Assembly (NCBI GenBank): GCA_025059945.1 | Contig: JANXDC010000015.1 | Location: forward strand, 184,053 to 248,052 | Length of the DNA stretch: 64,000 bases | Source: Bacteroidota bacterium | GTDB lineage: Bacteria; Bacteroidota; Rhodothermia; JANXDC01 | Direction: 5' to 3' | Shown here: piece by piece, positions 1 to 64,000 of the stretch | Layout: every line of letters begins with the position of its first letter | Position numbering within the stretch: the stretch's first letter is position 1 | Notes under the pieces: generated by a model | Told to the model about the DNA's origin: nothing | Databases searched by the model: none | The model's input: the letters and a program-made list of their open reading frames with translations, nothing else | Position numbers and translations under genes: made by a program

Positions 1-2
1 CC

Positions 3-821
3 TACGGGATCTATCGGCTAGGAGGGCTGCAGTACGATCTTACGGAGCCAGAGGCGAGCCCAAGCCTGCCCATCTATTGGGAGACCCTATATGGCGCCTA
101 CGTGAGCCTCTGGTATCCGTTTTCGTTCTTCCGCCGCCTGGAGCTGGGCGCAAGCCTCAACTGGTCCGATAAGACCACCCTGAGCCGAGCCCGTCGGGCG
201 TTCTTGCTCTCCAATAGCCTCACGTGGGTACACGACAACGCGCTTTGGGGTCCGACGGGGCCCGCTGTGGGCTTTCGCGCGCTCTTGAGCTTGGCCTATA
301 CGACGGATCTGCGCTACTCGCACGTCAGCTACTACACCGTGCTTGCGGACGTGCGGCGCTACGTGCGCCTGTGGCGCGATGTGACGTACGCCGTATGGGC
401 GCAGCTGCGCTACAACGAAGGCCGGGAGGCCCGGCGTTTCTTCATGGGCGGCAGCTGGGATGTGCGCGGCTACCCGCTGTTCGGCATCCGCGGCCGACAC
501 ACCTGGCTGTTGAGCCAGGAGCTTCGTTTCCCTCTTGTCGAGCGCATTGGCGCCCGCCTGCCGCTGTTGGCCCCCTTGGGCCCAACGGTCCTGCGCGGAG
601 CCGTGTTTGCGGATCTGGCGCATGCTTGGGAGGACCGCTATCGGGAGCGCATCCCGGAGCTTTACGCTGGGGAAACGCTCGCAAGCCTTGGATTCGGGCT
701 TCGCCTGAACCTTTGGGGCGCCCTTGTGCTGCGCTACGATTGGGGCTGGCGCCTGCGAGAAGGCGCGCGCGGGCTTGAACGAAGGCCGTTTGGTCAGTTT
801 TTCTTCGGATGGGACTTTTGA
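3..821 (+). CDS. Omp85/BamA-family outer-membrane beta-barrel protein, C-terminal portion (5' truncated by window start)
   Basis: Frame 3 is open from position 3 with no stop, so the gene enters from upstream. It contains an Omp85-type GGSWDVRGY motif (GGxxxxRGY). The C-terminus ...FFFGWDF is a beta-signal with terminal Phe and alternating hydrophobics. Coding-like GC3. Confidence 0.55.
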   Translation, partial: YGIYRLGGLQYDLTEPEASPSLPIYWETLYGAYVSLWYPFSFFRRLELGASLNWSDKTTLSRARRAFLLSNSLTWVHDNALWGPTGPAVGFRALLSLAYTTDLRYSHVSYYTVLADVRRYVRLWRDVTYAVWAQLRYNEGREARRFFMGGSWDVRGYPLFGIRGRHTWLLSQELRFPLVERIGARLPLLAPLGPTVLRGAVFADLAHAWEDRYRERIPELYAGETLASLGFGLRLNLWGALVLRYDWGWRLREGARGLERRPFGQFFFGWDF

Positions 822-1933
822 ACCGGCTTCTGCTTCTTCTGCTCTGCGGCTGTGGAACGCTTGCTCCGGTAGAGCTATCGCAGCCCGTGGCGCACTGGTC
901 CGGCTACGGCGGGGATGTTGGGCGCACCCACGCCGTGGCCGCTCCCCTAGAGGCGCCGGTTCGGCTCCTCTGGCGCCGTAACCTCAAGGCCGGTCTGGGC
1001 CCTTGGTCTGCGCCCGTGATCATAGGGCCTTATCTGGGCGTGTGCGCGCAAAACGGGGAGTTTGTGCTGTTTCGCTGGGCCGACGGCCGTCGGGTGGGGG
1101 CGCGCTCCTTTGGTCGCTCTCTAGAGGCCTCGCCGGCTACGGATGGCGATCGACTCTATGTGCCGGTGGCCTTTGGGTCGGTCGGGCTCATCGCCTATGA
1201 GCTCGCAAGCGGCCGCGTGCGCTGGCGGTTTGGGGAGGCCTCCGTCGAGACCCCACCTTTGTATCACGCCGGGCGTCTGTGGCTGAGCACGGTCCGCGGA
1301 GGGCTGCGCCTTTTGGATCCCGAAACGGGCGCCCTGTTGGGCAGCTGGGATCCGCAACGGCCCACTCGGTCCGCTACAGGGCCGGTTTGGACCGGCGCCG
1401 GCGTGGCCTACGCCACGCTGGACGGAGGCATTTACGGCTTTGATGAGGCCTGTCGGCTCCGGTGGCGCCAGGAGCTGGGCGAACCGATTGTGGGCGCCCT
1501 TGCGGCGCGCGACGGTTGGGTCTGGGCCGGCACCAGCCGAGGTTTGCTCGTGGCGTTGTGCGCGGAGCGCGGCGTTTTGGTCTGGCGGCAACGCCTCGGG
1601 CCCGAGCCGGCTCGCATCGCCTTCCACCTGGCCGTAGACGAGCGCGATCTGGTCGTGGGGATAGTAGGGGGGCCGCTATGGGTTCTGGATCCGCAAACGG
1701 GCCGCTTACGCTGGCGCGCCTCCCTGGCAGGGGGGCTTAGCACGCCGCTTCTGCTTGGTTCTTCGGCGATTTGGGCATCCGGCTTCGGCGGGGAGCTCCT
1801 GGCCCTAGACCGCCAAGACGGAGCGGTTCGGTTTCGTTTGCCTCTTTCCGGCCTTGCCAGCTCCGCCGCTTACGTAGCCAGTCGGCTTTTTGTGCTCACG
1901 GAGTCCGGTGATGTACTGGCGTTTGGCTTGTAG
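809..1933 (+). CDS. PQQ-repeat beta-propeller lipoprotein (BamB/YfgL-like)
   Basis: ATG at 809, overlapping the upstream stop by 13 nt. N-terminus MGLLNRLLLLLLCGCG is a lipoprotein signal with lipobox. It has six or more PQQ-like repeats (LxxLDxxTGxxxWR: LLDPETGALLGSW, VLDPQTGRLRWRA etc.). Confidence 0.6.
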   Translation: MGLLNRLLLLLLCGCGTLAPVELSQPVAHWSGYGGDVGRTHAVAAPLEAPVRLLWRRNLKAGLGPWSAPVIIGPYLGVCAQNGEFVLFRWADGRRVGARSFGRSLEASPATDGDRLYVPVAFGSVGLIAYELASGRVRWRFGEASVETPPLYHAGRLWLSTVRGGLRLLDPETGALLGSWDPQRPTRSATGPVWTGAGVAYATLDGGIYGFDEACRLRWRQELGEPIVGALAARDGWVWAGTSRGLLVALCAERGVLVWRQRLGPEPARIAFHLAVDERDLVVGIVGGPLWVLDPQTGRLRWRASLAGGLSTPLLLGSSAIWASGFGGELLALDRQDGAVRFRLPLSGLASSAAYVASRLFVLTESGDVLAFGL

Positions 1934-2480
1934 CCTTCTATTGGGCGCGGGCATAGGGGTTGCCCTCTGCGCCTCCGCGGGGCGCGCCCAGACGCCCTCT
2001 TGGGGTGTGCTCGAGCTCAAGGGGGAGGCCCGCTGGATTGTGGACTCGCTTCCCCCCCTGTGGGGCTCCGTCCGGTTGCGGCTGCCCGAGGGCCTTTACC
2101 GCGTGCGCGCGCTGGCGCCGGAGCGTCGGCTGTGGGGTTGGCCTCCGCAGGAAAAGCTCATCCGGATTCAAGCCGGGGATACGACGCGCTTGGCCGTTCC
2201 GGTCCCATCAGCCGGGCCTCCGCAGCCGATTCTCGTGCAATCCCCGAAGGAGCCCAGCTGGACGCTCGAGTACGCCTGCATGAGCCTTGCCCTGGGCTCG
2301 GCCTTGGTCTCGATCCATTATAAGTTTCGCGCCGATCGGCTTGATGACGCCTACCGACGCACCGGGGACCCGGATCTGTACCGCCGCGTGGCGCGCCTAG
2401 ATCGCGTCGCGGGCGCGGCGCTGCTTGTAACGGAGTTGACCTTGGCCGTCTTGTTTGTGCGGCTTGCCCGGCGTTGGTAG
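1911..2480 (+). CDS. hypothetical protein with N-terminal signal/TM segment and C-terminal TM helix
   Basis: ATG at 1911 (MYWRLACSLLLGAGIGVALCASAG). An alternative TTG at 1890 would overlap the upstream gene. C-terminal hydrophobic helix LLVTELTLAVLFVRL. No recognisable catalytic motif. Confidence 0.35.
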   Translation: MYWRLACSLLLGAGIGVALCASAGRAQTPSWGVLELKGEARWIVDSLPPLWGSVRLRLPEGLYRVRALAPERRLWGWPPQEKLIRIQAGDTTRLAVPVPSAGPPQPILVQSPKEPSWTLEYACMSLALGSALVSIHYKFRADRLDDAYRRTGDPDLYRRVARLDRVAGAALLVTELTLAVLFVRLARRW

Positions 2481-2529
2481 TTGAAACTGAGCCTGCGCAC
2501 GGTTCAATTTGCCGCGGTCGAACACCTCT

Positions 2530-3477
2530 ATGCGGCTCCGCGTGGGTTTTATAGGTTCCGGAGGGCGAGGGCAGGCCATATGGGATCGGCTCCGGGCCTT
2601 CGCTGACGTGGAGGTCCGAGGAGGTTGGCTTGCGCGATCCGCCCCCGAAGCAGAAGTTCCGAACGGGAAGGGACTACCGCGGCTGGATTCTGCAGAGGCG
2701 CTCTTGCTGCAAGTGGATGCGCTGGTGATCGCCGTACCCGTTGAGGAGCGTTTCGTTTTTGCACAACTGGCCTTGCGTCAGCAGCTGCCCTGTTGGGTTG
2801 AGGCTCCGATCGCGTGCACCCCGGAGCAGATGCGTAGGAGCGTGGCGCTAGTAGAGGAAGCTCGGGTTTCCCTGAAACCTGGGCATACGCTGCTGTTTCA
2901 CCCTGTTGTGTGGGCGTTGCGGGAACGCTGGCAGGCCCCGCAGCTACTGGAGGTGCGCCAAGAGGTCGCTTTGCATCCTCGCCGAGCCCCCGTGGACGTG
3001 GCGAGCGAGCTCTTATACCCCAACCTGGCCTTATTGCTGGGGCTTGTCTCCTCGCCCGTACACCGGCTAGAGGCTACGGCGGTTTGCGTATCCGGACTGG
3101 CCCCCGAGCCCGATGGTTTTCGGGTGCACCTGCGTTTTGAGAACGGTCTTGAGGCGCAGCTCTGGGTGAGTCGGCTCTCGCCTGAAGCCGTGCACGAGCT
3201 TCGGCTGTATCAAACCGGCCAGGTGGCCCGAGCCGATCTGATAAGAAACACGCTGGAATGGACGCGCTTGCACCCTCGCGCGGAGCCTGGCGGGCTCAAC
3301 TTGCTCTATGAACGCCCTCGGCTTTCTGAGGCCGATGCGCTCTCGGCGTCCCTTGGGGCTTTCTTGGAGGCCGTGCGTCGAAACCAGGATCCGCCCGTTT
3401 CGGTTTACGACGCAGCCCTGGTGTATCAGGTGTTCCGCAATACGTTGGAAAAAAGCCGTGTCCACGGTGCACCCTAG
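2530..3477 (+). CDS. Gfo/Idh/MocA-like NAD(P)-binding oxidoreductase (predicted)
   Basis: Start ATG 2530 gives MRLRVGFIGSGGRGQ, a Rossmann GxGxxG dinucleotide-binding N-terminus typical of the Gfo/Idh/MocA family. The listed ORF start at 2509 is an upstream alternative. Confidence 0.5.
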   Translation: MRLRVGFIGSGGRGQAIWDRLRAFADVEVRGGWLARSAPEAEVPNGKGLPRLDSAEALLLQVDALVIAVPVEERFVFAQLALRQQLPCWVEAPIACTPEQMRRSVALVEEARVSLKPGHTLLFHPVVWALRERWQAPQLLEVRQEVALHPRRAPVDVASELLYPNLALLLGLVSSPVHRLEATAVCVSGLAPEPDGFRVHLRFENGLEAQLWVSRLSPEAVHELRLYQTGQVARADLIRNTLEWTRLHPRAEPGGLNLLYERPRLSEADALSASLGAFLEAVRRNQDPPVSVYDAALVYQVFRNTLEKSRVHGAP

Positions 3478-4957
3478 CGTATCCCTTAGCGGCAAGGTGC
3501 AGCAAACTCTAGAGCGCATCCGCCAGGACCCCCTGCTGGTGCGGATCGGGGAGATCGCCGATCGGCTTCAGCTGGAGGTCTACGTGGTAGGCGGGTACGT
3601 GCGGGACCTGCTGCTGGGGCGTCCGCACCCGGATATGGATTTTACCGTGATCGGTCCCGGTGGCGGCATCCGGCTCGCCCGGGAGGTGGCGCGCGCCTTA
3701 GGCGCGTCGCCGGTGCGTGTGTACCGGGAGTTCGGTACGGCCATGGTTTGCTACAACGAGCTGCGCCTGGAGTTCGTGGGCGCACGTCGGGAGAGCTACC
3801 GGCGCTCAAGCCGCAAACCCATTGTGGAGGAGGGTTCTCTGGAGGACGATCTGCGCAGGCGAGACTTTACCATAAACGCCCTTGCGGTGCGCTTGGGCGC
3901 CTCTGGAGGTGAACTAATCGACCGCTTCGGCGGCCTGGAGGACCTGAGGCGGCGTCGCATTCGCACCCCCGTGGAGCCCCATCTAACCTTCAACGACGAT
4001 CCGTTGCGCATGCTCCGGGCCATTCGCTTTGCCGCTCAGCTAGGCTTTGAATTGGATCCGGAGTTGCCCCCCGCGATTAGGGCGCTTAAGGAGCGCATCA
4101 GCATCGTCTCGGTGGAGCGCATCACAGAGGAGCTGCAAAAGCTTATGCTCGCCCCTTTTCCGGAGCGCGGCTGGAAGTTGCTGCACGAAACGGGGCTTTT
4201 GGAGTTCATCCTGCCCGAGTTGGCCGCCTTGGAGGGGGTGCAGACCGTAGCGGGCTACGGACACAAGGACAACCTCCGCCACACGCTCGGGGTGCTGGCC
4301 AAGGTCGCGGCCCTGACCGCTTCTTGGGAGGATAAGGAGCGCGCGCTTTGGCTGCGCTGGGCGGCGCTGCTGCACGACATCGGCAAGGCCCTCACCAAGC
4401 GCTTCAGTCCGGGCGAGGGCTGGACGTTTCACGGCCATGAGGAGGTCGGGGCGCGGCTGGTGGAGCCCATTTTCCGGCGCCTGCGCCTGCCCCTCGGAGA
4501 GCCCCTGCGGCGCGTGGAGAAGCTGGTGCGCCTGCACATGCGGCCCGTTGCGCTTTCGGCCCAGCCTGTTACGGACTCGGCCATCCGCCGGCTTCTAGTA
4601 GAAGCCGGCTCCGATCTGGAGGACCTGATGCTCCTGGCCCGGGCCGATATCACGTCGCGCAACCCCAGGCGGGTGCGCCAGCATCTGGAGGGGCTGGAAG
4701 GGCTCGAAGCTCGTCTGCGCGAGGTAGAAGAGCGCGACCGGCTGCGTCAGTTTCGGCCCCCGGTTGACGGCCACGACATTATGGCCCTGCTAAACCTCAA
4801 GCCGGGGCCCCTTGTGGGGCGCATCAAACGCGCCATCGAGGAGGCCATCTTAGAGGGCCGCATCCCCAACGAACGGGAGGCCGCCATAGCCTACATGATG
4901 CAAATTAAAGATCCCCTAATGGCCGATTTCGGCGCCGAAGGCCATGTGCGCGCGTAA
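3458..4957 (+). CDS. cca: CCA tRNA nucleotidyltransferase (poly(A) polymerase family head plus HD domain)
   Basis: Motifs LEVYVVGGYVRDLLLGRPHPDMDFTV and RRDFTINALA match the Pol-beta NTase head of CCA-adding enzymes. An HD domain follows (LLHDIGK...HGHEEVGA). The listed ORF start at 3308 overlaps the upstream gene; in-frame GTGs at 3458, 3467 and 3497 are candidate starts, so the start is uncertain. Confidence 0.8.
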   Translation: MSTVHPSVSLSGKVQQTLERIRQDPLLVRIGEIADRLQLEVYVVGGYVRDLLLGRPHPDMDFTVIGPGGGIRLAREVARALGASPVRVYREFGTAMVCYNELRLEFVGARRESYRRSSRKPIVEEGSLEDDLRRRDFTINALAVRLGASGGELIDRFGGLEDLRRRRIRTPVEPHLTFNDDPLRMLRAIRFAAQLGFELDPELPPAIRALKERISIVSVERITEELQKLMLAPFPERGWKLLHETGLLEFILPELAALEGVQTVAGYGHKDNLRHTLGVLAKVAALTASWEDKERALWLRWAALLHDIGKALTKRFSPGEGWTFHGHEEVGARLVEPIFRRLRLPLGEPLRRVEKLVRLHMRPVALSAQPVTDSAIRRLLVEAGSDLEDLMLLARADITSRNPRRVRQHLEGLEGLEARLREVEERDRLRQFRPPVDGHDIMALLNLKPGPLVGRIKRAIEEAILEGRIPNEREAAIAYMMQIKDPLMADFGAEGHVRA

Positions 4958-5615
4958 AGCCAAACCGGCCGGCCTCTTCATCGGTGTGGCCGGCAACATC
5001 GGGGTCGGTAAATCCTCCTTGACCGAGATCCTGAGCCGGCATTTTGGATGGCGGGCGCATTTCGAGGTGGTGGACCACAACCCGTATCTGCCGGACTTCT
5101 ACAGCGACATGCGTCGGTGGTCCTTTCACCTGCAGATCTTTTTTCTGTCCAATCGCTTCCGGCATCACCGCGAAATCGCGCAAGGCCTGGATGCGGCCGT
5201 GGTGGACCGCACCATCTACGAAGACGCGGAGATCTTCGCACGCAACCTCTTCGAGATGGGCCTCATGAGTGAGCGCGATTATTGGAGCTACCGCCAGCTG
5301 TATCGGACCATGATCGAGTTTCTGCGCCCCCCTGATCTGCTCATCTATCTGCGCGCCTCCGTGGGCACCCTCGTGGATCAGATCCGCCGCCGAGGTCGCC
5401 CGTACGAGGCGAACATCAGCATCGAATACCTGGATCGGCTCAACCGGCTCTATGAAGAATGGATCGGGGGCTATAAGCTGGGCCCTAAGCTTGTCTTGGA
5501 CACGGATGAGCTCGATTTTGTGCACAACCTAGAGCACCGCCACCAGATTCTCCAGACCATCGAGCGGCATCTTTTCGGGCTCTTTCCCATCAAGGAGGTC
5601 CCAAGGCGTTCGTGA
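4944..5615 (+). CDS. deoxynucleoside kinase (dCK/dGK family)
   Basis: P-loop GVAGNIGVGKSS, plus DRxxYED and the ERS motif characteristic of deoxynucleoside kinases. Overlaps the cca stop by 14 nt. Confidence 0.8.
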   Translation: MCARKAKPAGLFIGVAGNIGVGKSSLTEILSRHFGWRAHFEVVDHNPYLPDFYSDMRRWSFHLQIFFLSNRFRHHREIAQGLDAAVVDRTIYEDAEIFARNLFEMGLMSERDYWSYRQLYRTMIEFLRPPDLLIYLRASVGTLVDQIRRRGRPYEANISIEYLDRLNRLYEEWIGGYKLGPKLVLDTDELDFVHNLEHRHQILQTIERHLFGLFPIKEVPRRS

Positions 5616-7228
5616 CCGCCATCGCGTTGCTCCTGGAGGCATTCGGCTCTCTTTGGAGGGGGGACTCCTTATGGGCTGGCGGGGAGCGCTTCGGACGCGA
5701 TCCGTACGCGGATCTAGGGGGGCTGCTTCGGATGCGCCCCCTGGAGGTGCGCCAGGCCGGGCTGGGATGGGCTTGGTACTACGACCGAGGCCTTCCCCCA
5801 GGGGCGCGCGGCCTCTGGTACGGAGGCCTCCGGCTTGAGGATCCGTTCACGCGCGAGCCGCTTCCGATCCTAGCGCCCCAAGATGCGGGCGCGCTCCGCT
5901 GGCATCCGGCTTTGGGCTTTAGCTGGGCGGACCGGCCGGAACCCCCAGAACCGCTCACGGTGCTCGGCTATCATCAGGCCCTACGGGGAGGCCTGGAGGC
6001 CTTTGGCGCTGCGCACGCGCAGCGGCTCTACGGGTCGACGTGGCTTTCCCTGCAATACGGCCTGGGCTCAGACCGAGGGCGCTGGCCGGGAGAAGAGGTG
6101 CGCAACCGAACCGTGGGAGCCGGCATCTCCACTCGGCGCGGCCCGTGGCGATGGACGCTGCGATACGCGGCAGATGCTCACAACGGGCGCTCCAACGAAG
6201 GCTGGGCCGTGAGCAACCCGCCAGCGTGGAGTTTATGGGAACGCACCCCTCCCTGGATCGCCCCGCAGGGACGGACTTGGCGGCTGAGGCGCGAATGGGC
6301 TCGCCTACAGGCGCTCCATCCGAAATGGGGGGAGTGGGGGCTGGTGCGTCAGTTTTATCGGTACGCATTCGAAACGCGCTCCCGTCGTTTTGCCGCCTGG
6401 TCCCTGCAGGGACGTTTTCGCCAGACCGGGGGGGATTTCGAATGGGAGCTGGGCCGAGCCGAGGCGACCGATTCCGCCTGGCCGCAGGCCTTGCGTCTTT
6501 CCTGGCTTGAGGTGCGGATTCTGGATACGATCCGTCCTCCGCTCTGGGCGGGGATGCGCCTGCGTTGGGGGTCCAAGGGGGGAGAGGCCTTGGCGGGCGC
6601 CTGGGGAGCCCGCCTGGGCCGGGGAGACGTTTGGATGCTCGGCGGATGGATGGGCCCCGATTGGGAGGAGCGCGGCGCTCGAGGCCGCCAAGCCGGTATT
6701 GCCTTTCTGCACTTGAGCGGGGTCTGGTCGGATGCCCGTTGGCGCTGGGAGCCCTTCGTTACGCTTTCCCGAACCGATACGACCTCTGTGCTCGTGGCGG
6801 GGGCGGAGCTGAGCCTGCGATGGCGCCGCGGCCTCTGGGGGGGAACGGGTCGGCTTCTGGGCCAGCTTCAGCGAGGTGCTCCTCGGGCGCTACCGGAGCT
6901 CTCGGTGCGTCTAGAGGGGTACCGGGACTTTTTCGTAGCCCAGGGAGCCTGGCGATTCCGCTTGGAGGCCGTTCTCAGCGGGCAAAGCGGAGGTTGCCGA
7001 AGCGCATGGGATTTGACCCGTCTTCGGCGCTGGCCGGCTTCGGGCCCCGGCACTCCTCCCGGCCTGTGGCTTGATCTGCGTCTGTTCGCCCAATCCGGAC
7101 GCGCTTGGCCTTATCTGGCCCTGGACAACGCCCTAGATGGCCTACCGGGCGTTGTTTTGCCGACCGCCTATAGGCCCTTGGACCGCCGTCGGGTGCGCTG
7201 GGGACTTCTGTGGGAGCTCAGCTACTAG
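5612..7228 (+). CDS. hypothetical Trp/Arg/Gly-rich protein, putative outer-membrane beta-barrel
   Basis: ATGA start/stop overlap with the deoxynucleoside kinase gene. 538 aa with extreme Trp/Arg content. C-terminus ...RWGLLWELSY has alternating hydrophobics ending in an aromatic residue (beta-signal-like). No recognisable enzymatic motifs. Confidence 0.45.
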   Translation: MTAIALLLEAFGSLWRGDSLWAGGERFGRDPYADLGGLLRMRPLEVRQAGLGWAWYYDRGLPPGARGLWYGGLRLEDPFTREPLPILAPQDAGALRWHPALGFSWADRPEPPEPLTVLGYHQALRGGLEAFGAAHAQRLYGSTWLSLQYGLGSDRGRWPGEEVRNRTVGAGISTRRGPWRWTLRYAADAHNGRSNEGWAVSNPPAWSLWERTPPWIAPQGRTWRLRREWARLQALHPKWGEWGLVRQFYRYAFETRSRRFAAWSLQGRFRQTGGDFEWELGRAEATDSAWPQALRLSWLEVRILDTIRPPLWAGMRLRWGSKGGEALAGAWGARLGRGDVWMLGGWMGPDWEERGARGRQAGIAFLHLSGVWSDARWRWEPFVTLSRTDTTSVLVAGAELSLRWRRGLWGGTGRLLGQLQRGAPRALPELSVRLEGYRDFFVAQGAWRFRLEAVLSGQSGGCRSAWDLTRLRRWPASGPGTPPGLWLDLRLFAQSGRAWPYLALDNALDGLPGVVLPTAYRPLDRRRVRWGLLWELSY

Positions 7229-10200
7229 GAACCGGCTTCAGCCTCTTCGGCCGGACGCCAGCCCAAGGCCTCGGCCAAGCTCGCCAGCAGTCGCCTGCGG
7301 TCAAGGGGCTTGGTAAGATATGCGCAGGCGCCGGCCTCAAGGACCTGTTTGTGGGCTTCGGCTGTGGCGTAGGCCGTCTCCACCACAACCGGCACCTGCG
7401 CGTAAGCCGGATGGCGGGTTCGGATTTCGCGAAGCAGCGCAAATCCATCCCAAGGGCCGGGCAGGTTCAAATCCAGCAACACCAGATCAAACGGCTCCTG
7501 CTCTACAAGACGCAACGCCTCCTCCCCGTCTCGGGCCAGGCGTATCTGCATCACCGGCTGCAGCGCCGCCTCCAGCCAGGCGGCGCTTTCGGGATGGTCC
7601 TCTACGATGAGCACCCGGGCCTTGCGGCGTTTTAGGTAAAGCAGATGCCTGGGGTCTGGCCGGCTCTCCGGAAGGCCCGTTTGGAGCTCTTCTTCGCCAA
7701 CGCTCACAGCCGGAAAGACGACCTCGAAGGTGCTGCCCTGGCCTTTTTCAGACTGCACCGCGATGCGTCCGCCCATGAGCTCAACAAGTCGGCGCGTGAT
7801 CGCCAGGCCCAAGCCGGCTCCCTCGTGGGTGCGGCCGTATCCGGTGGATTCCTGTCGGAAGGGCTCAAACAGATACGGCAGAAACGCCGGATCGATCCCG
7901 CGCCCCGTGTCCACCACGCGCACGAAGGTCTCCCAGCCCCCCGTCGAAGCGGGGCGCGAGCCCGTTTCCACGGTCACCGAGCCGGAGTCCGTAAACTTGA
8001 TCGCATTCGAGACCAGGTTCACAAGCACCTGATGCAGCCGATCCTGATCGGCCCGTACGGGCAGGCGCTCGGCGATCCGGGCCTCAATGCGCAAGCCTTT
8101 GCGTTCCGCCAAGGGCTGCATCAGGCGTACCACGTGCCGAACGAGCTCTCTCGGCCAAAGGACCGTCATGCGTAGCTCGACTCGGTTGGCCTCGATGCGC
8201 GCCAGATCCAAGAGGTCGTTAAGCAAACGCAAAAGCCGCTCCCCGGAGCGCTGGATCGTCTCGGCCTGATCCATGAGCTCATAGAGGCCGCGTTCGGCTA
8301 GCTCCTGCGCAAGCAGGTCCGCAAAGCCCAGGATCCCGTTTAAGGGGGTGCGGATCTCATGGCTCATCGAGGCCAGAAAGGCGCTCTTAAGCCGGCTGGC
8401 CTCCTCGGCGTGCTCTTTAGCCTCCCGAAGCTTCTGCTCCATCTCTACAAGATGCGTGATGTTCTCGTGCACGCCGATGTAGCCAATCGGGCGTCCCGTG
8501 TGCTCCTCATACAAAGGATCGATGTGCAGATGGGCCCAGTAGCCAGAGCCGTCCTTGCGATATAGGTAGAGCCGTTCATCTACCGGCTCAAAGGCGGCCA
8601 ATTTGGCTTCGATCCGGGCTGCCGTATCGGGATCTGTCTTTGGGCCCCGCAAGAGCTGACCGGGTATCTGGCCTCGGACCTCTTCTAAGGCGTGGCCCGT
8701 TAGCCGACTCCAGGCTTCATTGACCCAGATGATGCGCCTTTTGTCGTCTGTGATCACCACCCCTTGGGTGACTTGCCGAAGCGCCCGCGCTAGACGTCTA
8801 TGCTCCTCCTGAACAGTGTGGTATTCGAGGGCGATCCCGGCCAGGTAGGCCATGCGCTCTAGCAGCCGCCTCTCCAAAGGCGTCGGCCCTCGGATATGAT
8901 CGAAGTACACGGCGAACGTACCCAGTACCTTGCCTGAGGCGTTTCGGAAGGGCACCGACCAGCAGGCCCGAAGAGCATACTGGCGCGCAAGCTCTCGGTA
9001 TTCTTGCCAGCGGGGATCGGTCCAGGTGTCCGCCACCCAAACGGGCTCCCCCGTGTAGGCCGCTGTGCCGCAGGAGCCTACTTGAGGGCCGATACGAATT
9101 CCGTCAATCTGCGCAACATAAGCTTCGGGCAAATGCGGGGCGGCCCCGTGTCGCAATCGCTCCCCTTCAAGAAGAAGTACCGAGGCACGGCTTTCGGAAA
9201 GGGCTTCTTCGATAGCCAGGCAAAGATGCTCCAGAAGCACCCCAAGCGGCTCTTCTCGGATAAGGCCTTCAAGAAAGGCGTTTTCTCGTTCCCGCAGACG
9301 TCCTTCCTGTTGGCGCGCCGTGATGTCGCGCGCAATACCGGCGATGAGGTCGATCTCTCCTGCAGGATTCGGAATGGGCACAAGCTGCGTAAGCCAAGTG
9401 CGCCGGCCCGCGGGCAACTGAAGTGTCTCCTGGTACTCGATGGGTCGTTTGAGCTCAAGGCAAGTCCGGTAGTTGCGGCTAACATGCGAGACGATCTCTG
9501 GAGGCAATACTTCTTTCAGAGGGCGGTTCCAAAGTATCTCAGGGCTTAGGCCGGTTTTACGCTGATGGGCTGGATTGGTGGCTTCGACCTCGAACTGGCC
9601 GTCGGGGCGTACGCGGATCCAGAAGATCGCATCCTCGGTGTACGTATGCAGCCCCTCGAAACGGCGCTGCAACTCCATCTCGCGCGTAAGGTCTACGGCC
9701 GTGCCCTCGATGATCTCGGATCCATCCGGATCCCGCACTAGGCGGGCGTTTATAAGCATGTACACGAGCCTGCCGCTTCGGTGTCGGTAAACGGTCTGGA
9801 AGTTGCGGATTTGGGTCTGTGCGCGCAGAGCCGAAATAAGCCGTTCTTGTTGTACAGAATTCGGGTATAGATCCCAGACCGAAAGCGCAAGCACTTCTTC
9901 GGGCTTCTCAAAGCCCAGCATGCGCGCAAAACTGGGGTTTACCTCTAGCAGGCGCCCTTCGGGCGTAGAGCGGAAAAACCCCGCCGGGCTTTCTTCCAAA
10001 AACCTTCGATATTGCTCCTGAGCATGGACAAGTTGCCGTTGTGCTTCGATCAGTTCCGATATGTCCACGGCTGTACCGAGCACAGCCGGTCTGCCCCGAT
10101 ACATGATGCGCCGGCTGCTACAGGCCACGTGCACGGCCCTGCCCTCTCGATGCCGGAGCCTGTAGATGTGCTGCAGCCGATCGAGTTCTCCCCGCTGTAG

Positions 10201-10758
10201 GGCCTCTAGGGCCCGGGTTACGGGTTCTCGATCGGGTTCATAGAGAAGCCCCAGCGGGGAAAGCGCCAGAATCTCCTCTACGCTGTATCCCAGAAGGTCC
10301 GCCAGGCGGGGGTTTGCGTACACGAACCGGCCATCCTGCAACAGGTACGTGGCCGCAGGACTGGTATCGAGCATCTCGCGAAAGAGAGCGGCCTCCTCGT
10401 TCCCTCTTTGCGGTTGCAACAAGAGCAAAAGCAGCTCTTGACCGTTGTGCGCAAAGCGGCGCAAGCTGAAGCGCACCGGAATCCAGGTGCCCTTTGCGTC
10501 CAAGACGAAAAGGGGTTCCTCGAGCAGATCCGCGCCCCGGGCGAATTTTTCCCCGTGGGCGCCGACGAGTTCCGGGGGACACAGCTCTTCTATACGGCGA
10601 CCGCGAAACCACTCCCGGGATCGGCCTAAGAGCTCGGCGGCGGCCGGGTTGGCCTCGAGCAGGCGACCTGTGGCCGCCTCCGCGATCAAGAGCGCATCCG
10701 GAAAAGCCTCACCTAGGGCATCCCCCCAGAGCGCGACACGCTTACGGCGAGGAGGCAT
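7225..10758 (-). CDS. hybrid sensor histidine kinase (multi-PAS, GAF, HisKA, HATPase_c, receiver)
   Basis: 1177 aa. Several PAS/PAC segments and a GAF-like region. H-box [27 protein letters not shown]. HATPase G-boxes VVDTGRGI...GAGLGLAI. C-terminal REC domain (VLIVEDHPE...[10 protein letters not shown]...YLTKP). Confidence 0.85.
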   Translation of the reverse strand: [1177 protein letters not shown]

Positions 10759-13387
10759 GGCTTTCTGTTGCGCGCAAGATTCGATCCAGTACCTCGAGCA
10801 GCTGGGCTCGGCGTATGGGTTTGCTCAGCACGGCATCGAAACCTTGAAGCAAAAGATGTTCCTCGTCAGCCTTCCCGCTCGCATAGGCCGTCTGGGCGAT
10901 GATGGGCCTTCGGGCGTAGGCCGGATCCGCGCGCAGGGCTCGAGCCAACTCCACTCCGGAGCGCCCCCCGGGCAGGTGCAGGTCGACCAGAAAGACCCCG
11001 AAGGGATCCCCGGCCTCAGCGGCCCGGACCGCCATCTCCAGGGCCAGCTCCGCATTGGGAGCAATCGAGACGCGCGCTAGCCCTCTTAAATAGGCGCGCA
11101 GCAGTTCAGCCGCCTCCGGGATGTCCTCGATGATGAGCACCCGAGGTTGCAAAAGGCGCAAGCGCTCCGCATATGCTCCCTCTGGAAACGGTCCCTTAGG
11201 GCTTTGCGGAGGCAAGGGCAAGCCGATGCGCACCGCGGTGCCCGCTCCGGGGCTAGAGCTGACCTGCACCCACCCCTCCATGCGCTCCAGCAACCTGCGC
11301 GCGATGGCCATTTCAAGGCCTCCGCCTTCATAAGCCCGCGCAAAACCCTCGGATTCCTGTCGGAAGGGCTCAAAAAGGGCGCGTTCCAGAAATTCCGCGC
11401 TCATGCCCCGGCCCGTGTCGACGATCTCCACGTGGGCTTCGCGTCTATCTTGGGCTACCGACACCGATAGCCGGATCTGGCCGTGGTCTGTATACTGCAC
11501 GGCGTTCCGCAGGAAGTTATCTATAGCTTGGCGAAGTCGGACCTCATCGGCCCTGACCAGCACCGGATGTGCTGGGCGTTGCCACAATAGGGCAAGCCCT
11601 TTGCGTTCGGCTTCGGGTCTGTGTAGGTGTACTAGTTCCTCTAGCAAGGTCTCTAGCCGAACGGTGCGGGGCTCCAGGGGCATGCGGTTGGCCTCTAAGG
11701 CGGCCAGGTCCAGCAAGTTGGAAAGCAGGCGCAGAAGCCGGTGTCCGCTGGCGAGGATGCTCTGGGTGAACTCTGCTAACTGCGCTTCGTTTCGGGCCAC
11801 CAACTCGTCGCGCAATAGCTCCGCAAAGCCCAGAATGCCCGTAAGGGGGGTGCGGATCTCATGGCTCATCGAGGCTAGAAAGTGCGTCTTCATGCGCGCA
11901 GCCTCCTCGGCCTCGCGCTGGGCTCGCTTGAGCTCCTCTTCATACGTCTTGCGGGCCGTGATATCCCGAAAGATGTTCAGACGGGCCTCTTCGCCCTCCC
12001 ACAGGATCGGACGGACGGATACCTCGACGTCATAGCCGCGCCCATCCCGGCTGCGCAGGCGTAGTTCGTAGCGGTCCGGAACCGGAAGGCCGAGCTCAAC
12101 GCGCCGAAACCGCTCTTGCAGCAGGGGCACGTATGCCGGGTCCACGAGCGCGAAGATGTTAAAATCCGGACGCAATAGCTCCGCCGCCGTGTACCCGGTC
12201 ATGCGCTCGAAGGCGGGGTTAACGTAGACAAGCCTCCTGCGATCCGCGCTTACAAGCCCGATGCTAATCGGATCGGGGGCCTCACGCAGAATCATTTCAA
12301 GAAGCTCGCGCCGCTCGGTTAGCTCCCGCTCTATGCGTTCGCGCTCCGTAACGTCCCGAACAATAGACAGCAGGGCCGCTTTGCCCTCCCAGTTTATCGG
12401 GGCGGTGCGGACTTCGGCGTAAAACGTCGATCCATCGGGGCGGATGAGCACTTCCTCTAGCGGCGGTACGGCCTCGCCGGTCGTTAGCGCATGTCGTATG
12501 CGCTCAAGGACTACGGCGTGGTAGTCCGGATGCACCAGCTCCAGCACAGAACGACCGAGCAGCACTTCGGGCCCCGAGACGCGCATCAGGCGCACGCCTT
12601 CGGGGTTGACGTAGACCAGGCGCCCATCTTGGTGTACGGCGAGAGCATCGGGCAGGTGTTCTACAAGCGTCCGGAAGCGGGCCTCACTTTCCTCTAAAGC
12701 CGCCTTTAGCTCGTAGAAGGCGGTCTGATCCGTCATGATACCCCGCAGCCGAACGGCTCGTCCGCCCTCCTGCAGCACGGTGACGCGGTCATGGATGTAA
12801 AGCAGGCGGCCGTCGGCGCTCAACATCCGGTATGTGAACTCGTGGTCCTGGCCAGCCTCCGTCATGCGTTTGCAGAAGGCCACGGCCCGCTCCCGGTCCT
12901 CGGGGTGGATGTGCGCGGCCCAGAAGTCGGGCTCTTCCAGCCACTGCTCCACGGGATAGCCCAAGAGCGTCTCCGCATACGGGCTTACGTACGTAAAGCG
13001 CCAACTGGGCAGCTCTACCTCCCAGACAATGCCCTGAACGGAGTCCACCAGCTCCTGATAGCGTCGCTCCAGGGGACCTGGGTCAAAGAGGCTGCCCGCG
13101 ATCAGCTCGCGCTCTGAGTCCAGCAGGGCCGAAATCCACAGTTCGATCGTATGGCCCCCTCGGTGGCGCAGCCGTACAGGGCGGGCCTGCACTTGGCCGT
13201 GTGCGCGCAGCTCCGCAAGCAGCGCTTCGCGCTCCTGTGGGTTTTCGTAAAGCGCCTCTAGAGGGATGTTGCGCAGCTCCTCTAGGCTTGTATATCCGAG
13301 CAACCCTAGAAAGGAGCTGCTGGCCTGTATTAGCCGCCCCCCAACCGTGGACAGATATGTACCCAATATGTAGGGGCCGCGCCGCAT
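10742..13387 (-). CDS. hybrid sensor histidine kinase (multi-PAS, HisKA, HATPase_c, receiver)
   Basis: H-box [27 protein letters not shown]. HATPase VDTGRGM...[12 protein letters not shown]. C-terminal REC (VLIIEDIPE...[10 protein letters not shown]...VLSKP). Start reassigned to ATG 13387 (MRRGPYILG...). The listed ORF start at 13516 would run across tRNA-Arg on the opposite strand. Confidence 0.8.
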   Translation of the reverse strand: [881 protein letters not shown]

Positions 13388-13449
13388 TAGAGCCCGCTTT
13401 ACGGGAAATATACGAAGCTGGGTTACGGACGCAAGTGGGCTCCGGAAAC

Positions 13450-13482
13450 CTTGACAGGCCTTTACGGAACGGGCTAACTTTG
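13450..13482 (+). promoter_or_regulatory. sigma70-like promoter for tRNA-Arg (TTGACA-N17-CTAACT)
   Basis: TTGACA at 13450-13455 and CTAACT 17 nt downstream, about 7 nt before the tRNA 5' end. Sequence inspection only. Confidence 0.35.
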
Positions 13483-13488
13483 CGGCGT

Positions 13489-13562
13489 GCGCCCGTAGCT
13501 CAATTGGATAGAGCATCTGACTACGGATCAGAAGGTTGGAGGTTCGAGTCCTCCCGGGCGCG
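13489..13562 (+). tRNA. tRNA-Arg (anticodon ACG)
   Basis: Cloverleaf folded by hand. Acceptor GCGCCCG/CGGGCGC, D-arm GCTC-AATTGGATA-GAGC, anticodon stem TCTGA/TCAGA with loop CTACGGA, T-arm GGAGG-TTCGAGT-CCTCC, discriminator G. CCA not encoded. Confidence 0.9.
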
Positions 13563-13567
13563 CTCCG

Positions 13568-13600
13568 AGGCCGCTCCTAAAAAGAGCGGCCTTTTGTTTG
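13568..13600 (+). terminator. rho-independent terminator after tRNA-Arg, between convergent tRNA and hydroxyproline operon
   Basis: 9-bp GC stem AGGCCGCTC / GAGCGGCCT with an 8-nt loop, followed by TTTGTTTG. Confidence 0.6.
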
Positions 13601-13616
13601 GGTGCAAAGTCCCCTT

Positions 13617-15191
13617 TTACAAGCGCCACTGGCCTCCGACTAGACAGGGGACGGGCAGCCTGCGGAGGGGTTCGGGGAGCAGGGCCTCTGGGGTATTCTG
13701 CAGCGCAACGGGTCTCAGAAAGCGCTCGATGGCTCGCATCCCCACGGAGGTGAAGCGCCCGTCCGTGGTGGCCGGAAAAGGTCCTCCATGCACGGTGGCG
13801 TAGCCCACCTCCACACCTGTAGGAAAGCCATTCCAGACGATGCGGCCCACCCGGTGAAGGGCTTTTCCCAGAAGCTGTCGGGCCAGCTCGAGATCTGCTT
13901 CGGCCGCATGCAGGCACAGGGTAAGCTGTCCCTCGAGCTGATCTAAAAAGCGCAGCAGCTCATCTGGCTCGGTGTATTCGAGCAGCACGGTGACCGGGCC
14001 GAAGACCTCTTCCCTTAGGGCCTTTTGCTCCCAGAAGGTTTCCAGAGTCGCCTCCCATACCGTGGCTACGGCCGACCAGGGGCTCGTCGCGCCAGCGGGC
14101 GCGCGTCCCTGAGCAAGCAGCCGCGCGCCGGCCTGAGCCAGACGCACGATCCCGGCGTGATATCCGGCATGAATGCGCGCCGTAAGCAGGCATCCGGATG
14201 GGCTGTTAGACACTAGTTCGCTTAGGCGGTCTCGCAGCAGATAGGCTTCTCGCATGCGGGGCAGCAAGACCAGTCCAGGACGGGTGCAGAATTGTCCCAC
14301 GCCCAGCGTAAAGGACGCGTACAGGCCCTCGGCCAGGGGCAGGGCTCGCTCGCGCAGGGCGCCTGGAAGCACCAGCACAGGGTTCAAGCTGCCCATCTCC
14401 GCGAAGACCGGTATGGGGTCAGGCCGCCGGGCGGCAAGCCGCCACAGGGCCATGCCGCCTGTTCGGGAGCCCGTGAAGGCCACGGCCCGCACGCCGGGAT
14501 GCCGCACAAGCGCGCGCCCCACACCGAAGCCCGCATCGAAAAGCAAGGCGAAACTCCCCGCTGGAAGCCCAACGGCCCTCAAGGCTTCCACAATGCATTG
14601 GCCGGCCAGCTCCGAAGTGCCGGGATGCGCCGGATGGGCTTTCATCAGAACCGGGCATCCCGCGGCGAGAGCCGAAGCCGTATCGCCGCCGACAGTGGAG
14701 AAAGCTAAGGGAAAATTTGCCGCCCCAAAGACGGCCACGGGGCCTATTCCGATCCGAAAGGATCGGATCTCCGGCTTGGGAGCCGGCTTGCGATGAGGAT
14801 CAGCGGGATCCATACGCACATCCTGCCACCATCGGGCGCGAAGCAGCTCCGCAAAAAGCCTAAGCTGCGCCGTTGTGCGCTTGAGTTCCCCTTCCAACCG
14901 GGCGCCTCCGAGCGCGGTCTCCGCTTCGGCCCGTTCGAGCAGCGCTTGGGAGCAATGCTCTAGATTTTGCGCGATCTGTTCCAGCAACTTTGCCCGTTGT
15001 TCCGCATCCGAGACGGCCAAGACCGGGAAGGCCGCTTGCGCCGCCTGGACGGCGTCCTCTACCTCGGCACGCCCGAGTCCTCGGTAGGTTGGATCCAGCC
15101 GTTGGCCGTCTGTGGGGCGCAGGGCCCAAAAGCGCCGACCGCGACCGCGAACCGGCTTCCCCTCGATCCAAGAGCATCCCGTAAGTCGCAT
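13617..15191 (-). CDS. alpha-ketoglutarate semialdehyde (2,5-dioxovalerate) dehydrogenase, ALDH superfamily
   Basis: ALDH-family sequence with catalytic Cys context (VGQFCTRPG) and Glu region. Start ATG 15191 (MRLTGCSWIEGKP) overlaps the upstream stop by 1 nt (TGATG). The listed ORF start at 15488 runs through the upstream gene. Confidence 0.75.
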   Translation of the reverse strand: MRLTGCSWIEGKPVRGRGRRFWALRPTDGQRLDPTYRGLGRAEVEDAVQAAQAAFPVLAVSDAEQRAKLLEQIAQNLEHCSQALLERAEAETALGGARLEGELKRTTAQLRLFAELLRARWWQDVRMDPADPHRKPAPKPEIRSFRIGIGPVAVFGAANFPLAFSTVGGDTASALAAGCPVLMKAHPAHPGTSELAGQCIVEALRAVGLPAGSFALLFDAGFGVGRALVRHPGVRAVAFTGSRTGGMALWRLAARRPDPIPVFAEMGSLNPVLVLPGALRERALPLAEGLYASFTLGVGQFCTRPGLVLLPRMREAYLLRDRLSELVSNSPSGCLLTARIHAGYHAGIVRLAQAGARLLAQGRAPAGATSPWSAVATVWEATLETFWEQKALREEVFGPVTVLLEYTEPDELLRFLDQLEGQLTLCLHAAEADLELARQLLGKALHRVGRIVWNGFPTGVEVGYATVHGGPFPATTDGRFTSVGMRAIERFLRPVALQNTPEALLPEPLRRLPVPCLVGGQWRL

Positions 15192-16102
15192 CAACCGGAG
15201 ATCTCCTCCATGAGTCTGGCTCGGGTGCTTAAGGCCTGTTGTACGAGCTCCCAAACGGTGCGCCGCTCCGTCTCGGATAATTCCAGACGCGGAGGGCGAA
15301 CGCGCGCTGAGCCCATTCCGATGATTTCCTGCACGAGCTTGATGGCCTGCACGAACTTGGGATGCGTATCCAGCCTGAGCAGGGGTAAAAACCATCGATA
15401 AAGCCCTTCTAGCGGCGCTCCGGATCGGGCGCGCGTAAAGAGCACGACGGATTCCCGGGGCAGCGCGTTGGCTAAGCCGGCCACCCATCCCGAGGCCCCG
15501 GAGCGCACGCCCTCAACCACTAGGTCGTCAATACCCACCAGCAGCCGGATGCTATCGCCCAGTAGCGCGCGCAGCGCCGTGATGCGTCGCACATCGCCGC
15601 TGGATTCCTTGACCGCCTCTAACTGGGGGAAACGCTGGGCCAACTCGGCGATCATCTCGGGCACAAAGTCCGTCCCGTACGCGCCGGGGTTGTTGTACAG
15701 CATCACGGGTCGGTCCACGGCATCCAGGATCGACATCACATATTGTCGCGCCTCCCGCTCGTCGGGTCGATATACGTAGGGGGGGAGGAGCATAAAACCG
15801 TGTGCGCCCTGGGCCTGCCCTTGACGGGCCAGTTGGATCACCTGTTGGGTGCTCAGACCAGAAAGGCTCAAGATCACCGGGGCTTGATCGCCCACCGCCT
15901 CTAGAGCCGTCTCGAGCAGTTGGAGCTTTTCCTCCGTTTCCAGAGTAGCGCCCTCCCCTAGGGAGCCGCATAGGATGAGTCCGGAGCAGCCATGCGCAAG
16001 CAGCCAGCGCGCATGCTGGGCGAAAAAGGCGTAATCCACGGCGCCATCGGCTCTAAACGGCGTCGTGACAGCGGGCATAACCCCGGTCCAGGTGGGCTTC
16101 AT
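15191..16102 (-). CDS. DapA/DHDPS-family enzyme, predicted delta1-pyrroline-4-hydroxy-2-carboxylate deaminase
   Basis: Class I aldolase of the dihydrodipicolinate synthase family (VMPAVTTPF...GLILCGSLGEG...). Function assigned from context between hydroxyproline dehydrogenase and KGSA dehydrogenase. Confidence 0.7.
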   Translation of the reverse strand: MKPTWTGVMPAVTTPFRADGAVDYAFFAQHARWLLAHGCSGLILCGSLGEGATLETEEKLQLLETALEAVGDQAPVILSLSGLSTQQVIQLARQGQAQGAHGFMLLPPYVYRPDEREARQYVMSILDAVDRPVMLYNNPGAYGTDFVPEMIAELAQRFPQLEAVKESSGDVRRITALRALLGDSIRLLVGIDDLVVEGVRSGASGWVAGLANALPRESVVLFTRARSGAPLEGLYRWFLPLLRLDTHPKFVQAIKLVQEIIGMGSARVRPPRLELSETERRTVWELVQQALSTRARLMEEISG

Positions 16103-16114
16103 AGACGTTTGCTC

Positions 16115-17368
16115 CTACGCTTGCCATTGGGCCCAAAGTCCAGCGGGAATAGGGAAGATCGGCGGGCGAGCCGGACCTAAGCGCCAGCCGCGCAGGGTCT
16201 CCAAAATAGGCCCACAGACCCGACCTTGACACGGTCCCATCCCGCATCGGCTCTGTAGCTTGGCCGTGGGGCCGTCGGGATAGTGCGCCAGAGCCGACCA
16301 GGGGACGTCCTCACAGCGACAGATGATCGCCTCAGGCCGTACGAGGGAGGCCAGCTCAGGACGCGGCCGCAGCAGTCGGGTGAGCTCTCGGGCGAAGCGG
16401 TGCTCTCGATCCCGCCTCCATCGCCACAGAGCCGGAATCGGGCCTCCGGCTGTGGCGCGTCCGGCGATAAGCCCTTCCCAGATGGCCTTGTCCGCACCCC
16501 CGATGCCGGTGACCTCGCCGGCGGCGTATATGCCGGCTTGAGAGGTCTCTTGATTGGGTCCCACGCGAAGGAAGCCCTCCCGGGTGCGAGCGCAGCCCAG
16601 AAGCTCGCCCAGCTCGGTGTTGGGCGCAAGCCCGTAGCCGAAGCCTACATAGGAGCATCGTAGTTGTCCCGTCTCGCCTCGAGCGTTGCTCCAGCGCAGG
16701 CCTTCGACCCGATCCGATCCCAAAATGCATACGGGCCAACTGTTCCAAAGCAGCCGCAGTCCGCCAAGCGCGCGCCACAGACGCAGGCCCCTTCGAAGCC
16801 GCGTCCATCCTCCGAAGTACAAAAGCAAGCGCGCCCAGGTAAGGGGCGTGTGTTGCTCAAGCACCAGCGGGATGTGCGCGCCGCGCCTGCATAGTTCCGC
16901 AGCCACGGTCCAGAGCAGCGGTCCTGAGCCGGCCAAGACGGTCGGTACCCTCGATATGGGCCATCCGCCCTTAACCAGGGTCTGCAACCCGCCTAAACCG
17001 AAGACCCCGGGCAACGTCCAGCCCACCACAGGCCAGAAGCGCTCCCGGGCGCCTGTAGTCAGGATCAGCCGCTCGGCCTCAAAGCTCTCCAGCCGATCTT
17101 CTCGGCACACGCCCAGCTTGCGGTCCTCGTAGCAGGCGAAGACCACGCTCGCAAGCGGCCAAAGCGTCAGACGTCCGGTCGCCTGCAAAGGCGCCATCGC
17201 CTCCCAGAGTTTTCGATATAGGCCGTCCTTTTTCGCGGGGGGGCCGATCGCCCCGCCGCAGCGGGCTGAGGCCTCCAGTAGGGCCACCTGCAAGCCGGAT
17301 CGGGCGGCCGCGACAGCGGCCGCCACGCCGGCCGGACCGCCTCCTATCACCAGCACGTCATAGCGCAT
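16115..17368 (-). CDS. D-hydroxyproline dehydrogenase alpha-like subunit (FAD/NAD(P)-binding oxidoreductase with C-terminal Cys cluster)
   Basis: N-terminal MRYDVLVIGGGPAGVAAAVAAARSG Rossmann motif. C-terminal CRCEDV...CGMGPCQGRVCG Cys motifs as in opine/hydroxyproline oxidase A subunits. Start overlaps the gamma-subunit stop by 11 nt. Confidence 0.65.
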   Translation of the reverse strand: MRYDVLVIGGGPAGVAAAVAAARSGLQVALLEASARCGGAIGPPAKKDGLYRKLWEAMAPLQATGRLTLWPLASVVFACYEDRKLGVCREDRLESFEAERLILTTGARERFWPVVGWTLPGVFGLGGLQTLVKGGWPISRVPTVLAGSGPLLWTVAAELCRRGAHIPLVLEQHTPLTWARLLLYFGGWTRLRRGLRLWRALGGLRLLWNSWPVCILGSDRVEGLRWSNARGETGQLRCSYVGFGYGLAPNTELGELLGCARTREGFLRVGPNQETSQAGIYAAGEVTGIGGADKAIWEGLIAGRATAGGPIPALWRWRRDREHRFARELTRLLRPRPELASLVRPEAIICRCEDVPWSALAHYPDGPTAKLQSRCGMGPCQGRVCGPILETLRGWRLGPARPPIFPIPAGLWAQWQA

Positions 17369-17612
17369 CGGGGCACTCCACCCGCATCCCCGGAGTGCAC
17401 GGAACCCAGCAAGCCCGTTCCGCCGGGCGACCGTTGATCCTCACCCGGCACTCGAAGCAAAGCCCAATGCCGCAAAGGGGGCCTCGAGGTTTACCCGATA
17501 CGGAACGTCGAAACGCCCAGTAGCCGGCCCGAGCCAGCGCAGCGGCCACCGTAAGGCCGGCTTCCACCGTCATGGGGCGGTCGTTGATCCAGATCAAGAT
17601 GGGTTCGGGCAC
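17358..17612 (-). CDS. D-hydroxyproline dehydrogenase gamma-like subunit, (2Fe-2S)-binding protein
   Basis: About 85 aa. Motif GPLCGIGLCFECRVRINGRP...CWVPC is a 2Fe-2S ferredoxin-like Cys pattern. GTG start at 17612 is preceded by GGAGG. A TTG overlapping the beta-subunit TGA is an alternative. The listed ORF start at 17813 lies inside the beta gene. Confidence 0.6.
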   Translation of the reverse strand: MPEPILIWINDRPMTVEAGLTVAAALARAGYWAFRRSVSGKPRGPLCGIGLCFECRVRINGRPAERACWVPCTPGMRVECPDAL

Positions 17613-18706
17613 AATCTCCCCTCCAGCCGGTAGGGTTCTGGATCCAACACAGGGGGACGATCCAGGACGTATCCCGCCACGAGCTCGGCTACGGCCGGCG
17701 CCATTGCTATCCCCAGGCCCTCCTGGCCGGTAGCCACAAGCCAACGCGGCTGTCCGGGATACGGACCGATAAGCGGACGCCCGTCGGAGGTAGCAGCTCT
17801 CAGGCCCGTCCAAGCCCGCAGCACCGGACAGGAGGTCAGCTCGGGCACGTGCGCGCAGGCCTCAGCCAGTAGCATGGCCATCCAGGTGGGATTCGGGCGC
17901 CGGTCCCAGAGGTCCCATTCGCGCGAAGACCCGATGAGCACTTGTCCGTTGGGCCGGGGATGCAGGTTAAAGGCCCGGGAGCGCGCTTCGGGGGCGCGTA
18001 CGCTATCGTGGTACGCCAAGCTCACCAGGGCGTGCCGGATCAGACCGGGACAGCGGTCCGTTATGGCCAGATGTCCTCTGCGGGGACGCAGCGGCAACTC
18101 CGGCAGAAGCGTCAGCGCCCCCAGACCCGCCGCTATTACGATCCAGGAACTCGCAAGACGTTGACCGTTCTCTAGTCGGATCGCGTTTTCTTCCAGGGCT
18201 ACGACACGAGCTTGCATCAGTTTCGCCCCGAGGGTCTGGGCCCGCTCCAGCAGGTGCCATGCCGCCCGGGGGGCGTAAATTGTGGCATCGTCTGGCACCC
18301 AAAGCGCTCCGAGCCAGCCGGAACGCAGATGGGGCTCTCGGAGCGCAAGCTCCGATTCCTCGAGCAGTTCTGCTGGAAAGCCAGCTTCGATGAATAGCTC
18401 CTGCCACCGCTGGGCTTCTTGCATGGCATGCGCATCCGGGATGAGCCATAGGGTGCTGATACGCGCGTATTCCACCTCTGGCGGCAGCCAGGCGCTCCAC
18501 TGTTGCCAGAGGCTGCGGCCGAGTAGGCTGAGCTCCCAGACCCCGGGGGCGCCCCCGTGGGCCGTAATATGGCCCATTCCCGCGCCCGTGGCCTCGGTCC
18601 CCACAGGCGCCTCGTGCACGACCAGCACGCGCAGTCCTGCCGTCGCCAGACGCCAAGCGCAGGCCGCTCCCGTGATGCCGGCCCCGATGATGAGCACATC
18701 CCGCAT
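17594..18706 (-). CDS. D-hydroxyproline dehydrogenase beta-like subunit (FAD-dependent, DAO family)
   Basis: Start ATG 18706 (MRDVLIIGAGITGAACAWRLATAG, a dinucleotide-binding motif) overlaps the epimerase stop by 1 nt (TAATG). Confidence 0.7.
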   Translation of the reverse strand: MRDVLIIGAGITGAACAWRLATAGLRVLVVHEAPVGTEATGAGMGHITAHGGAPGVWELSLLGRSLWQQWSAWLPPEVEYARISTLWLIPDAHAMQEAQRWQELFIEAGFPAELLEESELALREPHLRSGWLGALWVPDDATIYAPRAAWHLLERAQTLGAKLMQARVVALEENAIRLENGQRLASSWIVIAAGLGALTLLPELPLRPRRGHLAITDRCPGLIRHALVSLAYHDSVRAPEARSRAFNLHPRPNGQVLIGSSREWDLWDRRPNPTWMAMLLAEACAHVPELTSCPVLRAWTGLRAATSDGRPLIGPYPGQPRWLVATGQEGLGIAMAPAVAELVAGYVLDRPPVLDPEPYRLEGRLCPNPS

Positions 18707-19656
18707 TATGGCTCCATGCCCCAACAGAGGGGATCGCGTTCGTCCAGTATTAGGTTGGCTTCTGCCATTACGTGCGCTTCGCCCACGATCCAAGGGATGA
18801 TCCGGTTGGGGTCCTCCGGATCCCGCTCAAAGTAGGCCTCAAAGAGGGCTCCCCCTATGCCTTCCTGTCGCCAGATAGTGCCTGGGGCGAGTTGGCCCTC
18901 GGCGTACAGGCAGGCCAGATGGGCGCATGTGCCCGTGCCGCAGGGGGAGCGATCGTATTGCCCGCCCGGACATAGCACGAAGTTGCGGCTGTGCGCCTCC
19001 GGATGCGTCGGGGGGCCCAGGAGCTCCACGTGATCGATCAGGGCCCCCTCAGGCCCGCGGATGTCGGAGGCGTCCAGGGCACGGCGAACGGCCTGGGCGA
19101 AGGCCCACAGCGCCTCTCGGTTTTCCGGTCGCACCGCCACAGGGGGATCATGAACCAAAAAGAACCAGTTGCCCCCCCAGGCTACGTCCCCCTGCACAAC
19201 GCCCCAGGGGGGCACCTCTAGCGCAAGCGCCGCCCGGTAGCGATAGGCGGGCACGTTGCGCAGGCACACTTGCCCATCCGCTCGCAGTTCGGCCTCCACC
19301 ACGCCCACCGGGGTTTCGAGGCGATGTCGACCTGGCCCGATGCGCCCCAGCCATGCCAAAGCGGCCATGAGGCCGATCGCGCCGTGCCCGCACATACCTA
19401 GATAGCCGACGTTGTTGAAAAAGATCACCCCCGCTATGCAGCTAGAGTCCGCCGGCTCCACAAGCCAGGCCCCGACCCAATGCGCCGCACCGCGAGGTTC
19501 GCAGAGCATAGCGCGCCGAAAGCGATCGTGCTGGTTGCGCAGCCGTTCTAAACGCGCTGCAAGCGATCCTCGGCCCAGATCGGGTCCCCCCTCTAGCAGA
19601 ATGCGCGTGGGCTCCCCGCCCGTGTGCGTGTCCAACACCCGAAGCCGATGGATCAT
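18706..19656 (-). CDS. 4-hydroxyproline 2-epimerase (proline racemase family)
   Basis: Proline-racemase fold with the two catalytic Cys motifs (GMCGHGAIG and SPCGTGTCAHLA). Confidence 0.8.
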   Translation of the reverse strand: MIHRLRVLDTHTGGEPTRILLEGGPDLGRGSLAARLERLRNQHDRFRRAMLCEPRGAAHWVGAWLVEPADSSCIAGVIFFNNVGYLGMCGHGAIGLMAALAWLGRIGPGRHRLETPVGVVEAELRADGQVCLRNVPAYRYRAALALEVPPWGVVQGDVAWGGNWFFLVHDPPVAVRPENREALWAFAQAVRRALDASDIRGPEGALIDHVELLGPPTHPEAHSRNFVLCPGGQYDRSPCGTGTCAHLACLYAEGQLAPGTIWRQEGIGGALFEAYFERDPEDPNRIIPWIVGEAHVMAEANLILDERDPLCWGMEP

Positions 19657-19675
19657 CGGTGCATGCCCCGTAAGT

Positions 19676-19695
19676 CGCGCTTAAATTTTAGCGCG
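19676..19695. promoter_or_regulatory. 20-bp palindrome CGCGC-TTAAATTTTA-GCGCG in the divergent hyp / araC-type intergenic region; candidate operator
   Basis: Perfect 5-bp GC arms flank an AT-rich centre. Lies within a TAAAAT -10-like element in the 73-bp divergent promoter region. Confidence 0.35.
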
Positions 19696-19729
19696 TGCTA
19701 TAGGGTCCGATCTTGACCGAATTGCGCCT

Positions 19730-20482
19730 ATGCAAGACGACAAAGCGGCACAAAACCGACAAGCCGATGAGCTTCCGGTCGCCTCATGGAAGGAGCTTGA
19801 GAGGCTATTTGACGCGATGCCGGATGTGGTGTTCTTCGTCAAGGACGCCCAAGCCCGGTACGTGTGCGTAAACCAGGCCCTGCTGCGTCGACTCGGGGCT
19901 GTAGATAGGTGCGCCGTGATCGGACGCACGGCGCGGGAGGTATTCGGGCAGCCCTGGGGTGTTCGCTACAGCGAGCAGGACGAGCAGGTGCTGCGGACCG
20001 GCTGGCCTATCCAAGGGCAGCTTGAGCTACATCGGTATCCCAAAGGTCAGGAGGGATGGTGCTTAACCTACAAGTTTCCCCTACGCGATTCGGCCGGCCG
20101 CATCGTGGGCCTATACGGGTTTTCTCGAGATCTGCCGCACCCTGATCCCGCAGAACCCGTTTACTCAGCCCTGGCCGATGCCCTGGCTTATCTGCGAGCG
20201 CACCCCGAGGCGCCCATCCGCATCAGCGATTGGGCCCAGCAGGCGGGACTGCGACGGGAGCGCTTTGAGCGCCTGCTTAAGGCGCTTTTCGGCTTAACGC
20301 CCCGCCAGCTTCTTGTACAAGTTCGGATTGAGCGGGCCGTTCGGATGCTGCAAGAGACCGACTGGCCGATTGCCCAGATCGCGTTTGCCTGCGGATACGG
20401 GGACCAGAGTGCCTTTACGCGTCAGTTCCGCCGTGTGGTGGGCTTAAGCCCACGTCGATTTCGCCAAGTTTGGGGCTCCTAA
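19730..20482 (+). CDS. AraC-family transcriptional regulator with N-terminal PAS-like sensor domain
   Basis: C-terminal AraC HTH (IAFACGYGDQSAFTRQFRRVVGLSPRRFR). N-terminal PAS-like region. Divergent from the hydroxyproline operon. Confidence 0.8.
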   Translation: MQDDKAAQNRQADELPVASWKELERLFDAMPDVVFFVKDAQARYVCVNQALLRRLGAVDRCAVIGRTAREVFGQPWGVRYSEQDEQVLRTGWPIQGQLELHRYPKGQEGWCLTYKFPLRDSAGRIVGLYGFSRDLPHPDPAEPVYSALADALAYLRAHPEAPIRISDWAQQAGLRRERFERLLKALFGLTPRQLLVQVRIERAVRMLQETDWPIAQIAFACGYGDQSAFTRQFRRVVGLSPRRFRQVWGS

Positions 20483-21675
20483 GATAGCCAACCGCTCCTG
20501 GCAAGCCAATCCGCGAGAAGCCAGCCAACCTGAAGCGCTGAGGTGGCCGCCGGACTGGGGGCGTTAGCTACGTGCAGCAGCCGCTCGTAGGCGTCCAAGA
20601 CGAAATCGTCCACCAGGCTTCCGTTTCGATCAACGGCCTGAGCGCGCACCCCGCTCGGAGCAGGTATCAGGTCCTCCGGTCGCACCGCGGGCACCAGGCG
20701 TTGTACGGCTCGACAGAACCGATTGCGGCTCCAGGAGCGCCAAAGCTCCTCCAGGCCCACGCGCCAATAGCGCGCGGCCATGCGCCAAAATCCAGGGTAG
20801 CGCAGATAATCCGCCATGTCCGCAAGCCGCGCTTCCCGCCACCGGTAGCCCTCCCGAGCCAAGGCCAGAACGGCGTTGGGCCCACATTTGACGCGTCCGG
20901 TTAGCGTGCGCGTCAGATGCACCCCCGCAAACGGAAACCGGGGATCGGGCACGGGATAAATCAGGTTGCGGCAGAGGAAGCTCGATTCCGGTCGCAACCA
21001 GTAGAATTCACCCCGAAACGGGATAATCCGCATCCGCGCTCGATAGCCGAAACGCTCCAGCAGCCGATCAGCATCGAGGCCGGCGCAGAGCACCGCAACA
21101 TCTACTTCAACTTCTCCTTTGGGGGTGAGCAGCACCCATCCTCGGCTGCTGCGCTGGGCCCGCAGCACAGCTCGGGCTGTGTGCACTTGGCCGCCCCGTT
21201 CCTGGATGCGCAAGGCCAGGCGTTGGCAGACAGCCTGAAAATCCACGATACCCGTTTCGGGTACATGTAGGGCGGCTATCCCTTGCACGTACGGCTCTAA
21301 TTGGCGCAGCTGCTCTGGTCCGATCCGGTGACAAGTTACGCCGTTGGCCTGCCCTCGACGGTGTAGCTCCTCCAGCCAAGCTAGCTCGCCGCGATGGGTG
21401 GCCACGATCACTTTGCCGCATCGCTCAAAGGGCAGTCCCTCGGCTTCGCAGAAGGCCTCCAGGGCCCGTTTGCCTGCGCGACAGTTAATCGCCTTCAGGG
21501 ATCCAGGCCGATAGTAAATTCCCGAATGCAGCACGCCGGAGTTGCGCCCAGACTGGTGAGCGGCCAACGTGGGCTCCTTCTCGAAAAGCAGCACCTGCGC
21601 CCGCGGAAAACGCTCTTGTATCCGGTACGCCGCGGCCAATCCCACGATGCCACCCCCAACCACGCCGATCTTCAT
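20479..21675 (-). CDS. lhgO: L-2-hydroxyglutarate oxidase (FAD-dependent)
   Basis: MKIGVVGGGIVGLAAA FAD motif. FRGEFYWL, GVRAQAV and CNAPSPAATSA motifs are characteristic of LhgO/YgaF. Confidence 0.75.
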   Translation of the reverse strand: MKIGVVGGGIVGLAAAYRIQERFPRAQVLLFEKEPTLAAHQSGRNSGVLHSGIYYRPGSLKAINCRAGKRALEAFCEAEGLPFERCGKVIVATHRGELAWLEELHRRGQANGVTCHRIGPEQLRQLEPYVQGIAALHVPETGIVDFQAVCQRLALRIQERGGQVHTARAVLRAQRSSRGWVLLTPKGEVEVDVAVLCAGLDADRLLERFGYRARMRIIPFRGEFYWLRPESSFLCRNLIYPVPDPRFPFAGVHLTRTLTGRVKCGPNAVLALAREGYRWREARLADMADYLRYPGFWRMAARYWRVGLEELWRSWSRNRFCRAVQRLVPAVRPEDLIPAPSGVRAQAVDRNGSLVDDFVLDAYERLLHVANAPSPAATSALQVGWLLADWLARSGWLS

Positions 21676-21785
21676 GGCTAAAACGTGAAGCTAACGGGGC
21701 GTAAAATAACCGCCTTGTGGCGCGCGCACAACCGGCTGTTGCGTCGGAGGCCGCTTCGTAGTCCTGAATCAGGAGGAGATACGCT

Positions 21786-22286
21786 ATGCGGTCCTTCGCC
21801 TCATGGGGGGAGCGGCTGTGGCGCGCTCTGGCGCTGCGACCCGAGGATGCGCTCGCCCTGGGCTTGGTGCTTATCGCCGCCCTGGCTGTAGAGGGGCTGC
21901 GCTGGACTCGACGTCCTGATCCTGGGCTGGCCGCCTCGCTTGTGTCATCGGATAGCCTGTTTCAGGCCCGCTGGCGCAGCTGGGTTGAGGCGGCTCAGGC
22001 CCGATCGAGCGCATCGCCTTCGCAAAAGCAGCTCGCCTCGGCTGGCCTTGTCCAGGCCGGTTTTCCGCAAAACAGCACCGCGCCCCCTGCGCGGCTTATT
22101 TCCGTTAACCGGGCCTCGGCAGCGCAGCTGGAGCGGCTTCCGGGGATTGGACCCAAGCTGGCGGCGGCCATTGTGGCCTACCGGGAGCAACATGGCCCCT
22201 TCAGGCGCGTAGAGGATCTGCTGCGCGTGCGCGGGATTGGGCCCAAGAAGCTAGCCCAAATACGAGATTGGATCACGGTGGAGTAG
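21786..22286 (+). CDS. comEA: ComEA-like helix-hairpin-helix DNA-binding protein
   Basis: C-terminal tandem HhH (LERLPGIGPKLAAAIVAYREQHGPFRRVEDLLRVRGIGPKKLAQI). N-terminal membrane anchor. GGAGGAG RBS upstream. Confidence 0.75.
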   Translation: MRSFASWGERLWRALALRPEDALALGLVLIAALAVEGLRWTRRPDPGLAASLVSSDSLFQARWRSWVEAAQARSSASPSQKQLASAGLVQAGFPQNSTAPPARLISVNRASAAQLERLPGIGPKLAAAIVAYREQHGPFRRVEDLLRVRGIGPKKLAQIRDWITVE

Positions 22287-23784
22287 CAGGCTGCTCCGGG
22301 ATCGGGATCGCCTCTAGCGCGCGGCGCAGTCGGCGCAGGCACCGTTCTCGGCCCAAAAGGGCCATCAGGTCAAACAGGCCAGGTCCGAAGGTCATGCCCG
22401 TTAGCGCAAGCCTTGTGGGATGAATCAGGCGCGCCGCCGCCACCCCGTGCTCGGTCGCAAGGGCGCGCAGCTCAGCCTCCACGCGTTCGGGCGTAAACGC
22501 CTCTTCCGCAAGCCGCTGCAGGCGCTCTAGATACGCCCTCAGAAGCGCGGGCGTGTCCTCCTTCCAGTGCTTCCGGATGCCTTCAGGGGCGTACTCCGTG
22601 GGGTCTTCGAAGAAATAGCGGCTGAAGGTGACGAATTCGTGGATAAACTCCACGCGTTCCTTCATGAGCTGCACGACGCCTCGTAGGTAGCGCTCCTCGG
22701 GAACGGGCAGGCCGCGCCGTTCCAACTCGCGCCGTACCGCCTCCACCAGCTCCGAATCGGGCTTGCGCCGAATGTACTGCTGGTTATACCACTTGAGCTT
22801 GTCAAAATTAAAAACGGCTCCCGACTTGACCACCCGCGCCAGGCTGAAAGCTTCGACGAGCTCCGGCAGACTCATCAGCTCGCGATCGTCTCCCGGATTC
22901 CAGCCCAAAAAGGCCAGAAAATTCACCACCGCCTCGGGCAGGAAGCCGGCTTCGATGTAATCCCGCACGTTTACGGGGATCCCAAGCTCGGCCGCGCTGC
23001 GCTTGGAGAGCTTCCCCCCCTGGGGATTTAGGATCAGGGGCAGATGGGCCATCTTCGGGGGCTCCCAGCCAAAGTAGCGATACAGCAGAATGTGCTTCGG
23101 CGTGCTCGAAAGCCACTCCTCGCCTCGGATCACGTGCGTGATGCCCATGTAGTGGTCGTCAACCACGTTCGCCAGGTGATACGTGGGCAGGCCATCAGAT
23201 TTGAGCAACACCTGATCGTCCAACTCCTCGCTCTCAAAGGCGACCCATCCGCGGATCTCGTCGTAGAAGCGAATCGTCTCGTGCCGGGGGACCTTGAGCC
23301 GGATCACATAAGGTTGGCCAGACCGGAGCCGCTCCCGCACCTCCTGCTCCGGCAGCGTAAGGGAGTTCTTCATGGACAGGCGCGTAATGGGGTTGTACTT
23401 GGGAGAGGGGTTGCCGGCCCGTTGCAGCCGCTCGCGCATGGCCTCTAGCTCTTCAGGCGTATCAAAGGCATAGTAGGCGAAGCCCTTCTCCACGAGCTCC
23501 TCCGCATGCCTGCGGTATAGCTCCGAACGCTCCGACTGCCGATACGGCCCATACGGCCCCCCTACGTCGGGGCCTTCGTCGTAGTCCAGACCGGCCCATC
23601 GCAGGGACCGTATGATGTCCGCTTCGGCCCCCTCCACATAGCGGCTTTGGTCGGTATCCTCGATCCGCAAGATGAACCGACCCCCGTGATGGCGGGCGAA
23701 GAGGTAATTGTACAGGGCCGTGCGCAATCCCCCGATGTGCAACAACCCCGTAGGACTGGGCGCAAAGCGCACGCGTACGCTCAT
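22273..23784 (-). CDS. gltX: glutamate--tRNA ligase
   Basis: Class I HIGH (PSPTGLLHIGG) and KMSKS (KLSKR) motifs. Start ATG 23784 (MSVRVRFAPSPTG). The listed ORF start at 24363 is over-extended into mntH. Confidence 0.9.
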   Translation of the reverse strand: MSVRVRFAPSPTGLLHIGGLRTALYNYLFARHHGGRFILRIEDTDQSRYVEGAEADIIRSLRWAGLDYDEGPDVGGPYGPYRQSERSELYRRHAEELVEKGFAYYAFDTPEELEAMRERLQRAGNPSPKYNPITRLSMKNSLTLPEQEVRERLRSGQPYVIRLKVPRHETIRFYDEIRGWVAFESEELDDQVLLKSDGLPTYHLANVVDDHYMGITHVIRGEEWLSSTPKHILLYRYFGWEPPKMAHLPLILNPQGGKLSKRSAAELGIPVNVRDYIEAGFLPEAVVNFLAFLGWNPGDDRELMSLPELVEAFSLARVVKSGAVFNFDKLKWYNQQYIRRKPDSELVEAVRRELERRGLPVPEERYLRGVVQLMKERVEFIHEFVTFSRYFFEDPTEYAPEGIRKHWKEDTPALLRAYLERLQRLAEEAFTPERVEAELRALATEHGVAAARLIHPTRLALTGMTFGPGLFDLMALLGRERCLRRLRRALEAIPIPEQPATPP

Positions 23785-23849
23785 AGGCCGCCTATGCGAT
23801 AGCGTGATTTTGTATTTTAAGATAGCATCGGCTCTGCCCCAGTCGCCAA

Positions 23850-25133
23850 TCAATGTCCTAAAGCGCCCAGGGCCAAAAGCCAGAGGTTGAGCCCGACGAT
23901 GCAGGCCGCCATAACCCATCCCAAGACCTGCTGCCAGGTCTTGTTTACGAGCTCGCCCATAAGATCCCGCCGTGAGGTCAAGCGCACCAGGGGGATCACG
24001 GCAAACGGCAGCTGAAAAGAGAGGATCACCTGGCTGAGTACAAGCAAGCTCATGGGCCGAGCGTGCAACCAGATGGCCAGTAGCGCCGGAAGCATCGTGG
24101 CCGTTCGGGTGCCGAGCCGGATCAGCGCCGGCGAAAGCCGATCCAGGCGCAAGAAGCCCTGAAAGACGTATTGGCCCGCCAGCGTGGCCGTGGTGGAGCT
24201 GGAGATACCGCTCGCCAGCAGGGCGAGGGCAAACGTCAGGGCCGCTGCCTTGCCTAAAAGCGGCTCCAGGGTCCGATAGGCCTGGTCGATATCCGTGACC
24301 AAGACCCCGTTTTCGTGAAAAACGGCCGAGGAGACGATGAGAATGCTGGAGTTGATGAGCCAAGCTACGTTGAGGGCCAGTATCGTATCCCAGACGCTTA
24401 ACCGATACAGACGCTCCCGTTTTAAGCCGTCCGCGAGGCGGTTGCGCACCTGGGCGGAGTGCAGATACAAGTTGTGGGGCATCACGGTGGCCCCCAAGAT
24501 CCCGACCGCAACGAAAAGGGCCTCCGCTGCTCCAATGCGCTCATCCGGCCAAAAGGCATGACGGGCTACCTGCCCCCAGTCCGGTTGCGCCCAGGCGAGC
24601 TCTACGACGTAAGCTAGTCCTATTGCGGCCACAAAGCCGATGATCACAAGCTCTATGATGCGAAAACCAAAGCGCTCCAAGTACAAGATGAGCAGCACGT
24701 CCAAGAACGTGATCAGGGCGGCCCAGGCCAGCGGGATCCCGAAAAGCAGGTTGAGCGCCAAGGCTACCCCCATGAATTCGGCCAAATCGGTCGCCATCAT
24801 GGCCAAAGCGGCCGTCAGAAACAGGATCTGCCGCCAGGGACTGCGGTACTGCTCCCGGCACAACGTGGCCAAATCCTTGCCCGTGGCCAAGCCCAACTTA
24901 GCAGCCAAGATCTGCAGAAAAATGGCCATGAGGCTTGAGAGCGTAATCACCCACAGGAGGCTATAGCCAAAGCGACTGCCGGCCTCGATGTCCGTGGCCC
25001 AATTGCCTGGGTCCATGTAGCCGACGCTGACCAGGAAAGCCGGACCGAAATAGCGCATCCAGCGCACGCGGCGCCGCAGGGCCCGCACATCGGGCCAACG
25101 CAGAAGGGGTTGGCGTAATAGGGGCTCAGCCAT
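23850..25133 (-). CDS. mntH: NRAMP-family divalent metal (Mn2+/Fe2+) transporter
   Basis: NRAMP signature DPGN. 11-12 predicted TM helices. Confidence 0.85.
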   Translation of the reverse strand: MAEPLLRQPLLRWPDVRALRRRVRWMRYFGPAFLVSVGYMDPGNWATDIEAGSRFGYSLLWVITLSSLMAIFLQILAAKLGLATGKDLATLCREQYRSPWRQILFLTAALAMMATDLAEFMGVALALNLLFGIPLAWAALITFLDVLLILYLERFGFRIIELVIIGFVAAIGLAYVVELAWAQPDWGQVARHAFWPDERIGAAEALFVAVGILGATVMPHNLYLHSAQVRNRLADGLKRERLYRLSVWDTILALNVAWLINSSILIVSSAVFHENGVLVTDIDQAYRTLEPLLGKAAALTFALALLASGISSSTTATLAGQYVFQGFLRLDRLSPALIRLGTRTATMLPALLAIWLHARPMSLLVLSQVILSFQLPFAVIPLVRLTSRRDLMGELVNKTWQQVLGWVMAACIVGLNLWLLALGALGH

Positions 25134-25250
25134 ATTTTTCGTTATACGAAAATTAATTTTTGGCTGACTAAAAAATCAAGCCGCCCGCTCATGCCTATGT
25201 TGAGTTCGGTTTCTATAACGATGCGTGCGGCCTCGTAGGAAAGACGGGGG
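25134..25250 (-). promoter_or_regulatory. AT-rich promoter region upstream of mntH (TTGATT-N18-TAATTT on minus strand)
   Basis: 117-nt intergenic region with about 35-45% GC inside a ~67% GC genome. On the minus strand, TTGATT (plus 25174-25179) and TAATTT (plus 25150-25155) lie upstream of ATG 25133. A TAATTTTC element resembling the Bacteroidota -7 box is also present. Confidence 0.3.
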
Positions 25251-28115
25251 CTATTGAATGGGCCCGTTAGGAGAGGTGTAATCGGATCGGCCGCGTTCCA
25301 GAACGGCCCGCAGGTAAGGGCCTGTGGGGCTTTCAGGGTGCTGGGCCACTTCCTCTGGGGTCCCAGTGGCCACTAGGTAGCCGCCTTGTGCTCCGCCTCC
25401 GGGGCCCAGATCGATCACGTAGTCGGCGCATTTGATCACTTCCAGGTTGTGTTCGATCACCACCACGGAGTGCCCCTGTTCCAGAAGCCGGTCGAAGCAG
25501 GCCAGCAGACGGCGCACGTCATCCAGGTGTAACCCCGTAGTAGGCTCATCAAATAGATACAGAGTCGGACCCCGATGGGGTTCTGCCAGATGAGCGGCCA
25601 ATTTGAGCCGCTGGGCCTCGCCGCCGGAGAGCGTCGGCGTAGGCTGTCCGAGCCGCACGTAGCCCAGGCCCACCTCCTGCAGGGGGTGCAGGCGCTGAAC
25701 GATCTTGCGATGGTCGGCGAAGAACTCCGAGGCCTCTTCCACCGTCATCTCCAGCACATCTACGATGCTGCGATCCCGATAGCGCACGTCCAGGACCTCG
25801 TCTTTGTAGCGTCGTCCTTGGCAGACCTCGCAGGGCAGATATAGATCGGCCAGGAATTGCATTTCGATGCGCTGCCATCCCTCGCCTTGGCAGGCTTCGC
25901 AGCGGCCACCTTCTACGTTGAAGGAAAAAAAGCCGGGCGTGTAGCCCCGCGCCTGCGCCAGCGGAAGGCTCGCGTACAGCTCTCGAATCGGATCGAAGGC
26001 TTTTACAAAGGTGACGGGATTGGATCGGGAGCTGCGGCCGATCGGGCTTTGATCGACCAGTTCTACGGCCGCGATCGCCTCATGTCCCGTGATGCGGCTG
26101 TAGAGGCCAGGCGTCGTGGTGGGCTCTTCTTCGGCGTAATCGCCCTTAAGGCGTCTGAGGGCCTCATACAGGGTTTGGTGCACCAAGGTGGATTTGCCCG
26201 AGCCGCTGGGGCCCGTGACGCAGACCAGCACGTTGAGGGGAAACGTCACGTCGAGGTTTTTGAGGTTGTGCGATCGGCAGCCGTAAAGCACGATGGCGTC
26301 TTCCCATCGGCGGCGCTGGCGGGGAACCGGGATCTGCAGCCGTCCGCTCAGATAGCCCCCCGTCAGGGAGCTGGGGTGTTGACAGAGGGCCTTATATGAG
26401 CCCTGAAAGACGATCTGGCCGCCGTGTTCGCCGGCGCCCGGGCCCAGCTCCACGATCTCGTCTGCGGCTCGGATAATGTCCGGGTCGTGCTCCACGACCA
26501 AGACCGTGTTGCCCTGATCCCGGAGCCGGCGCAGGATGCCGATGAGACGCTCCGTATCGCGCGGATGCAGGCCGATGGAGGGCTCATCGAGCACGTAGAT
26601 GGCGCCTACGAGCGCGCCCCCCAGGGCCGTGGCCAAGTGGATGCGCTGCGTTTCGCCCCCGGAGAGCGTCATGGCCAACCGGTCGAGCGTGAGGTAATCG
26701 AGCCCGATGGCCACAAGGTATTCGAGCCGGCGCCGGATCTCTGCCAGCACCTGCCCGGCGACCTGTTCTTCGTAGTCCGAAAGCCGAAGCGAGCGAAAGA
26801 AGCGCTCCGCTTCGCCAATAGAAAGGGCCGTCACTTCGCCGATATGCAGGCCGCCAACGCGCACGTAGAGCGCCTCCGGCCTGAGCCGATATCCCCGGCA
26901 GTCGGGGCACCGCTTGTAGCCGCGGAAGCGGGCGTAGAAGATGCGGTAGTGCATTTTGTGAAATTGGCTCTGGATCTCCCGGAAGAAACCCTCTATGCCC
27001 TCGAATCCGGGCCAGCCGTTCCAGAGCAGATCGCGCTGCGCCTCGGTAAGCTCGCAGTACGGCACATCCAAGGGCAGGCCCACCTCGTGAGCGCAGCGTT
27101 CTAAGCGGCGCAGCCACTGCTGGTGTTTATCCGTGCGCCAGGGGGCGACGGCGCCTTCCCGTATGGAGAGCCGAGGGTCGGGAATGACCTTGTCGGGATC
27201 GATTCCGGGCACGCGACCGAAGCCCTGGCATGTTTTGCAGGCCCCATAGGGGCTGTTGAAGCCGAAAAGCTGAGGCGTAGGCTCTTCGAAGCGCATGCCG
27301 TCCCGCTCGAAGTGCTGGCTAAAGCGAAACGTGCGTCCGTCGACAAGGCGGATCCAGGCCTGTCCCTCGCCCTCTCGGTAGGCCAGCTCGATGGCTTCGG
27401 CCAAGCGCGTCTGAAATTCCTCAAGCTCTGGCTCCCAGGTGAGCCGGTCCACCACGAGCCCCAGCTCCTCTTGAGCCCAGTCGGCCGGAACGGCCTCGTG
27501 CGCCGTGTCGATCAAGGTGGAGCCGCACAGAAGCCGGTAAAACCCTCGTTCCCGCCACAGGTTCAGCACGGCCTCCAAGGTCTGCCCCGGGCGCAAGTGC
27601 ACCGGGAAGGCCACGTAAAGGCGATCCCCGGGCTTGAGCTGTTGACGCAAGCGCTCGCGAATGCGCTCCGGTGTATCGCGGGTGACCTCTTCACCGGAAA
27701 TCGGCGAGTACGTGCGTCCGATGCGGGCAAAGAGCAGGCGCAGATAGTCGTAAAGCTCCGTCATGGTGGCGACCGTGGAGCGCGCGTTTCGGGCTCCGCT
27801 TTTCTGTTCGATCGCCACAGCTGGGCTCAGGCCCTCGATCTCATCCACGTCCGGCTTGGGCAGGCGCTCCAGGAATTGCCGGGCGTAGGCGCTTAAGGAT
27901 TCCGTGTAGCGGCGGTAGCCCTCCGCGTAGATCGTATCGAAGACGAGCGAACTTTTCCCGCTCCCTGAGGGGCCGGTGAAGACGATCAACCGGTTGCGCG
28001 GCAGCGCCAGGTCGATGTTTTTGAGGTTATGCTGCCGCGCCCCGCGGATCAGCAGGTGCGCGGGCGACTTTTCGGTTTGCGGCGCATCCAGGGAGTCTAG
28101 GGGCTTGGGAAGCAT
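25251..28115 (-). CDS. uvrA: excinuclease ABC subunit A
   Basis: Two ABC ATPase modules (GPSGSGKSS twice) with zinc-finger Cys clusters. Start ATG 28115 (MLPKPLD...) chosen to avoid a 37-nt overlap with the upstream gene. ATG 28160 is an alternative. Confidence 0.9.
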   Translation of the reverse strand: MLPKPLDSLDAPQTEKSPAHLLIRGARQHNLKNIDLALPRNRLIVFTGPSGSGKSSLVFDTIYAEGYRRYTESLSAYARQFLERLPKPDVDEIEGLSPAVAIEQKSGARNARSTVATMTELYDYLRLLFARIGRTYSPISGEEVTRDTPERIRERLRQQLKPGDRLYVAFPVHLRPGQTLEAVLNLWRERGFYRLLCGSTLIDTAHEAVPADWAQEELGLVVDRLTWEPELEEFQTRLAEAIELAYREGEGQAWIRLVDGRTFRFSQHFERDGMRFEEPTPQLFGFNSPYGACKTCQGFGRVPGIDPDKVIPDPRLSIREGAVAPWRTDKHQQWLRRLERCAHEVGLPLDVPYCELTEAQRDLLWNGWPGFEGIEGFFREIQSQFHKMHYRIFYARFRGYKRCPDCRGYRLRPEALYVRVGGLHIGEVTALSIGEAERFFRSLRLSDYEEQVAGQVLAEIRRRLEYLVAIGLDYLTLDRLAMTLSGGETQRIHLATALGGALVGAIYVLDEPSIGLHPRDTERLIGILRRLRDQGNTVLVVEHDPDIIRAADEIVELGPGAGEHGGQIVFQGSYKALCQHPSSLTGGYLSGRLQIPVPRQRRRWEDAIVLYGCRSHNLKNLDVTFPLNVLVCVTGPSGSGKSTLVHQTLYEALRRLKGDYAEEEPTTTPGLYSRITGHEAIAAVELVDQSPIGRSSRSNPVTFVKAFDPIRELYASLPLAQARGYTPGFFSFNVEGGRCEACQGEGWQRIEMQFLADLYLPCEVCQGRRYKDEVLDVRYRDRSIVDVLEMTVEEASEFFADHRKIVQRLHPLQEVGLGYVRLGQPTPTLSGGEAQRLKLAAHLAEPHRGPTLYLFDEPTTGLHLDDVRRLLACFDRLLEQGHSVVVIEHNLEVIKCADYVIDLGPGGGAQGGYLVATGTPEEVAQHPESPTGPYLRAVLERGRSDYTSPNGPIQ

Positions 28116-28123
28116 AGCGGCGT

Positions 28124-28906
28124 CTATGCAGCGGGATATGGCTTGAGGCTCTGACGCCATCGGTCCTCCAGGGCCGCGTACAGCAGCACCGCGGCCGCCA
28201 CCGAGGCGTTGAGCGAGGCTACCTGTCCCCGCATGGGGATGCGCACGAGCGCGTCACAGTGGCGGCGCACCAAGGGCCGTATACCTTTGCCCTCGTTGCC
28301 GATCACGAGCGCCGTCGGCCCGGAGTAATCCTGTTCCCAGAGCAGACGATCGGCTCCCTGATCGGCGCCGATCACCCAAAAGCCCGCCTGCTTTAGGGTC
28401 TGTAGCGCCCGCACCAGGTTCGTAGCGCGTGCGATGGCCAGATGGACGGCCGCCCCGGCCGAAGTTTTGAGCACCGCGGGGCTAATCGGAGCAGCTCCGT
28501 GTTTGGGCACGATCACCCCCTGTACTCCGGCCGCCTCCGCGGTGCGCAAAATCGCCCCCACGTTATGGGGGTCGACTATCTGATCGAGCACCAGGAGCAG
28601 CGGGCGGGGATCTTGTGCGAAAGCCTGTTCCAGAAGCGTCTCAAGCGCCCAGTAGGCCACAAGGCCTCCTATGAGCGCAACCCCCTGATGGTGGCGCGTT
28701 CCAGTCAGGCTGTCCAGTCTGGCCCCCGGAACGCGCTGTATAGGCACGCGTTGCGCCGATGCCAACGCCTCGAGTTCGGCAAGCCAAGGGGAGCGCAGGC
28801 CCTCCCGCACGTAGAGCTTTTCCGCGCGCCGGCCCGAAAGCAGCCATTCGCGCACCGGATGTCGACCGAAGACGATGGGCCTGTCGTCTTGTTGCTGCGC
28901 GCTCAT
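28124..28906 (-). CDS. rlmB: TrmH/SpoU-family 23S rRNA 2'-O-methyltransferase (RlmB-like)
   Basis: SPOUT methyltransferase motifs (LVLDQIVDPHNVGAILRTAEAAG; ALVIGNEGKGIRP; SLNASVAAAVLLY). Start ATG 28906 (MSAQQQDDRPIVFGRHPV) forms an ATGA overlap with the lgt stop. The listed ORF start at 29221 runs into lgt. Confidence 0.75.
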   Translation of the reverse strand: MSAQQQDDRPIVFGRHPVREWLLSGRRAEKLYVREGLRSPWLAELEALASAQRVPIQRVPGARLDSLTGTRHHQGVALIGGLVAYWALETLLEQAFAQDPRPLLLVLDQIVDPHNVGAILRTAEAAGVQGVIVPKHGAAPISPAVLKTSAGAAVHLAIARATNLVRALQTLKQAGFWVIGADQGADRLLWEQDYSGPTALVIGNEGKGIRPLVRRHCDALVRIPMRGQVASLNASVAAAVLLYAALEDRWRQSLKPYPAA

Positions 28907-29790
28907 GGGCGCCGTCGCCACGTACGCCATAGCCCTACCAGGCCGCCCAGCATGAGCAGCAGGGCTATCAGTTCGGCTTGGGTAACTTGCCAGCCGAAAA
29001 AGGAAAACCGCGGATTGACCCGAATTTGTTCGATCAGAAACCGCTCCAGGCCGTTTAGCACCAGGTAGAGCGAAAACAGCCACCCAAACCGGTAGGGATG
29101 TCTGCGCAGCACCCATAGCAGGCCGAAGAACAAGGTGCACAGGAAAAACTCGTAAAGCGGGGTGGGGTAGACGGGCACCTCCGGCGGTCCGACGATGGCG
29201 CGGGGATAGGTTTCCGCCCACAACCAGGTGGGCAGCCAGTCCGGTTTAGCGGCGAGGTCGGCCGGAATGCCCCAGTCCCCGTCTCCGGCCAGGTGGCAGC
29301 CGATGCGGCCCACCCCGTAGGCGAGCATAAGGCCGGGCGCGATGGCGTCAGCCGCCGGCTTGATCGGAATCCGGTACCGGCGAAGCGCCCACACGACCCC
29401 AAGCGCCCCCGTGATCAGCCCTCCGTAGAAGGTCAGCCCGCCTGGGCTGAAGAGCATCTCCCAGGGGCGGGCGCGGAATAGATCCCAGTACTCCCAAATA
29501 TGAAACAGCTTGGCCCCCACAAGCCCCGTTGCGGCGGCGATGAGGGCAAGATTGCCGACCACTTCCGAAGGAGGGCGCACGGCGTGCTCCGATCGAGCTT
29601 GCCCCTTGCGGCGCAGCCGAATCGCGATCGCGGGCAGGATGCCGGATCGGTGCATCCAGCGGAAATTCGCCGCCGTCGTGTAGGCGGCCAGCAGGATCCC
29701 CACGGCCACCATCAGCCCAAACGAATACAGGGGGATCGGACTACGCCACCCGAATAGGTCGTACAGCAGATCCGTAATGCGCGGATACAT
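28903..29790 (-). CDS. lgt: prolipoprotein diacylglyceryl transferase
   Basis: Lgt signature region GxxGxxLxxxRIGCHLAGDG...W, multi-pass membrane protein. N-terminus MYPRITDLLYDLFGW. Confidence 0.85.
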   Translation of the reverse strand: MYPRITDLLYDLFGWRSPIPLYSFGLMVAVGILLAAYTTAANFRWMHRSGILPAIAIRLRRKGQARSEHAVRPPSEVVGNLALIAAATGLVGAKLFHIWEYWDLFRARPWEMLFSPGGLTFYGGLITGALGVVWALRRYRIPIKPAADAIAPGLMLAYGVGRIGCHLAGDGDWGIPADLAAKPDWLPTWLWAETYPRAIVGPPEVPVYPTPLYEFFLCTLFFGLLWVLRRHPYRFGWLFSLYLVLNGLERFLIEQIRVNPRFSFFGWQVTQAELIALLLMLGGLVGLWRTWRRRP

Positions 29791-29799
29791 GGCGCAGCT

Positions 29800-31077
29800 T
29801 TAGGTCCTCAGGCTCGACACGTGGGCCCGTCTTAGGTATTCCGGCACCTCATCAAGCGGCACCCAGGTCTGCTCTCCGGAGGCGAGTTCCTTCAGAGGGG
29901 CGAGCCCTTGACGCAGCTCTTGATCGCCGACAAAGAGCACGAAACGGGCCCCCATGCGGTCGGCTTCGCGCAGTTGAGCTTTTATGCTGCGACCCAGCAA
30001 ATCGTACTCTACGCGCAGGCCCTCCTGGCGCCGCCACCGCTGGGCGCGCACAAGGGCCCAGCGCCGGGCCTCCGCTCCCGTGGCGGCGATGTAAAGCTCC
30101 GCTCGGGCGGGCGCGGGGAATAGGTAGCCGGAGGCCTCTAAAGCCAGGAGCAGGCGTTCCAAGCCGCCAGCAAAGCCCACGCCGGGCGTGGGGGGGCCGC
30201 CGAGGGCCTTCGCCAGCCCATCATATCGCCCGCCGCCTCCCAGGGCGTCCTGGGCGCCTAGCAGGGGGCTTGTGACCTCGAAGGCCGTCCGGCTGTAGTA
30301 GTCAAGCCCGCGCACGAGCAGAGGATCCTCTTCATAGGCGATCCCCAGGTCCTCCAGATAGCGTTTAAGCTGCTCGAAGTGTTGGCGACAGCCCTCGGAG
30401 AGGTACTCCGTAATGCGCGGGGCGCGGGCCGCGAGCTCTTGATCTTGGGGCTCTTTGGAATCTAGGATCCGCAGCGGGTTGCGTTCCAGCCGCTCTCGGC
30501 TGGCGGGGCTTAGCCGATCGGCAAGAGGCCGGAAGTACGCCAGCAGGGCCTCGCGGTATCGGGCTCGGGCCGCCTCATCGCCGATCGAGTTAAGCCGTAG
30601 GCGCAGCCCCTGAAGGCCAAACTCCTCCAGAATGCCCATCTGCAGGGCGATCACCTCGGCGTCTGCTGTGGGATCGGGTGAGCCGATCACCTCCGCGCCA
30701 TATTGGTGAAATTGACGCTGGCGTCCCCTCTGAGGGCGTTCGGCGCGAAACATAGCTCCGATGTAGTACCACTTCTGCACAGCCCCTTGCGTGTAGAGGC
30801 CGTGTTGTAGGTAAGCCCGCATAACGGGCGCCGTCATCTCCGGGCGCAGGACTAACAGGTCCTGACCCCGCTGCAAGGTGAACATCTCCTTGGTGACGAT
30901 GTCGGTCGTCTGCCCTACACCCCGCGCGATAAGCTCAAACGGCTCCAGAATCGGGGTTCGGATTTCCCGAAACCCAAAACGCTCCGCCCAGGAGCGGATA
31001 ACGCCCTCAACGTGCTGCCAACGCGCGGACTCCTGGGGCAGGATGTCGTGGGTGCCTTTGACGGAGCGAAACCGCAT
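29800..31077 (-). CDS. hisS: histidine--tRNA ligase
   Basis: Class II aaRS motifs. N-terminus MRFRSVKGTHDILP. His-binding region GGRYDGL. Confidence 0.9.
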   Translation of the reverse strand: MRFRSVKGTHDILPQESARWQHVEGVIRSWAERFGFREIRTPILEPFELIARGVGQTTDIVTKEMFTLQRGQDLLVLRPEMTAPVMRAYLQHGLYTQGAVQKWYYIGAMFRAERPQRGRQRQFHQYGAEVIGSPDPTADAEVIALQMGILEEFGLQGLRLRLNSIGDEAARARYREALLAYFRPLADRLSPASRERLERNPLRILDSKEPQDQELAARAPRITEYLSEGCRQHFEQLKRYLEDLGIAYEEDPLLVRGLDYYSRTAFEVTSPLLGAQDALGGGGRYDGLAKALGGPPTPGVGFAGGLERLLLALEASGYLFPAPARAELYIAATGAEARRWALVRAQRWRRQEGLRVEYDLLGRSIKAQLREADRMGARFVLFVGDQELRQGLAPLKELASGEQTWVPLDEVPEYLRRAHVSSLRT

Positions 31078-31082
31078 CGGGC

Positions 31083-31550
31083 CTATAGACGAAAGTACAG
31101 TTCTTCCTCCTGCGCGAAGAGGGCGCAGAGCTCCTCCGGGGTTTGCGCTTTTAAAAGACGTTCCCGGAAGGGCTCATGGTTCATGAGCCGGGAGATGCGA
31201 CTGAGCAGCTTGATGTGCTGGCTTGTTTGGTTTTCCGGACCCACGAGCAGAAAGGCGATGCGCACCGGTTGGCCGTCTAAGGCATCATAGTCTACAGGTT
31301 CAGCGAGCGTCATCAAGGAGGCTACGCTATCGGTTACGGCGTGCGTTTTCCCATGCGGAATGGCCAGCCCCTTGCCCACACCGGTTGACATGATCGCTTC
31401 CCGATCCCACACCGCTCGCCGCAGCTCCGCTGGATCCAGCACGGCCGGATGGGTGGAGACGAGCGACAGAAGCGCCTCCAATAGCTCCACCTTGGTGCGA
31501 CACCAGACCCGAACCCGCACGTATTCGGGGCGTAGAAGCGAGGCGATCAT
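31083..31550 (-). CDS. ptsN: PTS EIIA(Ntr)-type nitrogen regulatory protein
   Basis: EIIA fructose/mannitol family with phosphorylatable His region (GVGKGLAIPHGK). Start ATG 31550 (MIASLLRPEYV). The listed ORF start at 31682 overlaps tgt. No HPr or EI gene nearby. Confidence 0.65.
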   Translation of the reverse strand: MIASLLRPEYVRVRVWCRTKVELLEALLSLVSTHPAVLDPAELRRAVWDREAIMSTGVGKGLAIPHGKTHAVTDSVASLMTLAEPVDYDALDGQPVRIAFLLVGPENQTSQHIKLLSRISRLMNHEPFRERLLKAQTPEELCALFAQEEELYFRL

Positions 31551-31620
31551 GGTAGCGGTCAACACCGGCGAGGTTTTCGAATATAGAGCGGCTGGGGAGG
31601 CTCTGTCAAAAAAGCGCCCC

Positions 31621-32754
31621 TTATAGGCGACGGCTGATTCGGGGAAGGATTTCGGCCTTCCAGGAGCTGAAATCCCCCTCAAGGATGTGCCGGCGGGCCT
31701 CCCGAACCAGCCACAGATAAAAGGCCAGGTTCTGGGTGGAGACGATCTCTAGACCCAGGATTTCGTCTACGGAGAACAGATGCCGCACGTAGGCTTTGCT
31801 GTAGCGCTGGCTCACCTCGGTCTGCAGTCCGGGGTCCAGGGGGGAAAAGTCCCGCGCCCAGCGCGCGTTGCGGATGTTGAGGATGCCCTCCGTGGTGAAG
31901 ACCATGCCGTTGCGGCCGTTTCGAGTGGGTAGCACGCAATCAAACAGGTCCACTCCACGCGCGATGGCCTCTAGGATGTTTTCCGGGGTGCCCACGCCCA
32001 TAAGGTAGCGGGGTTTATCGGGGGGCAGGATGTCCGTGACGAGCTCCGTCATGGCGTACAGCAGCTCCGCGGGTTCGCCCACGGAAAGGCCTCCAATGGC
32101 GTAGCCGCTGAAATCCCAGCTCAACAGCTGCTCTGCGGAGCGCCGGCGCAGATCCGGATGCGTGCCCCCCTGCACAATGGCGAACAGGGCCTGATCATGC
32201 CCGTAACGGGGGCTTGTCTGGCGCCAGGCGCGCCAGGCGCGCTCGGCCCAGCGTGTGGTGCGCGCTACCGCCTCGGCCATATAGGCATGCTCACAGGGCC
32301 AGGGCGGGCATTCGTCCAAGACCATCATGACGTCCGAGCCGATCGTGCGTTGCGCTTCTATTACGGATTCCGGGGAGAAATGCAGGTAGGCGCCGTCGAT
32401 ATGGTTGCGGAAGACCACGCCGTCGTCCGTGATCCGGCGCAGGCCCGATAGGCTGAAGATCTGATATCCCCCGCTATCGGTGAGGATCGCCCGCGGCCAG
32501 GCCATAAAGCGATGCAGCCCACCAGCCTGCGCTAGGACTTCCGTTCCGGGGCGCAGGTAAAGATGATAGGTGTTGCCCAGCAGGATCGGCGCTTCCAGTT
32601 CCCGCTCCAAGACCTGTTGGGGCACGGCCCGCACCGAAGCGCGGGTGCCCACAGGCATAAACATCGGCGTGGGCACCGAACCGTGTCCCGTGTGCAGCCA
32701 GCCGGCCCGGGCGCGTGAAGCCGGATCGGTGGCCACGAGCTCAAAGCGCACCAT
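31621..32754 (-). CDS. tgt: queuine tRNA-ribosyltransferase
   Basis: Tgt motifs. Catalytic region DSGGYQ, zinc site CxCxxC...H equivalents (CVLPTRNGRNG...H) and LLGVGTPE. Confidence 0.9.
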   Translation of the reverse strand: MVRFELVATDPASRARAGWLHTGHGSVPTPMFMPVGTRASVRAVPQQVLERELEAPILLGNTYHLYLRPGTEVLAQAGGLHRFMAWPRAILTDSGGYQIFSLSGLRRITDDGVVFRNHIDGAYLHFSPESVIEAQRTIGSDVMMVLDECPPWPCEHAYMAEAVARTTRWAERAWRAWRQTSPRYGHDQALFAIVQGGTHPDLRRRSAEQLLSWDFSGYAIGGLSVGEPAELLYAMTELVTDILPPDKPRYLMGVGTPENILEAIARGVDLFDCVLPTRNGRNGMVFTTEGILNIRNARWARDFSPLDPGLQTEVSQRYSKAYVRHLFSVDEILGLEIVSTQNLAFYLWLVREARRHILEGDFSSWKAEILPRISRRL

Positions 32755-32772
32755 CGAGGCAGGAGGGGGATA

Positions 32773-33159
32773 TCAGCCTTGCTTGCGTTTGCAGTCGATG
32801 CAGATCGTCGTGTGGGGCACGATCTCCAGGCGCTCTTTGGGGATGGGGCGGCCGCACTGGCGGCAGACGCCATAGGTGCCTTCTTGGATCCGCAGCAGGG
32901 CGCGCTCCAGATAGCGCAAAAATTTGACTTCGCGGTCGTGCAGCAGGTAGGCCTGCTCCAGTTCGCTATCCGGGTTGTGGGTGACCTCGTCGGGGGAAGA
33001 GGCCAATCGCCCCTCTCCGTTGCGGTTTTCCAGGTTATCGCGGATCTGCTCCTCGAGGTACTGGATGTCCGCCTGCACTTGGCGCATCTTCTCGAGAATG
33101 ATGCGGCGGAAATGCTCCAGTTCCTCGGCCGAGTAAGGGGACTTGGGGGGCGTCTCCAT
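32773..33159 (-). CDS. dksA: DksA/TraR-family C4-type zinc-finger protein
   Basis: C-terminal CRQCGRPIPKERLEIVPHTTICIDC zinc finger. Coiled-coil N-terminus. Start ATG 33159 (METPPKSPY). The listed ORF start at 33498 is an upstream alternative. Confidence 0.75.
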   Translation of the reverse strand: METPPKSPYSAEELEHFRRIILEKMRQVQADIQYLEEQIRDNLENRNGEGRLASSPDEVTHNPDSELEQAYLLHDREVKFLRYLERALLRIQEGTYGVCRQCGRPIPKERLEIVPHTTICIDCKRKQG

Positions 33160-33215
33160 AGCGTGGCCTCTGCGCGGGTCTGCCGACTCAAGCACGGACA
33201 AGCGACGTCGCAAAA

Positions 33216-34388
33216 TTACGCCTCTTGGACGGCGCTTCCAAATGCCAGGGGTGATTGGGGCGGCGCTGTGCCGTCTAAGATGGGCACCCCAGGTGGGGCC
33301 GGCCGGTAGCGGTACCGTTGGTCGCGTAGCCGAGGCGTAAAGCCCGCCTCCAGAATGCAGCGCTGTATTGCTTCGGCGTCCATGCGGTAAGACGCTCCGG
33401 CCGCCGAGACCACGTTTTCCTCGATCATGATCGAGCCCAGATCGTTGGCGCCCCCATAAAGGGCCAGTTGGGCGACCTCGGGCCCCACCGTAAGCCAAGA
33501 GGCTTGAATATTGGGGATGTTCGGAAGCATAAGGCGGCTTATGGCGAGCACCCGTAAGTATTCAGCGGCCGTTACCTGGTTACGCACCCCCAAAACCCGA
33601 CTTAATCGGGTGCCTACGTCCTGGTACGGCCAGGGGATAAAAGCGATGAACCCAATCGCCCCTTCTGGTTTTTCGTCTTGCAGATCCCGGATAAGCAGCA
33701 AATGCTGCAGCCGCTCGACGACGCTTTCAACATGGCCGAACATCATGGTGGCTGTGGTCAGAAGCCCCAGTCGGTGCGCGGTGCGCATCACCTGCAGCCA
33801 TTCGGCTGTGCTGCATTTGCCTCGGGCGATGAGCCGACGCACGCGGTCTGAGAGGATTTCGGCCCCGGCTCCGGGCAGAGAATCCAGCCCGGCCGCGATA
33901 AGCCGCTGCAGGGCTTCCTCGATCGAGATGCGGCTCACCTTCGTGATGTGGATCACTTCGGGAGGCCCCAGGGCGTGCAGCTTAAGATCGGGGAAGCGGG
34001 ATTTGATCTTGCGAAAAAGCATCTCATAGTACTCGATGCCCAGCTCCGGGTTGTGCCCCCCCTGCAACAGGAGCTGGTCTCCTCCGAGGGCTATGGTCTG
34101 TTCGATCTTTTGGTACAGCGTCTCATCGTCCAGCACGTAGCCCTCCGGATGGCGAGGGGGGCGAAAGAAGTTGCAAAACAGGCAGTTGGCGTTGCAGACG
34201 TTTGTGTAGTTGACATTTCGGTCGATGATCCACGTCACTACGCGTTCCGGATGCTTGCGCATGCGCAGCTCATGTGCGGCGAGCATGAGCTCGCTTAACG
34301 GAGCCCGTTCGTAGAGCAGGAGCCCCTCTTCTAGGCTCAATCGGTCTTCGTCTAGAGCGCGGTCCAATATGGAGACCCAGTCCTTCAT
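33216..34388 (-). CDS. radical SAM enzyme, MqnC/MqnE family (futalosine-pathway menaquinone biosynthesis)
   Basis: CxxxCxFC radical-SAM motif (CNANCLFCNF). Length and architecture match MqnC/MqnE. Start ATG 34388 (MKDWVSIL). The listed ORF start at 34724 is over-extended. Confidence 0.75.
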   Translation of the reverse strand: MKDWVSILDRALDEDRLSLEEGLLLYERAPLSELMLAAHELRMRKHPERVVTWIIDRNVNYTNVCNANCLFCNFFRPPRHPEGYVLDDETLYQKIEQTIALGGDQLLLQGGHNPELGIEYYEMLFRKIKSRFPDLKLHALGPPEVIHITKVSRISIEEALQRLIAAGLDSLPGAGAEILSDRVRRLIARGKCSTAEWLQVMRTAHRLGLLTTATMMFGHVESVVERLQHLLLIRDLQDEKPEGAIGFIAFIPWPYQDVGTRLSRVLGVRNQVTAAEYLRVLAISRLMLPNIPNIQASWLTVGPEVAQLALYGGANDLGSIMIEENVVSAAGASYRMDAEAIQRCILEAGFTPRLRDQRYRYRPAPPGVPILDGTAPPQSPLAFGSAVQEA

Positions 34389-34399
34389 AGTCGCTATGG

Positions 34400-35239
34400 T
34401 CACGTTACGAGGCTGGCAATCGAGACAAACTGCAGCGGCGGAACGGCTGGAATCAGGCCTTCCTCGCAGGCCAGTTCCCAAAAGCGCCGTAGCCCCGCTA
34501 GTTTCGATCGATCTAGTTCGTATTCCACGCGGTTCTCCAGGTAGTCCAGGTATTGGCCTAACGCTCCGCCGTGTTCCCGCTGCCAGGCCCGGGCGATGCG
34601 CGCGCGGTTTTGCAGGCCCTCTTGCAAGCTGCTTTGCAGGAGCAGAGCCCGCTCGAAGGTAAGATGCTCCGGATAGCCCGCCCAGAGCGCGAAAACGAAG
34701 GGCATGCCGGTCCAGCTCACCCATTCCCAGGCCAGATCGCGCACGTGCGGCCAGCGTCCCAGATGATCGAAGGCCCGGTCGCCGATGATCAACCCAGCGC
34801 TGCGGCCGCCAATATAGGCCTCATAGCCAGGTTCGGTTTCAACGAATTCCGGTTGTATGCCCCATTTTCGACGACAGAGGATCCGCACCAAGGCAGCGGA
34901 GCTGGAGGAGCTGTAATCAAGCAGGATGCGCTCGATGTGGGCTAGCGGTACCTCGCTGACCAGAAGCACGGTGCGCACCTCGGAACTTGCCCCGATGCAC
35001 AGGTTCGGAGCTATTACCAGGCCGTCGATGCGCGCGTATTCGATCGCAGGTATGAGCCCGATATGCACCTGCCTTTGTGCAAGCCGGCGGGCGCAGAGGC
35101 GCGGCAGCTCAAAGCTTAAGCTCAAGCCCAGCGCCCGCAGTCTTTGGCGCGTTAGCCCGTATACGAGGGGCTGCGCGTTGAGGTAAGGCACGGCGCATAG
35201 GCGCGTTAGGGTTTCGGCGTGTCCCGTAAGAGGGGTCAT
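34400..35239 (-). CDS. mqnA: MqnA-like protein (chorismate dehydratase family, futalosine pathway)
   Basis: Periplasmic-binding-protein-like fold typical of MqnA/MqnD (LCAVPYLNAQPL...). Operon context between the two Mqn radical-SAM genes. Confidence 0.6.
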   Translation of the reverse strand: MTPLTGHAETLTRLCAVPYLNAQPLVYGLTRQRLRALGLSLSFELPRLCARRLAQRQVHIGLIPAIEYARIDGLVIAPNLCIGASSEVRTVLLVSEVPLAHIERILLDYSSSSSAALVRILCRRKWGIQPEFVETEPGYEAYIGGRSAGLIIGDRAFDHLGRWPHVRDLAWEWVSWTGMPFVFALWAGYPEHLTFERALLLQSSLQEGLQNRARIARAWQREHGGALGQYLDYLENRVEYELDRSKLAGLRRFWELACEEGLIPAVPPLQFVSIASLVT

Positions 35240-35244
35240 GCGCT

Positions 35245-35883
35245 CTAATACCGGCTCATGGGATCTGGCTCGGGCTCCAGATGGCTTGTGTCGTTAAGCA
35301 GCAGGGCCTCGAAGCCTCCGGCCCCGTAGCGCAGTACGTTTAAGGCGCCGTTCGTGTGCGCGATCTCTTCCATGCGCTCTAGTCCCCATCCCAACAGCGT
35401 GCACAGGAGCACACGCAGCATGCGTCCGTGGCCCACGATGAGGATGTGTTGGGCCGGATCCTCGAGCAGCTCCTCTATCACGACCCGAAGCCGGCGCTGC
35501 AGATCCAGGGGGCTTTCCCCGCCGGGTAGGGCGCGCTCCACATGCCCTTGACGCCAAGCTTCCTGTAGGGAGCGCAGGATGGCATCTAGCTCCGCATCCA
35601 CCAGACGACCCTCGTAGAGGCCCCAGTCCATCTCCGACAGGCCTGGATACTGACGCACCCGAACCCCCGGATGGCGGGCGGCGATGATCTGAGCCGTCTC
35701 CAAAGCCCGGCGCAGGGGGCTAGAGGCGATCAGCTCAAGCGGCTGCTGGGCCAGGCGTTCGGCCAGACGGGCGGCCTGCGCTCGGCCTCTGGCGTTTAGG
35801 GGGGCGTCTAGGCCGCGGCCCTGCAAGAGGTTGCGTCGGTTGGGTTCGGTTTGCCCGTGGCGCACAATGTAGAAATATTTCAT
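35245..35883 (-). CDS. histidine phosphatase family protein (phosphoglycerate mutase-like)
   Basis: RHG catalytic motif at the N-terminus (IVRHGQTEPN) with a second His (LIVGHG). ATGA overlap with the upstream radical-SAM gene stop. Confidence 0.75.
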   Translation of the reverse strand: MKYFYIVRHGQTEPNRRNLLQGRGLDAPLNARGRAQAARLAERLAQQPLELIASSPLRRALETAQIIAARHPGVRVRQYPGLSEMDWGLYEGRLVDAELDAILRSLQEAWRQGHVERALPGGESPLDLQRRLRVVIEELLEDPAQHILIVGHGRMLRVLLCTLLGWGLERMEEIAHTNGALNVLRYGAGGFEALLLNDTSHLEPEPDPMSRY

Positions 35884-37046
35884 GCGAGCACCGGCAGATC
35901 TACCGGTTCCGGAGGGGGGTCCTGGGTGTAGATGCGGATTACGCGGTACAGCGTATCCCGTTCGACCGGGATGCGTCCAGCCTGGCGAATCAAGCGTATC
36001 AACTGGTTTGTCGTCATGGCCGGATGCTCCTCGCCGCCTGCCATAGCGTAAATGCGCGTGGTATCGTCGATCGTGCCGTCCACGTCATCGACCCCAAAGG
36101 ACAGGCTGATCTGGGCCGTCTGCCGGCCGATCATGGGCCAGTACGCCTTTATGTGGGGGATGTTGTCCAGGTACAGCCGACAGACCGCGTAGTTTTTAAG
36201 GTCCTCCAGCATGGGGACCTCGCGCAGGTGGCTCAGTCGGTTGTTGGCGCGTTTGAACTTAAGCGGGATAAAGGCTTGAAAGCCCCCGGTTTCATCCTGC
36301 AAGTTGCGTAGCTTTTCCAAGTGATCGATCCGGTGCTCGTAGCGCTCCAGGTGCCCGTAGAGCATGGTGCACGTGGAGGGGATGCCGAGCTCATGGGCCG
36401 TCCGGTGGATCTCAAGCCACTGTTCGCCGCTGGCTTTGCTGTCGCAGATCTGCTCGCGCACCTCGGGATGAAAGATCTCGGCCCCCCCGCCGGGCAGGGA
36501 GTCCAGGCCGCAGGAGCGCAGATACTGCAGAGCCTCTCGGATGCCCATGCGGGATCTGGCGGCCATGACGGCGATCTCCACGGCCGTAAAAGCCTTGATA
36601 TGCAGATCCGGCCGGATCGCCTTGATGCGCCGCAGCATCTCCCCGTAGTACTCCACCCCTCGCTTGGGATGCACGCCGCCTACGATGTGCACCTCGGTGA
36701 CGGGCTTGTCCTTGTAGCGCTGCACGATTTGCTCGATCTCATCCAGCCCGTACTCCCAAGCTCCTTCCTGGCCCGGCCGGCGGGCGAAGGAGCAGAAAGC
36801 GCAGTCGAAGATGCAGATGTTGGTGGGCTCGATGTGGAAGTTCCGGTTGAAATACGCGTAGTCTCCGTGCAAACGCTCGCGCACGAAATTTGCCAGCGCC
36901 CCCAGAAAGGAGACGTCCGGACACCGGTACAGGGCCAACCCCTCGGCTGGGCCGAGTCGCTCTCCGGCGGCGACTTTTTCGGCGATCTTTCTATACGGCT
37001 GGGATACGCGATAGCGATCCAAGAGGGTGCTTAGGAAATCCGCCAT
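35880..37046 (-). CDS. radical SAM enzyme, MqnE/MqnC family (paralog of 33216..34388)
   Basis: CIFDCAFCSF radical-SAM motif. Paralogous to the other Mqn radical-SAM gene. Start ATG 37046 (MADFLSTLL). The listed ORF start at 37184 is over-extended. Confidence 0.75.
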   Translation of the reverse strand: MADFLSTLLDRYRVSQPYRKIAEKVAAGERLGPAEGLALYRCPDVSFLGALANFVRERLHGDYAYFNRNFHIEPTNICIFDCAFCSFARRPGQEGAWEYGLDEIEQIVQRYKDKPVTEVHIVGGVHPKRGVEYYGEMLRRIKAIRPDLHIKAFTAVEIAVMAARSRMGIREALQYLRSCGLDSLPGGGAEIFHPEVREQICDSKASGEQWLEIHRTAHELGIPSTCTMLYGHLERYEHRIDHLEKLRNLQDETGGFQAFIPLKFKRANNRLSHLREVPMLEDLKNYAVCRLYLDNIPHIKAYWPMIGRQTAQISLSFGVDDVDGTIDDTTRIYAMAGGEEHPAMTTNQLIRLIRQAGRIPVERDTLYRVIRIYTQDPPPEPVDLPVLA

Positions 37047-37051
37047 AGCTC

Positions 37052-37663
37052 TTATCGACGTTGCCAAAACTCCAGGATCCGCTGCCGCATCTCCTCTAGA
37101 TGCGGCAAGGCCACATCCAGGCGAATGGCGTATCGAAGCAGACGGCCTCGCAAGATGGCATCCGCCTCGGGCAAGTGATACCACCCCAATTTAAGGGGTC
37201 CCAGCAGATGTCGGGCCAACCAGTCGATGATCCCGTACCGAAATAGCACAAAGCCGGCTAGCCCCGTTGCGGCCGAGGCCCACTGCTGGGTCATCAGCAA
37301 GACCGAGAGTACGATCAGATATAGAAGAAATTGCAGCCACAGCTGTTGGAGGTGGTAAAAGACGCGCGCCAGGGTTTCGGAGTACCAGGCGGGCTTAAGC
37401 AGCTCCCAGAGCACGTAGAGGCCCAGCGTCGTCAGGGTTGCCACCCACCACGGCAGCTTCCAAAGCAACAAGGGCAACAAGACGATGCCCAGGGCCCAGC
37501 CGGAGCGGTACCACGTGCTGGCCTCGGCCAAGACCTGCTCCAGGGGCACGCGCTCCAGCACGGGTCCGGCGTATGCGCGCAGGGCCTCTTCGTTGGCGTA
37601 AAACCAGACGCCTTCGGCCGTCAAAATCCCGCCCGGTGTGCTCACGTACGTGGTGGGCTTCAT
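37052..37663 (-). CDS. hypothetical integral membrane protein embedded in mqn/ubiDX operon
   Basis: About 4 predicted TM helices. ATGA overlap with the ubiX stop. No recognisable motif, and it is not a UbiA prenyltransferase (no NDxxD motifs). Confidence 0.45.
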   Translation of the reverse strand: MKPTTYVSTPGGILTAEGVWFYANEEALRAYAGPVLERVPLEQVLAEASTWYRSGWALGIVLLPLLLWKLPWWVATLTTLGLYVLWELLKPAWYSETLARVFYHLQQLWLQFLLYLIVLSVLLMTQQWASAATGLAGFVLFRYGIIDWLARHLLGPLKLGWYHLPEADAILRGRLLRYAIRLDVALPHLEEMRQRILEFWQRR

Positions 37664-38238
37664 ACGGTCCGCTGGCCTTCCCCCCAGCGGAAGGCGCCAG
37701 GAGACGGAAGGCCGATGAGGTCCAGGATGCGGTGCACGATGCTGTCTACGAGCGCTTCTATGCTTTGCGGGCGGTGGTAGAACGACGGACAGGCGGGAAG
37801 CACGATGGCCCCCGCTTCGGTTACCGCCAGCATGTTCCGCAGGTGCACGGCGTTTAAGGGGGTATCACGGGGCACGAGCACCAGCCGACGGCGCTCCTTG
37901 AGCATTACGTCTGCGGCGCGCGTGATCAGGTCATCCGATGCGCCGTTGGCGATGCGTCCTAGTGTGCCCATGGAGCAGGGCACGACGACCATGTCCGTGT
38001 AGCGCGAAGAGCCCGAGGCAAACGGCGCCGAAAGGTCCGTGGGCTCATAGCGGGCAAAGGGGATGGCGCGCAGGCTCGCTTCATCGAGCTCCTCGCGCCA
38101 CACCGCAAGGGCATGGGCGGAGAAGACCACCGCTACTTCCGCCACCCGGTCCCGCATGCTCGCCAGCTGTTCCAGAAGCCGACGCGCGTACACGGCCCCG
38201 CTTGCCCCCGTTATGGCCACCACGATGCGCTTCTCCAT
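37660..38238 (-). CDS. ubiX: flavin prenyltransferase UbiX
   Basis: MEKRIVVAITGASGAVYARRLLE..., the typical UbiX/Pad1 flavoprotein N-terminus, of UbiX-like length. Confidence 0.9.
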   Translation of the reverse strand: MEKRIVVAITGASGAVYARRLLEQLASMRDRVAEVAVVFSAHALAVWREELDEASLRAIPFARYEPTDLSAPFASGSSRYTDMVVVPCSMGTLGRIANGASDDLITRAADVMLKERRRLVLVPRDTPLNAVHLRNMLAVTEAGAIVLPACPSFYHRPQSIEALVDSIVHRILDLIGLPSPGAFRWGEGQRTV

Positions 38239-38241
38239 GGC

Positions 38242-40179
38242 TTAAGGCTCCACCACGGCGCCTCGGTGGCGGACTTTGGCAAGGTGCTTACGGGATGGGC
38301 TGGGGATCAGCGGCCCCAAACCCAGGCGGGGCCAGAGCACATCGATGCGCGCTATCACCTCGGGAGTCATGGTCAGGATGTTCGGCCAGGGCCTTGTGAA
38401 GCCCTCTTCGGGCCATTTGCGCGTGGCGTCGAAGACCATTCGGGAGGGTAGCCCGGGGCCGCGGGCCGGCACGATCCAGCCGTCTCGTTTGGGGTCGATG
38501 TTGTTCGTAAAGCGCCAAACGGCCTCCGATACGTCCTGCACGTCTACATCGTCCTCCAGGATCACGAGCAAACGCGTGCGCTCGAACTCCGGCATCGCCA
38601 GCAGGGCTTCTGCCACTGCTTGCGCATGACCGGGTCTGCGCTTTTCTATGGCCACGAAAGCCATAAAGGGCCGGTGCGAGGGGATGCAGAAATTCAGGTC
38701 CCGCACCTCCGGAAGCCGGGCCTGCAGTTCCGAAAGCGTGACCGGCGCCGGCTGGCCGCGCACGTCGGCTGCGTCCAAAGGACCCGCGTAACCGGAAAGC
38801 TCCTCCTCCGTTTTCGTGGTGACATCTATGGCGAGTTTGCCCCCAAAAGCCGGGCGGCTGCAGGCGTGATCCAGTACGTCCATCGGGCCTTCGGAGAAGA
38901 TCGCGTCGCGGGCCGGATCGAAGCGCTCAACCGCATAGGGGATGAACTCGGCCAGGTTCTGGATATCGGCCCCCTGGTCGGTGATGACCAGGAGCTTGGT
39001 GAACATCATCTGCCCGGCGCCCAAGACGGTGTGCATGACCCGATGGGCGTGTCCGGGGTACTCCTTCTGGACTTTTACGATCGCCAGGTTGTGAAAGACC
39101 CCCTCTAGGGGGAGGTTCATGTCCAGCATTTCCGGCAAGAGCGTCTTGCGAATCGGGGCCAGGAAGATGCGCTCCGTGGCCTTGCCCAGGTAGGCATCCT
39201 CTTGCGGGGGGATGCCCACGATCGTCGAGGGGTAGATCGCACCCCGTCGGTGCGTGATGCAGGTCACGTGAAAGACCGGATAGTAGTCCGGAAGCGAGTA
39301 GTATCCGGTGTGGTCTCCAAAGGGGCCCTCCAGCCGGAAGGGCTCTTGGGGGTCAACATAGCCCTCGATTACGATATCGGCGTCGGCGGGCACGTAAGCC
39401 GGGATGGTGCGGCAGCGGACCAGCTCAACGGGCTTTCGCCGCAGAAACCCGGCCAGGATGTACTCGTCTATCCCGTCCGGCAGGGGGGCCGTGGCGCAGT
39501 ACGTGTAGACGGGATCCCCGCCTAAGGCCACGGCCACGGGCATGCGCATGTTGCGTTCTTGATAGCGCCGAAAATGCCGGGCCGAGACCTTATGCCGGTG
39601 CCAGTGCATGCCGGTCGTGCGCCCGTCGTACACCTGCATGCGATACAGGCCCACATTCCGCACGCCCGTTTCGGGATCTTGGGTGTGGATGATGGGCAGA
39701 GTCAGAAACGGCCCGCCGTCTTCAGGCCAGCAGGTCATCACGGGAAGCTGCAGCAGGTCAGGAGGTTCCATCGTAACCTCTTGACAGGGCCCCCGAGTGA
39801 CGATCCGAGGCAGGTAGCGGGCCAGACGGCCGTATTTGGGCACCAGGCGCAGTTTGTCCAGCAACGTGCCCGGCGGGGTAAAGGAGAGCAGGTCCATAAG
39901 CTCATCGTGGATCTGGTCCAGGCTCTCCACCCCCAAGGCCAGGCACATACGCCGGTAACTACCGAAAAGGTTAATCGCAAGCGGAAACTCGGTGCCCGTG
40001 TTTTCGAACAGCAAAGCGGGCCCGCCGGACTTGACCACCCGATCCACGATCTCCGTGATCTCCAGATGCGGGCTTATCCGCTCCCGAATCCGCACGAGCT
40101 CGCCTTCGGCTTCTAGGCGCTCCAGAAAAGCGCGCAGGCTCGGATAGGCCATAGGTTCTTCCGTTCGCTTTTCGGCCAC
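38242..40179 (-). CDS. UbiD-family (prFMN-dependent) decarboxylase
   Basis: 645 aa UbiD-family architecture. It sits immediately upstream of ubiX with a 3-nt gap. In the futalosine pathway, UbiD/UbiX homologs are proposed to act in late menaquinone steps (inference). Confidence 0.85.
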   Translation of the reverse strand: MAEKRTEEPMAYPSLRAFLERLEAEGELVRIRERISPHLEITEIVDRVVKSGGPALLFENTGTEFPLAINLFGSYRRMCLALGVESLDQIHDELMDLLSFTPPGTLLDKLRLVPKYGRLARYLPRIVTRGPCQEVTMEPPDLLQLPVMTCWPEDGGPFLTLPIIHTQDPETGVRNVGLYRMQVYDGRTTGMHWHRHKVSARHFRRYQERNMRMPVAVALGGDPVYTYCATAPLPDGIDEYILAGFLRRKPVELVRCRTIPAYVPADADIVIEGYVDPQEPFRLEGPFGDHTGYYSLPDYYPVFHVTCITHRRGAIYPSTIVGIPPQEDAYLGKATERIFLAPIRKTLLPEMLDMNLPLEGVFHNLAIVKVQKEYPGHAHRVMHTVLGAGQMMFTKLLVITDQGADIQNLAEFIPYAVERFDPARDAIFSEGPMDVLDHACSRPAFGGKLAIDVTTKTEEELSGYAGPLDAADVRGQPAPVTLSELQARLPEVRDLNFCIPSHRPFMAFVAIEKRRPGHAQAVAEALLAMPEFERTRLLVILEDDVDVQDVSEAVWRFTNNIDPKRDGWIVPARGPGLPSRMVFDATRKWPEEGFTRPWPNILTMTPEVIARIDVLWPRLGLGPLIPSPSRKHLAKVRHRGAVVEP

Positions 40180-40225
40180 CCCTTTAAACCATGAAAAGGG
40201 CGATTAACGTTCGTGCTCGGCCGAA

Positions 40226-40256
40226 AACAAAAAAGCGGGCTTTTAATCCCGCCCGG
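40226..40256 (-). terminator. rho-independent terminator downstream of tRNA-Ser
   Basis: Minus-strand read GCGGG-ATTAAAAG-CCCGC followed by TTTTTTGTTTT. Confidence 0.6.
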
Positions 40257-40261
40257 TAAGT

Positions 40262-40350
<89 letters not shown>

Positions 40351-40387
40351 AAAGAAAAGATAACGCGTTGGGACGCTGAAGGACAAC

Positions 40388-41065
40388 CTACGGAACGGGC
40401 TCTAGGGCTATGACGCGGTGCACCCAGGGCAGATAGCGCAGATAAGCCAGGGGGACTTCCGAGAGGGGCTGATCCATCTCGATCACCATCTTGGCCAACT
40501 CCGCCTTGGCCTTACGGGCCACGTGCATGGTGGCGATGTTGACCCCGTCGTTGGCGATCACGGTCGAGATGATCGCGATCGAACCTTTGACGTCGTCTGC
40601 GTCGATAACGAGCGTGGGAAGTTGGGCCGAGAAGTTCACCTGAAACCCGTCTAGCTCGATGATGGAGATCAGCCCCCCGCCGCGGCTGACGCCGTACAGA
40701 TCCAGGCTCTGTCCGTCGGGAGCGCGCAGCTGTAGCCGCACCGTGTTGGGATGCAGGGTGAGCGCACCGGCCACGGGGCGAAACGCGAGGCGCAGGCCCG
40801 CTTCGGCGGCTATCGTCAGCGATTGCGGGATGCGTTCATCATCCGGGGCCATGCCGAGCAGTCCGGCCACAACGGCCCGGTCGGATCCGTGCCCTTGGTA
40901 GGTGGTAGCGAAGGAGTTGTAAAAGGTCACCAGCGCCTCCTCCGGCTGTTGTCCCAATAGCCGGCGGGCCACGTAGCCGATGCGCACCACGGCGGCCGTA
41001 TGGGAGCTAGAGGGTCCCACCATGATGGGGCCGATCATATCGAAGATGCTACTGGGCTCCGGCAT
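40388..41065 (-). CDS. sdaAB: L-serine dehydratase (iron-sulfur-dependent) beta subunit
   Basis: SdaAB N-terminus FDMIGPIMVGPSSSHTAAVVRIG and a C-terminal ACT-like domain. No alpha subunit gene adjacent. Confidence 0.75.
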   Translation of the reverse strand: MPEPSSIFDMIGPIMVGPSSSHTAAVVRIGYVARRLLGQQPEEALVTFYNSFATTYQGHGSDRAVVAGLLGMAPDDERIPQSLTIAAEAGLRLAFRPVAGALTLHPNTVRLQLRAPDGQSLDLYGVSRGGGLISIIELDGFQVNFSAQLPTLVIDADDVKGSIAIISTVIANDGVNIATMHVARKAKAELAKMVIEMDQPLSEVPLAYLRYLPWVHRVIALEPVP

Positions 41066-41082
41066 AGGGGTGAGGAGCTAAG

Positions 41083-41889
41083 TTAGGTAGCGGCCGCGGA
41101 TGCAGCCAGATCCAACGGGGGCAGCCCAAAGAGCCGGCGCGCGTTTTCGCTGGTGCGATGCGCCACCGTCGAGATTGGCTGCTCTAAGACCTCGGCCAGA
41201 CGGGCGCAGATGGGGACCAAATAGGCCGGCTCGTTACGCTTGCCCCGATACGGCACGGGGGCCAAAAACGGGGCGTCGGTCTCCAGCACAAGGTGCTCCA
41301 GGCCCACAGCGCGCACCACACGAGCAAGGGAACTGTTTTTGAACGTGAGCACGCCTCCGATGCCCAGCAAGAAGCCCAACCGGATCGCCTCCCGGGCGAA
41401 GGCTTCATCGCCGGAGAAGCAATGCAAAACGCCCCGCAGCCCCGATCGCGCCTCCTGGCGCAAAATCCGCAACAGGTCCTCGTGCGCCTGCCGATTGTGG
41501 ATCACCAAGGGCTTATCTAAGGTCAAGGCCAGCCGGATGTGCTCTCGAAAAAAGGCCTCCTGTTGAGCCGCGAAGGCGCGACCCCAATGATAATCCAGCC
41601 CCGACTCCCCGATGGCCACCACGCGCGGATGGCGGGCTAGTTCCGCAATCCGGGCCAGGTCTTCCTCGGAGGTCTTCGGCGCTTCCGAGGGATGTATGGC
41701 CGCCATGGCCCAGAGCGCCTTAGGATGGGCTTCGGCCAATTCAACGGCCGCGCGCGTCGTCTCGACGTTGGTGGCCGCCTGCAGGATCGCCTCCACGCCG
41801 GCCTGACGGGCGCGTTCCAACACCGCATCCCGATCTGGGGCGAAATCCGCCCAATACAAATGGCAATGCGTATCGACAAGCCGCATCAT
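41083..41889 (-). CDS. tatD: TatD-family metal-dependent hydrolase/DNase
   Basis: VDTHCHL and the other TatD His/Glu/Asp metal-ligand motifs (AIGESGLDYHW; HNRQAHED; ETDAPF). Confidence 0.85.
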   Translation of the reverse strand: MMRLVDTHCHLYWADFAPDRDAVLERARQAGVEAILQAATNVETTRAAVELAEAHPKALWAMAAIHPSEAPKTSEEDLARIAELARHPRVVAIGESGLDYHWGRAFAAQQEAFFREHIRLALTLDKPLVIHNRQAHEDLLRILRQEARSGLRGVLHCFSGDEAFAREAIRLGFLLGIGGVLTFKNSSLARVVRAVGLEHLVLETDAPFLAPVPYRGKRNEPAYLVPICARLAEVLEQPISTVAHRTSENARRLFGLPPLDLAASAAAT

Positions 41890-43004
41890 AGGGGTTTACG
41901 CGGCACAAAAGGAGGGGTGACGACCTCCGCGGAGGCGATTCGGCCTCGAATGGCGATCCCAATGCGGCTTCCGCTTTGGCTGTACTCTACGGGCACATAG
42001 CCCATTCCGATGCCCTGATCTAGGCTGGGGGAGTAGGTGCCGCTGGTCACCGTTCCGATGTTGCGGCCGTCCTCGGGGTCTACGATCGCGTATTCCCTTC
42101 GGGGCACGTTGGGCTTTTCGAGCCGAAACCCCACAAGCCGCCGCCGAACGCCCTCGGTCCGGATACGCGCCAGGGCTTCGCGCCCCACAAAGGGCCCCTT
42201 CTCGAGCTTTACGACCCAGCCCAGTCCCGCCTCATACGGGTGGGTCTGTTCGGTGATGTCGTTTCCGTACAAGCAGTAGCCCATCTCGAGTCGCAGCGTG
42301 TCGCGCGCCCCCAGCCCGCAGAGCGCAAGCCCGAGCTCGCTTCCGACTTCCCAAAGGGCCTCCCACACGGCCGGGGCTCGGTCGGACTCCACGAACAGCT
42401 CAAAACCTCGCTCTCCTGTATAGCCCGTAGCCGAAAGGAGCGCGCGGCGGCATCCCAGGAATCGACCGTCCTCCAGGACGCGAAACCGATAATGTGGGAT
42501 CGCGCTCACGTCCAGGTCGGGCAAAAGCCGGCTGAGGATCGCCTCCGAAAGCGGGCCCTGCAGGGCCAAGAGGGCCGTCTCCTCGGATACGTCCACCAGC
42601 TCCGCGCCCACTCGGTTATGCGCCGCAAGGTGGGCCCAGTCCTTGGTCGTGTTGGCCGCGTTGACCACGAGCAGGTACTCGGATTCCGAAATGCGAAATA
42701 CGAGCAGATCGTCCACGATCCCGCCGTCTTCCCGACACAACAGGCTGTACTGGGCCTTGCCGTCTGCAAGACGGCTTACGTCGTTTGTGGTGAGCTCCTG
42801 CAAAAAGGCCGAAGCCCGGGGCCCGCGAACCAAGATCTCCCCCATGTGCGAGACGTCAAATAGCCCGGCCCGCTCCCGGACGGCTCGGTGCTCTTCCACT
42901 ATGCTCGTGTACTGCAAAGGCATCTCAAAGCCGCCAAAGGGGACCATCTTGGCCCCGGCCCTGAGGTGATGCGCATGTAGCGGGGTGCGCTTCAGCGCGC
43001 TCAT
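41886..43004 (-). CDS. gcvT: glycine cleavage system aminomethyltransferase T
   Basis: GcvT motifs (FDVSHMGEI, folate-binding region). ATGA overlap with the tatD start. Confidence 0.9.
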   Translation of the reverse strand: MSALKRTPLHAHHLRAGAKMVPFGGFEMPLQYTSIVEEHRAVRERAGLFDVSHMGEILVRGPRASAFLQELTTNDVSRLADGKAQYSLLCREDGGIVDDLLVFRISESEYLLVVNAANTTKDWAHLAAHNRVGAELVDVSEETALLALQGPLSEAILSRLLPDLDVSAIPHYRFRVLEDGRFLGCRRALLSATGYTGERGFELFVESDRAPAVWEALWEVGSELGLALCGLGARDTLRLEMGYCLYGNDITEQTHPYEAGLGWVVKLEKGPFVGREALARIRTEGVRRRLVGFRLEKPNVPRREYAIVDPEDGRNIGTVTSGTYSPSLDQGIGMGYVPVEYSQSGSRIGIAIRGRIASAEVVTPPFVPRKPL

Positions 43005-43019
43005 GCTGGTTTTTCCCGT

Positions 43020-44312
43020 CTAGGGGTGTTCCTCTATCCACTGACCTCGATTGTAGATGGCCCAGGCACGACCCACAAGGCTCTGCCCGATAAACGGCGT
43101 GTTGCGGGATCGGGATCGGATATGACGGGGCTCTACGGTCCACGTGGTCTCGATGTCGAAAACCGTCAGGCAGGCGGGCTCCGCCACGGCTATGCGCGGT
43201 ATGGGCAGGTTCAGGATGCGGCGTGGGGCGATTGTGATCTTGCGCAGGGCCTCCACAAGGCTCAGCACCCCCGGACGTATGAGCTCGCGCACGATCAAGC
43301 CCCAAGCCGTCTCCAAACCGATGATCCCGAAGGGCGCGGCCGAAAATTCGACTTCCTTCTCTTCGGGCGCATGCGGGGCGTGATCGGTGGCGATGACGTC
43401 GATCGTGCCATCGACCAGCCCCGCCTTCAGGGCGGCCACATCCTGAGCCGTGCGCAGAGGCGGGTTCATCTTCGTGTTGGGATCGTAGGCGCGTTCGGCC
43501 ACAGCCTCGTCCGTGAGGGCGATGTGATGCGGGCAGACCTCTGCCGTCACGGGCACCCCCTCGGCCTTGGCGCGGCGCACCAGCTCCACCCCGCGCGCCG
43601 TGGAAAGATGCGCCACGTGCAGGTGGCCCCCGGTTCGAGCGGCCAGCTCCAGATCGCGCGCCAGCATCGCGGTCTCGGCCTCGGCGGGGATCCCTTTGAG
43701 CCCCAGCCGCGTCGAGACGGCGCCTTCGTGCATGACGCCGTCGGCGCTGAGCGCGGGCTCCTCCATATGATTGATGATCGGCCGTCCGAGCATGCGCGCA
43801 TACTCCAGGGCCCGGCGCATGAGGCCGGCATGCCAGATCGGAGCCCCATCGTCGGAGAAGGCCACCGCGCCGGCCTGCGCCAGATCCCACAGTTCGGCCA
43901 GCTCACGCCCCTCTCGGTTTTTGGAGACGCAGCCGATCGGATAAACGTCTACGGCCTCGTAAGCGGCTCGGCGGTAGACAAACTCGATCGCGTCGCGGGT
44001 ATGCAGTGGCGGGATGGTGTTCGGCATGCAGGCTAGGGCCGTAAAGCCCCCGAAGGTGGCCGCCCGACAGCCGGTCGCGATGGTCTCCTTGTGCTCCTGA
44101 CCCGGCTCTCGGAGATGCACGTGCATGTCCATCCAGCCAATGGATACGTAGGCCCGCCCCTCGAAGTCCCGTTCTGGGGTATCGGAGGGGACCTCTAGCG
44201 CCGGACCCAGGCCCGCGATCCGCCCCTCGGCTAAAAACACATCCATGGGCGCGCTGATGGTTCCGCGCTCTACGTCCACAATCCGGACCCGGCGCAGCAG
44301 AAGGCGCTCCAT
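43020..44312 (-). CDS. pyrC: dihydroorotase (cyclic amidohydrolase)
   Basis: Metal ligands HVHLREP...K...H...H...D (DHAPH). Start ATG 44312 (MERLLLRRVRIVD). The listed ORF start at 44429 is an upstream alternative. Confidence 0.8.
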   Translation of the reverse strand: MERLLLRRVRIVDVERGTISAPMDVFLAEGRIAGLGPALEVPSDTPERDFEGRAYVSIGWMDMHVHLREPGQEHKETIATGCRAATFGGFTALACMPNTIPPLHTRDAIEFVYRRAAYEAVDVYPIGCVSKNREGRELAELWDLAQAGAVAFSDDGAPIWHAGLMRRALEYARMLGRPIINHMEEPALSADGVMHEGAVSTRLGLKGIPAEAETAMLARDLELAARTGGHLHVAHLSTARGVELVRRAKAEGVPVTAEVCPHHIALTDEAVAERAYDPNTKMNPPLRTAQDVAALKAGLVDGTIDVIATDHAPHAPEEKEVEFSAAPFGIIGLETAWGLIVRELIRPGVLSLVEALRKITIAPRRILNLPIPRIAVAEPACLTVFDIETTWTVEPRHIRSRSRNTPFIGQSLVGRAWAIYNRGQWIEEHP

Positions 44313-44438
44313 GGCGAGGAGCTGAATCCGTGCTCTTGAAGCCCGCACAAAGGTACAAAACGGACGTCTATGTCGGTATGCGTCTTGTTTGGTATGGCGC
44401 CTTGGTGAAATCTTACCGATCCCAAACAAAGGCTAATT

Positions 44439-45206
44439 ATGTGGACTCGGATCGGCTTGGGATGCGCGCTCTGGCTTGCCGGATGCGAGACCCTATTGGT
44501 ATCCGATCTCGGGCGCGCCCCTGAGATCGTGCGCCTTTCGGTCAGCCCGCAGGAGGTGCTTCTGGATCCGCTGCCGCCGGGCCCAGACGGCCGCGTAACG
44601 GTCACGTTGCGCGTGGAGGCCGACATTCGCGATCCGGATGGCAACCTGCAGGACGTGCGGGTCTGGTGCCGCGATCCCTATCAGGAGGCCGTCTCGGCTG
44701 AGGCGGAGCTCACCCGGGTCGGCCAAGATCGCTACGCGGGGGAGCTCCTGTTGCGCCTGGCGCGCGGGGCCGTGGGCCAGTACACGGTCTACGCGCAAGC
44801 CCGGGATCGGCGCAACCGGGTTACGAACATCCCCCGCGTGGAGCTCTTGGTGCGGGCCACGGGCAGCCCGCCTCGAATTCTTGAGGTACGTGCGCCCTCG
44901 GAGGTGCGCATCCCCGCTCAGGGAAGCCGGTTTTTCGAGGTGGCCGCTTGGGTCGAAGATCCAGACGGGCCGGAGACGATCGCGCGTGTCTACCTGGTCA
45001 CCCCGACTGGACAGGAAATCGACCTCTACGACGATGGTCGGGTAAACGAAACAGGAGACCAACGCGCCGGAGACGGCCTCTATACGCGTCGGCTGTCCGT
45101 ATCGAGCGCCAACGCGCCGGGTCGGTACTCCTTTACGTTCTACGCCGTCGACCGGGCCGGTCTGCGCAGCGAACCCCGCTTGCACGTAATCGAGCTCATA
45201 CCATGA
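44439..45206 (+). CDS. hypothetical lipoprotein with Ig-like/beta-sandwich character
   Basis: Signal peptide with lipobox ...LWLAGCET. No catalytic motifs. ATGA overlap with the next gene. Confidence 0.45.
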   Translation: MWTRIGLGCALWLAGCETLLVSDLGRAPEIVRLSVSPQEVLLDPLPPGPDGRVTVTLRVEADIRDPDGNLQDVRVWCRDPYQEAVSAEAELTRVGQDRYAGELLLRLARGAVGQYTVYAQARDRRNRVTNIPRVELLVRATGSPPRILEVRAPSEVRIPAQGSRFFEVAAWVEDPDGPETIARVYLVTPTGQEIDLYDDGRVNETGDQRAGDGLYTRRLSVSSANAPGRYSFTFYAVDRAGLRSEPRLHVIELIP

Positions 45207-46726
45207 GGCGGCTGCTTGCGTTGTGTTTCGGGCTTTGGGGGGCCGCCTCGGCTTACGGGCAGGCCCCATCCCCAACGCGAGGCGGAGGGGATTCGCTTCT
45301 GGCCGGTATTACGCGCAACGCCGTTACGCATCTAGCCGTACAGGGTCCGGTGCTCTGGACAAGCCCCAAGCTCGCCTACACGGCCGACGGTGGGCGCAGC
45401 TGGAGGTTGGCCCGCGCCGATTCCCTGTACAACGGCCGCGGCACGGTCTACGCGCTGCACGTCGAGGGCGATACGATCTGGGCCTCTATCGGCTACAGCC
45501 GGCGCATGGAGCTGGGCGGCCGCGTTGAGTTCGTGCCCACGGCCATCGGTTTTGTCTACTCCGTAGACCGAGGGCGCAGCTGGACGTTTCGCCCTCCGCA
45601 GCTGGATGCGGCCACCGACACGGTCATCCTGTACGGCCGAAGCCGCATTCGAGCCGTGCCCGTGATCGCGCCCGAGCAGAGCGTGGTCTATGACCTGCAC
45701 TACCGGCACGGTCAGCTGTGGGTGGCCGGTTGGGCCTCGGGCATCCGGCGCTCCCGAGACATGGGGCGCACCTGGGAGCGCATCGTGCTTCCGCCGCAGG
45801 AGCTCAGCGCCATCCGGCCCGATGAGCCGTACGCGTTCGTGCTTGATCCGCGCCGGGACTTCAATTTTCTGGGCTTTTCCGTTTTCGTAGATCGGCGCGG
45901 CGTCGTCTGGGCCGGCACGGCCGGCGGCTTGCATCGCTCCGAAGACGGCGGTCGAAGCTGGCGCGCGATCCGGGCAAGCCGCGCCCCGGGCGCGCTGGCC
46001 GGAAATTGGATCATCGGCATCCACGAGCAGCCCCTTGGGGAGCAGAGCCGACTGTGGGCGATCACCTGGCCGGCGCAGTCCGAGGAGCACTTCGCTCTGT
46101 GTGTGAGCGCCGACGACGGCCGCACGTGGCGTTCCCTGCTGTGGGGCGAGCGCCTATACCAAGTCGCCTTTCAGGGAAGGCGCATCTGGGCGGCCGGGGC
46201 AAACGGGCTCTTTTATTCTGATGACGGGTTCAGCTGGCAACACATCCGACAGCCTGCGTTGCGCTCCGGAGGGGCTCTGCGGCCAGATTGGATCGCCTAC
46301 GCGGTGGCCGTTCAAGATTCGCTTCTCTGGGTGGGCACAAGCGACGGTCTGCTGCGTTCCGCAGACGGCGGGCGCACTTGGGATCTGTGGCGTGTAGAGG
46401 TCCCGCTGCGGCCGATGAACCCCGATCCCCGCATGCCCGAGGTGGAGACCTATGCCTACCCCAACCCCTTTGCCCCGCGCAGGGATGGCTGGTGTCGGAT
46501 CCGGTTCGCTTTATCCCGTTCTGGTCCCGTGACGGTGCGCATCTACGACTACGCCCTGAATCTCGTGGCCACCCTGCGACGGGCCGAACCGCTGCCGGCC
46601 GGCACGCACGAAGTGCCCTGGGACGGACAAGACGCCAAGGGCCGGCGCCTGGCCAACGGGGTGTACTTCTACGTGGTCGAGACCCCCTCTGGAACGTTCC
46701 GAGGCAAGATCCTGCTGCTGGAGTGA
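45203..46726 (+). CDS. BNR/Asp-box repeat protein (Ycf48/sialidase-like beta-propeller) with T9SS C-terminal sorting domain
   Basis: Signal peptide MRRLLALCFGLWGAASAYGQ. Seven or more BNR motifs (DGGRSW, DRGRSW, DMGRTW, DGGRSW, DDGRTW, DDGFSW, DGGRTW). C-terminal approximately 85 aa matches the T9SS type-A CTD (YPNPF...GVYFYVVET...). The listed ORF start at 44948 is over-extended. Confidence 0.7.
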   Translation: MRRLLALCFGLWGAASAYGQAPSPTRGGGDSLLAGITRNAVTHLAVQGPVLWTSPKLAYTADGGRSWRLARADSLYNGRGTVYALHVEGDTIWASIGYSRRMELGGRVEFVPTAIGFVYSVDRGRSWTFRPPQLDAATDTVILYGRSRIRAVPVIAPEQSVVYDLHYRHGQLWVAGWASGIRRSRDMGRTWERIVLPPQELSAIRPDEPYAFVLDPRRDFNFLGFSVFVDRRGVVWAGTAGGLHRSEDGGRSWRAIRASRAPGALAGNWIIGIHEQPLGEQSRLWAITWPAQSEEHFALCVSADDGRTWRSLLWGERLYQVAFQGRRIWAAGANGLFYSDDGFSWQHIRQPALRSGGALRPDWIAYAVAVQDSLLWVGTSDGLLRSADGGRTWDLWRVEVPLRPMNPDPRMPEVETYAYPNPFAPRRDGWCRIRFALSRSGPVTVRIYDYALNLVATLRRAEPLPAGTHEVPWDGQDAKGRRLANGVYFYVVETPSGTFRGKILLLE

Positions 46727-46732
46727 GGGCCT

Positions 46733-47740
46733 ATGCGTTTGGGCGCTTTTGCGCTTGGATTTCTACTCTGTGCTCATCCGACCGCCGCCCAAGATGCAGG
46801 CGCGCCCGGGGCCTTTGTGCGGCTTAGCTGGAGTGCGCGCGCCCTGGCTCTGGGCGATGCTCTTGTGGCCGTACCGTGGGGAACGGTATCCGGCCCGCAC
46901 AATCCCGCGCTCCTGCCTTGGAGCCCCGCACAGAGCGTGCAGGCCTTTGCGGCCCTTTTGGCTCTGGACCGGCAACTGATGGGGGTTTCGTTTCAGGCCC
47001 CGCTTCGGCCCTCAGCTGGCGTTACGGTCGGGATCGTGCAAGCCGGCGTAGGGCGTATCGATGGGCGCGACGCAAGCGGCTATCATACGGGTTGGCTGCA
47101 CGCGGCCGAGCAACGTCTGCACTTCGGCTTCGGATACCGCATGGGTCCTCGGGCGGCCTTTGGTGTCGGTTTCAGCTTCAACCGCAGCCAGCTGCATCCC
47201 GCCCTTTCGGCCCCCACCACGTTGGGCGTGGACGTGGGGTTGTTGCTGGAGCTGCATCCAAACTGGTATCTGGGCGTTTCCGTGGCGGACCTGTTGGCCC
47301 GCTACAGTTGGGATACGGCCGCCCTGTACGGGGCGGAGGGCGCCGCAAGCACGGATCGCTTTCCGTTGCGCATACGCCTCGGCTCGGCGCGTTCCTGGGG
47401 TCCTTGGATGGCCACCGGAGAGCTAGAGGTGCGGGCCTACACGGCCGAGCGACGGCTAAACCAGGTGGAGATCCGCGGGGGTGCGCCCATAATCCTGCAA
47501 CGCCGGCAGACGGAGCGCCTTTGGACGAGCCGATGGTCGGGGGGTCTGGAGTACGCCTGGCGCGACGCCCTGCTGTTGCGAGCCGGGCTGCAGGGGGACG
47601 CGACGGGCTGGCGACCTGGGGCTGGATTTGCCGTGCGCCGTCTTGTGGGCGAGCTCACCCTGGAGGCGGGATACGCCATGGGTTGGCAAGAGCCCGTCGG
47701 GCTTTTGGGCCATCGTCTCGAGCTCAACGTGCGCTTTTAG
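46733..47740 (+). CDS. outer-membrane beta-barrel protein, possibly PorP/SprF- or PorV-like T9SS-associated
   Basis: Signal peptide MRLGAFALGFLLCAHPTAAQ. Alternating amphipathic beta-strands. C-terminal beta-signal ...LELNVRF. Family assignment is tentative. Confidence 0.45.
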   Translation: MRLGAFALGFLLCAHPTAAQDAGAPGAFVRLSWSARALALGDALVAVPWGTVSGPHNPALLPWSPAQSVQAFAALLALDRQLMGVSFQAPLRPSAGVTVGIVQAGVGRIDGRDASGYHTGWLHAAEQRLHFGFGYRMGPRAAFGVGFSFNRSQLHPALSAPTTLGVDVGLLLELHPNWYLGVSVADLLARYSWDTAALYGAEGAASTDRFPLRIRLGSARSWGPWMATGELEVRAYTAERRLNQVEIRGGAPIILQRRQTERLWTSRWSGGLEYAWRDALLLRAGLQGDATGWRPGAGFAVRRLVGELTLEAGYAMGWQEPVGLLGHRLELNVRF

Positions 47741-47961
47741 GTATCGTGTGCGCGCCCTACGTAGGCCAAAAGCCGAACCGGAAAGCTGCGCCGCTCTTGC
47801 CCCCGGCGCACGTGCGCCAGCTGCCGATCGGCCTCATAGCGTTCGACTTGCCACTCGTAGCGCGTTCGCTCCGGACCGGCTGCACGCCAGCTGTCTAACT
47901 CCATCCAGCGCACCACCACATCGCCAGGTTCCAAGGGGATTTTCTCCTGCGGCTCCGGCAT
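47737..47961 (-). CDS. hypothetical small protein (74 aa)
   Basis: Clean ORF with high GC3, charged composition and no homology recognised. Convergent 4-nt overlap with the upstream gene. Confidence 0.3.
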   Translation of the reverse strand: MPEPQEKIPLEPGDVVVRWMELDSWRAAGPERTRYEWQVERYEADRQLAHVRRGQERRSFPVRLLAYVGRAHDT

Positions 47962-48003
47962 GGATTGCGCTTCCCTGCGGCAAGGCCCTAATTTGCTTCA
48001 AAG

Positions 48004-48092
48004 GCCCGGATGGCGGAAAGGTAGACGCGAGGGACTTAAAATCCCTTGGCCCGAAAAGGGCCGTGCGGGTTCGAATCCCGCTCCGGGCACCA
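48004..48092 (+). tRNA. tRNA-Leu (anticodon TAA), CCA encoded
   Basis: Hand-folded. Acceptor GCCCGGA/TCCGGGC, anticodon stem AGGGA/TCCCT with loop CTTAAAA, long variable arm, T-arm GCGGG-TTCGAAT-CCCGC, and 3' ACCA. Candidate promoter TTGCGC-N17-CTAATT at 47964-47992. Confidence 0.9.
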
Positions 48093-48094
48093 TC

Positions 48095-48727
48095 TTAAGG
48101 CGTCCAGCCCTCCTCGAGCCAGGGTCTAAGCCGGGGATGCCGGCGTAAATGCTGCACAATACGGTGCCAGTAGACCCGCACGGTCCCAGGCAGCATCCGC
48201 AGCCGCTCTGCGATCTCCTTTAGCCCGTAGCCGTAGTACACGTGCAAACGCGCGATTTCACGCTGCAGAGGGGGCAAGGCCTCAATCAGCTCGGCCAGCA
48301 CCTTGAGCACCTCCGTCTCATCAAACTGCTGGTCTCGTTCAGGTTCCTCTATGGGCATATCCCTTTCTTCGGGATATAAGGGCTCAGGGAGGCGCTCGGG
48401 ACTCCTATGAGCCGAGTACCAGACGTTCAAGCAAATCCGGTTCACCCACGCGGGGTAGGCCTGGGGATAGCGGAGCTGAGCGAACCCCCGGCGGACGCGC
48501 TCAAGGGCTGCATCGATCATCGCCTCCAGCTGCGAAGGCCAGGCCGTTCGGTCCAGACGCGAAGCGAAAAACCGCACGATCCAGTAGTATGTCCACTCCC
48601 AAAGATCCGCCCGCAGCCGCTCATCCCCCGTGTTTCGATATCGCTCACAAGCCCTCCCCACAGCGGCCAGATCCGGGAAACGTCGGCGCACCCGCCGCTC
48701 AAGTTCGCTCAGCAGCCAGCTTTCCAT
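48095..48727 (-). CDS. ECF-subfamily RNA polymerase sigma factor
   Basis: Sigma-70 region 2 (YYWIVRFF...) and region 4 HTH (LPPLQREIARLHVYYGYGLKEIAERLRMLPGTVRVYWHRIVQHLR). No anti-sigma gene adjacent. Confidence 0.7.
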   Translation of the reverse strand: MESWLLSELERRVRRRFPDLAAVGRACERYRNTGDERLRADLWEWTYYWIVRFFASRLDRTAWPSQLEAMIDAALERVRRGFAQLRYPQAYPAWVNRICLNVWYSAHRSPERLPEPLYPEERDMPIEEPERDQQFDETEVLKVLAELIEALPPLQREIARLHVYYGYGLKEIAERLRMLPGTVRVYWHRIVQHLRRHPRLRPWLEEGWTP

Positions 48728-49221
48728 ATCCTTGCTTGGGCGGACTCAGCTAGATGGCGGTGTTTTTGAACAGATGTCCTGTGTCTCGACTCAAATCTAA
48801 GAAAACCGATAGCGGAAGCGCTGCGTCGTTCGATCGAAAAAGGTACGCGGTCCTCATACAAGGCCTCAGAGGAAACCCAAGGAGCAAGACCCTAGCACGT
48901 TGGACCGCAAGCGTCCACCAAGGGAATACGCCGTTGCCGATCTGTTTTAGCCAGCCGCTGAGCGCGTAGCGGGCCAGGGTGCCGAAAGCTCCGGCAGGCC
49001 CAATATAGCGAGGCGCGCATGCCGCTACCCTCTCTCAAGGAGGAAAATAAAGCTACAACTGATCCCAATCTTTGTGCAACTTTTCATACATACTCCGACG
49101 TCCCTGTCATCACCTAAAGGGATGTTCGGGGTCCCGCTAAAGAGGGGCTAGAGAGGATAGCCCGGCAAGCCTTGCCTGCTTCCGGGCAAACCAAGATTTC
49201 CTCCCCTAGGGGATCTATCTC

Positions 49222-50415
49222 TTAGGGGCGGTGGGCCGCTAGGGGAGCGGAGCTGAAAAGGGATACTAAGCGGGTGCCGGGGTAATAGGCCTCAAGGATT
49301 TGTTTGTAGTTCTGCCCGGTCCGGGCCCGGCCCTGAGCGCCGTACTGACAAAGGCCGACTCCATGACCGAGCCCATTGCCTTCTATATGCACTTCCCGAG
49401 CTTGAAAGCTGAAGATAAAGCGCGTGCTGCGAAGCGCTCTCCAGCCGAAAGCATCGCTTACGAGCGTGCGGAACTGTGTTCCGCTTAGGCGCATGGGTTC
49501 CGGTCCTTGTAGCCATACGCTTACCACCCGTCCGCTGGGGCCGTATTCGAACGGGCCTACGTCGGTGATGCGCCGCTTAAGGGCGCGTTCCAAAGCCCCC
49601 AGGAGGGCCTCCTTAGTCAGAACAGTGCGCCAGCGCGCATGCGGAGAGTGTTCGCAGAAAGGGTCGGGCAGGGGCCGTAGATACGGCAGCGCTTTTGCTG
49701 GCCAGGCCTCCTCATTAGCCGCCGTGTGGCCCCCACAGGTGGAGGCGTATACGGCCTCGATGGGACGGCCCTCGTAGGTGAGCAATTCCCCATAAGTCTC
49801 CAGGGCGGCCCGGCGCGCAAGCGGGCGCTCGGTGGCCAGGCCCAAGTAGAGCTGACTAAACTGGTGATCTTCGATGTGATAGCCCAACGAGAGAAACCGA
49901 TGTAGGGTGGCCACTGCGTAGGTGCGCGCCAAGACGGCCTGCGCCTTAAGCGCCTCCAGTTCCGAAAAGGGCATCTCCGCGCCCACAACGCTTGCTATGT
50001 AATCCTCTAGGTCCACAATGTTGATCACCCACAAGGAGCCGTCCGAGCGCGCCTGCACCTCTATTTCCCCTCGATAAGCGCGGCGCACGCCGGCATGCTC
50101 AAGCGTGAGCGTATCCAAGGGGTTAGTCCGGATCCAAATCCGATCGCCGGCTCGCTCCAGGGCCGGCGATCGTCCTACAGCCAACGTGATCCGCTGACGA
50201 GCCGGCACGAGGGCCAACCGCTCCTGACGGCCAGGCGCGTAGATCCGCAGTCCTTCCCGGTGGCTATAGACGGTTATCGCGCGCACCGGCTGGTCGCTCA
50301 AGAGCCGAACACGAAGCGCTATCTGTTGGGCCGAAACCGAGGGGGGGGTGGAAAGGAGCGCACAGGCCAGCACAACCCCGATTCGGCCCGTTCGGAGGGT
50401 AAAAAAGCAGGGCAT
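49222..50415 (-). CDS. SpoIID/LytB-domain protein (peptidoglycan hydrolase regulator/lytic transglycosylase-like)
   Basis: Signal peptide plus SpoIID/LytB domain hallmarks (LEDYIASVVGAEMP...EALKAQAVLARTYA...YASTCGGHTA). Confidence 0.75.
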   Translation of the reverse strand: MPCFFTLRTGRIGVVLACALLSTPPSVSAQQIALRVRLLSDQPVRAITVYSHREGLRIYAPGRQERLALVPARQRITLAVGRSPALERAGDRIWIRTNPLDTLTLEHAGVRRAYRGEIEVQARSDGSLWVINIVDLEDYIASVVGAEMPFSELEALKAQAVLARTYAVATLHRFLSLGYHIEDHQFSQLYLGLATERPLARRAALETYGELLTYEGRPIEAVYASTCGGHTAANEEAWPAKALPYLRPLPDPFCEHSPHARWRTVLTKEALLGALERALKRRITDVGPFEYGPSGRVVSVWLQGPEPMRLSGTQFRTLVSDAFGWRALRSTRFIFSFQAREVHIEGNGLGHGVGLCQYGAQGRARTGQNYKQILEAYYPGTRLVSLFSSAPLAAHRP

Positions 50416-50559
50416 GTTGCGTCAATATTTGTTTCCGAACGGCTCGCTTGTCCGCAAACGCCCTGCCGGAGGCTGAAATCAGCACGATTATTTGCAAATT
50501 GAAGTTTCCTATTTGCGACATGAGCAGAAAGTGCGCGTGTGGTTTACCTTTCTACCCTC

Positions 50560-50598
50560 CTAAAAACGAAACGCCCCGAGCTTGGGGGCTCGGGGCGT
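50560..50598 (-). terminator. rho-independent terminator downstream of clpB
   Basis: 10-bp GC stem ACGCCCCGAG/CTCGGGGCGT with an 8-nt loop, then TTCGTTTTT on the minus strand, 17 nt after the clpB stop. Confidence 0.65.
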
Positions 50599-50615
50599 GC
50601 CGATAGGTCTTGGGT

Positions 50616-53252
50616 CTATTCGGGGAGGATCTCCACTTCGGCTTCCCGGGCGATGAGCGCAAAGCGTAGTCCGTCGGGGCCTCGATCGATGCGCACCACA
50701 TCGCCTGGGCGAAAGTCTCCGGCCAGCAGATGGCGGGCCAAGACGTTCGTCAGCTCCCGTTGCAGCACGCGCTTTAGCGGTCGGGCGCCGAAGACCGGAT
50801 CATAGCCGAGCTCGCCTAGCCAATCCTTGGCCGCATCCGTTAGCTCCAGCCGGATCCGGTTATGCTGCCAGGTCCATGCCTGAATGCGCCGGAACTGGAT
50901 CTCCACGATCCGACGGATCTTGTCGCGGCCTAGGGGACGAAAGACCACGATCTCGTCGATGCGGTTTAGGAATTCGGGACGCAGCTGTTGCTTGAGCAAG
51001 GCCATCAGCTGCTCGCGCAACTCCTCAAACTGGGCCTCACTCAGCTCGCCCCCCAGGCGCTCCATCTTCTGCAGGATCAAATGGGAGCCCAGGTTGGAGG
51101 TCATGATGATGATCGTGTTTTTAAAGTTCACCGTGCGGCCTTTGGCGTCCGTCAGGCGTCCATCGTCGAGCACCTGTAGCAGGACGTTGAAGACCTCCGG
51201 ATGGGCCTTTTCGATCTCATCGAAGAGCACGACCGAGTACGGCCGGCGCCGCACGGCCTCGGTCAGCTGACCCCCCTCCTCGTAGCCCACGTAGCCCGGG
51301 GGGGCGCCAATGAGGCGGCTTACGGTGTGGCGCTCTTGGTACTCGGACATGTCGATGCGGATCATGGCGTTTTCGTCGTTGAACAGAAACTCCGCCAGCG
51401 CCCGGGCTAGCTCCGTCTTGCCCACCCCGGTGGTGCCCAGAAAGATGAAGGAGCCGATGGGCCGATTCGGATCTTGCAGCCCGGCGCGGGCCCGCCGCAC
51501 GGCGTCCGATACGACCCGGATCGCCTCCTCTTGCCCCACCACGCGCTCCCGCAGGGCCTCCTCCATGCGCAGGAGCTTTTCGCGCTCGGATTCCAGCATG
51601 CGCTGCACGGGGATGCCGGTCCAGCGGGAGACGATCTCCGCGATGTCCTCGGCATCGACCTCCTCTTTCAGCATGGGGTGGTCTTGTTGCAGCTGGCGCA
51701 GTCGGGTTTGCGCCCCCTCTAGGGCGCGCGTCAGCTCCGGAATGCGGCCGTACTTGAGCTCGGCCGCCCGCCCGTAATCGCCTTCGCGCTCGGCGCGCTC
51801 GGCCTCGAACTTGGCCTCTTCGATGGCCTCTTTGAGCCGGCGGATCTCGCCGATGACCTCGCGCTCAGCCTGCCACTGGATGCGGAGCCGGTTGCGCTCC
51901 TCCTGCAGGTTGGCCAGTTTCTCCTCAATAGAGGCCAGCTTGCTGCTGTCCTTCTCACGCCGGATGGCCTCGCGTTCGATCTCCAGCTGCCGGATTTCGC
52001 GCTCGATCTGGTCCAACTTCTCCGGCATGGATTCCACCTCTAGGCGCAGCCGCGCGGCGGCCTCGTCGATCAGGTCGATCGCCTTATCGGGCAGAAAGCG
52101 ATCCGGAATGTAGCGCACCGATAGCTCCACGGCGGCCACGATGGCGGCGTCCGTGATGCGCACCCCGTGATGCGTTTCGTAGCGCTCCTTGAGGCCGCGC
52201 AGGATGGAGATGGCCTCCTCCGGGCTGGGCTCGTCAACCCAGACGGGTTGAAAGCGGCGCTCCAGGGCGGGGTCCTTCTCGATGTGCTTGCGGTACTCAT
52301 CAACCGTCGTGGCCCCGATCGTGCGCAGCTCCCCGCGCGCCAAGGGGGGCTTGAGGATGTTGGCCGCGTCCATAGCCCCCTCCGCCGCCCCGGCGCCCAC
52401 GACGGTGTGGATCTCGTCGATGAAAAGAATGATCTCGCCCTGCGAGTCGACGACCTCCTTTACGACGGCCTTGAGTCGCTCCTCGAACTCCCCTCGGTAC
52501 TTGGCGCCCGCGATGAGCGCCCCCATGTCCAGGGCCAGGATCCGCTTGGAGCGCAGGCTTTCGGGCACGTCCCCTTGCGCGATCCGGTGCGCGATGCCCT
52601 CCACGATAGCCGTCTTCCCGACGCCCGGCTCCCCGATGAGCACGGGGTTGTTTTTGGTGCGCCGAGACAGGATCTGCAACACCCGGCGGATCTCCTCATC
52701 GCGCCCGATTACGGGATCGAGCTTGCCCTTGCGGGCTAGCTCCGTTAGATCGCGCGCGTACTTTTTCAGGGCCTCATAGGTGGCCTCCGCTCCGGGATCC
52801 GTCACGCGCCGCCCGCCCCGAATGTCGCGCAGCGCAAGCAGGATGTTCTCCTTGCTCACGCGCAGCTGCCGCAGGGCCTGACCCAGGGCGTCCGGGCTTT
52901 CCGAAAGGGCCAGCAGCAGGTGCTCGGTAGCTACGTACTCATCACCCAGCGCCTGAGCTTCGCTTACAGCTTGGTCTAAAACGCGTTTAAGCTCAGCGCC
53001 CACGTAAGGACCTGAGATGGCCGCTCCGCTCACGCGGGGCAAGCGCTCCAGGGCCTGATTGAGCTTTTGCTCGAGCGCTTCGCGATTTACGTTGAGCCGA
53101 TCTAGGATGCCTTGGACCGGGCTTTCCGGATCCTCCAGCATCGCGCGCAGCAGATGCGCCGGTGCTAACTCCTGCTGCCCGCGGGTTTGGGCGATCTCGA
53201 CGGCGCGCTGGATCGCTTCCTGTGCCTTGTGGGTGAAGCGTTGCAGGTTCAT
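50616..53252 (-). CDS. clpB: ATP-dependent chaperone ClpB
   Basis: 878 aa with two AAA+ modules (Walker A GEPGVGKT and GTTGVGKT), a coiled-coil middle domain and an N-terminal Clp_N repeat. Confidence 0.95.
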
Positions 53253-53429
53253 AGGGCCTCTTTAATTCTCTTAAAGCAGTCTACCGGGCAGGCTGCGATT
53301 TCGATGCCGGAAGAGGGATATATGACATTTTGCGTGTTTAGGGTGGGCTTGAAAGACAAAACGACACCTTCAGGGTGGTCTCCTGCGCCACTCCACCCTC
53401 TTCGATCAAGACCGTAGAGGGGCTAAGGG

Positions 53430-53975
53430 CTAGTTGGTTCCGAACACGGCGGAGAGCGCAAACTGAGGCTTACGCAAGGGGGCGATCGTCGAGCTGCCCA
53501 GCGCGCCGAAGTACCCCAGACGCGCCTCCAGAAGCAGCCAGCGGCTTGGGGTTACGCCCAGGGCGAATTCCGGTACGAGGCAATAGAAACGTTCGTCGAG
53601 CTCGATCGTGCGCCCCGACTCCAAACGCAGCTCTCCGCCGCCGAGCAGCAGCTGAGCTCCTATCCGGACTAGGGGGGCTATAGGATAGCGGTAGCCCACC
53701 AGAAAGCCGCCGTAGTCAAAATGGGCTTTGCTAAGCGTACGCGATTTCCCGTAAAAACTAGCCGATCCGCTGCCGCCGCCGAAGTAAAAGTTGTTAAGAA
53801 AGAGCGCTCCCTGACCAAAGAACACAACCGGTTGTCCGTCGTAGGCCGGGTCGAGGTCGCGAAGCGTCCACACCGGGAAGACCGGACCGAAGCCCCCAAA
53901 TCCCCCGCGCCGTTGGGCTTCCGCCGCTTCCCATCCAAGCGCGAAAAGCAGAAGGCCAAGCAGTAAAGTTCGCAT
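53430..53975 (-). CDS. hypothetical secreted Gly-rich protein
   Basis: Start ATG 53975 (MRTLLLGLLLFALGWEAAEAQ, a signal peptide). The listed ORF start at 54128 is over-extended into the divergent promoter. No motifs recognised. Confidence 0.4.
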   Translation of the reverse strand: MRTLLLGLLLFALGWEAAEAQRRGGFGGFGPVFPVWTLRDLDPAYDGQPVVFFGQGALFLNNFYFGGGSGSASFYGKSRTLSKAHFDYGGFLVGYRYPIAPLVRIGAQLLLGGGELRLESGRTIELDERFYCLVPEFALGVTPSRWLLLEARLGYFGALGSSTIAPLRKPQFALSAVFGTN

Positions 53976-54057
53976 GCCCAAGCCCTCCTTAAAATGTAAG
54001 CGAACGCGTACGATTCCTACGCATGGCGGGGGAGAAAGTTGCGGGTTGCGCGCAGTG

Positions 54058-54068
54058 TAAAACGTTTC
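54058..54068. promoter_or_regulatory. LacI-type operator half-palindrome TAAAACGTTTC upstream of the oxidoreductase gene
   Basis: Contains the perfect palindrome AAACGTTT, 13 nt upstream of ATG 54081. Matches the 12-bp palindrome at the lacI promoter. Confidence 0.35.
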
Positions 54069-54080
54069 GAGATTTAAAAT

Positions 54081-55235
54081 ATGCGCATAGGCATAGCCGG
54101 ATACGGGGGTTTTGGTCAGTTTTTGCACGAGGCCTGGCGGGCGCTTGCGGAGGTCGAGGTGCTCGCCGTGGCCACGCTAAGCCCTCAGGGGCGGGACCTG
54201 GCGGTTGCCCGAGGTGTGCGGGCCTACTCGGATTGGCGTTCGCTGGTGCGGGATCCGGAAGTGGAACTCGTGGCTGTGGCGACGCCGCCGGATTTGCACG
54301 CGCCCGTAGCCTGCGCCGCGCTGCGCGCCGGAAAACCCGTGCTCGTGGAGAAGCCGCTAGCTGTAAACTTGTCCCAGGCGCGTCGGATCTTACGGGCGCG
54401 CGATTTGAGCGGGCTTCCGGCCGCGATCGATTATCCGCTGCGCTTTCATCCCCTCACGGAACGCCTTCACCGGTGGGCCCGCTCCGGCTTGTGGGGTCCG
54501 CTTCGGCGGATAGCGATCGAAAACTACGCCCAAGACGAGGCCTTGGGGCCTGAGCACTGGTTCTGGGATCTCCGTCGATCCGGCGGGATCCTGGTCGAGC
54601 ACGCTGTGCATTTTATCGATTTGGCCCAGGCGCTCGCCTCGGCCGCGCCGGTTCGAATCCGAGGGCTGGCCGCTGAGCGCGCCACAGGGGAGCGGGATCG
54701 CATGCTGCTGGAGGTGCTCTACGCCGACGGCATGATGATGACCCAATATCACGCCTTCGGCCGACCGGGGTTCTTTGAGCGCACCAGCTGGCGCTTCGTT
54801 TTCGACAGGTTGGAGCTCGAACTGGAGGGCTGGATCCCGCTTGTCGGGCGTCTGCGGGCTCTTGTGGATCCGATCGCGGAGCGGGAGCTATGCTCGCTGC
54901 CCAATTGGCAAGTGCTGCGGCGTTCATCCATAGCGGAGGCTGAAGATAACTCCCGTCCTCCAGGATGGGGCCAAGAGGGACTGGCCCGCAGAGACGCGCT
55001 CCACCGGCTGCGCGTGCACGGTCTTCCGTACGCGGCCGAAGCCCTGATAGAGGGAACTTTTGCCTTTCCGGAAAGCAAAGCCGAGCTTTACGCCCGCTGC
55101 GTGCAGGCCGCCCTGCTCGACCTTTTACAAGCCATGCGCATGCCCGGACATACCCTTCGGGCCCCGCTTGAGGTGGGGCTCGATAGCCTACACCTAGCCC
55201 TACAGGCCACCCGTTCCGCCCTGCAGGGCCCTTAA
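54081..55235 (+). CDS. Gfo/Idh/MocA-family NAD(P)-dependent oxidoreductase
   Basis: MRIGIAGYGGFGQ Rossmann N-terminus. EKP motif (VLVEKPLA) typical of the family. Confidence 0.7.
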   Translation: MRIGIAGYGGFGQFLHEAWRALAEVEVLAVATLSPQGRDLAVARGVRAYSDWRSLVRDPEVELVAVATPPDLHAPVACAALRAGKPVLVEKPLAVNLSQARRILRARDLSGLPAAIDYPLRFHPLTERLHRWARSGLWGPLRRIAIENYAQDEALGPEHWFWDLRRSGGILVEHAVHFIDLAQALASAAPVRIRGLAAERATGERDRMLLEVLYADGMMMTQYHAFGRPGFFERTSWRFVFDRLELELEGWIPLVGRLRALVDPIAERELCSLPNWQVLRRSSIAEAEDNSRPPGWGQEGLARRDALHRLRVHGLPYAAEALIEGTFAFPESKAELYARCVQAALLDLLQAMRMPGHTLRAPLEVGLDSLHLALQATRSALQGP

Positions 55236-55263
55236 CCCCCTTTTCTAGAGACGCCGAGGAGCC

Positions 55264-55309
55264 TTGACAAAGAGCCGGTGGCGTTATATATAGTGCCTAA
55301 AACGTTTTA
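55264..55309 (+). promoter_or_regulatory. sigma70-like promoter (TTGACA-N17-TATATA) with overlapping 12-bp perfect palindrome TAAAACGTTTTA (candidate LacI autoregulatory operator)
   Basis: TTGACA 55264-55269, TATATA 55287-55292, palindrome 55298-55309, ATG 55315. Confidence 0.5.
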
Positions 55310-55314
55310 ATGAA

Positions 55315-56349
55315 ATGCAAAAACGTCGTCCCACCATACGGGATGTGGCGGCTGAGGCGCGTGTTTCGGCCGCGACCGTATCGCTGGTCATGAGCGGCAA
55401 GGGCTATGTGCGGCCTGAGACGCGCGAACGTGTGCTGCGCGCAGCGCATCGGTTGGGCTATGTGCCCACACGGGCCGCGCAGGTCTTGGTGAGCCGCAAG
55501 ACGGGTAACGTGGGTTTTGTGCTGCGGGAGGACCACTTTACGCGAAGCGAACCCTTCTATACGCGCATCTTTCTGGGGGCTGAATTTGAGGCCCGTCAGC
55601 AGAACTACTACGTGCTGCTCACTACGATCCCGCGCACGTACGATCCGGAACGGCACGTGCCGCGTTTCCTGTTGGAGCGCAATGTAGATGGGGTGCTCAT
55701 CGCCGGCAAGGTCGACATAGCCTTTGTTGAACAGGTGGAGGCCGCGGGTCTGCCCTTGGTCTTGATCGACTTCGAAGTCGGGCAACGTCCGGCTGTGGTG
55801 ATCGATAACGTTGGGGGAGCCCGTGCCGCCGTGCAACACTTGTTTGCGCGGGGACACCGACGGGTGGCTTTTGTGGGCGCCGACATGAGCCATCCGAGCA
55901 TCGCCGGGCGCCTGGACGGCTACAGGTTAGCTTTTAGCGCAGCGGGTCTCGCCTTCGAGCCGGATTGGATCATCGCCGCCCCGGATCGAGAGCCCACTCG
56001 GGCTACGGGTTTAGAGCTTGGTCGGCGTTTGCTGGCTCTTCCGGAACGTCCAAGCGCGGTCTTTTGCGCCAACGATGCCTTGGCTCTGGGCGTGCTGGAT
56101 GCGGCCGAAGAGGCCGGTCTGCGGCTGCCTCAGGAGTTAGCTGTGGTGGGTTTTGACGACGTCGACGGGGCCGCTAGCGCCCGTCCGCCGCTGACGACCG
56201 TGCGGGTTTTCAAGGAGCAGCTGGGGGAACTGGCGCTGCGCTATTTGCTAGAGCTGCTTGAGGAAAAAGGAGCAAGCGCCCCCCGATACGCCCGTCGGCA
56301 GCATGCGATCTCGGTGCCGACTGAACTGGTGCTGCGGGCTACAAGCTGA
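55315..56349 (+). CDS. LacI-family transcriptional regulator
   Basis: N-terminal HTH (PTIRDVAAEARVSAATVSLVMSG) and a periplasmic-binding-protein-like sugar-binding domain. Confidence 0.85.
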   Translation: MQKRRPTIRDVAAEARVSAATVSLVMSGKGYVRPETRERVLRAAHRLGYVPTRAAQVLVSRKTGNVGFVLREDHFTRSEPFYTRIFLGAEFEARQQNYYVLLTTIPRTYDPERHVPRFLLERNVDGVLIAGKVDIAFVEQVEAAGLPLVLIDFEVGQRPAVVIDNVGGARAAVQHLFARGHRRVAFVGADMSHPSIAGRLDGYRLAFSAAGLAFEPDWIIAAPDREPTRATGLELGRRLLALPERPSAVFCANDALALGVLDAAEEAGLRLPQELAVVGFDDVDGAASARPPLTTVRVFKEQLGELALRYLLELLEEKGASAPRYARRQHAISVPTELVLRATS

Positions 56350-56420
56350 GCAGGCATCAAGCTGAAGGGATCGGTTTCCTTCAGCCAGCGCACAATAAAC
56401 TAAGCGGAGGAGGCCAGGTT

Positions 56421-59069
56421 ATGTGGAGGACGGTACAACCATGGCGTGGGCCCGCTTGGGGAGTCGTTGCATTTCTGCTGAGCGCCTCCTGGGCGCAAGC
56501 GCAGCAAGGTTGGGGTCATCTGTTGAGCCCGGAGTCTTCGTTTAATCTGCTCTCCAATGGCGGATTTGAGCTCGCCCGCCCCGCCTATTGGGAGCCCTCC
56601 GGGGCAGGGGCCACGTGGACGAGCGAGCGAGCCCGAACGCCGAACTATAGCCTCAAGCTCTCCGGCTCCGGGGCCGCCAGCTGGACGCAGCGGGAGGCCA
56701 TCCGGAACTGGACCCCTCGGTTCCCGGGCAACGCCGAGCTCGTGGTGGGCGGTTGGGTCTGGATGGAGAACGTCAATACGAACCCCACCACGGATGCGGG
56801 CAAGTTCCAGCTCGTCTTTGAGTTTTTTGACCGCCAGGGCCGAAACCTGCTCGGCGGCCCGTTGGTGATCGACTTGCCTCAACAGCAGCCCTCTACGGGC
56901 CGGTGGGTGCAAGTGAGCAACGAATCCATCGGGCCCCTGATTCTGCCGGGCGACGCTACGAGCGCCCGCATCACCTTCCGAAAGGGCGCTAGCGCTGTCG
57001 GGACCGCCTACCTGGATGACGTCTTCATCCGGGCCAGGGCCCAGAACGTCTGGCCGGGGGATATCTTCAACGCCAACATGGACGTGCCCGAGGGCTGGTA
57101 TTACTGGTGGAACAACTTCAGCGCGGGGCAATCCGACTGGCCGCAAAATCAGCCCTTCGTGGTGACCGCCACCACAGCAGGCATGCGCCGCGGATCGAGG
57201 GCTTTGCAGATGATCAAGCAGGATCAACCCGGGCAGACCGAGGCCGTGGCCATCTCGCAGCGAATGCCCGTCACGGTCGGAGAACCCTACTTGGTGAGCT
57301 TCTGGATGCGCTACGAGAACGTGGCCAACCCAGACCGGATCGGCACGCAAAACCACAACGTGGGTCTGACCGTCTTGTGGTACAACAACCTGCAGGGCGG
57401 CGCCGCCGGATGGGGCGAGATCGGTGGACTGGACATTCGGCTCAACGGCGACTACAACCCCATGGTCATCCCCTTGGCGCCCCGGCAGGCCTCGGCGGGA
57501 TGGACGCAATACGCCTTCGTCGTCTATCCTCGGGAGGGCGCCGTGGGCATGGAGATCCGCCTGCGCCAATGGCACGATTTCAAGGGAACCACGTACTGGG
57601 ACGACGTGGTGGTGGCCAAGGTCTCCGATGTCGTTGCGGCCCTACCCAATCTGCTCTCCAACGGCGGATTTGAGATCTTCCGTCCCGCTTACTGGGAGCC
57701 TTCTGGGGCCGGGGCCACCTGGACAAGCGAGCGCTACCGCACCCCGAACTATAGCCTCAAGCTCTCCGGCTCCGGGGCCGCCAGCTGGACGCAGCGGGAG
57801 GCCGTACGCAACTGGGTGGAGGGCATCCCCGGCTGGCGCAACCCGGAGATCGAGGTGGGCGGCTGGGTCTGGACGGAGAACGTCAATACGAACCCCACCA
57901 CGGATGCGGGCAAGTTCCAGCTCGTCTTTGAGTTTTTCGACGCTCAGGGGCGCGATGTGCTGGGTGGACCCGTGATTTTGGATGTTCCGCAGGCTCAGGC
58001 TTCCACCGGGGGGTGGGTGGAGATCTCCAGCCGCAGGCTCGGCCCGATCATATTCCCCGGCGAGAAGGCCGCGCGCAGAGCCCGCATCACGTTCCGTAAA
58101 GGGGCTAATGCGACCGGTACGGTCTATTTGGACGACGTTTTCATTCGTAAGGTCAACCCAAGCGTAGAAGGATGGCCCGGGGACTTTTTCAACGCCAACA
58201 TGGACGTGCCCGAGGGCTGGTACTACTGGTGGCTGGATTTCCCCTTGGGCAAGTCCGATTGGCCACAGAATCAGCCCTTCGTGGTGACCTTGAATGAGGC
58301 CGTAAAGTTTCAAGGTTCTTATAGCGTGCGCATGACCAAACGCGATCGGCCGGGTGCCTCCGAAGCTGTCGTGATCAGCCAGCGCGTGCCCATCACGCCC
58401 GGTCAACCCGTGTTGGTCAGCTACCGGTTGCGCCACGATGGGGTGCTCAACCCGGACTCGATCGGGCTCGGCAACTACAACGTGGGGCTGACCGCGCTCT
58501 GGTACACGAACCTGCAGGGCGGGGCCGCCGGATGGGGTGAGCGCGGCGGGGTAGACGTTCGGCTCAACGGCGACTACAACCCTATGGTCATCCCCCTGGC
58601 GCCCCGGCAGGCCTCAGCGGATTGGCGACATTACGCGATCGTCTTCTATCCGCCCGCGGATCCCCAGATCGTGGGCATGGAGCTGCGGCTTCGCCAATGG
58701 CACAACTTCTCCGGGACCACGTACTGGGATAACGTGGCGATCGTCCCCCTAGGTGGCGACCGGCTCTTTGTGTCCAACCAAGATCCGGTTCAGCTGGAGG
58801 TTCCGGAGCACCTGTACCTGCACCCGAATTACCCGAACCCGTTCCGGTTGGAGACGACGATCCGTTTCGAGCTGCCGCGCTCGGAATACGTGCGCCTGGA
58901 GGTTTACAACCTGCTCGGCCAGCGCGTGGCCGTACTCGTGGAAGGCCCCATGCCGACGGGTCGCCATGAGGTGCGTTTCCATGCCGGGGCGCTGCCAAGC
59001 GGCGTCTACCTGTACCGGCTGGAGGCTGGAGACCGGGTGGAGGTGCGCAAGATGACCCTCCTCAAATAA
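56421..59069 (+). CDS. secreted protein with two tandem about 368-aa units of CBM-like (CBM4/9/22-type, NGGFE) beta-sandwich domains and a T9SS C-terminal sorting domain
   Basis: RBS GGAGGAGG 7 nt upstream of the ATG. Signal peptide. Repeated NGGFE...YWEPSGAGATW motifs typical of carbohydrate-binding modules. C-terminal YPNPF...GVYLYRLEAGDRVEVRKMTLLK matches the T9SS type-A CTD. Confidence 0.65.
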   Translation: MWRTVQPWRGPAWGVVAFLLSASWAQAQQGWGHLLSPESSFNLLSNGGFELARPAYWEPSGAGATWTSERARTPNYSLKLSGSGAASWTQREAIRNWTPRFPGNAELVVGGWVWMENVNTNPTTDAGKFQLVFEFFDRQGRNLLGGPLVIDLPQQQPSTGRWVQVSNESIGPLILPGDATSARITFRKGASAVGTAYLDDVFIRARAQNVWPGDIFNANMDVPEGWYYWWNNFSAGQSDWPQNQPFVVTATTAGMRRGSRALQMIKQDQPGQTEAVAISQRMPVTVGEPYLVSFWMRYENVANPDRIGTQNHNVGLTVLWYNNLQGGAAGWGEIGGLDIRLNGDYNPMVIPLAPRQASAGWTQYAFVVYPREGAVGMEIRLRQWHDFKGTTYWDDVVVAKVSDVVAALPNLLSNGGFEIFRPAYWEPSGAGATWTSERYRTPNYSLKLSGSGAASWTQREAVRNWVEGIPGWRNPEIEVGGWVWTENVNTNPTTDAGKFQLVFEFFDAQGRDVLGGPVILDVPQAQASTGGWVEISSRRLGPIIFPGEKAARRARITFRKGANATGTVYLDDVFIRKVNPSVEGWPGDFFNANMDVPEGWYYWWLDFPLGKSDWPQNQPFVVTLNEAVKFQGSYSVRMTKRDRPGASEAVVISQRVPITPGQPVLVSYRLRHDGVLNPDSIGLGNYNVGLTALWYTNLQGGAAGWGERGGVDVRLNGDYNPMVIPLAPRQASADWRHYAIVFYPPADPQIVGMELRLRQWHNFSGTTYWDNVAIVPLGGDRLFVSNQDPVQLEVPEHLYLHPNYPNPFRLETTIRFELPRSEYVRLEVYNLLGQRVAVLVEGPMPTGRHEVRFHAGALPSGVYLYRLEAGDRVEVRKMTLLK
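56547..58754 (+). repeat. intragenic in-frame tandem duplication, 2 x 1,104 bp (368 codons)
   Basis: Near-identical nucleotide blocks (e.g. GAACTATAGCCTCAAGCTCTCCGGCTCCGGGGCCGCCAGCTGGACGCAGCGGGAGGCC at 56642 and 57746; GAGAACGTCAATACGAACCCCACCACGGATGCGGGCAAGTTCCAGCTCGTCTTTGAGTTTTT in both copies) are interspersed with diverged segments. Confidence 0.8.
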
Positions 59070-59131
59070 ATCCCCGTGGGCCGAGGTCCCTGACCGGCCT
59101 CGGCCCCTTCAAAAAGGCCGGCCTATAAGGG

Positions 59132-61792
59132 ATGCGTCGGAGTATGCGGGCGCTCGGATGGCTTGCTCTTGGCGGACTGCTTGCTTCGCCTGCCTGGGCG
59201 GGCACAACAGGCAAGATCGCCGGTCGCGTTACGGATGCGCGCACGGGCGAACCTCTGCCCGGGGTCAACGTGGTCATCGTGGGCACGCTGCAGGGCGCAG
59301 CTACGGACGCGGAGGGCTACTATACGATTCTAAACGTCAAGCCCGGCACCTACGCGGTGCGGGCCTCCTTTGTGGGTTATGCTCCGCAGACCGTCGAGAA
59401 CGTGCGGGTGCAGATCGACAAGACCACGATCGTGAACTTCGCTCTTCGTGAGGAGGCCGTGCAGACGCAAGAGGTCGTCATCACGGCCCAGCGACCCCTT
59501 GTGCAGCGGGATCTCACGGCCACGGCCACAGCCGTATCGGCTCAGGAGCTAGCCGTTTTGCCCGTGGAGAACTTTCAAGACGTGATCAACTTGCAGGCGG
59601 GCGTCGTAGAGGGCCGCTTCCGGGGGGGAAGGTTGGGGGAGGTGGCCTACATGGTCGACGGGATCCCAATCAACGATGTCTTTTCACGCAGTTTCGCCTT
59701 TCAGGTACAGAACAACGCCATTCAGGAGCTTGAGATCATCTCCGGCACCTTCAACGCCGAATACGGGCAGGCCATGTCGGGCGTGGTCAATATCGTCACC
59801 CGGGATGGAGGGGACCGATACGCGGGATCGGCAAGCGTCTACGTCGGTTCCTACGTAAGCCGGGAAGGGCAGCTTTTCCCACATCTTACTCCCATCCGGC
59901 CCAACCGAGCCCGAGAGTGGCAGGGGCTCTTTAGCGGCCCTGTTCCGGTCTTGGGCCGGCGTGCCGCGTTTTTCCTCTCCGGCCGTTACGCCTACAACGA
60001 GGGGCATTTGTTTGGGCGCCGCATCGTGCGGCCCGTAAGCTGGCGAGAAGGCGAAGGTACCTGGGTCGACGTGCAGGGCCGACGGGTTTTCGTGCCCGCT
60101 CTGGGCGATAGCGCCTGGGTTCCGATGAACTGGAGCGAACAGCTCACCTGGCAGGGCAAGCTCACGATCCGGCCTTGGGGCGGAAACCGGCTTTCGGTAA
60201 GTGGGCTTTGGCAACAAGACCGGGGCAAAGCCTACGATCACCTGTTCCGCTACAACCCCGACGGCTTGCCTACCCGCTACAGCACCGCCTGGTCGGCTAC
60301 GGCCACGTATACACACGTCTTTAGCCCGCGCGCCTTCGCCGAGCTTAAAGGGGCTCGCTTTCGCAACGAGCTCCGCTCCTACGTCTACGAAGACCCCTTA
60401 GATCCCCGCTACCCGCGGGATGACGCCCTGCGCCTGCTGGGCGGCAACTTCTCGTTTTACCGGGGCGGGGCGCGCATGCAGCATTTTCACCGCTACACGC
60501 AAACGTGGGTGCTGCGCGCCGACTTTACCGGTCAGCTTACGCGGCAGCATCAACTCAAGACGGGGCTTGAGTTTCGGGCTCATGAGCTTTACGTGCGGGA
60601 TTTCGAGGTCAAAAACAACCCCTCGACCGGCTTTAGGCCGGCCATTCCGCCCGTAAACACCCCGGATCACGTCCAGTATCGGCGCCGGCCCATCGAGTTT
60701 AGCGCCTACCTGCAGGACAAAATGGAGTTCGACTACTTGGTCGTCAACGCGGGCCTGCGCTTCGACTACTTCAACGCCCGAGGAGAGGTGCTGGAGGATT
60801 TCGGCCGGCCTCGGACTTCTCCTCGTCGGCCCTCTCGACCGAAATGGCAGCTTTCGCCCCGGCTGGGGCTGGCTTATCCCCTCTCGGAAGCCGGTGTGGT
60901 GCACCTGTCCTACGGGCACTTCTTCCAGATGCCCGCTTTCGAGTACCTCTATACGAACCCCGACTACATCTACGACCCCGAACGGGGGCTAAGTCGGGCC
61001 TTCGGATACGCCGATCTGGCCCCAGAGCAGACCGTGGCCTACGAGATCGGGCTGCAACAGGCCATAACCCCCGCGATCGGGCTCACCCTTACGGTGTACT
61101 ACAAGGACATCCGCAACCTGCTCGGCACCCGGCTAGAGGAGATCTCCCCCGGCTACGATGAGCCCTTTCCGTTATCCCGCTACGGCCGGTTTGTGAACCG
61201 GGACTACGGACAGGTCAAGGGCTTTTTGGCCTCTTTTGAGCGGCGTCACCTGGACGGCTGGGGGCTGAGCGTCGATTACACCTTCCAGATCGCCCGCGGC
61301 AACGCCAGCGATCCGCGTTCGGTGCTGATCAGCGAACAGGAGGGTGTAGAGCCGGAAAAGCAGCTTGTGCCCCTTGATTGGGACCGGCGCCATCAGCTGA
61401 ACCTGAGCCTGAGCTTAGGCAGACCGGATCGTTGGACCGTCACCCTGGTGGGCCGGTTGGGATCAGGTCTTCCGTACACCCCCTCGATCGCCGACGAACG
61501 CATCGCCGTTGAGAACTCAGCCCGTCGGCCCGGCACAAGCCAATTCGATCTGTTCGCGGCGCGCTACTTTCGAGCCGGCCCCTTTCAGTGGGGCGTCTTT
61601 GCGCGGATCTACAACCTATTCGACACCCGAAACGAAATCGGGGTCTACACGGACACAGGGCGGGCCTTTCCGAATCTGCGCTACTATTCCGGTGAGCCGC
61701 AGGGGCTGAATACCAAGGAGGAATTTCTGCGCAGGCCCGATTTTTACTCCCCGCCGCGGCTTGTGCAACTGGGTCTGCGGGTGGACTTTTAG
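59132..61792 (+). CDS. TonB-dependent outer-membrane receptor with N-terminal carboxypeptidase-regulatory-like domain
   Basis: Signal peptide, then a CarbopepD_reg-like domain (GKIAGRVTDARTGEPLPGVNVVIVGT...YTI), plug domain and a 22-strand barrel. C-terminal ...LGLRVDF. An alternative start is ATG 59144. Confidence 0.8.
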   Translation: MRRSMRALGWLALGGLLASPAWAGTTGKIAGRVTDARTGEPLPGVNVVIVGTLQGAATDAEGYYTILNVKPGTYAVRASFVGYAPQTVENVRVQIDKTTIVNFALREEAVQTQEVVITAQRPLVQRDLTATATAVSAQELAVLPVENFQDVINLQAGVVEGRFRGGRLGEVAYMVDGIPINDVFSRSFAFQVQNNAIQELEIISGTFNAEYGQAMSGVVNIVTRDGGDRYAGSASVYVGSYVSREGQLFPHLTPIRPNRAREWQGLFSGPVPVLGRRAAFFLSGRYAYNEGHLFGRRIVRPVSWREGEGTWVDVQGRRVFVPALGDSAWVPMNWSEQLTWQGKLTIRPWGGNRLSVSGLWQQDRGKAYDHLFRYNPDGLPTRYSTAWSATATYTHVFSPRAFAELKGARFRNELRSYVYEDPLDPRYPRDDALRLLGGNFSFYRGGARMQHFHRYTQTWVLRADFTGQLTRQHQLKTGLEFRAHELYVRDFEVKNNPSTGFRPAIPPVNTPDHVQYRRRPIEFSAYLQDKMEFDYLVVNAGLRFDYFNARGEVLEDFGRPRTSPRRPSRPKWQLSPRLGLAYPLSEAGVVHLSYGHFFQMPAFEYLYTNPDYIYDPERGLSRAFGYADLAPEQTVAYEIGLQQAITPAIGLTLTVYYKDIRNLLGTRLEEISPGYDEPFPLSRYGRFVNRDYGQVKGFLASFERRHLDGWGLSVDYTFQIARGNASDPRSVLISEQEGVEPEKQLVPLDWDRRHQLNLSLSLGRPDRWTVTLVGRLGSGLPYTPSIADERIAVENSARRPGTSQFDLFAARYFRAGPFQWGVFARIYNLFDTRNEIGVYTDTGRAFPNLRYYSGEPQGLNTKEEFLRRPDFYSPPRLVQLGLRVDF

Positions 61793-61811
61793 CGCAAGGA
61801 CCGGTGTCGCT

Positions 61812-63548
61812 ATGCGGCGTTGCTTGTGTCTACTTGGTCTGCTCCTAGTCGGCCTGCCGCTACGGGGCCAGGACCGGACCCCCCTGGCCTGGGTGGGATC
61901 TGAGGCGATCGATCGGCAGACGTTTTGGGAGCGCTACGAACAGAGCCTATGGATCGGCCGGGAGCGAGGCCGCCTGCAAGACGTCCCCAAGCATGGCTTT
62001 CTGTTGGCCCTGATCGCCGAGCGGCTGTTGGCCCAAGAAGGGGCTCAGATGAAGCTGGATCAGGCCCCTCCTGTGCGGACTTTGCTCGATGAGATCGAGC
62101 GCATGCTGCTTTTGGACGCGCTTTATCGTGTTGAGATCGGAGAGCCGGTCCAAGTGGCGGCTCGCGAGATAGAGGAAGCGGCTTGGCGGCGGCTACAGCC
62201 GGTTCACTTCGCCTATGTTGTCCTGGCTAGCTCCGAGCAGGCGGAGGCCGCTCGCGCGAGCTTGCTTCGGGCTTCGGATCCTATAGCGGCCTTCGACTCC
62301 CTGCAGCGCGCGCTCGGTCAAGAGGGGCAGCGGCGGATCGGGCGCTGGGGCGACTTCTATGAGCCTATAGAGCGCCAGCTGTACGAGGAGCTCAAGCCCT
62401 CCGAAGTGGGCCGTCCCATCGAGGTAGAAGGGCGTTTTTACCTGCTACAGCTTCGCGAGCGCCAGCGGCGCCCGTTTGTCCTGCCCGCGGATCTTGAACA
62501 AGCGCGCTACGAGACAGCCCGCATCCTGCGCATGCGGCGGGAGCGGGATCGGTTTTACGCGTTTTTATCGGCCTTCGGACAGGGCAAAACGGCCCAGGTC
62601 TCGCAGGAGCTGTTCGAACGCCTCTGTAGGGCGATCACCGAGCGGCTTGCGATCCGGGCGGAAAAGGCCCCTCCGGGACGGCCGTTGCGGCGTTTGGCCG
62701 CCGATTGGGCCGCGCTGCGCGCGGCTCTGCAGGACGCGCTTCCGGAGCCCTTCATCGAGGCCCCGAGCTGGAGGCGCTCTTTGGGCTACGTGCTGGACCG
62801 GCTTGCGCACCGGTCCTTTGCGGTTGTGCGGCTTGGTCCAACCGTCGCCCACCGGCTTCGGGGGGTTCTTTGGGAGCTGATCGCGGAGGAATTCCTGCTT
62901 GAAGAGGTCCGAGCGCGAGGCCTGGAGCAGCGGCCGGAGCTTAGGCGAGATCTGGAGCTGTGGCGCACCGCTTACCTAGCCTGGCGCCGGCAGCGGCTGT
63001 TTGCGGATTCCCTGCGGCAAGCCTGGTCGGATCTGGCCTACGGGGTCCGTCTTGTCCGCTGGGAGGCCGCATCCGAGCAAGCGGCCCGGTCCCTGCGTTC
63101 GGAGCTGGAACGGGGCCTCATCGTGCCGGCCGATACCACGGAGGAGCTGGCTCCGCTTCTTGCGGAACCCCTGCGGGCGCTCGTTGTGAGCTCGGAAATC
63201 GAGCAGATTCTGGGTCCGTTTCCGGAGCGGGGCCAGTGGGCGTTTTATCGCGTGTTGGCGCGTCGCAAGCTTAAGCCGGAAGAGCTTGAAAAGGCCGTGG
63301 AGCGAGCTCTGCAGGCGCATATCGCGCATCTGGCTCGACAAGCCGGGGTGCGCATCGATCTGCGGGCCCTAGAGGAGACCCCTGTCAGGACCGCCCACAA
63401 CTTGCTCGCTGTGCGCCTGCTGGGCTTTGGGTTTCGCCTTCTGAGCGCTCCGCCGGTGTATCCGCTTCTGGAGTGGTACGACCTCATGGACCGCGCTCGC
63501 CTGTACGCGGCGCGTCTTCTACCCGCTGCACAGGAGGAGGAGCAATGA
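61812..63548 (+). CDS. hypothetical periplasmic protein (possibly SurA-N-like chaperone fold)
   Basis: Start ATG 61812 (MRRCLCLLGLLLVGLPLRGQ, a signal peptide). Alpha-helical, Arg/Glu/Leu-rich, with no catalytic motif recognised. Confidence 0.4.
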   Translation: MRRCLCLLGLLLVGLPLRGQDRTPLAWVGSEAIDRQTFWERYEQSLWIGRERGRLQDVPKHGFLLALIAERLLAQEGAQMKLDQAPPVRTLLDEIERMLLLDALYRVEIGEPVQVAAREIEEAAWRRLQPVHFAYVVLASSEQAEAARASLLRASDPIAAFDSLQRALGQEGQRRIGRWGDFYEPIERQLYEELKPSEVGRPIEVEGRFYLLQLRERQRRPFVLPADLEQARYETARILRMRRERDRFYAFLSAFGQGKTAQVSQELFERLCRAITERLAIRAEKAPPGRPLRRLAADWAALRAALQDALPEPFIEAPSWRRSLGYVLDRLAHRSFAVVRLGPTVAHRLRGVLWELIAEEFLLEEVRARGLEQRPELRRDLELWRTAYLAWRRQRLFADSLRQAWSDLAYGVRLVRWEAASEQAARSLRSELERGLIVPADTTEELAPLLAEPLRALVVSSEIEQILGPFPERGQWAFYRVLARRKLKPEELEKAVERALQAHIAHLARQAGVRIDLRALEETPVRTAHNLLAVRLLGFGFRLLSAPPVYPLLEWYDLMDRARLYAARLLPAAQEEEQ

Positions 63549-64000
63549 GGCGCCCGGGTCTTCTGGGGCTGGCTCTTTTGGCGGGTTGGCTTTCCCTTGG
63601 CGTTCCCCCCGCGTGGGGGCAACGCAAACCCGATCCCAACAAGGGCGACAACAAGTGGACGCAGTGGGGGGTTCTGGACGGCAACCGGGTCCGTACGCTC
63701 TTCGCCAATCACGGCGAGGTGGCGCGTTGGCCCGATCAACCCTCCGGGGAATGGCCCAAGGGCAGCGGCCGGTCCTACGTAGACGGGGTGGCTGTGGTCG
63801 TCTCCGCCCGCACGCGCGACAGCCGGGGGCAGTGGATTTATCCCATGAGCACGAACTATCGGGAGTTCATCGACCGGGACCCCATCACGAAGGTGCCCTG
63901 GGGGTGGGCCCCACTGCCGGGTTATGCGAATCCGCGTCAGCCCTCCCCCGCCCGGTCTGATGATCCCGGCACCTGGCCCCCGTTTTGGCCGGATCGGCCT
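63545..64000 (+). CDS. hypothetical secreted protein (3' truncated by window end)
   Basis: ATG 63545 forms an ATGA overlap with the upstream stop. Signal peptide MRRPGLLGLALLAGWLSLGVPPAWGQ. Frame is open to the window end (152 codons) with coding-like GC3. Not in the ORF track because no stop is present. Confidence 0.4.
   Translation, partial: MRRPGLLGLALLAGWLSLGVPPAWGQRKPDPNKGDNKWTQWGVLDGNRVRTLFANHGEVARWPDQPSGEWPKGSGRSYVDGVAVVVSARTRDSRGQWIYPMSTNYREFIDRDPITKVPWGWAPLPGYANPRQPSPARSDDPGTWPPFWPDRP

Follow-up and report, generated by a model that had tools for sequence, protein, structure and literature searches.

What are a membrane protein and a histidine phosphatase doing inside an operon for menaquinone (vitamin K2) synthesis? 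The question is raised by seven genes in the window analysed here, a 64-kb stretch of DNA from a Rhodothermia bacterium, where two genes designated MEMB and HISP are embedded among homologs of menaquinone enzymes. An earlier note on this DNA had proposed both as candidates for missing steps of the futalosine route.

The cluster runs on the minus strand from 40152 to 33216 in the order mqnL-mqnM-MEMB-mqnE-HISP-mqnA-mqnC (Table 1). ATGA overlaps (-4 nt) join mqnM to MEMB (37663-37660) and mqnE to HISP (35883-35880), and the remaining spacers measure 3 nt (mqnL stop 38242, mqnM ATG 38238), 5 nt (MEMB stop 37052, mqnE ATG 37046; HISP stop 35245, mqnA ATG 35239) and 11 nt (mqnA stop 34400, mqnC ATG 34388). 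Coordinates and junctions re-read from the sequence agree with the single-strand arrangement described in the earlier note. The listed long open reading frames of the UbiD gene and both radical SAM genes begin 5′ of where translation probably starts; on three identical MAG contigs, public annotation places these starts at the ATG codons at 40152, 37046 and 34388, and the mqnL frame can be extended to a GTG at 40179. A terminator scan detected no terminator-like sites on the minus strand within the cluster. With its tight junctions and terminator-free interior, the seven-gene cluster is one transcription unit.

Table 1. Features of the menaquinone operon and its upstream boundary (window coordinates).
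Feature	Coordinates	Strand	Product or element	Evidence
Upstream boundary	40262-40350; 40254-40233	-	tRNA-Ser(GGA), then terminator-like hairpin	ARAGORN, terminator scan
mqnL	38242..40152	-	UbiD-family menaquinone decarboxylase, 636 aa	profile scores, public gene call
mqnM	37660..38238	-	UbiX-family flavin prenyltransferase, 192 aa	profile scores
MEMB	37052..37663	-	four-helix membrane protein, 203 aa	
mqnE	35880..37046	-	aminofutalosine synthase, radical SAM, 388 aa	profile scores
HISP	35245..35883	-	branch-1 histidine phosphatase, 212 aa	PF00300, catalytic residues, tree
mqnA	34400..35239	-	chorismate dehydratase, 279 aa	PF02621, PDB matches
mqnC	33216..34388	-	cyclic dehypoxanthinyl futalosine synthase, radical SAM, 390 aa	profile scores

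Five of the genes, those for MqnL, MqnM, MqnE, MqnA and MqnC, can be securely assigned by profile and sequence comparison. The mqnL product scored 656.6 bits with the menaquinone-type UbiD model TIGR03701 (cut-off 495.9), in keeping with the late decarboxylation role suggested for it earlier, and matches the Pfam domains UbiD_N, UbiD and UbiD_C. The UbiD_C match falls in two stretches, and a C-terminal extension of ~190 aa is a duplicated UbiD C-terminal domain (internal repeat, 32% identity, E 1e-13). The mqnM product reached 214.2 bits with TIGR00421 (cut-off 108.9) and contains PF02441. Each radical SAM protein exceeded the cut-off of its own model: 478.6 bits with TIGR03700 for MqnE (cut-off 434.55; domains Radical_SAM and CofH_C) and 469 bits with TIGR03699 for MqnC (cut-off 428.1; CofH_C, 197.6 bits). 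Membership in the CofH or CofG families of F420 biosynthesis, the refuting case named in the earlier note, was rejected, as the pair scored 304.8 (mqnE) and 315.8 bits against a CofH cut-off of 374.1, and 52.1 and 38 bits against a CofG cut-off of 213.35. The mqnA product matched PF02621 (151.5 bits), and its PDB sequence matches were exclusively chorismate dehydratase MqnA entries (7AHR, 2NXO, 6O9A, 2I6E), with none to MqnD chains at E up to 0.01. The earlier reading of the radical SAM pair and MqnA as marking the futalosine route is upheld, and on these scores the locus is a genuine futalosine-type menaquinone operon. It encodes enzymes for the first two futalosine steps (MqnA, MqnE), for one in the middle of the route (MqnC) and for the late decarboxylation (MqnL/MqnM).

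Futalosine-pathway gene clusters have been described that contain mqnA, mqnE and mqnC together with mqnL/mqnM/mqnP, which are predicted to act late (Ravcheev and Thiele 2016, PMC4746308). The window shares with them co-oriented genes for MqnA, MqnE, MqnC, MqnL and MqnM, which score above curated cut-offs wherever an equivalog model exists. It differs in the duplicated C-terminal domain of MqnL, in its two extra embedded genes and in lacking MqnB, MqnD, MqnP and MqnG, for which the remaining window ORFs, as far as scanned or annotated in public records, yielded no candidate; the earlier note had also placed MqnB and MqnD outside the window. A scan of twenty further window ORFs turned up no menaquinone gene.

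HISP matched PF00300 with 184.8 bits and, judged by its residues, is catalytically intact: R8, H9, N15, R59, E84 and H152 are present, and these positions together with G10 are invariant in 12 diverse menaquinone-linked members. It shares with PhoE (1H2E), PspA (4IJ5) and CobC (6NRU) the PF00300 fold, the catalytic R-H-G, N, R, E and H residues and a size of ~205-215 aa. In contrast to these enzymes, none of which is known to be tied to menaquinone genes, HISP has such linkage, falls below the cut-off of every named NCBIfam model and carries its own six-residue clade signature (G24, W87, G113, R154, M171, H176), which the sister clade lacks and whose positions flank the catalytic His. The identities rejected on score were CobC alpha-ribazole phosphatase (TIGR03162, 121.3 vs. 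162.9 bits; NF011580, 76 vs. 250), PspA phosphoserine phosphatase (81.5 vs. 350), GpmB (82.5 vs. 261), dPGM (pgm_1, 32.6 vs. 81.7) and SixA (31.9 vs. 74.5). Solved relatives were also rejected as a guide to substrate: in the top PDB hit, 9MMH, at least W87 (SFG in place of SWG) and the clade's GGES motif are missing, and the other matches were PhoE, PspA, CobC and fructose-2,6-bisphosphatase. Source annotations of HISP are generic (PhoE, probable phosphoglycerate mutase, pspB).

MEMB is predicted to have a soluble N-terminus of ~50 aa that includes a beta-hairpin, four hydrophobic helices and a helical, Arg/Lys-rich C-terminal tail. Searches against Pfam and NCBIfam models gave no matches, and comparison with solved folds gave no structural relatives; a vitamin K epoxide reductase-like four-helix protein was considered and rejected, as MEMB did not combine structural similarity with conserved Cys pairs. 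The family is small, with 195 cluster representatives among 1.84 billion proteins. All five first-pass homologs adjoin a His_Phos_1 gene. In 36 species-level Rhodothermales-type genomes, the gene following MEMB was HISP in 23, menF in 11, mqnE in one and neither of these kinds in one, and in 34 of the 36 MEMB heads a classical menF-menD-(menH)-menA-menC-menE operon. Among six distant low-GC members, a Pfam-confirmed HISP comes next in four (L130, L132, L133, L135), followed by a UbiE/MenG methyltransferase in L132 (by Pfam) and L130 (by N-terminal sequence only). The downstream ORF in L134 is cut, and in L131 a lipoprotein-like ORF takes the place of HISP, with a UbiE/MenG methyltransferase ~1.6 kb downstream of MEMB. 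At one Rhodothermales locus (L035), MEMB adjoins LemA and an M48-like peptidase-like ORF without men genes, these neighbours being named from ORF translations rather than by Pfam.

We asked how closely HISP itself is tied to menaquinone genes, with neighbours annotated by tblastn using reference sequences of our choosing and metagenome counts that cover the matches listed and are lower bounds. In a neighbour-joining tree of 98 sequences, built without support values, every menaquinone-linked phosphatase fell in one clade. Among the matches listed, a menaquinone gene lay within 1.2 kb at 21/21 loci of this clade having at least 1.5 kb on both sides, vs. 0/18 loci of the sister clade. The clade spans Rhodothermia, Sphingobacteriaceae, Saprospiraceae and Cytophagales, and its neighbours are mqnE/mqnA, menF/menD or menG: the order is mqnE-HISP-mqnA in Mucilaginibacter and Sphingobacterium, HISP is divergent from menI-menF-menD in Cecembia-type loci, and MEMB-HISP-menF and MEMB-HISP-menG occur elsewhere. 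Menaquinone genes were the only neighbours that recurred across lineages, and no kinase recurred beside HISP, among the matches listed. Synteny of MEMB and HISP with menaquinone genes in other genomes, which the earlier note had made a check on its proposal, is therefore strongly borne out in men operons, mqnE/mqnA units and beside menG. The two genes can act separately, since MEMB has no phosphatase gene next to it at 11 Rhodothermales loci, and Sphingobacteriaceae, Saprospiraceae and Cytophagales have HISP without MEMB. HISP was rejected as a replacement for MenH, as many loci carry the two together and several carry neither.

These distributions bear directly on the proposal that the two genes supply missing futalosine steps, for example by dephosphorylating a futalosine intermediate that carries a phosphate or a nucleotide; a product of phosphorolytic adenine removal would be one such compound. 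In the window, as in at least ~30 metagenome loci, mqnE and mqnA directly flank HISP, and MqnB was not found in the window. Against this, the same HISP clade and MEMB family occur in the classical men operons of 34 genomes, at Cecembia-type loci and beside menG, all of them free of futalosine intermediates, and in the tree the phosphatases from classical-route loci branch within those from futalosine-route loci. Because most relatives of both genes, in men operons or beside menG, sit where no futalosine intermediates exist, a futalosine-specific role is unsupported; synteny largely refutes this part of the earlier note, and we consider it very improbable. More improbable still is that HISP converts dimethylallyl diphosphate to the monophosphate that UbiX/MqnM uses in prenyl-FMN synthesis. 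The bacterial source of the monophosphate is incompletely known, and in the window HISP lies in one operon with homologs of UbiX and UbiD, but mqnE-HISP-mqnA units occur without UbiX/UbiD nearby and the classical route carries HISP while needing neither.

Two further explanations were weighed. HISP may catalyse an unrecognised chemical step needed by each, acting on a phosphorylated head-group, prenyl species or cofactor at the membrane, with MEMB presenting a lipid-bound substrate. The catalytic machinery is fully conserved, and the clade-specific R154 beside the catalytic His, with the invariant W87, H176 and M171, suggests a defined pocket that would suit a substrate carrying a further anionic group or an aromatic ring; in Sphingobacteriaceae, moreover, HISP is the middle gene of three, flanked by those for the first two enzymes, a position usual for pathway enzymes. 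A phosphatase-fold gene of an unrelated kind, ‘MenY’, also lies within Bacteroides men operons (PMC4746308). Yet in the textbook chemistry of either route the sole phosphoester is the prenyl diphosphate, which prenylation requires unbroken, the neighbours among the matches listed include no recurrent kinase or phosphotransferase, and 11 otherwise intact Rhodothermales men loci lack the phosphatase, so that we regard such a step as unlikely. Similarly doubtful is that MEMB and HISP are merely co-regulated with menaquinone genes and serve another respiration- or membrane-linked housekeeping function. HISP carries only generic annotations, its nearest solved relatives are broad-specificity phosphatases, and the L035 neighbourhood would fit; however, the linkage has formed anew in at least four arrangements whose neighbours (men, mqn, menG) are not homologous, is confined to one phosphatase clade and, among the matches listed, is joined by no recurrent non-menaquinone neighbour.

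The MenY comparison can be taken further. MenY, which was predicted from Bacteroides men operons, is of the HAD type (PF08282) and in some cases is fused to the MenI thioesterase; it was proposed to replace MenH and is present only where MenH is absent (PMC4746308). Like HISP, it is a phosphatase-type fold gene embedded in Bacteroidota menaquinone operons, its role being a prediction; unlike HISP, which co-occurs with MenH in many loci and with futalosine genes, it is restricted to loci without MenH, and the two folds are unrelated.

Since MEMB and HISP adjoin menaquinone genes of both routes across Bacteroidota, they are probably helpers that act independently of the head-group route. We favour, at about even confidence, the view that they form a route-independent accessory module tied to menaquinone and working as follows. 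The module would be an older one, linked to menaquinone synthesis whichever head-group route is used, rather than supplying futalosine steps. MEMB, possibly a membrane scaffold, would be the partner of HISP in Rhodothermia-type lineages, with the soluble phosphatase docked on it or controlled by it at the cytoplasmic face of the membrane. There HISP would dephosphorylate an effector, enzyme or precursor outside the carbon skeleton and so gate or assist menaquinone production, converting no pathway intermediate. The substrate is a guess, because we know of no menaquinone intermediate of either route that carries phosphate, and the absence of a co-conserved kinase among the matches listed weakens a phospho-regulatory model. 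Accessory and regulatory factors of ubiquinone synthesis may offer an analogy: UbiJ/UbiK, and the phosphatase Ptc7/PPTC7 acting on Coq7, support or switch on ubiquinone synthesis at the membrane. They too are non-pathway proteins, one of them a phosphatase, but the likeness is only in how they work, as they are unrelated to MEMB and HISP in sequence and fold and serve another quinone in other organisms. Pathway swaps inside orders have been documented, and the two menaquinone routes are almost mutually exclusive (PMC13386864); it is therefore plausible that a lineage swapped its route and kept the MEMB-HISP module.

We found no open-access paper linking a histidine phosphatase, or a phosphoglycerate mutase, to either futalosine or menaquinone synthesis. 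A bolder claim, which we put forward only tentatively and think rather unlikely, is that menaquinone synthesis in Bacteroidota includes a dephosphorylation beyond both textbook routes, carried out by a dedicated HISP clade with a new-fold MEMB partner in Rhodothermia-type lineages. If true, the classical and futalosine routes would share a hitherto unrecognised phosphorylated compound, whether intermediate, precursor or activator. The HISP clade occurs in the cultured genera Mucilaginibacter, Sphingobacterium and Roseithermus (Cecembia here being a MAG), so that a role in menaquinone synthesis is directly testable by genetics and metabolomics; if borne out, it would also correct thousands of generic names (‘PhoE’, ‘pspB’, ‘phosphoglycerate mutase’) in databases. 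Both menaquinone routes are drug targets and are regarded as defined at the level of their enzymes. That a clade of phosphatases and a family of membrane proteins stay with menaquinone genes after a route swap would point to a missing route-independent layer, which could be regulation, membrane assembly or an unrecognised reaction, and the swap itself would be a natural experiment separating functions that belong to head-group chemistry from those that belong to menaquinone itself.

Seven minus-strand ORFs run head to tail from 40179 to 33216 in the ORF listing of the window, in the order mqnL-mqnM-MEMB-mqnE-HISP-mqnA-mqnC, where MEMB denotes a 203-aa four-helix membrane protein, HISP a histidine phosphatase, and mqnL and mqnM the UbiD and UbiX homologs. 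The earlier note had described a one-strand cluster of seven genes with tight junctions, and this is borne out by the ORF coordinates and by the junctions read from the sequence (see table). The likeliest starts (ATG at 40152, 37046 and 34388) are identical in public gene calls (three identical MAG contigs). Immediately 5′ of the cluster come a tRNA-Ser(GGA) gene and a terminator-like hairpin, and a terminator scan found no terminator-like sites on the minus strand within it. Beyond mqnC, a minus-strand gene for a DksA/TraR-type zinc-finger protein, which starts 3 to 56 nt past mqnC depending on the start codon, is followed by tgt (31621-33213). The next terminator-like sites on the minus strand are one within the tgt ORF (32679) and one at 31629, so the zinc-finger gene and tgt may share a transcript with the mqn genes. 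Elsewhere, at positions 13617-21675, three genes for FAD-dependent oxidoreductases of the DAO and Pyr_redox_2 types cluster with genes for an aldehyde dehydrogenase and a PAS-AraC regulator; this cluster has no relation to the mqn finding.

Positions of HISP and MEMB and gene junctions within the menaquinone operon
Feature	Position or spacing	Strand	Basis
MEMB gene	37052..37663	-	
HISP gene	35245..35883	-	
UbiD-like / UbiX junction	3 nt	-	sequence reading
UbiX / 203-aa ORF junction	ATGA overlap	-	sequence reading
203-aa ORF / first radical SAM gene (mqnE) junction	5 nt	-	sequence reading
mqnE / histidine phosphatase junction	ATGA overlap	-	sequence reading
Phosphatase / MqnA-like gene junction	5 nt	-	sequence reading
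MqnA-like / second radical SAM gene (mqnC) junction	11 nt	-	sequence reading

Taken by itself, the operon is an ordinary futalosine cluster. Its UbiD-like protein is a menaquinone-type decarboxylase (TIGR03701, 656.6 bits vs. a cut-off of 495.9) and the next gene encodes a flavin prenyltransferase of the UbiX family; we name the two MqnL and MqnM after Ravcheev and Thiele 2016 (PMC4746308). Of the two radical SAM proteins, the first is MqnE (TIGR03700, 478.6 bits vs. 434.55) and the second MqnC (TIGR03699, 469 bits vs. 428.1). Neither reaches the cut-off for CofH or CofG, so the objection that the pair might belong to F420 biosynthesis falls away and the original MqnE/MqnC assignment stands. 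Structure matches of the PF02621 protein were to the chorismate dehydratase MqnA only, with no MqnD chain among them. MqnB, MqnD, MqnP and MqnG were not found among the other window ORFs scanned or annotated, in agreement with the earlier statement that the window lacks MqnB and MqnD. UbiD-family proteins are usually ∼490 aa long. MqnL has 636 aa, and its last ∼190 aa (38242-38815) duplicate the UbiD C-terminal domain, as seen in an internal repeat (32% identical over 87 aa, E 1e-13); the MqnL homolog of KatS3mg041, 86% identical, has the same length. The complete genome AP024675.1 carries an operon 81% identical to this one.

Neither Pfam nor NCBIfam has a model that matches MEMB. A word-indexed search returned five homologs among 5.8 billion proteins and a profile search 63, all unnamed and none with a Pfam domain; when 1.84 billion cluster representatives were searched exhaustively with a profile, only 195 matched. 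An AlphaFold2 model built from 49 sequences has high confidence (pLDDT 89.8, pTM 0.80) and predicts an N-terminal beta-hairpin followed by ten helices. Four hydrophobic helices and ten Arg/Lys residues in the C-terminal tail suggest that both ends are cytoplasmic. Invariant residues are not obviously of catalytic type.

A His_Phos_1 gene adjoins MEMB in all five first-pass homologs, and the locus of a 43%-identical homolog reads MEMB, phosphatase, MenF, MenD, MenH, MenA, MenC, MenE, which is a classical men operon. Scanning one genome per species, with loci annotated by tblastn using our own reference proteins plus Pfam spot checks, gave 36 MEMB loci, all in Rhodothermales-type Bacteroidota (including Salinibacter, Salinivenus, Longimonas and Roseithermus). 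The gene 3′ of MEMB is the phosphatase at 23 of them, MenF at 11, MqnE at one (KatS3mg041, an 81%-identical relative) and none of these at one. In many classical men loci, namely L005 (9177-9902) and ∼20 other Rhodothermales loci (L013-L046), a DUF4230 gene lies directly 5′ of MEMB on the same strand; the window operon has none. L035 (2899-6190) is the sole Rhodothermales locus without menaquinone genes beside MEMB, and its downstream ORF translations look like LemA-family and M48-like peptidase genes.

The survey also covered six distant low-GC members of the MEMB family. A Pfam-confirmed phosphatase is the next gene in L130, L132, L133 and L135, and the downstream ORF of L134 is cut off. A UbiE/MenG methyltransferase gene follows the phosphatase in L132 (by Pfam) and L130 (by its N-terminal sequence alone). 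The phosphatase position of L131 is taken by a lipoprotein-like ORF, and UbiE/MenG lies ∼1.6 kb 3′ of MEMB there. The lipoprotein-like ORF (193 aa, 2070-2651) directly follows MEMB, and its domain (motif NFV-x-PGPV) is also fused to the MEMB C-terminus in the 396-aa protein P0284; these arrangements hint at a second, alternative MEMB partner. Directly 5′ of MEMB, L130 (808-1521) and L131 (657-1370) carry a ComF-like phosphoribosyltransferase gene, and L132 has in that position a 244-aa ORF without a Pfam match (7252-7986).

HISP belongs to branch 1 of the histidine phosphatases (PF00300, 184.8 bits) and has the full catalytic residue set; it stays below the cut-offs of all named NCBIfam models, those for CobC, PspA, GpmB and SixA among them. 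Metagenomes scanned with aligned MEMB-linked phosphatases yielded at least 80 loci. Among the 80 matches listed, ∼30 have the order MqnE, phosphatase, MqnA found in the window, ∼9 place the phosphatase beside MenF/MenD, two are MEMB-phosphatase pairs, and the remainder have no menaquinone gene nearby. Pfam scans confirmed both an isolated mqnE-HISP-mqnA unit and a phosphatase gene that diverges from an operon for a thioesterase, MenF and MenD.

A neighbour-joining tree of 98 phosphatases, which carries no support values, puts all menaquinone-linked genes in one clade. Of the clade loci with 1.5 kb or more on each side, 21/21 have a menaquinone gene within 1.2 kb, vs. 0/18 in the sister clade; L094 was counted in the latter, as L093 encodes an identical protein. 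By source names the clade's hosts are Mucilaginibacter, Sphingobacterium, Saprospiraceae, Cecembia and Rhodothermia, and its members bear only generic names. Clustering of all neighbouring ORFs recovered menaquinone genes as the only recurrent neighbours, with no recurring kinase. Six positions distinguish the clade from its sister (G24, W87, G113, R154, M171 and H176); at least W87 and the clade's GGES motif are missing from 9MMH, the nearest solved structure.

The neighbours of HISP and MEMB form non-homologous sets: genes of the futalosine route, men genes of the classical route, and the gene for the terminal methyltransferase that both routes share. Ancestral synteny cannot account for such a linkage pattern. 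Both genes show the conserved menaquinone neighbourhood that the earlier note had proposed as a test. Its proposal that they supply missing futalosine steps fares worse, as the same genes adjoin classical men genes and the terminal methyltransferase. Gene order thus argues for selection for co-expression with menaquinone synthesis as such, and against futalosine-specific chemistry. The classical-route contexts largely exclude a futalosine-specific step, and equally the supply of dimethylallyl monophosphate to UbiX by the phosphatase.

To our knowledge, neither menaquinone route has a phosphorylated intermediate except the prenyl diphosphate donor, which favours an accessory role for HISP and MEMB; we give this a roughly even chance, and a specifically regulatory version is less likely than the accessory role overall. 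HISP would then be an active phosphatase that operates at the membrane, together with or controlled by four-helix MEMB, on an effector, enzyme or precursor outside the carbon skeleton. The main alternative, which we consider unlikely, is that both routes share a dephosphorylation that has so far gone unrecognised. The conserved Arg beside the catalytic His and the invariant Trp would fit a defined substrate that is anionic or aromatic. Mere co-regulation with menaquinone genes, with no part in the synthesis, appears about as improbable as a shared dephosphorylation.

What is new is that a defined clade of histidine phosphatases and a small family of membrane proteins without known relatives are linked to menaquinone genes whichever route is present. 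A full-text literature search found no published link between such a phosphatase and menaquinone synthesis; the closest precedent is 'MenY', a HAD-type protein predicted in men operons of Bacteroides (PMC4746308). Route switches within orders are documented, and the two routes are nearly mutually exclusive (PMC13386864). The window phosphatase adjoins the Rhodothermales group in the neighbour-joining tree (no support values), a placement that fits a module inherited vertically while the head-group route changed.

Follow-up and report, generated by a model that had tools for sequence, protein, structure and literature searches.

CrcB proteins, fluoride channels of the CrcB/Fluc family (PF02537, TIGR00494), are encoded by intact open reading frames that include transmembrane (TM) helices 3 and 4. 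Genes of the DUF190 family (COG1993) are often found with crcB, and a fluoride riboswitch (the crcB motif, RF01734) is expected before many crcB genes; a search of the literature for DUF190, crcB and fluoride together returned nothing useful. Here we analyse a 494-nt gap between two genes in a 64,000-nt stretch of DNA from a Bacteroidota bacterium (the window), and comparison with a related lineage leaves us highly confident that this gap is made up of a broken, half-deleted crcB remnant together with the old spacer that lay upstream of it, the outcome of ordinary gene decay. The remnant is homologous to codons 1–74 of bona fide crcB but, unlike members of the family, it is frameshifted, has lost its C-terminal 50 codons and is non-functional. 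It occupies the same position as the crcB–DUF190 pair of KatS3mg041/GCA_900175145.1, with a similar SpoIID–crcB spacer and a conserved upstream block, whereas the window lineage keeps 60% of crcB and no DUF190. The remnant is a pseudogene of a well-known family and not a new kind of element, RNA or regulatory device. Gene callers skip such a remnant, and annotators should mark positions 48800–49020 of the window (minus strand) as a crcB pseudogene.

The SpoIID–sigma interval and its neighbourhood

The gap at 48728–49221 extends from the stop codon of a SpoIID-domain gene, its upstream flank (49222–50415, minus strand; 397 aa; stop codon at 49224–49222; PF08486 at 73.8 bits), to the start codon, at 48727, of an intact ECF-type (group 4) sigma-70 family gene, its downstream flank (48095–48727, minus strand; 210 aa). 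The sigma protein belongs to the NCBIfam family TIGR02937, sigma70-ECF (57.3 bits against a cut-off of 42.9, covering 9–163 of 165 positions), and has Pfam matches to Sigma70_r4_2 and Sigma70_ECF, the latter at 24 bits against 21.1. The boundaries and flanking genes given for the gap in the first-pass annotation therefore hold exactly, both flanks being confirmed by Pfam and NCBIfam, and in physical terms the gap does form, as described there, the region 5′ of the sigma gene. That it has no credible open reading frame agrees with public gene calls, which leave the interval empty in five near-identical contigs. The statement that almost all spacers in the window are shorter than 120 nt was too strong, there being gaps of 213, 178, 200 and 127–133 nt nearby; at 493–494 nt, the interval is by far the largest gap in the 12.6 kb around the site. 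Spacer lengths were judged from public gene calls in this 12.6-kb neighbourhood only; our own GC3-based ORF caller was too crude window-wide, missing genes and leaving nine apparent gaps of more than 400 nt.

On the other side of the sigma gene, a tRNA-Leu gene (anticodon TAA; 48004–48092, plus strand) lies 2 nt from the sigma stop codon on the opposite strand. It is wedged between the sigma gene and a conserved 74-aa ORF, an arrangement that the relative introduced below appears to share. This ORF (47737–47961, minus strand), downstream of sigma, has 69% amino-acid identity in the relative with a dN/dS of 0.12, matches no Pfam or NCBIfam family and has no obvious anti-sigma features; its stop overlaps a convergent 335-aa ORF by 4 nt.

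The orthologous interval of a relative contains intact crcB and DUF190 genes

In a database of 5.8 billion proteins the sigma protein is represented by two clusters only, its own (100% identical proteins from 'Bacteroidetes bacterium' MAGs) and one that is 69% identical. MAGs with this locus include GCA_033578205.1, GCA_033580315.1 and GCA_026416915.1. The five contigs that carry the identical sigma protein (L001–L005) share the 494-nt spacer at about 99% identity and, together with the window, make up the six strains compared below. A scan of GTDB species representatives by SpoIID alignment identified one related genome, which is of the same species as L006, the remaining matches having less than 40% identity and coming from unrelated phyla. 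The outgroup, a single lineage in the databases searched, consists of L006 (GCA_900175145.1) and L008 (AP024675.1, 'Bacteroidetes bacterium KatS3mg041', a complete genome), and we refer to it as the relative.

Gene order in L006 matches that of the window, with a GFO/IDH/MocA-family gene, a small ORF, clpB and SpoIID upstream, and sigma, ORF71/74 and further genes downstream; the two SpoIID proteins share 58% amino-acid identity. The SpoIID–sigma interval of L006 is 956 nt long, compared to 494 nt in the window, and contains intact crcB and DUF190 genes, and L008 is identically arranged. The crcB gene of L006 encodes 124 aa and matches PF02537 at 98.5 bits and TIGR00494 at 97.8 bits (cut-off 80.45), and the DUF190 gene encodes 125 aa and matches PF02641 at 144 bits. 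The first-pass annotation had proposed that a short or unconserved orthologous interval, if accompanied by no discrete transcript, would mark the island as a degenerate spacer; the relative's interval is indeed not conserved non-coding DNA, consisting as it does of two protein genes.

Spacing within the relative's interval is tight, with 13 nt between crcB and DUF190 and 11 nt between the DUF190 stop codon and the sigma ATG. Because the sigma ATG lies 11 nt past the DUF190 stop codon, the relative's sigma gene is probably co-transcribed with crcB and DUF190, and this ECF-type sigma gene appears to share an operon with a fluoride channel gene. The gene run occupies positions 5224–6627 of L006 and 6275–7678 of L008. 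An ECF-promoter-like GGAAC-N16-CGAC lies inside the 3′ end of the L006 DUF190 gene (5962–5986). An inverted repeat, TGCCAC-AAAAG-GTGGCA (L006 5158–5174), precedes the intact crcB by about 50 nt and is a possible operator or hairpin; in its window counterpart at 49061–49079 (TTGCACAAAGATTGGGA) the pairing is gone.

The interval in the window contains a frameshifted and truncated crcB

Comparison of the two intervals by blastn indicated that positions 49084–48800 of the window (minus strand) align with L006 5153–5444 at 67% DNA identity (E 2e-25). The aligned stretch corresponds to the 71 nt upstream of the L006 crcB gene plus its codons 1–74, and accounts for 285 of the 494 nt of the spacer. 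Over the 221-nt pseudogene itself (48800–49020, minus strand), which covers codons 1–74 of the roughly 124 that the ancestral gene had, DNA identity to L006 crcB is 67–70%. In a tblastn comparison the relative's CrcB matched the spacer with 27 identities in 44 positions over residues 6–49 (E 8e-16), and two other frames extended the match to residue 74. Against the whole 64-kb window the same query gave E 5e-11, and the remnant is the only crcB-like sequence in the window. The "decayed gene" among the candidates of the first-pass annotation thus proved to be the right one, the crcB remnant being revealed by the very blastx-type check that had been suggested there.

Several lesions interrupt the gene. 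The crcB ATG is kept, at 49020–49018, but two 1-nt deletions, at CDS positions 17 and 27 and both present in all six independent assemblies, have shifted the conserved segment into a different frame. More indels, likewise shared by the six assemblies, occur near codons 45–55 and 66–70. Other lesions are polymorphic: an extra C at 48903 is present in the window and L002, L004 has indels of its own, and among strains there are indel polymorphisms at 48903 and 48856. The variable columns of the spacer include two frame-changing indels. An uninterrupted in-frame CrcB ORF of about 120–130 codons is absent from the interval, and no ORF in the correct frame starts upstream of the conserved part. When the frame is corrected, the translation is identical to the relative's CrcB at 50 of 73 positions and matches the Pfam CRCB profile at 37.4 bits (cut-off 32.9; E 3.3e-9) over profile positions 3–58 of 103. 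This family match holds for the reconstructed sequence only, since uncorrected single-frame pieces score 19.6–21 bits, under the cut-off.

Upstream of the start codon, a conserved block at 49021–49084 (minus strand; GC 43.8%) aligns with L006 5153–5223 and likely represents the putative ancestral promoter and leader of crcB, although a consensus scan called no sigma-70-type promoter in it. The distance from the SpoIID stop codon to the crcB ATG is 201 nt in the window and 179 nt in the relative, distances so alike that nothing extra has been inserted. Comparison with L006 also revealed a shared CAGGGACG farther upstream, at 49106–49099 of the window.

At the other end, homology to L006 stops at a deletion junction at 48799–48800 (minus strand), corresponding to L006 position 5444. 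The last conserved residues are IGFL (codon 74), just before the relative's TM helix 3 motif GAFTTFSTFS, a segment that lies at the pore/Na+ site of Fluc channels. TM helices 3 and 4 are absent, and with them CRCB profile positions 59–103. From the junction to the sigma ATG there are 556 nt in L006 as opposed to 72 nt in the window, a net loss of about 484 nt.

These comparisons suggest the following history. The common ancestor of the window organism and the relative would have had the order SpoIID–crcB–(DUF190)–sigma. In the window lineage crcB became frameshifted, and a deletion of roughly 480–500 nt took out its 3′ half, with TM helices 3 and 4, and probably DUF190 as well. What is left of this small fluoride-resistance gene pair is the 201-nt SpoIID–crcB spacer, 221 nt of frameshifted crcB, the deletion junction and the 72 nt before sigma; the DNA of the island now encodes no product and drifts. 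On this history a fluoride channel disappeared recently from this locus in a little-sampled Bacteroidota-like lineage, available as metagenome assemblies only, and because of that loss the lineage must use another exporter elsewhere in its genome or tolerate the loss. An ECF-type sigma gene, probably once co-transcribed with crcB and DUF190, has been left behind the wreck of a gene.

Base composition, codon pattern and polymorphism of the island

The low GC content reported for the island in the first-pass annotation is real as a contrast, but the values are 55.1% for the spacer and 63.6% for the window rather than 53% and 67%. The pseudogene has a GC content of 59.7%, compared to 63.3% in the same part of the intact gene; the tail that directly precedes the sigma gene is at 49%, and the block upstream of crcB is at 44%. 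Going from the relative to the window, the pseudogene has 24 GC-to-AT differences and 16 AT-to-GC differences. The low GC of the island is thus explained by AT-rich intergenic pieces together with a slight AT drift in the pseudogene.

Identity between the pseudogene and the relative's crcB at codon positions 1, 2 and 3 is 0.81, 0.85 and 0.52, respectively, and its dN/dS is 0.22, similar to that of live neighbours (the sigma gene has a dN/dS of 0.16 against L006), with dS between the lineages at about 1–2. This coding-type pattern of codon-position identity suggests that crcB stayed functional over most of the period that separates the two lineages and that its decay is comparatively recent. 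The decay is nonetheless placed, by the sequences available, at a time before the six sampled strains diverged.

An alignment of the 494-nt spacer from these six strains contains 30 variable columns, which amount to at least 22 events after indel-shifted runs are collapsed. Variable sites number 10 in the 1194 nt of SpoIID and 0 in the 633 nt of sigma, and make up 0.62% of the third codon positions of six flanking genes. The spacer is therefore about seven times more polymorphic than nearby third codon positions (Fisher p = 6e-9, using the conservative count of 22 events), and when set against those positions it does not show the sequence constraint of a conserved non-coding regulatory element, be it a leader or an sRNA. 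Variation peaks in the head of the spacer, next to SpoIID, and is at its minimum in the tail, next to sigma. L004 (GCA_026416915.1) alone accounts for 22 of the 30 variable columns. Since the polymorphism exceeds simple neutrality and is mostly private to this strain, a local recombination tract in L004 may add to the effect of relaxed constraint.

Expression of the sigma gene

With its former neighbours gone, the sigma gene must probably have its promoter somewhere within the spacer. The tail, a 72-nt segment directly upstream of the sigma ATG (48728–48799, minus strand), has an AAGGA 5 nt before the ATG. The segment resembles neither DUF190 nor anything else in the L006 interval significantly, its alignments being no better than those of shuffled sequences. 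Only one of its columns varies, the lowest polymorphism in the spacer. We think it rather likely that a predicted promoter for sigma lies in this tail. By eye, a weak ECF-promoter-like CAGGAC-N13-CACCGCC can be seen at 48781–48756 (minus strand), and it resembles a CAGGAAC-N13-CACCGAC upstream of the relative's sigma gene, inside the 3′ end of DUF190, a likeness that carries no statistical support; the motif is a candidate that may be a retained sigma promoter. Putative read-through from the old crcB promoter across the pseudogene, as an alternative source of sigma transcripts, we regard as doubtful.

A stronger version of the latter possibility is that the remnant has been co-opted as a 5′ leader of about 300 nt that regulates sigma and is transcribed from the retained crcB promoter at about 49030–49085. 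Such co-option would be compatible with a pseudogene origin of the DNA. It would fit with the relative's sigma ATG lying 11 nt past the DUF190 stop codon and so probably being co-transcribed with it, with the still recognisable conservation of the block upstream of crcB, and with there being no strong terminator before sigma (the sole call in the pseudogene, at 48895–48877, is weak and at chance level). Nevertheless, we consider it unlikely: the putative leader has strain-specific indels and 4–8% variable columns, it is no more structured than shuffled sequence, none of the riboswitch or leader families in Rfam matches it, no promoter was called for it by the consensus scan, and the low variability of the tail is a better fit to a proximal promoter. 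As a particular form of this idea, the pseudogene might serve as a 5′ UTR that keeps a stress-linked sigma factor under the ancestral crcB promoter after loss of the transporter, to which we attach little likelihood; if true, a sigma factor seemingly derived from a fluoride or ion-stress operon would have stayed under its old control with a pseudogene as its leader.

Polarity of the difference between the two lineages

The window spacer holds no detectable DUF190 remnant, as assessed by tblastn (best E 0.24) and by local DNA alignments evaluated against shuffles. From comparison with one outgroup we infer that the ancestor carried DUF190 at the locus, and the right-hand boundary of the deletion is placed by the same comparison. 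The opposite polarity is that the ancestor had crcB only, that DUF190 came into the relative's lineage by a later insertion, and that the window lost just the 3′ half of crcB. The missing DUF190 remnant and the availability of only a single outgroup are what such a history has on its side. It is quite improbable in our judgement, as the gaps of 13 nt and 11 nt in the relative make up a tight, operon-like arrangement and DUF190 genes commonly accompany crcB. We therefore favour the loss of crcB's 3′ half and DUF190 together in the window lineage.

No support for an RNA element in the island

An sRNA and a long structured leader were the other candidates in the first-pass annotation, and neither found support: there is no Rfam match, folding is at the level of shuffled sequences, and no other stretch of the locus is as polymorphic as the island. 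Specifically, a search of positions 48500–49450 against Rfam 15 gave no match in the spacer at E ≤ 10, the sole hit being a chance enod40 fragment in SpoIID (E 0.3), and at Rfam gathering thresholds the whole window yields three tRNAs only, all of them elsewhere. The fluoride riboswitch RF01734, which precedes many crcB genes, was not detected by cmscan either here (E ≤ 10, window 48500–49450) or in the relative (E ≤ 1, L006 4900–6100), and crcB at this locus was apparently not riboswitch-controlled. Folding of the whole spacer against dinucleotide shuffles revealed no excess stability (z = +0.35 on the minus strand and −0.69 on the plus strand), and when four sub-blocks were folded only a 38-nt hairpin did mildly better than shuffles. 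A scan of the spacer for promoters and terminators called no sigma-70-type promoter and 6 terminator-like hits, against an expectation of 3.2 ± 1.8. Internal repeats are limited to short two-copy matches of 9–18 nt, which we treated as chance.

It is accordingly very unlikely that either strand of the island encodes a small RNA in its own right. Such an RNA could draw on the length of the gene-free stretch, on the stable hairpin within it (z = −2.0) and on some terminator-like hits, but these hits are at chance level, the Rfam and folding results just given run against it, 285 of the 494 nt are already taken up by crcB homology, the stretch is highly polymorphic, and the relative's orthologous interval is protein-coding. 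A pseudogenised anti-sigma factor, the former partner of the sigma gene, is scarcely credible, because nothing speaks for it except that the ECF-type sigma gene beside it lacks a neighbouring anti-sigma gene, whereas the relative's interval contains crcB and DUF190 and lies upstream of sigma, anti-sigma genes normally being found downstream of the sigma gene. In a search of ten six-frame segments against Pfam at E ≤ 1, which has limited sensitivity for short decayed fragments, CRCB was the only family returned, and an anti-sigma remnant was rejected as a candidate.

The head of the spacer: palindromes and a hairpin

For about 40% of the spacer, namely its head and tail, the explanation draws on position and composition rather than on homology. 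The head (49085–49221, minus strand; 137 nt) is the 3′ region of SpoIID, forming the distal part of the ancestral SpoIID–crcB intergenic spacer, and it holds both the hairpin and the palindrome to which attention had been drawn. Its alignment to L006 is no better than that of shuffles, it has 15 variable columns among strains, and its GC content is 56.2%, compared to 55.3% in the equivalent L006 spacer.

The perfect palindrome CCCCTAGGGG is present exactly at 49203–49212, as reported, but its occurrence is not beyond chance: perfect 10-nt palindromes number 125 in the window, or about one for every 494 nt, and 39% of shuffled spacers contain one. In strain L004, CCCCTAGGGG is disrupted. A second perfect 10-nt palindrome, TTCGATCGAA, lies at 48829–48838, inside the crcB pseudogene, and fits chance occurrence.

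The imperfect hairpin, GCCCGGAAGC-AGGCAAG-GCUUGCCGGGC, is likewise there, at about 49160–49187 (minus strand), 34 nt past the SpoIID stop codon, and has 10 pairs, one bulge and a 7-nt loop. It folds at −18.6 kcal/mol (z = −2.0), a stability reached by 6 of 200 shuffles, and is thus modestly above chance. At 49186 a C/T polymorphism keeps the pairing, a G-C pair becoming G-U. The hairpin resembles a Rho-independent terminator in being a GC-rich 10-pair stem near the SpoIID stop codon and differs from one in that the stem is followed by UAUCCUCUCUAGCCCC, with no U-run; the terminator scan made no call at it. It is the best candidate for the SpoIID transcription terminator and is probably a non-canonical one. 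The stop codon of clpB is directly followed by a strong canonical intrinsic terminator (50571–50598, minus strand), with an 11-pair stem of which 9 pairs are GC and a T-run, so that this organism, in contrast to what is seen 3′ of SpoIID, does use classical terminators.

Follow-up and report, generated by a model that had tools for sequence, protein, structure and literature searches.

The stretch of DNA analysed here (64,000 nucleotides, hereafter the window) contains what we consider, at a probability of about 0.75, to be the regulatory front end of a glycan-utilisation operon under LacI control; the host is a Rhodothermia-like bacterium. Two palindromes in it very probably serve as genuine operators for an ordinary LacI-type sugar repressor, and from its sequence the locus reads as an ordinary autoregulated LacI catabolic operon; its interest lies in a SusD-less, unstudied outer-membrane module. 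Binding, repression (as against activation), co-transcription, effector and substrate are all properties that we infer.

The lacI gene (55315..56349, forward strand) encodes a LacI/GalR-family repressor of 344 aa (Pfam PF00356, PF13377 and PF00532, i.e. LacI HTH and Peripla_BP_3). Its promoter (55264..55292, forward strand) is composed of a -35 box TTGACA at 55264-69, a 17-nt spacer and a -10 box TATATA at 55287-92. The operator O(lacI), TGCCTAAAACGTTTTAATGA (55294..55313), follows, and its core TAAAACGTTTTA at 55298-55309 is a perfect 12-bp palindrome, located exactly where the first-pass annotation had placed it. Its centre lies 11 nt past the -10 box and 11-12 nt ahead of the lacI ATG (55315), so that the operator overlaps the predicted transcription start. 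The promoter had been described as textbook: the layout TTGAC[A/T]-N16-18-TAnnnT does recur 5' of the operator in orthologous lacI loci, but the -10 box agrees with TATAAT at 4/6 positions and lacks the final T. It was missed by the generic promoter scanner because the last base of this box is A.

Using a 20-bp matrix derived from the orthologous loci, O(lacI) was the top site of the 64-kb window with 16.5 bits, a score reached in 6 of 20000 trials on the shuffled intergenic region. The 12-mer initially proposed as operator, with at most two mismatches, was found in these 64 kb at the lacI and oxidoreductase sites only (0.25 expected), as was the core AAACGTTT (0.34 expected). The operator scan of the bacterium's own genome covered about 73 kb.

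For comparison, orthologous lacI loci were sampled among Rhodothermales, Balneolales, Rubricoccaceae, Ignavibacteria and Calditrichia. In about 40 of 43, a palindrome of 12-35 bits (most 20-35) was present just 5' of lacI, CG-centred and with the consensus TTATCGAAACGTTTCGATAA. In 30 of 40 loci its centre fell 7-12 nt past the -10 box of a TTGAC[A/T]-N17-TAnnnT promoter, the corresponding distance in the window being 11 nt. The 12-mer itself (at most two mismatches) was 114-fold enriched in the 150 nt 5' of lacI orthologues (p about 3e-14). The proposal that the palindromes are LacI-type operators is borne out by this site, whose sequence and placement are retained at about 40 orthologous loci, but the operator of the family is the 20-bp palindrome rather than the 12-mer, the TAAAAC half being a lineage variant. 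It also agrees with what is usual for LacI-family factors, which as a rule regulate their own genes and bind palindromes of even length centred on CG (PMC4052901). A second operator was found in 15 related loci with well-separated sites, 81-153 bp 5' of the first, between the oxidoreductase gene and lacI.

Homologues of the LacI protein were numerous (2948 at E<=1e-30 among the candidates scored); among the matches listed, the closest non-identical ones were 50-68% identical, and those bearing a name were Rhodothermia-type. The recognition helix reads VSAATVS in the window and VSISTVS in the family form. Proteins with VSISTVS are associated with TCGAAAC or TCGAAGC half-sites and the VSAATVS protein with the TAAAAC half-site, while GTTAAAC is the half-site found with three Calditrichia/Ignavibacteriaceae proteins that carry Ala at this helix position; the recognition residues of the repressor co-vary with the operator half-site. 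This bears on whether the palindromes might be bound by a paralogous LacI-family factor, e.g. a global one, rather than by the adjacent protein. Cores of the AAACGTTT type are common to many LacI-family operators (PurR-type boxes), which we counted in favour of such a paralogue, together with the presence of at least seven LacI paralogues in the Roseithermus genome (PMC7409140). However, the site tracks the adjacent lacI across lineages at 43-68% protein identity, its half-site varies with that very protein, and in the flanking DNA scanned, about 560 kb, strong sites were located almost only beside the lacI orthologue or at cluster-associated genes. Binding by a paralogue is accordingly given very little weight.

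Upstream of lacI, a forward-strand gene (54081..55235) encodes a Gfo/Idh/MocA-family NAD(P) oxidoreductase of 384 aa (Pfam PF01408, PF22725), whose NCBIfam equivalog matches are all far under the cut-offs and which is related, among PDB entries, to sugar and inositol dehydrogenases. The operator-like site O(gfo), AGTGTAAAACGTTTCGAGAT (54054..54073), is centred 17 nt 5' of its ATG. A near copy of the lacI palindrome had been noticed here and is indeed present at 54058 (TAAAACGTTTCG at 54058-69, TAAAACGTTTC at 54058-54068), but the spacing to the ATG at 54081 is 12 nt, not 13. The site combines two kinds of half-site, TAAAAC of the lineage and GTTTCGA of the family consensus; the C taken for a mismatch is the family-consensus base. 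With the 20-bp matrix it scores 14.0 bits. The identical site occurs in the other assembly scanned (L084), which says little because the assemblies are 99.8-99.96% identical overall.

This hybrid site probably puts the oxidoreductase under the same LacI control in this lineage. O(gfo) is the second-best site of the 64 kb and sits immediately beside the regulator, shuffling of the 105 bp of intergenic DNA gave 14 bits in only 18 of 20000 trials, its right half matches the family consensus and its left half the lineage variant, and an oxidoreductase homologue neighbours lacI (within about 5 kb, on its 5' side) in about 16 related loci. It is nevertheless possible, though doubtful, that O(gfo) is a chance match or a relic and that the oxidoreductase lies outside the regulon as a mere genomic neighbour: matches of 14-18 bits turn up occasionally when the whole window is shuffled base by base, no convincing sigma-70 promoter was recognised 5' of the gene (best 7/12), and no operator of at least 5 bits was found directly 5' of its orthologues in about 12 scannable loci, the sole such match (L010) lying in a shared divergent intergenic region; the closer relative L085 has no site directly 5' of the gene either. 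Comparison of the regulon in relatives, as had been suggested, supports the site 5' of lacI orthologues but not one directly 5' of oxidoreductase orthologues, and membership of the oxidoreductase relies on a single site that beats chance.

Behind the operator, 12 same-strand genes follow one another from lacI onward over about 19 kb, with gaps of -8 to +74 nt. They encode LacI, a CBM-like T9SS protein, a non-SusC TonB receptor, a 578-aa insert, a 1093-aa protein called G7 and, further on, a PorV/PorQ-family barrel, an ABC sugar importer, a YPO2471-like protein and two GH130 enzymes. The locus had been described as compact; it is in fact the front of this larger cluster, which extends about 9 kb past the window end. 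The gene identities initially assigned (Gfo/Idh/MocA, LacI, CBM_4_9 with Por_Secre_tail, TonB receptor) were upheld by Pfam and NCBIfam. No operator was detected in the cluster besides the one at the lacI promoter, and none downstream, so inclusion of the CBM and TonB receptor genes in the regulon, as first proposed, comes from presumed co-transcription, not from operators of their own.

The order lacI-CBM-TonB receptor-G7 was found in about 25 loci. The PorV/Q-family gene directly follows G7 in 19/19 assessable fetched loci, and also in the own genome and L090; in L089 an unannotated 338-aa gene occupies this position. The full cluster recurs in one marine contig, and an FCB-group contig that begins at the CBM gene carries the cluster minus lacI. 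In two Rhodothermus MAGs, lacI is followed directly by a binding protein, two permeases and a YPO2471-like gene, with GH130 also present in the one whose locus reaches that far (L007); this order ties the regulator to the cytoplasmic pathway.

Two inverted repeats lie between the first cluster genes. The repeat CTGAAGG-N9-CCTTCAG at 56362-56384 is part of a 10-bp stem-loop in the lacI-CBM gap (56361..56385, forward strand), which is followed not by a U-tract but by GGAGGAGG, the Shine-Dalgarno of the CBM gene. For this gap as a whole (71 nt) the predicted folding energy is -22.2 kcal/mol (z = -2.1), and for the hairpin alone it is -14.6 kcal/mol. The second repeat, GGGCCGAGG/CCTCGGCCC, has 9-bp arms, is located in the CBM-TonB receptor gap (59078..59106, forward strand) and likewise has no U-tract (fold z = -1.3). 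Both had been viewed as stem-loops separating cistrons: they exist, but without conservation in relatives, where hairpins of the lacI-CBM gap are variable and share no common sequence, and canonical terminators were rejected for want of a U-tract (z = -2.1 and -1.3).

The hairpin after lacI could attenuate read-through, in which case expression of the genes behind it might depend on a promoter that has escaped recognition. In its strongest form, this would mean that LacI controls only itself and possibly the oxidoreductase, that the hairpin at 56361-56385 ends the transcript, and that the CBM-to-GH130 genes have a separate promoter and are unregulated or otherwise regulated. We regard this as unlikely. 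The stem-loop is stable and placed just past the lacI stop, the CBM gene has a strong Shine-Dalgarno of its own, in one related locus (L019) a 28-bit operator stands between lacI and the CBM gene, implying that this gap has its own promoter in L019, and weak GGAAGCGCTTCC-like palindromes occupy the gap in several Rubricoccaceae-type loci. Yet the hairpin lacks a U-tract and is not kept in relatives, inspection by eye shows no -35/-10 pair in these 71 nt, the generic scan returned no promoter in 53000-64000, gaps are small all along the cluster, and lacI-cluster synteny is kept across several FCB-group lineages.

Published expression data also argue for a single operon. In the transcriptome of Roseithermus sacchariphilus RA, lacI (AWN76_013990) was up 2.49-fold, the permease genes AWN76_014015 and 014025 were up, and the GH130 genes AWN76_014035 and 014055 were up 4.0- and 3.9-fold (PMC7409140). 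Orthology of AWN76_013990 to lacI was assigned by locus-tag adjacency to AWN76_013995 and AWN76_014005, and the permease and GH130 genes are linked to it by position only, within 13 locus tags downstream. Since AWN76_013990 was called an activator on the ground that it rises with neighbouring glycoside hydrolases (PMC7409140), LacI might activate the cluster instead of repressing it. This appears highly improbable: a repressor that controls the operon in which its own gene comes first is expected to be induced along with its targets, the majority of LacI-family factors bind DNA in their ligand-free state (PMC4052901), and an operator centred 7-12 nt past the -10 box, as in those 30 of 40 loci, is positioned to occlude RNA polymerase. 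A LacI-type repressor remains our reading.

The CBM gene (56421..59069, forward strand) encodes a T9SS type-A cargo of 882 aa with a signal peptide, four CBM4/9/16/22-like jelly-roll modules and a Por_Secre_tail CTD (TIGR04183 at 37.1 bits), and no catalytic domain. A two-module unit is tandemly duplicated (internal repeats of 75-88% nt identity); Pfam CBM_4_9 reaches 40.6 bits over the whole protein, single modules being weak. Its AlphaFold model (pLDDT 88, pTM 0.79) gave Foldseek matches to a CBM22 tandem, CBM16 and B. thetaiotaomicron SGBP-B. The TonB-dependent receptor (59132..61792, forward strand) comprises, by Pfam, an N-terminal CarboxypepD_reg domain, plug and barrel. In public annotation it starts at 59144, giving 882 aa. 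Assignment to the SusC/RagA class was rejected (76.6 bits with TIGR04056, in the N-terminus only, where the cut-off is 368), and no SusD is adjacent to the gene; the earlier identification of a CBM T9SS protein and a receptor without SusD partner is in agreement with these domain searches and the fold model. Receptor orthologues after the CBM gene were 57-71% identical in Rhodothermia-type loci and 43-46% in Ignavibacteria and Calditrichia.

The next gene (61812..63548, forward strand) encodes a secreted protein of 578 aa with only a sub-threshold PPIC-rotamase (SurA-like) match. It is missing from all 45 related loci and is, by this comparison, an insertion peculiar to this lineage that separates the TonB receptor gene from G7. 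G7, a secreted protein whose 5' end is at 63545..64000 (forward strand) and which runs beyond the window, has a C-terminal domain weakly matching the PorZ and PorU CTDs; scores far under both cut-offs led us to reject it as an orthologue of either. The following gene encodes a PorV/PorQ-family barrel (202 bits with NF033709, whose cut-off is 90) that matches none of the PorV, PorQ and PorV2 equivalog models.

The substrate had been given as unknown. With an ABC importer and two GH130 enzymes in the cluster it is not wholly so, and our best guess is a beta-mannoside, suggested by the nearest relatives of the GH130 proteins, beta-1,2-mannobiose phosphorylase and 1,2-beta-oligomannan phosphorylase (7fip 1e-62, 9fj8 3e-59). 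As GH130a (266 bits) is under the equivalog cut-off of 450, specificity for the beta-1,2 linkage is tentative; the Roseithermus induction, moreover, was on beechwood xylan, not mannan (PMC7409140).

We propose that, without inducer, a LacI dimer would sit on the 20-bp CG-centred palindrome over the start of its own sigma-70-type promoter and block transcription of lacI and the eleven tightly packed genes behind it, the second, hybrid site probably bringing the oxidoreductase under the same control in this lineage. The four-module T9SS-anchored CBM-like protein would capture glycan at the cell surface, the non-SusC TonB receptor would import it, probably with G7 and the PorV/PorQ-family barrel, the ABC system would carry the oligosaccharide to the cytoplasm, and the two GH130 enzymes would phosphorolyse it. 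An imported sugar, for which a beta-manno-oligosaccharide or one of its products is the likeliest candidate, would bind LacI, release it from DNA and turn the operon on.

No description of this lacI orthologous group (Rhodothermales and other FCB-group lineages) or of its motif was found in the literature searched. The locus resembles local LacI/GalR regulons (Ravcheev et al. 2014, PMC4052901; prototypes E. coli PurR, GalR, RbsR and CytR) by HTH_LacI coupled to a periplasmic-binding-protein-like effector domain, an even 20-bp palindrome with central CG, and clustering of the regulator with sugar transport and catabolic genes. Autoregulation, reported for 72% of the family (PMC4052901), is likewise predicted for the window's lacI. 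The locus differs by the closeness of its operator centres to the start codon (11-17 nt, against 30-140 nt upstream for more than 75% of the sites known in the family, PMC4052901), by a regulator that is the first gene of its own operon, and by targets including outer-membrane and T9SS components.

The Rhodothermus marinus xylan locus Rmar_1067-1081 (PMC6987092) shares a LacI-family regulator at the head of the cluster, a cell-attached CBM4-containing T9SS-type protein, a TonB receptor without adjacent SusD and 'hypothetical' cell-attached proteins, but its enzymes are GH10, GH43, GH67 and GH3, it has a SusC/SusD pair with ECF sigma/anti-sigma, and no operator is described. The beta-1,2-mannoside cluster Teth514_1785-1796 of Thermoanaerobacter sp. 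X-514 (PMC4264767) also combines an ABC sugar importer with two GH130, but belongs to a Gram-positive host with no outer-membrane module and additionally encodes GH5, a guanylyltransferase and GT4.

Bacteroidota SusC/SusD loci with surface glycan-binding proteins offer the same succession of surface capture, TonB-dependent import and co-regulated catabolism, and the model of the CBM-like protein resembles B. thetaiotaomicron SGBP-B and CBM16/22 modules. Unlike them, the present locus has no SusD and a receptor outside the SusC/RagA class, surface proteins with T9SS C-terminal domains instead of lipoprotein anchors, and a LacI-type regulator instead of a hybrid two-component system, SusR or ECF sigma. 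Finally, Porphyromonas gingivalis possesses the T9SS attachment pairs PorZ-PorQ and PorU-PorV (structures 5m11, 6za2). G7 and its neighbouring barrel would mirror this arrangement, in which a barrel of the PorV/Q type is the docking partner of a CTD protein, with a putative interaction and, in contrast to P. gingivalis, a place in a catabolic operon beside a TonB receptor.

The regulatory arrangement at the LacI-family gene (55315-56349, ATG at 55315) is well supported and amounts to ordinary, textbook biology, in which a predicted repressor acts at its own promoter through a CG-centred palindrome. All the sequence elements listed by the first-pass annotation (the promoter, both palindromes and both inverted repeats) are present in the DNA. 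The lacI promoter consists of TTGACA (55264-55269), 17 nt and TATATA (55287-55292), and the perfect palindrome TAAAACGTTTTA (55298-55309) lies after TATATA and before the lacI ATG. A generic promoter scan of the 53-64 kb region returned no sigma-70 site; the lacI promoter was missed because the scanner demands a T at the last -10 position, and comparative promoter analysis across orthologous loci was used in its place. The second site, TAAAACGTTTC (54058-54068), sits 12 nt ahead of the ATG (54081) of an oxidoreductase gene, whose Gfo/Idh/MocA family was confirmed with Pfam and NCBIfam.

Allowing up to two mismatches, the 12-mer was found at these two places only in the 64 kb (0.25 expected), as was the core AAACGTTT (0.34 expected). 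A 20-bp matrix with consensus TTATCGAAACGTTTCGATAA, derived from sites at orthologous lacI loci, ranked the lacI site (16.5 bits) and the oxidoreductase site (14.0 bits) as the top two in the window, and shuffled intergenic regions matched these scores in 6/20000 and 18/20000 cases, respectively. Scanning the 64 kb and a further 9 kb of the genome with this matrix at 8-9 bit thresholds revealed no further site except for two matches, one of 9.6 bits at 24664 and one of 9.1 bits inside the CBM gene. Both window sites are centred on CG, as expected of LacI-type operators, which are even-length palindromes (16-22 bp) built around a central CG; autoregulation is found in 72 % of the family (PMC4052901).

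The window comes from a Rhodothermia-like metagenome-assembled genome represented in three public assemblies. Its LacI protein, classified with Pfam and NCBIfam, carries an N-terminal HTH_LacI domain (residues 7-51; PF00356, 55.8 bits for a cut-off of 27) and a C-terminal periplasmic-binding-protein-like effector domain (PF13377, 126.6 bits; PF00532, 85.5 bits). The best NCBIfam matches were RbsR, CytR, PurR, GntR and CcpA, each under the equivalog cut-off, so the protein is no orthologue of any named regulator. From its sequence, it is a new LacI/GalR-family member, predicted to be a local sugar repressor with the canonical operator type.

One genome per species was scanned, yielding 45 loci with LacI orthologues (43-65 % identity) that span Rhodothermales, Balneolales/Cyclonatronaceae, Rubricoccaceae, Ignavibacteria and Calditrichia. 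The comparative check bore out the lacI part of the proposed regulon: in about 40 of 43 loci, the site upstream of lacI is a CG-centred palindrome with the consensus TTATCGAAACGTTTCGATAA or the variant AAGCGCTT. In a matrix-free test, the 12-mer of the first-pass annotation (up to two mismatches) showed a 114-fold enrichment in the 150-nt regions preceding lacI orthologues (9 occurrences in 6.3 kb versus 7 in 562 kb; p ~3e-14), and strong matrix sites in about 560 kb of the relatives' flanking DNA likewise concentrate at lacI. The promoter layout is also kept, i.e. TTGAC[A/T]-N17-TAnnnT followed by the operator, whose centre falls 7-12 nt past the -10 box in 30/40 loci (11 nt in the window). 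At that spot, a site covers the transcription start, where a repressor would be expected to sit.

The regulators and their sites vary together. The two residues preceding the TVS of the recognition helix correspond to LacI Tyr17 and Gln18. Most of the 43 orthologues have Ile-Ser there and five have Met/Leu/Val-Ser, and both kinds of protein go with TCGAAAC or TCGAAGC half-sites, with partial exceptions (L032, L035 and L042 among the loci fetched from relatives, and hybrid sites). Three Calditrichia/Ignavibacteriaceae proteins with Ala at the second position are paired with GTTAAAC, and the window LacI has Ala-Ala and is paired with TAAAAC, a variant present in the window and in one half-site of several closer relatives (L002, L003, L007, L008, L009 and L015). 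Owing to this co-variation and to the family rules (even CG palindromes, 72 % autoregulation; PMC4052901), the adjacent LacI is most likely the protein that would bind the palindromes.

Other palindromes were observed around the orthologous genes. Balneolales/Cyclonatronaceae loci share an operator-like palindrome (17-23 bits) within the coding sequence of lacI, some 560 bp beyond the operator at the promoter (L018 2289, L021 10503, L023 10500, L024 5725), reminiscent of an auxiliary operator. Rubricoccaceae-type loci (L025-L041) have a second, different palindrome, (C)GGAAGCGCTTCC(G), beside the main operator and in some lacI-CBM gaps (examples are L029 about 2385, the lacI-CBM gap of L041, and L027 11063); it may be bound with lower affinity or belong to another factor.

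Whether the oxidoreductase also belongs to the regulon is a closer call. Its site beats chance, and its odd C (GTTTCGAG) corresponds to the family-consensus half-site and is no true mismatch. In some 16 loci, a homologue of the oxidoreductase is found no more than about 5 kb upstream of lacI; an operator directly upstream of it was sought in the relatives and none was found, except in L010, where the intergenic region is divergent and shared. Relatives usually have a second operator located 81-153 bp ahead of the first one, in the stretch that separates the oxidoreductase from lacI. In other relatives, strong operators (21-35 bits; L001 7303, L002 6616, L008 1386, L012 5716) precede extra genes located between these two, which encode an (alpha/alpha)6 glycosidase-like protein or a LamG_3 T9SS protein; the former gave weak GDE_C/GH94/MGH1 matches, and a protein of the same type follows the GH130 pair in L090. 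Nor was a convincing promoter identified ahead of the window's oxidoreductase gene. Since relatives lack the direct upstream site and the gene lacks a convincing promoter, we favour its membership in the LacI regulon by a narrow margin only.

The same operator (54054-54073) lies about 80-100 nt upstream of the start of a divergent minus-strand gene (53430-53975), and could in principle act on that gene too. The small, glycine-rich product, a putative outer-membrane protein, matches no family, and its gene is not conserved beside the cluster in relatives. A perfect 34-nt palindrome, GCGGCGGTCATCGAAACGCTTCGATGACCGCCGC, surrounds the distal operator in a 68 %-identical relative (L085 9840-9873); lying about 30 nt past the oxidoreductase stop, this palindrome could double as hairpin and operator.

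The inverted repeats at 56362-56384 and 59078-59106 had been regarded as stem-loops separating cistrons. Both exist, and the separating role is conjectural, as they have no U-tract, z-scores of -2.1 and -1.3, and no conservation. A terminator scan gave 16 matches for 9.5 expected, none of them at either inverted repeat on the + strand. A conserved terminator or attenuator after lacI was also considered and dropped, as 33 relatives displayed variable hairpins (-5 to -20 kcal/mol) with no common sequence or U-tract. No operator was found in the relatives' gaps between the CBM and TonB receptor genes or between the latter and the next conserved gene (G7, described below), apart from one 6.6-bit match in L042; in L019, an operator is present in the lacI-CBM gap.

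The locus, previously described as compact, turned out to be a twelve-gene cluster extending past the window, with all genes on one strand and gaps of -8 to +74 nt. It comprises lacI and genes for a CBM-like T9SS protein, a TonB receptor, a 578-aa protein, G7 (1093 aa), a PorV/PorQ-family barrel, an ABC binding protein, two permeases and a 476-aa protein resembling the uncharacterised YPO2471 (7tem, 3e-69), followed by two GH130 genes. The matrix scan detected no other operator over the roughly 21 kb that begin with lacI. About 25 loci keep the order lacI-CBM-TonB receptor-G7, and the entire 11-12 gene cluster was also found in a marine contig. An FCB-group contig contains the cluster too; it begins at the CBM gene, so that the lacI position lies outside. 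In two Rhodothermus MAGs, the ABC genes and the YPO2471-like one come right after lacI (in L007 with a GH130 gene as well), so that the regulator is linked above all with the cytoplasmic pathway.

Pfam and NCBIfam upheld the identity of the CBM-like protein as CBM_4_9-like with a type-A T9SS sorting domain. Its C-terminus matched Por_Secre_tail (TIGR04183, 37.1 bits for a cut-off of 23; PF18962, 33.9 bits on the isolated C-terminus), and the whole protein scored 40.6 bits against PF02018 (cut-off 25.9), single modules giving E = 0.002-0.02. As a sequence search of the PDB returned nothing significant, the fold had to be predicted. The model (pLDDT 88) comprises four beta-jelly-rolls and the sorting domain, with no catalytic domain; Foldseek aligned it with probability 1.0 to a CBM22 tandem and CBM16 (TM 0.68), and it also resembles a Bacteroides surface glycan-binding protein. 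By profile and predicted fold, the protein is of the CBM4/9/16/22 type and is predicted to bind glycans. Its gene contains a recent tandem duplication of a two-module unit of about 1.1 kb (56544-57609 and 57648-58737; 75-88 % nucleotide identity); the protein has just one such unit (about 510 aa) in some relatives, Rhodothermus marinus among them, and three (about 1180 aa) in others.

The TonB-dependent receptor (start at 59132 here, 59144 in the public annotation) is, as proposed, without a SusD partner, and has a CarboxypepD_reg N-terminus. It reached 76.6 bits against the SusC/RagA model TIGR04056 (cut-off 368), over the N-terminus only. SusD was sought in the two genes after the receptor, with no match, and the precomputed Pfam annotation of the cluster genes contains no SusD family. 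A canonical SusC/SusD PUL, i.e. a SusC/RagA-class receptor with SusD, was thereby ruled out. No paralogous TonB receptor/G7 pair was found elsewhere in the window. A 578-aa secreted protein (61812-63548) with a sub-threshold PPIC-rotamase (SurA-like) match sits between receptor and G7; it is missing from all 45 related loci, where G7 directly follows the receptor.

G7 (63545-64000, continuing at 10001-13282 of L084, another assembly with the same cluster) is a secreted protein with no Pfam family. It has 3918 homologues at E<=1e-10; the best 120 of these 3918 share 50-72 % identity, and their named sources include Rhodothermia, Balneolaceae, Latescibacterota, Fidelibacterota/Marinimicrobia and Ignavibacteriales. 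G7 directly follows a TonB receptor in each related locus checked. It contains a beta-sandwich domain of the carbohydrate-enzyme type, and the C-terminal domain is similar to the CTDs of PorZ, PorU and mirolase; in the search for a T9SS sorting domain, G7 gave sub-threshold PorZ/PorU/FlgD_ig-type matches only. Pfam returned nothing for G7 of this genome and sub-threshold FlgD_ig matches for two orthologues (E = 0.02-0.05), NCBIfam only weak PorU/PorZ CTD matches, a profile search of PDB sequences only a marginal PorU match, and Foldseek with the whole model mostly generic FN3/Ig arrays. Elsewhere in the window (44948-46726), a BNR/sortilin-like T9SS protein has an FlgD_ig-type C-terminal domain 29 % identical to the last 100 residues of G7.

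The PorV/PorQ-family gene (L084 13291-14325, outside the window) scored 202.5 bits against NF033709 (cut-off 90) and fell under the cut-offs of the PorV, PorQ and PorV2 equivalog models. It comes directly after G7 in this genome, in L090 and in 19/19 assessable fetched loci, and L089 has an unannotated 338-aa gene at the corresponding place. By analogy with the PorZ-PorQ and PorU-PorV pairs, the barrel may serve as a docking point for G7 next to the transporter. A bolder and rather doubtful extension would be that the CBM protein, the non-SusC TonB receptor, G7 and its dedicated barrel form an undescribed, FCB-wide, SusD-independent glycan-import apparatus, with the PorV/Q paralogue as permanent dock for G7 and LacI as regulator.

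The GH130 pair (L084 18767-20877, outside the window; PF04041, 192.5 and 101.2 bits) has as nearest PDB relatives 7fip and 9fj8, i.e. a beta-1,2-mannobiose phosphorylase and a 1,2-beta-oligomannan phosphorylase, and scored 266 and 131 bits against NF052550, below the equivalog cut-off of 450. Judging from these sequences, the imported glycan is probably a beta-mannoside. In a Roseithermus sacchariphilus RA transcriptome (PMC7409140), lacI AWN76_013990 was up 2.49-fold, permeases AWN76_014015 and 014025 were up, and GH130 genes AWN76_014035 and 014055 were up about 4-fold; lacI orthology here rests on a locus tag next to those of the CBM gene AWN76_013995 and G7 AWN76_014005, and the permease and GH130 genes are linked by position, up to 13 locus tags downstream of lacI. 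The authors of that study take the regulator for an activator; given the operator position, the co-induction fits an autoregulated repressor heading its own operon. For the repressor-headed operon, we infer binding, repression, co-transcription, effector and substrate alike.

In practical terms, this analysis provides an operator motif with good support, and a link from regulator to targets, in Rhodothermales and related FCB lineages, for which no regulon reconstruction was found in the literature searched; nor did the searches yield a description of the G7/PorV/Q-barrel/TonB receptor module or of this LacI regulon. The larger point is that the predicted repressor's targets form a widely conserved, putative glycan-import cluster without SusD, which employs T9SS-type surface proteins, a highly conserved family-less 1093-aa protein and a private PorV/PorQ-like barrel. 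Its interest, which we consider moderate, rests on this conserved, unstudied outer-membrane module under predicted repressor control. Should these proteins cooperate, they would give Bacteroidota-related phyla a second architecture for capturing glycans in a TonB-dependent manner, and the LacI operator would offer an easy handle for its induction and study in cultivable Roseithermus and Rhodothermus. Among known systems, the beta-1,2-mannoside cluster of Thermoanaerobacter has the same paired GH130 and ABC arrangement (PMC4264767), and the described system that comes nearest in layout is a xylan locus headed by a LacI gene in Rhodothermus marinus (PMC6987092).

Follow-up and report, generated by a model that had tools for sequence, protein, structure and literature searches.

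Gene conversion keeps the paralogous genes tufA and tufB nearly identical within a genome while they diverge between species, and the conversion tracts in these genes are mosaic. Long tandem repeats of nearly identical DNA that encode folded domains occur in the surface proteins known as Periscope Proteins (SasG, Rib, Sgo_0707, and CdrA), in which intragenic recombination alters repeat number between strains (PMC8201768). Adjacent domains in these proteins can be well over 50% identical, against the misfolding-avoidance rule (PMC8201768). Surface glycan-binding proteins (SGBPs) form a further group of multimodule proteins in the Bacteroidota, among them CHU_1279 of Cytophaga hutchinsonii (PMC12016534). 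Here, we describe a gene for a T9SS cargo protein with two tandem units, found in a 64,000-nt stretch of DNA that we analyzed as a whole and call the window, together with its relatives in other genomes. We consider it probable that the product is a glycan-capturing T9SS protein with an old internal duplication that has been homogenized in most lineages and is subject to short-patch conversion in the lineage of the window. Concerted evolution of repeats in surface proteins is a known process, of which this family is a new and clear example; a literature search on this repeat-protein family found no paper.

Architecture of the protein and its repeat units

The gene (56421..59069, + strand) is a single ORF for an 882-amino-acid protein that consists of a putative signal peptide, two tandem units, a linker, and a C-terminal sorting domain, with no other domain detected. 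The product is identical to NCBI MCS7155945.1, which stems from a Bacteroidota/Rhodothermia MAG and is annotated as a "T9SS type A sorting domain-containing protein," and its full-length AF2 model has a pLDDT of 90 and a pTM of 0.81. A probable Sec signal peptide (aa 1 to 27, ...ASWAQA|QQ; 56421..56501, + strand) was read off the translation by inspection: a hydrophobic stretch is followed by AQA|QQ at aa 25 to 29, the putative cleavage site, and aa 13 to 29 form an N-terminal helix of low confidence in the model. At the other end, a disordered linker (aa 785 to 797) precedes the T9SS type A C-terminal sorting domain (CTD; aa 804 to 882; 58830..59066, + strand). A preliminary description of this DNA, made from the sequence alone, had placed a sorting domain at the end of the protein, in agreement with the matches to TIGR04183 (37.1 bits versus a cutoff of 23) and Pfam Por_Secre_tail (PF18962; 28.5 bits versus a cutoff of 27). 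The profile of the repeat-gene family also matches the T9SS CTD chain 8glj_D, and aa 811 to 880 form a beta-sandwich in the AF2 model.

Repeat unit 1 (aa 43 to 410; 56547..57650, + strand) and repeat unit 2 (aa 411 to 786; 57651..58778, + strand) were delimited by repeat comparison, aided for unit 1 by the predicted structure. Both open with LLSNGGFE in the same frame, at aa 43 and aa 411. BLASTP aligns them with 514 bits and 256/367 identities, and they share 70% identity in protein, 72% in DNA, and 59% at third positions. A repeat search returned six co-linear direct-repeat blocks of 75 to 88% nucleotide identity, while Tandem Repeats Finder reported none because its period limit is 500. The in-frame tandem duplication claimed in the preliminary description is therefore real, and all six of the shared peptide segments that it quoted are present, but the length of 368 codons that it gave for both holds only for unit 1. 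Unit 2 has 376 codons, 8 more, because four 2-codon indels have let the repeat spacing drift from 1,104 to 1,128 nt, and its end, previously put at 58754, lies 24 nt further on at 58778. The repeat itself stops ~12 codons short of the end of each unit, where the sequence is junction or linker.

Within unit 1, module 1 covers approximately aa 43 to 212 and module 2 approximately aa 213 to 400, followed by an inter-unit linker of ~12 aa. Two CBM-like beta-sandwiches per unit had been proposed, and structure prediction did return CBM4/16/22-like beta-sandwiches, two to a unit, with a pLDDT of 88.6. The label "NGGFE type," however, fits module 1 only, as module 2 carries NANMD. The top Foldseek match is the tandem CBM22-1-CBM22-2 structure 4xup (E = 1e-11), and the modeled beta-sandwich (jelly-roll) modules can be superimposed on solved CBMs. 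The jelly-roll fold is also common in lyases, toxins, and adhesins. Pfam CBM_4_9 (PF02018) scores 40.6 bits (cutoff, 25.9) on the whole protein, with the best stretch covering profile positions 2 to 75 of 136; isolated half-units match weakly, at 15.7 to 16.8 bits, or not at all against the same cutoff. A profile search of PDB sequences matched the CTD alone and found no solved relative by sequence for the units. Across the repeat family, Trp, Tyr, Asp, and Asn are invariant at many positions. From the models, each unit is predicted to be a pair of CBM4/9/16/22-like beta-sandwiches that are mutually distant paralogs (30% identity between the modules of one unit, E = 2e-4), in a noncatalytic protein of two tandem ~370-residue units.

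Mosaic divergence between the two units

When the units were codon aligned and dN/dS was calculated per segment, divergence proved to be mosaic and not uniform. Five tracts on the + strand are exact nucleotide matches between unit 1 and unit 2: tract 1 (60 nt, PNYSLKLSGSGAASWTQREA; 56640..56699 and 57744..57803), tract 2 (63 nt, ENVNTNPTTDAGKFQLVFEF; 56765..56827 and 57875..57937), tract 3 (35 nt, FNANMDVPEGW; 57066..57100 and 58188 to 58222), tract 4 (21 nt, NQPFVVT; 57147..57167 and 58269 to 58289), and tract 5 (25 nt, RLNGDYN; 57436..57460 and 58558 to 58582). Together they contain 0/62 synonymous and 0/65 amino acid differences (dS = dN = 0), whereas the remaining columns, ~81% of the repeat, have a dS of 1.19, a dN of 0.285, and an omega of 0.24, which indicates that both copies are under purifying selection. 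The longest exact run, 63 nt, compares with a mean of 19 nt and a maximum of 42 nt in 2,000 permutations that preserved codon position. Synonymous differences are likewise clustered among the codons for identical amino acids (longest zero run of 21 codons, P = 0.0036; top three runs, P = 0.00015). This contrast in dS supports the earlier proposal that the mosaic near-identity comes from gene conversion and not from one old, uniformly evolving duplication.

Could the identical stretches instead mark the motifs that purifying selection, on protein or mRNA, has constrained most strongly since a single old duplication, without any conversion in this gene? The tracts do coincide with recognizable motifs, synonymous divergence correlates with local amino acid divergence, and some other diverged pairs (L017 and L011) are quiet in the same columns; GC3 is 81%, so that codon bias lowers synonymous divergence generally. 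Against other genomes, however, the tract columns that hold no difference between the two units of the window show an amino acid divergence of 36% and, where residues are identical, synonymous differences at 49% (dS of 0.8 to 3, dN of 0.23 to 0.33), values slightly lower than the 46% and 60% of the nontract columns. Because the tract columns are identical between units yet diverged between genomes, constraint, whether at the protein or at the nucleotide level, does not explain the tracts. Furthermore, ~36% of the nontract codons are identical, and identical runs of 20 codons are therefore not expected by chance. We regard selection on motifs as very unlikely to account for the pattern.

The gene in the window is thus an old duplication that has largely escaped homogenization and in which short conversion patches remain. 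The five patches of 21 to 63 nt are the footprint of short conversion events far younger than the background divergence. Conversion may by now be limited to short patches, with the accumulated divergence and the four 6-nt indels leaving only short identical stretches for RecA-type pairing. In a different history, homologous recombination with a diverged foreign allele replaced all or parts of one unit, which would make the tracts the remnant of a formerly homogenized pair. The amino acid identity between the units outside the tracts (0.656) is about that to other genera (0.62 to 0.65), in a star-like pattern, so that import of a foreign unit is inseparable from divergence in situ by this measure, and the family is found widely among co-occurring Rhodothermales and Balneolales. 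For each unit, however, no sampled lineage is nearer than the partner unit, four sister assemblies share the same divergent blocks, and five short tracts interleaved with divergent blocks would need several imports. We judge import to be improbable relative to an old duplication patched by conversion.

Conversion had also been called ongoing. The process does operate in the family, as its concerted evolution and two Roseithermus isolates (see below) show, but that it is ongoing in the lineage of the window is unproven. A diverged 71-nt patch of unit 2 (57804..57874, + strand), which lies between tracts 1 and 2, came to light by comparison with sister assemblies: in L049 and L050 it carries the exact unit 1 sequence (20 substitutions plus a 6-nt deletion). 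The difference is a candidate, unproven, for either a conversion polymorphism or an assembly artifact (de Bruijn bubble collapse). Beyond the patch, the closest match to the window is L050, and the closest to L049 is L051. The state of the patch is thus at odds with the haplotype background and goes with the assembly project, and the conversion-polymorphism reading was therefore downgraded. Only two identity tracts reach 55 nt, moreover, and the patch is exactly the "bubble" that they enclose. We dropped the patch as proof of ongoing conversion in this lineage, as it tracks assembly project and not haplotype. Only one of the three other SNPs in the repeat shifts toward the paralog, which gives no conversion signal, and exact-match scans of JGI metagenome contigs for further strains of the window lineage found none.

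Concerted evolution across the family

Exchange between units at the strain level is seen in two Roseithermus sacchariphilus isolate genomes. Of the variable sites in their repeat cores, none is position specific, 4 are "concerted" (strain specific), and 7, which sit in two tight clusters, are "crossed," while the position-specific sites (36/36) are all in the flanks of the repeat.

Across the family, 113 homologs carry 1, 2, or 3 units; all five assemblies of the window lineage (5/5) carry 2. In 38 of the 53 two-unit homologs, the nearest neighbor of each unit is its own partner, with identities within the protein of up to 0.98 versus 0.65 to 0.88 to the nearest other protein. The remaining 15 show position-specific orthology, unit 1 to unit 1 and unit 2 to unit 2. 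The window gene favors its own partner by a slight margin (0.69 versus 0.65 and 0.61 to others). At the nucleotide level, the units are 0.90 to 0.98 identical within the gene in 14/20 complete related loci. They are about 100% identical over ~1.09 kb in seven genomes, and in eight genomes long perfect tracts are interrupted by blocks rich in synonymous and nonsynonymous changes, all of them significantly mosaic. The concerted pattern also occurs in isolate or chromosome-level genomes (CP030158, CP020382, OZ245822, and NZ_OZ243912). Intragenic homologous recombination, by gene conversion or unequal crossing-over, continually homogenizes the units in most lineages and keeps them ~90 to 100% identical in DNA, and recombination between units may also yield the 1-unit and 3-unit forms.

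Near-identity throughout the family could also arise if a single-unit gene had been duplicated recently and independently in each lineage. One-unit forms are common, and those of the finished R. marinus genomes are real. Rhodothermales and Balneolales, however, have the repeat boundaries and the linker between the units (…DV…LPN-LLSNGGFE) in common, with no differing breakpoints seen. The 15 two-unit proteins with positional orthology between species imply a duplication older than those splits. Genomes in which perfect tracts and diverged blocks are interleaved cannot result from one recent duplication, and both crossed and concerted sites occur in the Roseithermus strains. We consider repeated recent duplication extremely unlikely and conclude that the duplication of the 1.1-kb unit is old.

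Assembly bears on this repeat in several ways. The repeat gene runs into a contig end in 18/45 loci, a warning that short-read assemblies break, or may collapse, at this repeat; it can also create conversion-like differences that follow the assembler and not the strain. Perfect identity of units in short-read MAGs may be partly a product of assembly. We entertained the idea that all 1-unit homologs are collapsed assemblies and rejected it for R. marinus, in which three finished genomes have a locus of 1-unit length; collapse is still possible for short-read MAGs. One short-read assembly, whose flanks are 99.8% identical, carries two perfect units followed by an out-of-frame CTD.

The family offers a natural series in a single two-copy intragenic repeat, from units that are 100% identical through long-tract mosaics to units of 57 to 72% identity with patches of 20 to 60 nt. 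Given long-read genomes, the series could show how gene conversion decays as paralogs diverge. It is conceivable, though we hold it doubtful, that near-identity is itself selected, either for bivalent binding of a regularly repeating polymer or because switching among 1, 2, and 3 units tunes the reach or strength of a surface binder, and that the units have split into different specificities in the minority of lineages that escaped, the window organism included. Such switching would give the surface proteins of variable length a counterpart that is Gram-negative and anchored through T9SS.

Gene neighborhood and comparison with described systems

In 45/45 loci, the repeat gene keeps its place between the genes for a LacI-type sugar regulator and for a TonB-dependent receptor. 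In the window, the LacI-family gene lies directly upstream (55315..56349, + strand; Pfam LacI, Peripla_BP_3, and Peripla_BP_1), and synteny shows it adjacent to the repeat gene at all related loci. Directly downstream, domain profiles and synteny identify the receptor (59132..61792, + strand), which has a CarboxypepD_reg domain, plug, and barrel and is kept in every related locus at 54 to 71% identity. It matches the SusC/RagA model TIGR04056 in its N-terminal part only (76.6 bits versus a cutoff of 368). A SurA-like ORF also lies downstream of the receptor in the window, followed to the window end by the 5' part of a gene for a conserved ~1,100-aa protein (63545..64000, + strand), which was found by tblastn with 75 to 79% identity to the L001 and L003 proteins. 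Searches of Pfam and the PDB with the ~1,100-aa protein gave no match beyond a weakly CTD-like C terminus. In relatives, its gene directly follows the receptor gene and is itself followed by a gene for a PorV/PorQ-family barrel (PorV_fam, NF033709; 202 bits versus a cutoff of 90), whose position in the window would be past base 64000. The order LacI, repeat gene, TonB receptor, ~1,100-aa protein, and PorV/PorQ is conserved across related loci, and these five genes are universally linked in Rhodothermales and Balneolales, some of which are culturable (Rhodothermus marinus and Roseithermus). No SusD gene was found among the genes downstream of the receptor in the window or in relatives, and this uncharacterized cassette has the appearance of a glycan-uptake system without SusD. 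Immediately 5' of the repeat gene, no LacI-type palindrome was seen; two such palindromes (AAAACGTTTT) precede the LacI gene and an oxidoreductase gene.

Fold and neighborhood suggest that the protein is a multivalent glycan binder, as the preliminary description had it. It would capture a soluble or polymeric glycan for the adjoining TonB-dependent receptor under the control of the adjoining LacI-family repressor, an SGBP-like job in a SusD-less cassette. The units might instead serve a structural or adhesive role at the cell surface, as the adhesin domains of HagA and gingipains do, or belong to a jelly-roll enzyme such as a polysaccharide lyase. Two observations argue against this: every one of the top structural matches is a bona fide CBM (CBM16, CBM4-2, CBM22, CBM70, and the porphyran-binding CBM of a T9SS protein), and the position of the gene next to a sugar-type regulator and a TonB-dependent receptor does not vary. 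We give a role other than glycan binding a small but real chance.

HagA of Porphyromonas gingivalis, for its part, has no detected sequence homology with the repeat family. It is the host adhesin and heme acquisition factor of a pathogen, whereas the repeat family is found in free-living thermophilic or halophilic Rhodothermales and Balneolales, sits in a LacI/TonB-receptor cassette, and has units most like CBM4/16/22. Other tandem CBM pairs, such as CBM22-1-CBM22-2 of Paenibacillus Xyn10C (4xup) and CBM4-1/CBM4-2 of Rhodothermus marinus Xyn10A, are joined to a catalytic domain, which the window protein lacks; its sequence identity to them is 13 to 20%. The SGBPs of Bacteroidota polysaccharide utilization loci (PULs), such as SusE/F, SGBP-B, and CHU_1279, resemble the repeat protein in being noncatalytic, multimodular, and encoded next to an outer-membrane TonB-dependent transporter and a sugar-responsive regulator, and BtSGBP-B (7kwb) is a Foldseek match (E = 2e-8). 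SGBPs are, however, lipoproteins of SusC/SusD loci, while the repeat protein would be anchored by a T9SS CTD and has no SusD gene beside it; the adjacent SusC-like and SusD-like genes of a canonical PUL are not present at the window locus.

Like the Periscope Proteins, the members of the repeat family are probably surface proteins, with highly identical DNA repeats for folded domains. The high DNA identity is a feature of many relatives (95 to 100%) but not of the window units (72%). Periscope Proteins form long arrays, whereas the family has 1 to 3 units only; the stalk that projects a distinct N-terminal functional domain is absent here, the repeats themselves being the putative binding modules, and the family, unlike Periscope Proteins, would be anchored by the T9SS CTD. 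Relative to tufA and tufB, both copies are in-frame parts of one gene, and the lineages of the repeat family span the range from fully homogenized to almost fully escaped.

The repeat gene and its product

A single open reading frame on the forward strand (56421..59069) encodes an 882-aa protein in which the motif LLSNGGFE occurs twice, at residues 43 and 411. The two halves of the protein are co-linear across 356 codons in a local alignment, and unit 1 (56547-57650) matches unit 2 (57651-58778) in BLASTP with 256/367 identities and 514 bits. A direct-repeat search found six co-linear blocks between the units, each with 75 to 88% nucleotide identity. The distance between paired blocks increases from 1104 to 1128 nt along the gene owing to four 2-codon insertions in unit 2, which bring it to 376 codons, compared to 368 for unit 1; the final ~12 codons of each unit are junction sequence rather than repeat. 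These results bear out the in-frame tandem duplication claimed in the preliminary description, which had placed the end of unit 2 at 58754 instead of the correct 58778. Tandem Repeats Finder did not report the ~1.1-kb unit, a period outside its range.

The Pfam model CBM_4_9 passes for the whole protein only (40.6 bits), with weak, partial matches to both half-units of unit 1, and no catalytic domain was found in the 882 aa. The full-length structural model (pLDDT 90, pTM 0.81) predicts four sandwiches, a disordered linker (aa 785 to 797), and a C-terminal beta-sandwich. The C-terminal domain scores above the cutoffs of T9SS type A sorting-domain models, supporting the sorting domain expected from the sequence alone. 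The two modules per unit are distant paralogs. In unit 1, their C-terminal halves align (30% identity, E value of 2e-4) and both terminate with the motif ...Y(L/W)DDV; an older module duplication therefore gave rise to the unit.

Identity tracts in the window and across the family

The two units of the window gene share 72% nucleotide identity overall and 59% identity at third positions, and they contain exact runs of 60 nt (starting at 56640 in unit 1 and 57744 in unit 2), 63 nt (56765 and 57875), 35 nt (57066 and 58188), 25 nt (57436 and 58558), and 21 nt (57147 and 58269). The 63-nt run is longer than any found in 2000 permutations preserving codon position (mean 19, maximum 42). The 235 degenerate codons encoding identical residues include 85 synonymous differences, which cluster by two measures, the longest zero run (p = 0.0036) and the top three runs (p = 0.00015), and their fraction climbs from 0.15 to 0.58 as local amino acid divergence increases.

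The key control for constraint was the comparison of tract columns between genomes. Across the 65 tract codons, 36% of residues differ between the window units and those of other genomes, as do 49% of synonymous positions among identical residues (NG86 dS of 0.8 to 3, dN of 0.23 to 0.33), which rules out that the tracts are motifs frozen by protein- or nucleotide-level constraint; they are variable between genomes yet identical between the window units. Units 1 and 2 of the window show 0/65 residue and 0/62 synonymous differences in these codons, compared to a dS of 1.19, a dN of 0.285, and an omega of 0.24 outside the tracts. By these comparisons, the ancestor common to the tract copies is much younger than that of the remaining repeat, the hallmark of short patches of gene conversion superimposed on an ancient duplication that purifying selection has maintained. 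This supports the mosaic near-identity and gene conversion proposed in the preliminary description.

The protein search recovered 113 members of the family, sorted by a unit HMM into proteins with one unit (~500 to 520 aa, e.g., Rhodothermus marinus), two units (53 proteins), and three units (~1177 and ~1340 aa, e.g., KSB1). For both units of 38 of the 53 two-unit proteins, the nearest neighbor is their own partner, with within-protein identity of up to 0.98 versus 0.65 to 0.88 to the closest other protein. In the remaining 15, each unit is matched to the unit at the same position in another species (unit 1 to unit 1, unit 2 to unit 2), which places the duplication before those species splits. 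DNA from 45 related genomic loci included 20 complete two-unit genes. The units are ~100% identical over ~1.09 kb in seven of these genes, while eight contain perfect tracts of 220 to 940 nt interrupted by blocks rich in synonymous and nonsynonymous changes, and in five, as in the window, the units are strongly diverged (nucleotide identity of 0.67 to 0.82). Every tested unit pair is significantly mosaic.

The repeat starts and ends at identical alignment columns in all compared genes, and the inter-unit linker consensus is common to different orders, which argues for a single ancestral duplication and disfavors repeated independent re-duplication. The pattern is also present in isolate or chromosome-level records (CP030158, CP020382, OZ245822, and NZ_OZ243912) and is thus independent of short-read MAGs. 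Two Roseithermus sacchariphilus isolate genomes are 98.7% identical over the locus. Their repeat core contains zero position-specific sites, four sites at which both units of one strain are unlike both of the other, and seven "crossed" sites in two tight clusters; the position-specific sites, 36 in all, fall immediately beyond the repeat. This site pattern amounts to strain-level exchange between units. In this uncharacterized family, a 1.1-kb repeat within the gene shows textbook concerted evolution, with the window gene at the "escaped" extreme, and the family provides a natural series for the decay of gene conversion.

Sister assemblies and copy number

Four sister assemblies are 99.6 to 99.9% identical to the window across 13.6 kb. 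In two of them, L049 and L050, 20 substitutions and a 6-nt deletion relative to the window fall inside 57804-57874 (about 7384-7448 in L049/L050). These changes make unit 2 exactly unit 1 there and join the 60-nt and 63-nt tracts into a single ~190-nt tract, a result resembling a recent conversion from unit 1 to unit 2. Beyond the patch, however, the nearest relative of the window is L050, and that of L049 is a third sister assembly, L051; the state of the patch is thus at odds with the strain background. It tracks the assembly project, in that the two JAVQ* assemblies have the "converted" form and the remaining three, the window included, lack it. The patch also coincides exactly with the interval separating the two identity tracts that reach 55 nt, the only ones long enough to be shared k-mers at k of ~55, and the difference may be a de Bruijn bubble collapse mimicking gene conversion. 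Because the state follows the assembly project and fits a bubble between long tracts, we grade conversion segregating in the window lineage at this interval as unproven.

Finished R. marinus genomes have a locus one unit long, with a broken gene (L055, CP001807.1, 3316-4864; L054; L056, AP019796.1, 2471-5107). The gene is split into ORFs of 223 and 287 aa in DSM 4252 and CP172416 and interrupted by a DDE transposase gene in AA2-13. A short-read R. marinus locus (L048, ERZ795093 NODE_1, 4139-6344) has two units, as a perfect 1096-nt direct repeat, versus one in the finished genomes. Its flanks are 99.8% identical to those of the related locus L046, and the C-terminal sorting domain lies outside the reading frame; the two-unit state reflects either genuine variation in copy number or a misassembly. 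Of the 45 related loci, 18 have the gene running into a contig end, most of them in short-read MAGs (L026-L040 and L042-L045); in L026, it is cut by the beginning of a chromosome record instead. These truncations are consistent with a near-identical 1.1-kb repeat breaking assemblies, and the family is a caution on assembly artifacts at such repeats.

Genomic setting and known systems

Genes for a LacI-family regulator and a TonB-dependent receptor (CarboxypepD_reg, plug, and barrel domains) flank the repeat gene in every related locus. Related loci encode, after the receptor, an ~1100-aa protein and then, in every case, a PorV/PorQ-family barrel (NF033709, 202 bits). The ~1100-aa protein gene starts near 63545 on the forward strand and runs off the window (63545-64000); it spans 13339-16629 and 13872-17306 in the related loci L003 and L001. 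Its product is 56 to 87% identical across Rhodothermales and Balneolales, exceeding the conservation of the repeat protein, lacks relatives in Pfam and PDB apart from a weak CTD/FlgD_ig-like C terminus, and is a possible T9SS partner in the cassette that may be catalytic. In the window lineage only, a SurA-like ORF with weak SurA_N_3 and Rotamase_2 matches (61761-63548, forward strand, 595 aa; 578 aa as called in sister assemblies) sits between the receptor and ~1100-aa protein genes; it has no match at an E value of ≤1e-10 in any of the 45 related loci.

The cassette has no SusD gene and its receptor falls short of the SusC/RagA cutoff, so it is not a canonical PUL. Fold and synteny suggest that the repeat protein may be a surface glycan-capture protein supplying the adjacent receptor, and the neighboring sugar-responsive repressor would govern this capture. 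A perfect palindrome, AAAACGTTTT (55299-55308), lies 8 nt 5' of the LacI start codon, and a second, AAACGTTT (54060-54067), lies 14 nt 5' of the start of a GFO/IDH/MocA oxidoreductase gene (54081). Two such matches were observed versus 0.34 expected, and these palindromes are likely LacI-type operators; none occurs immediately 5' of the repeat gene. GC-rich hairpins, neither with a clear T-run, directly follow the LacI stop (56361-56385, GCTGAAGG-9 nt-CCTTCAGC) and the repeat gene stop (59078-59106, GGGCCGAGG-11 nt-CCTCGGCCC).

The mechanism acting in the repeat family is already known, not new, and the closest analogs of the family are HagA of P. gingivalis and the Periscope Proteins. HagA, a T9SS cargo, carries two to four direct repeats of 1.3 kb, and strains differ in their number (PMC13390158); the family resembles it in genetics but has no sequence homology to it. 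Periscope Proteins have long, highly identical repeats that undergo intragenic recombination (PMC8201768), genetics in common with the family, which lacks their defining stalk-plus-head architecture. Functionally nearest are PUL surface glycan-binding proteins, from which the family differs in having no SusD and in its T9SS CTD anchoring, and structurally nearest are the tandem CBM pairs of xylanases.
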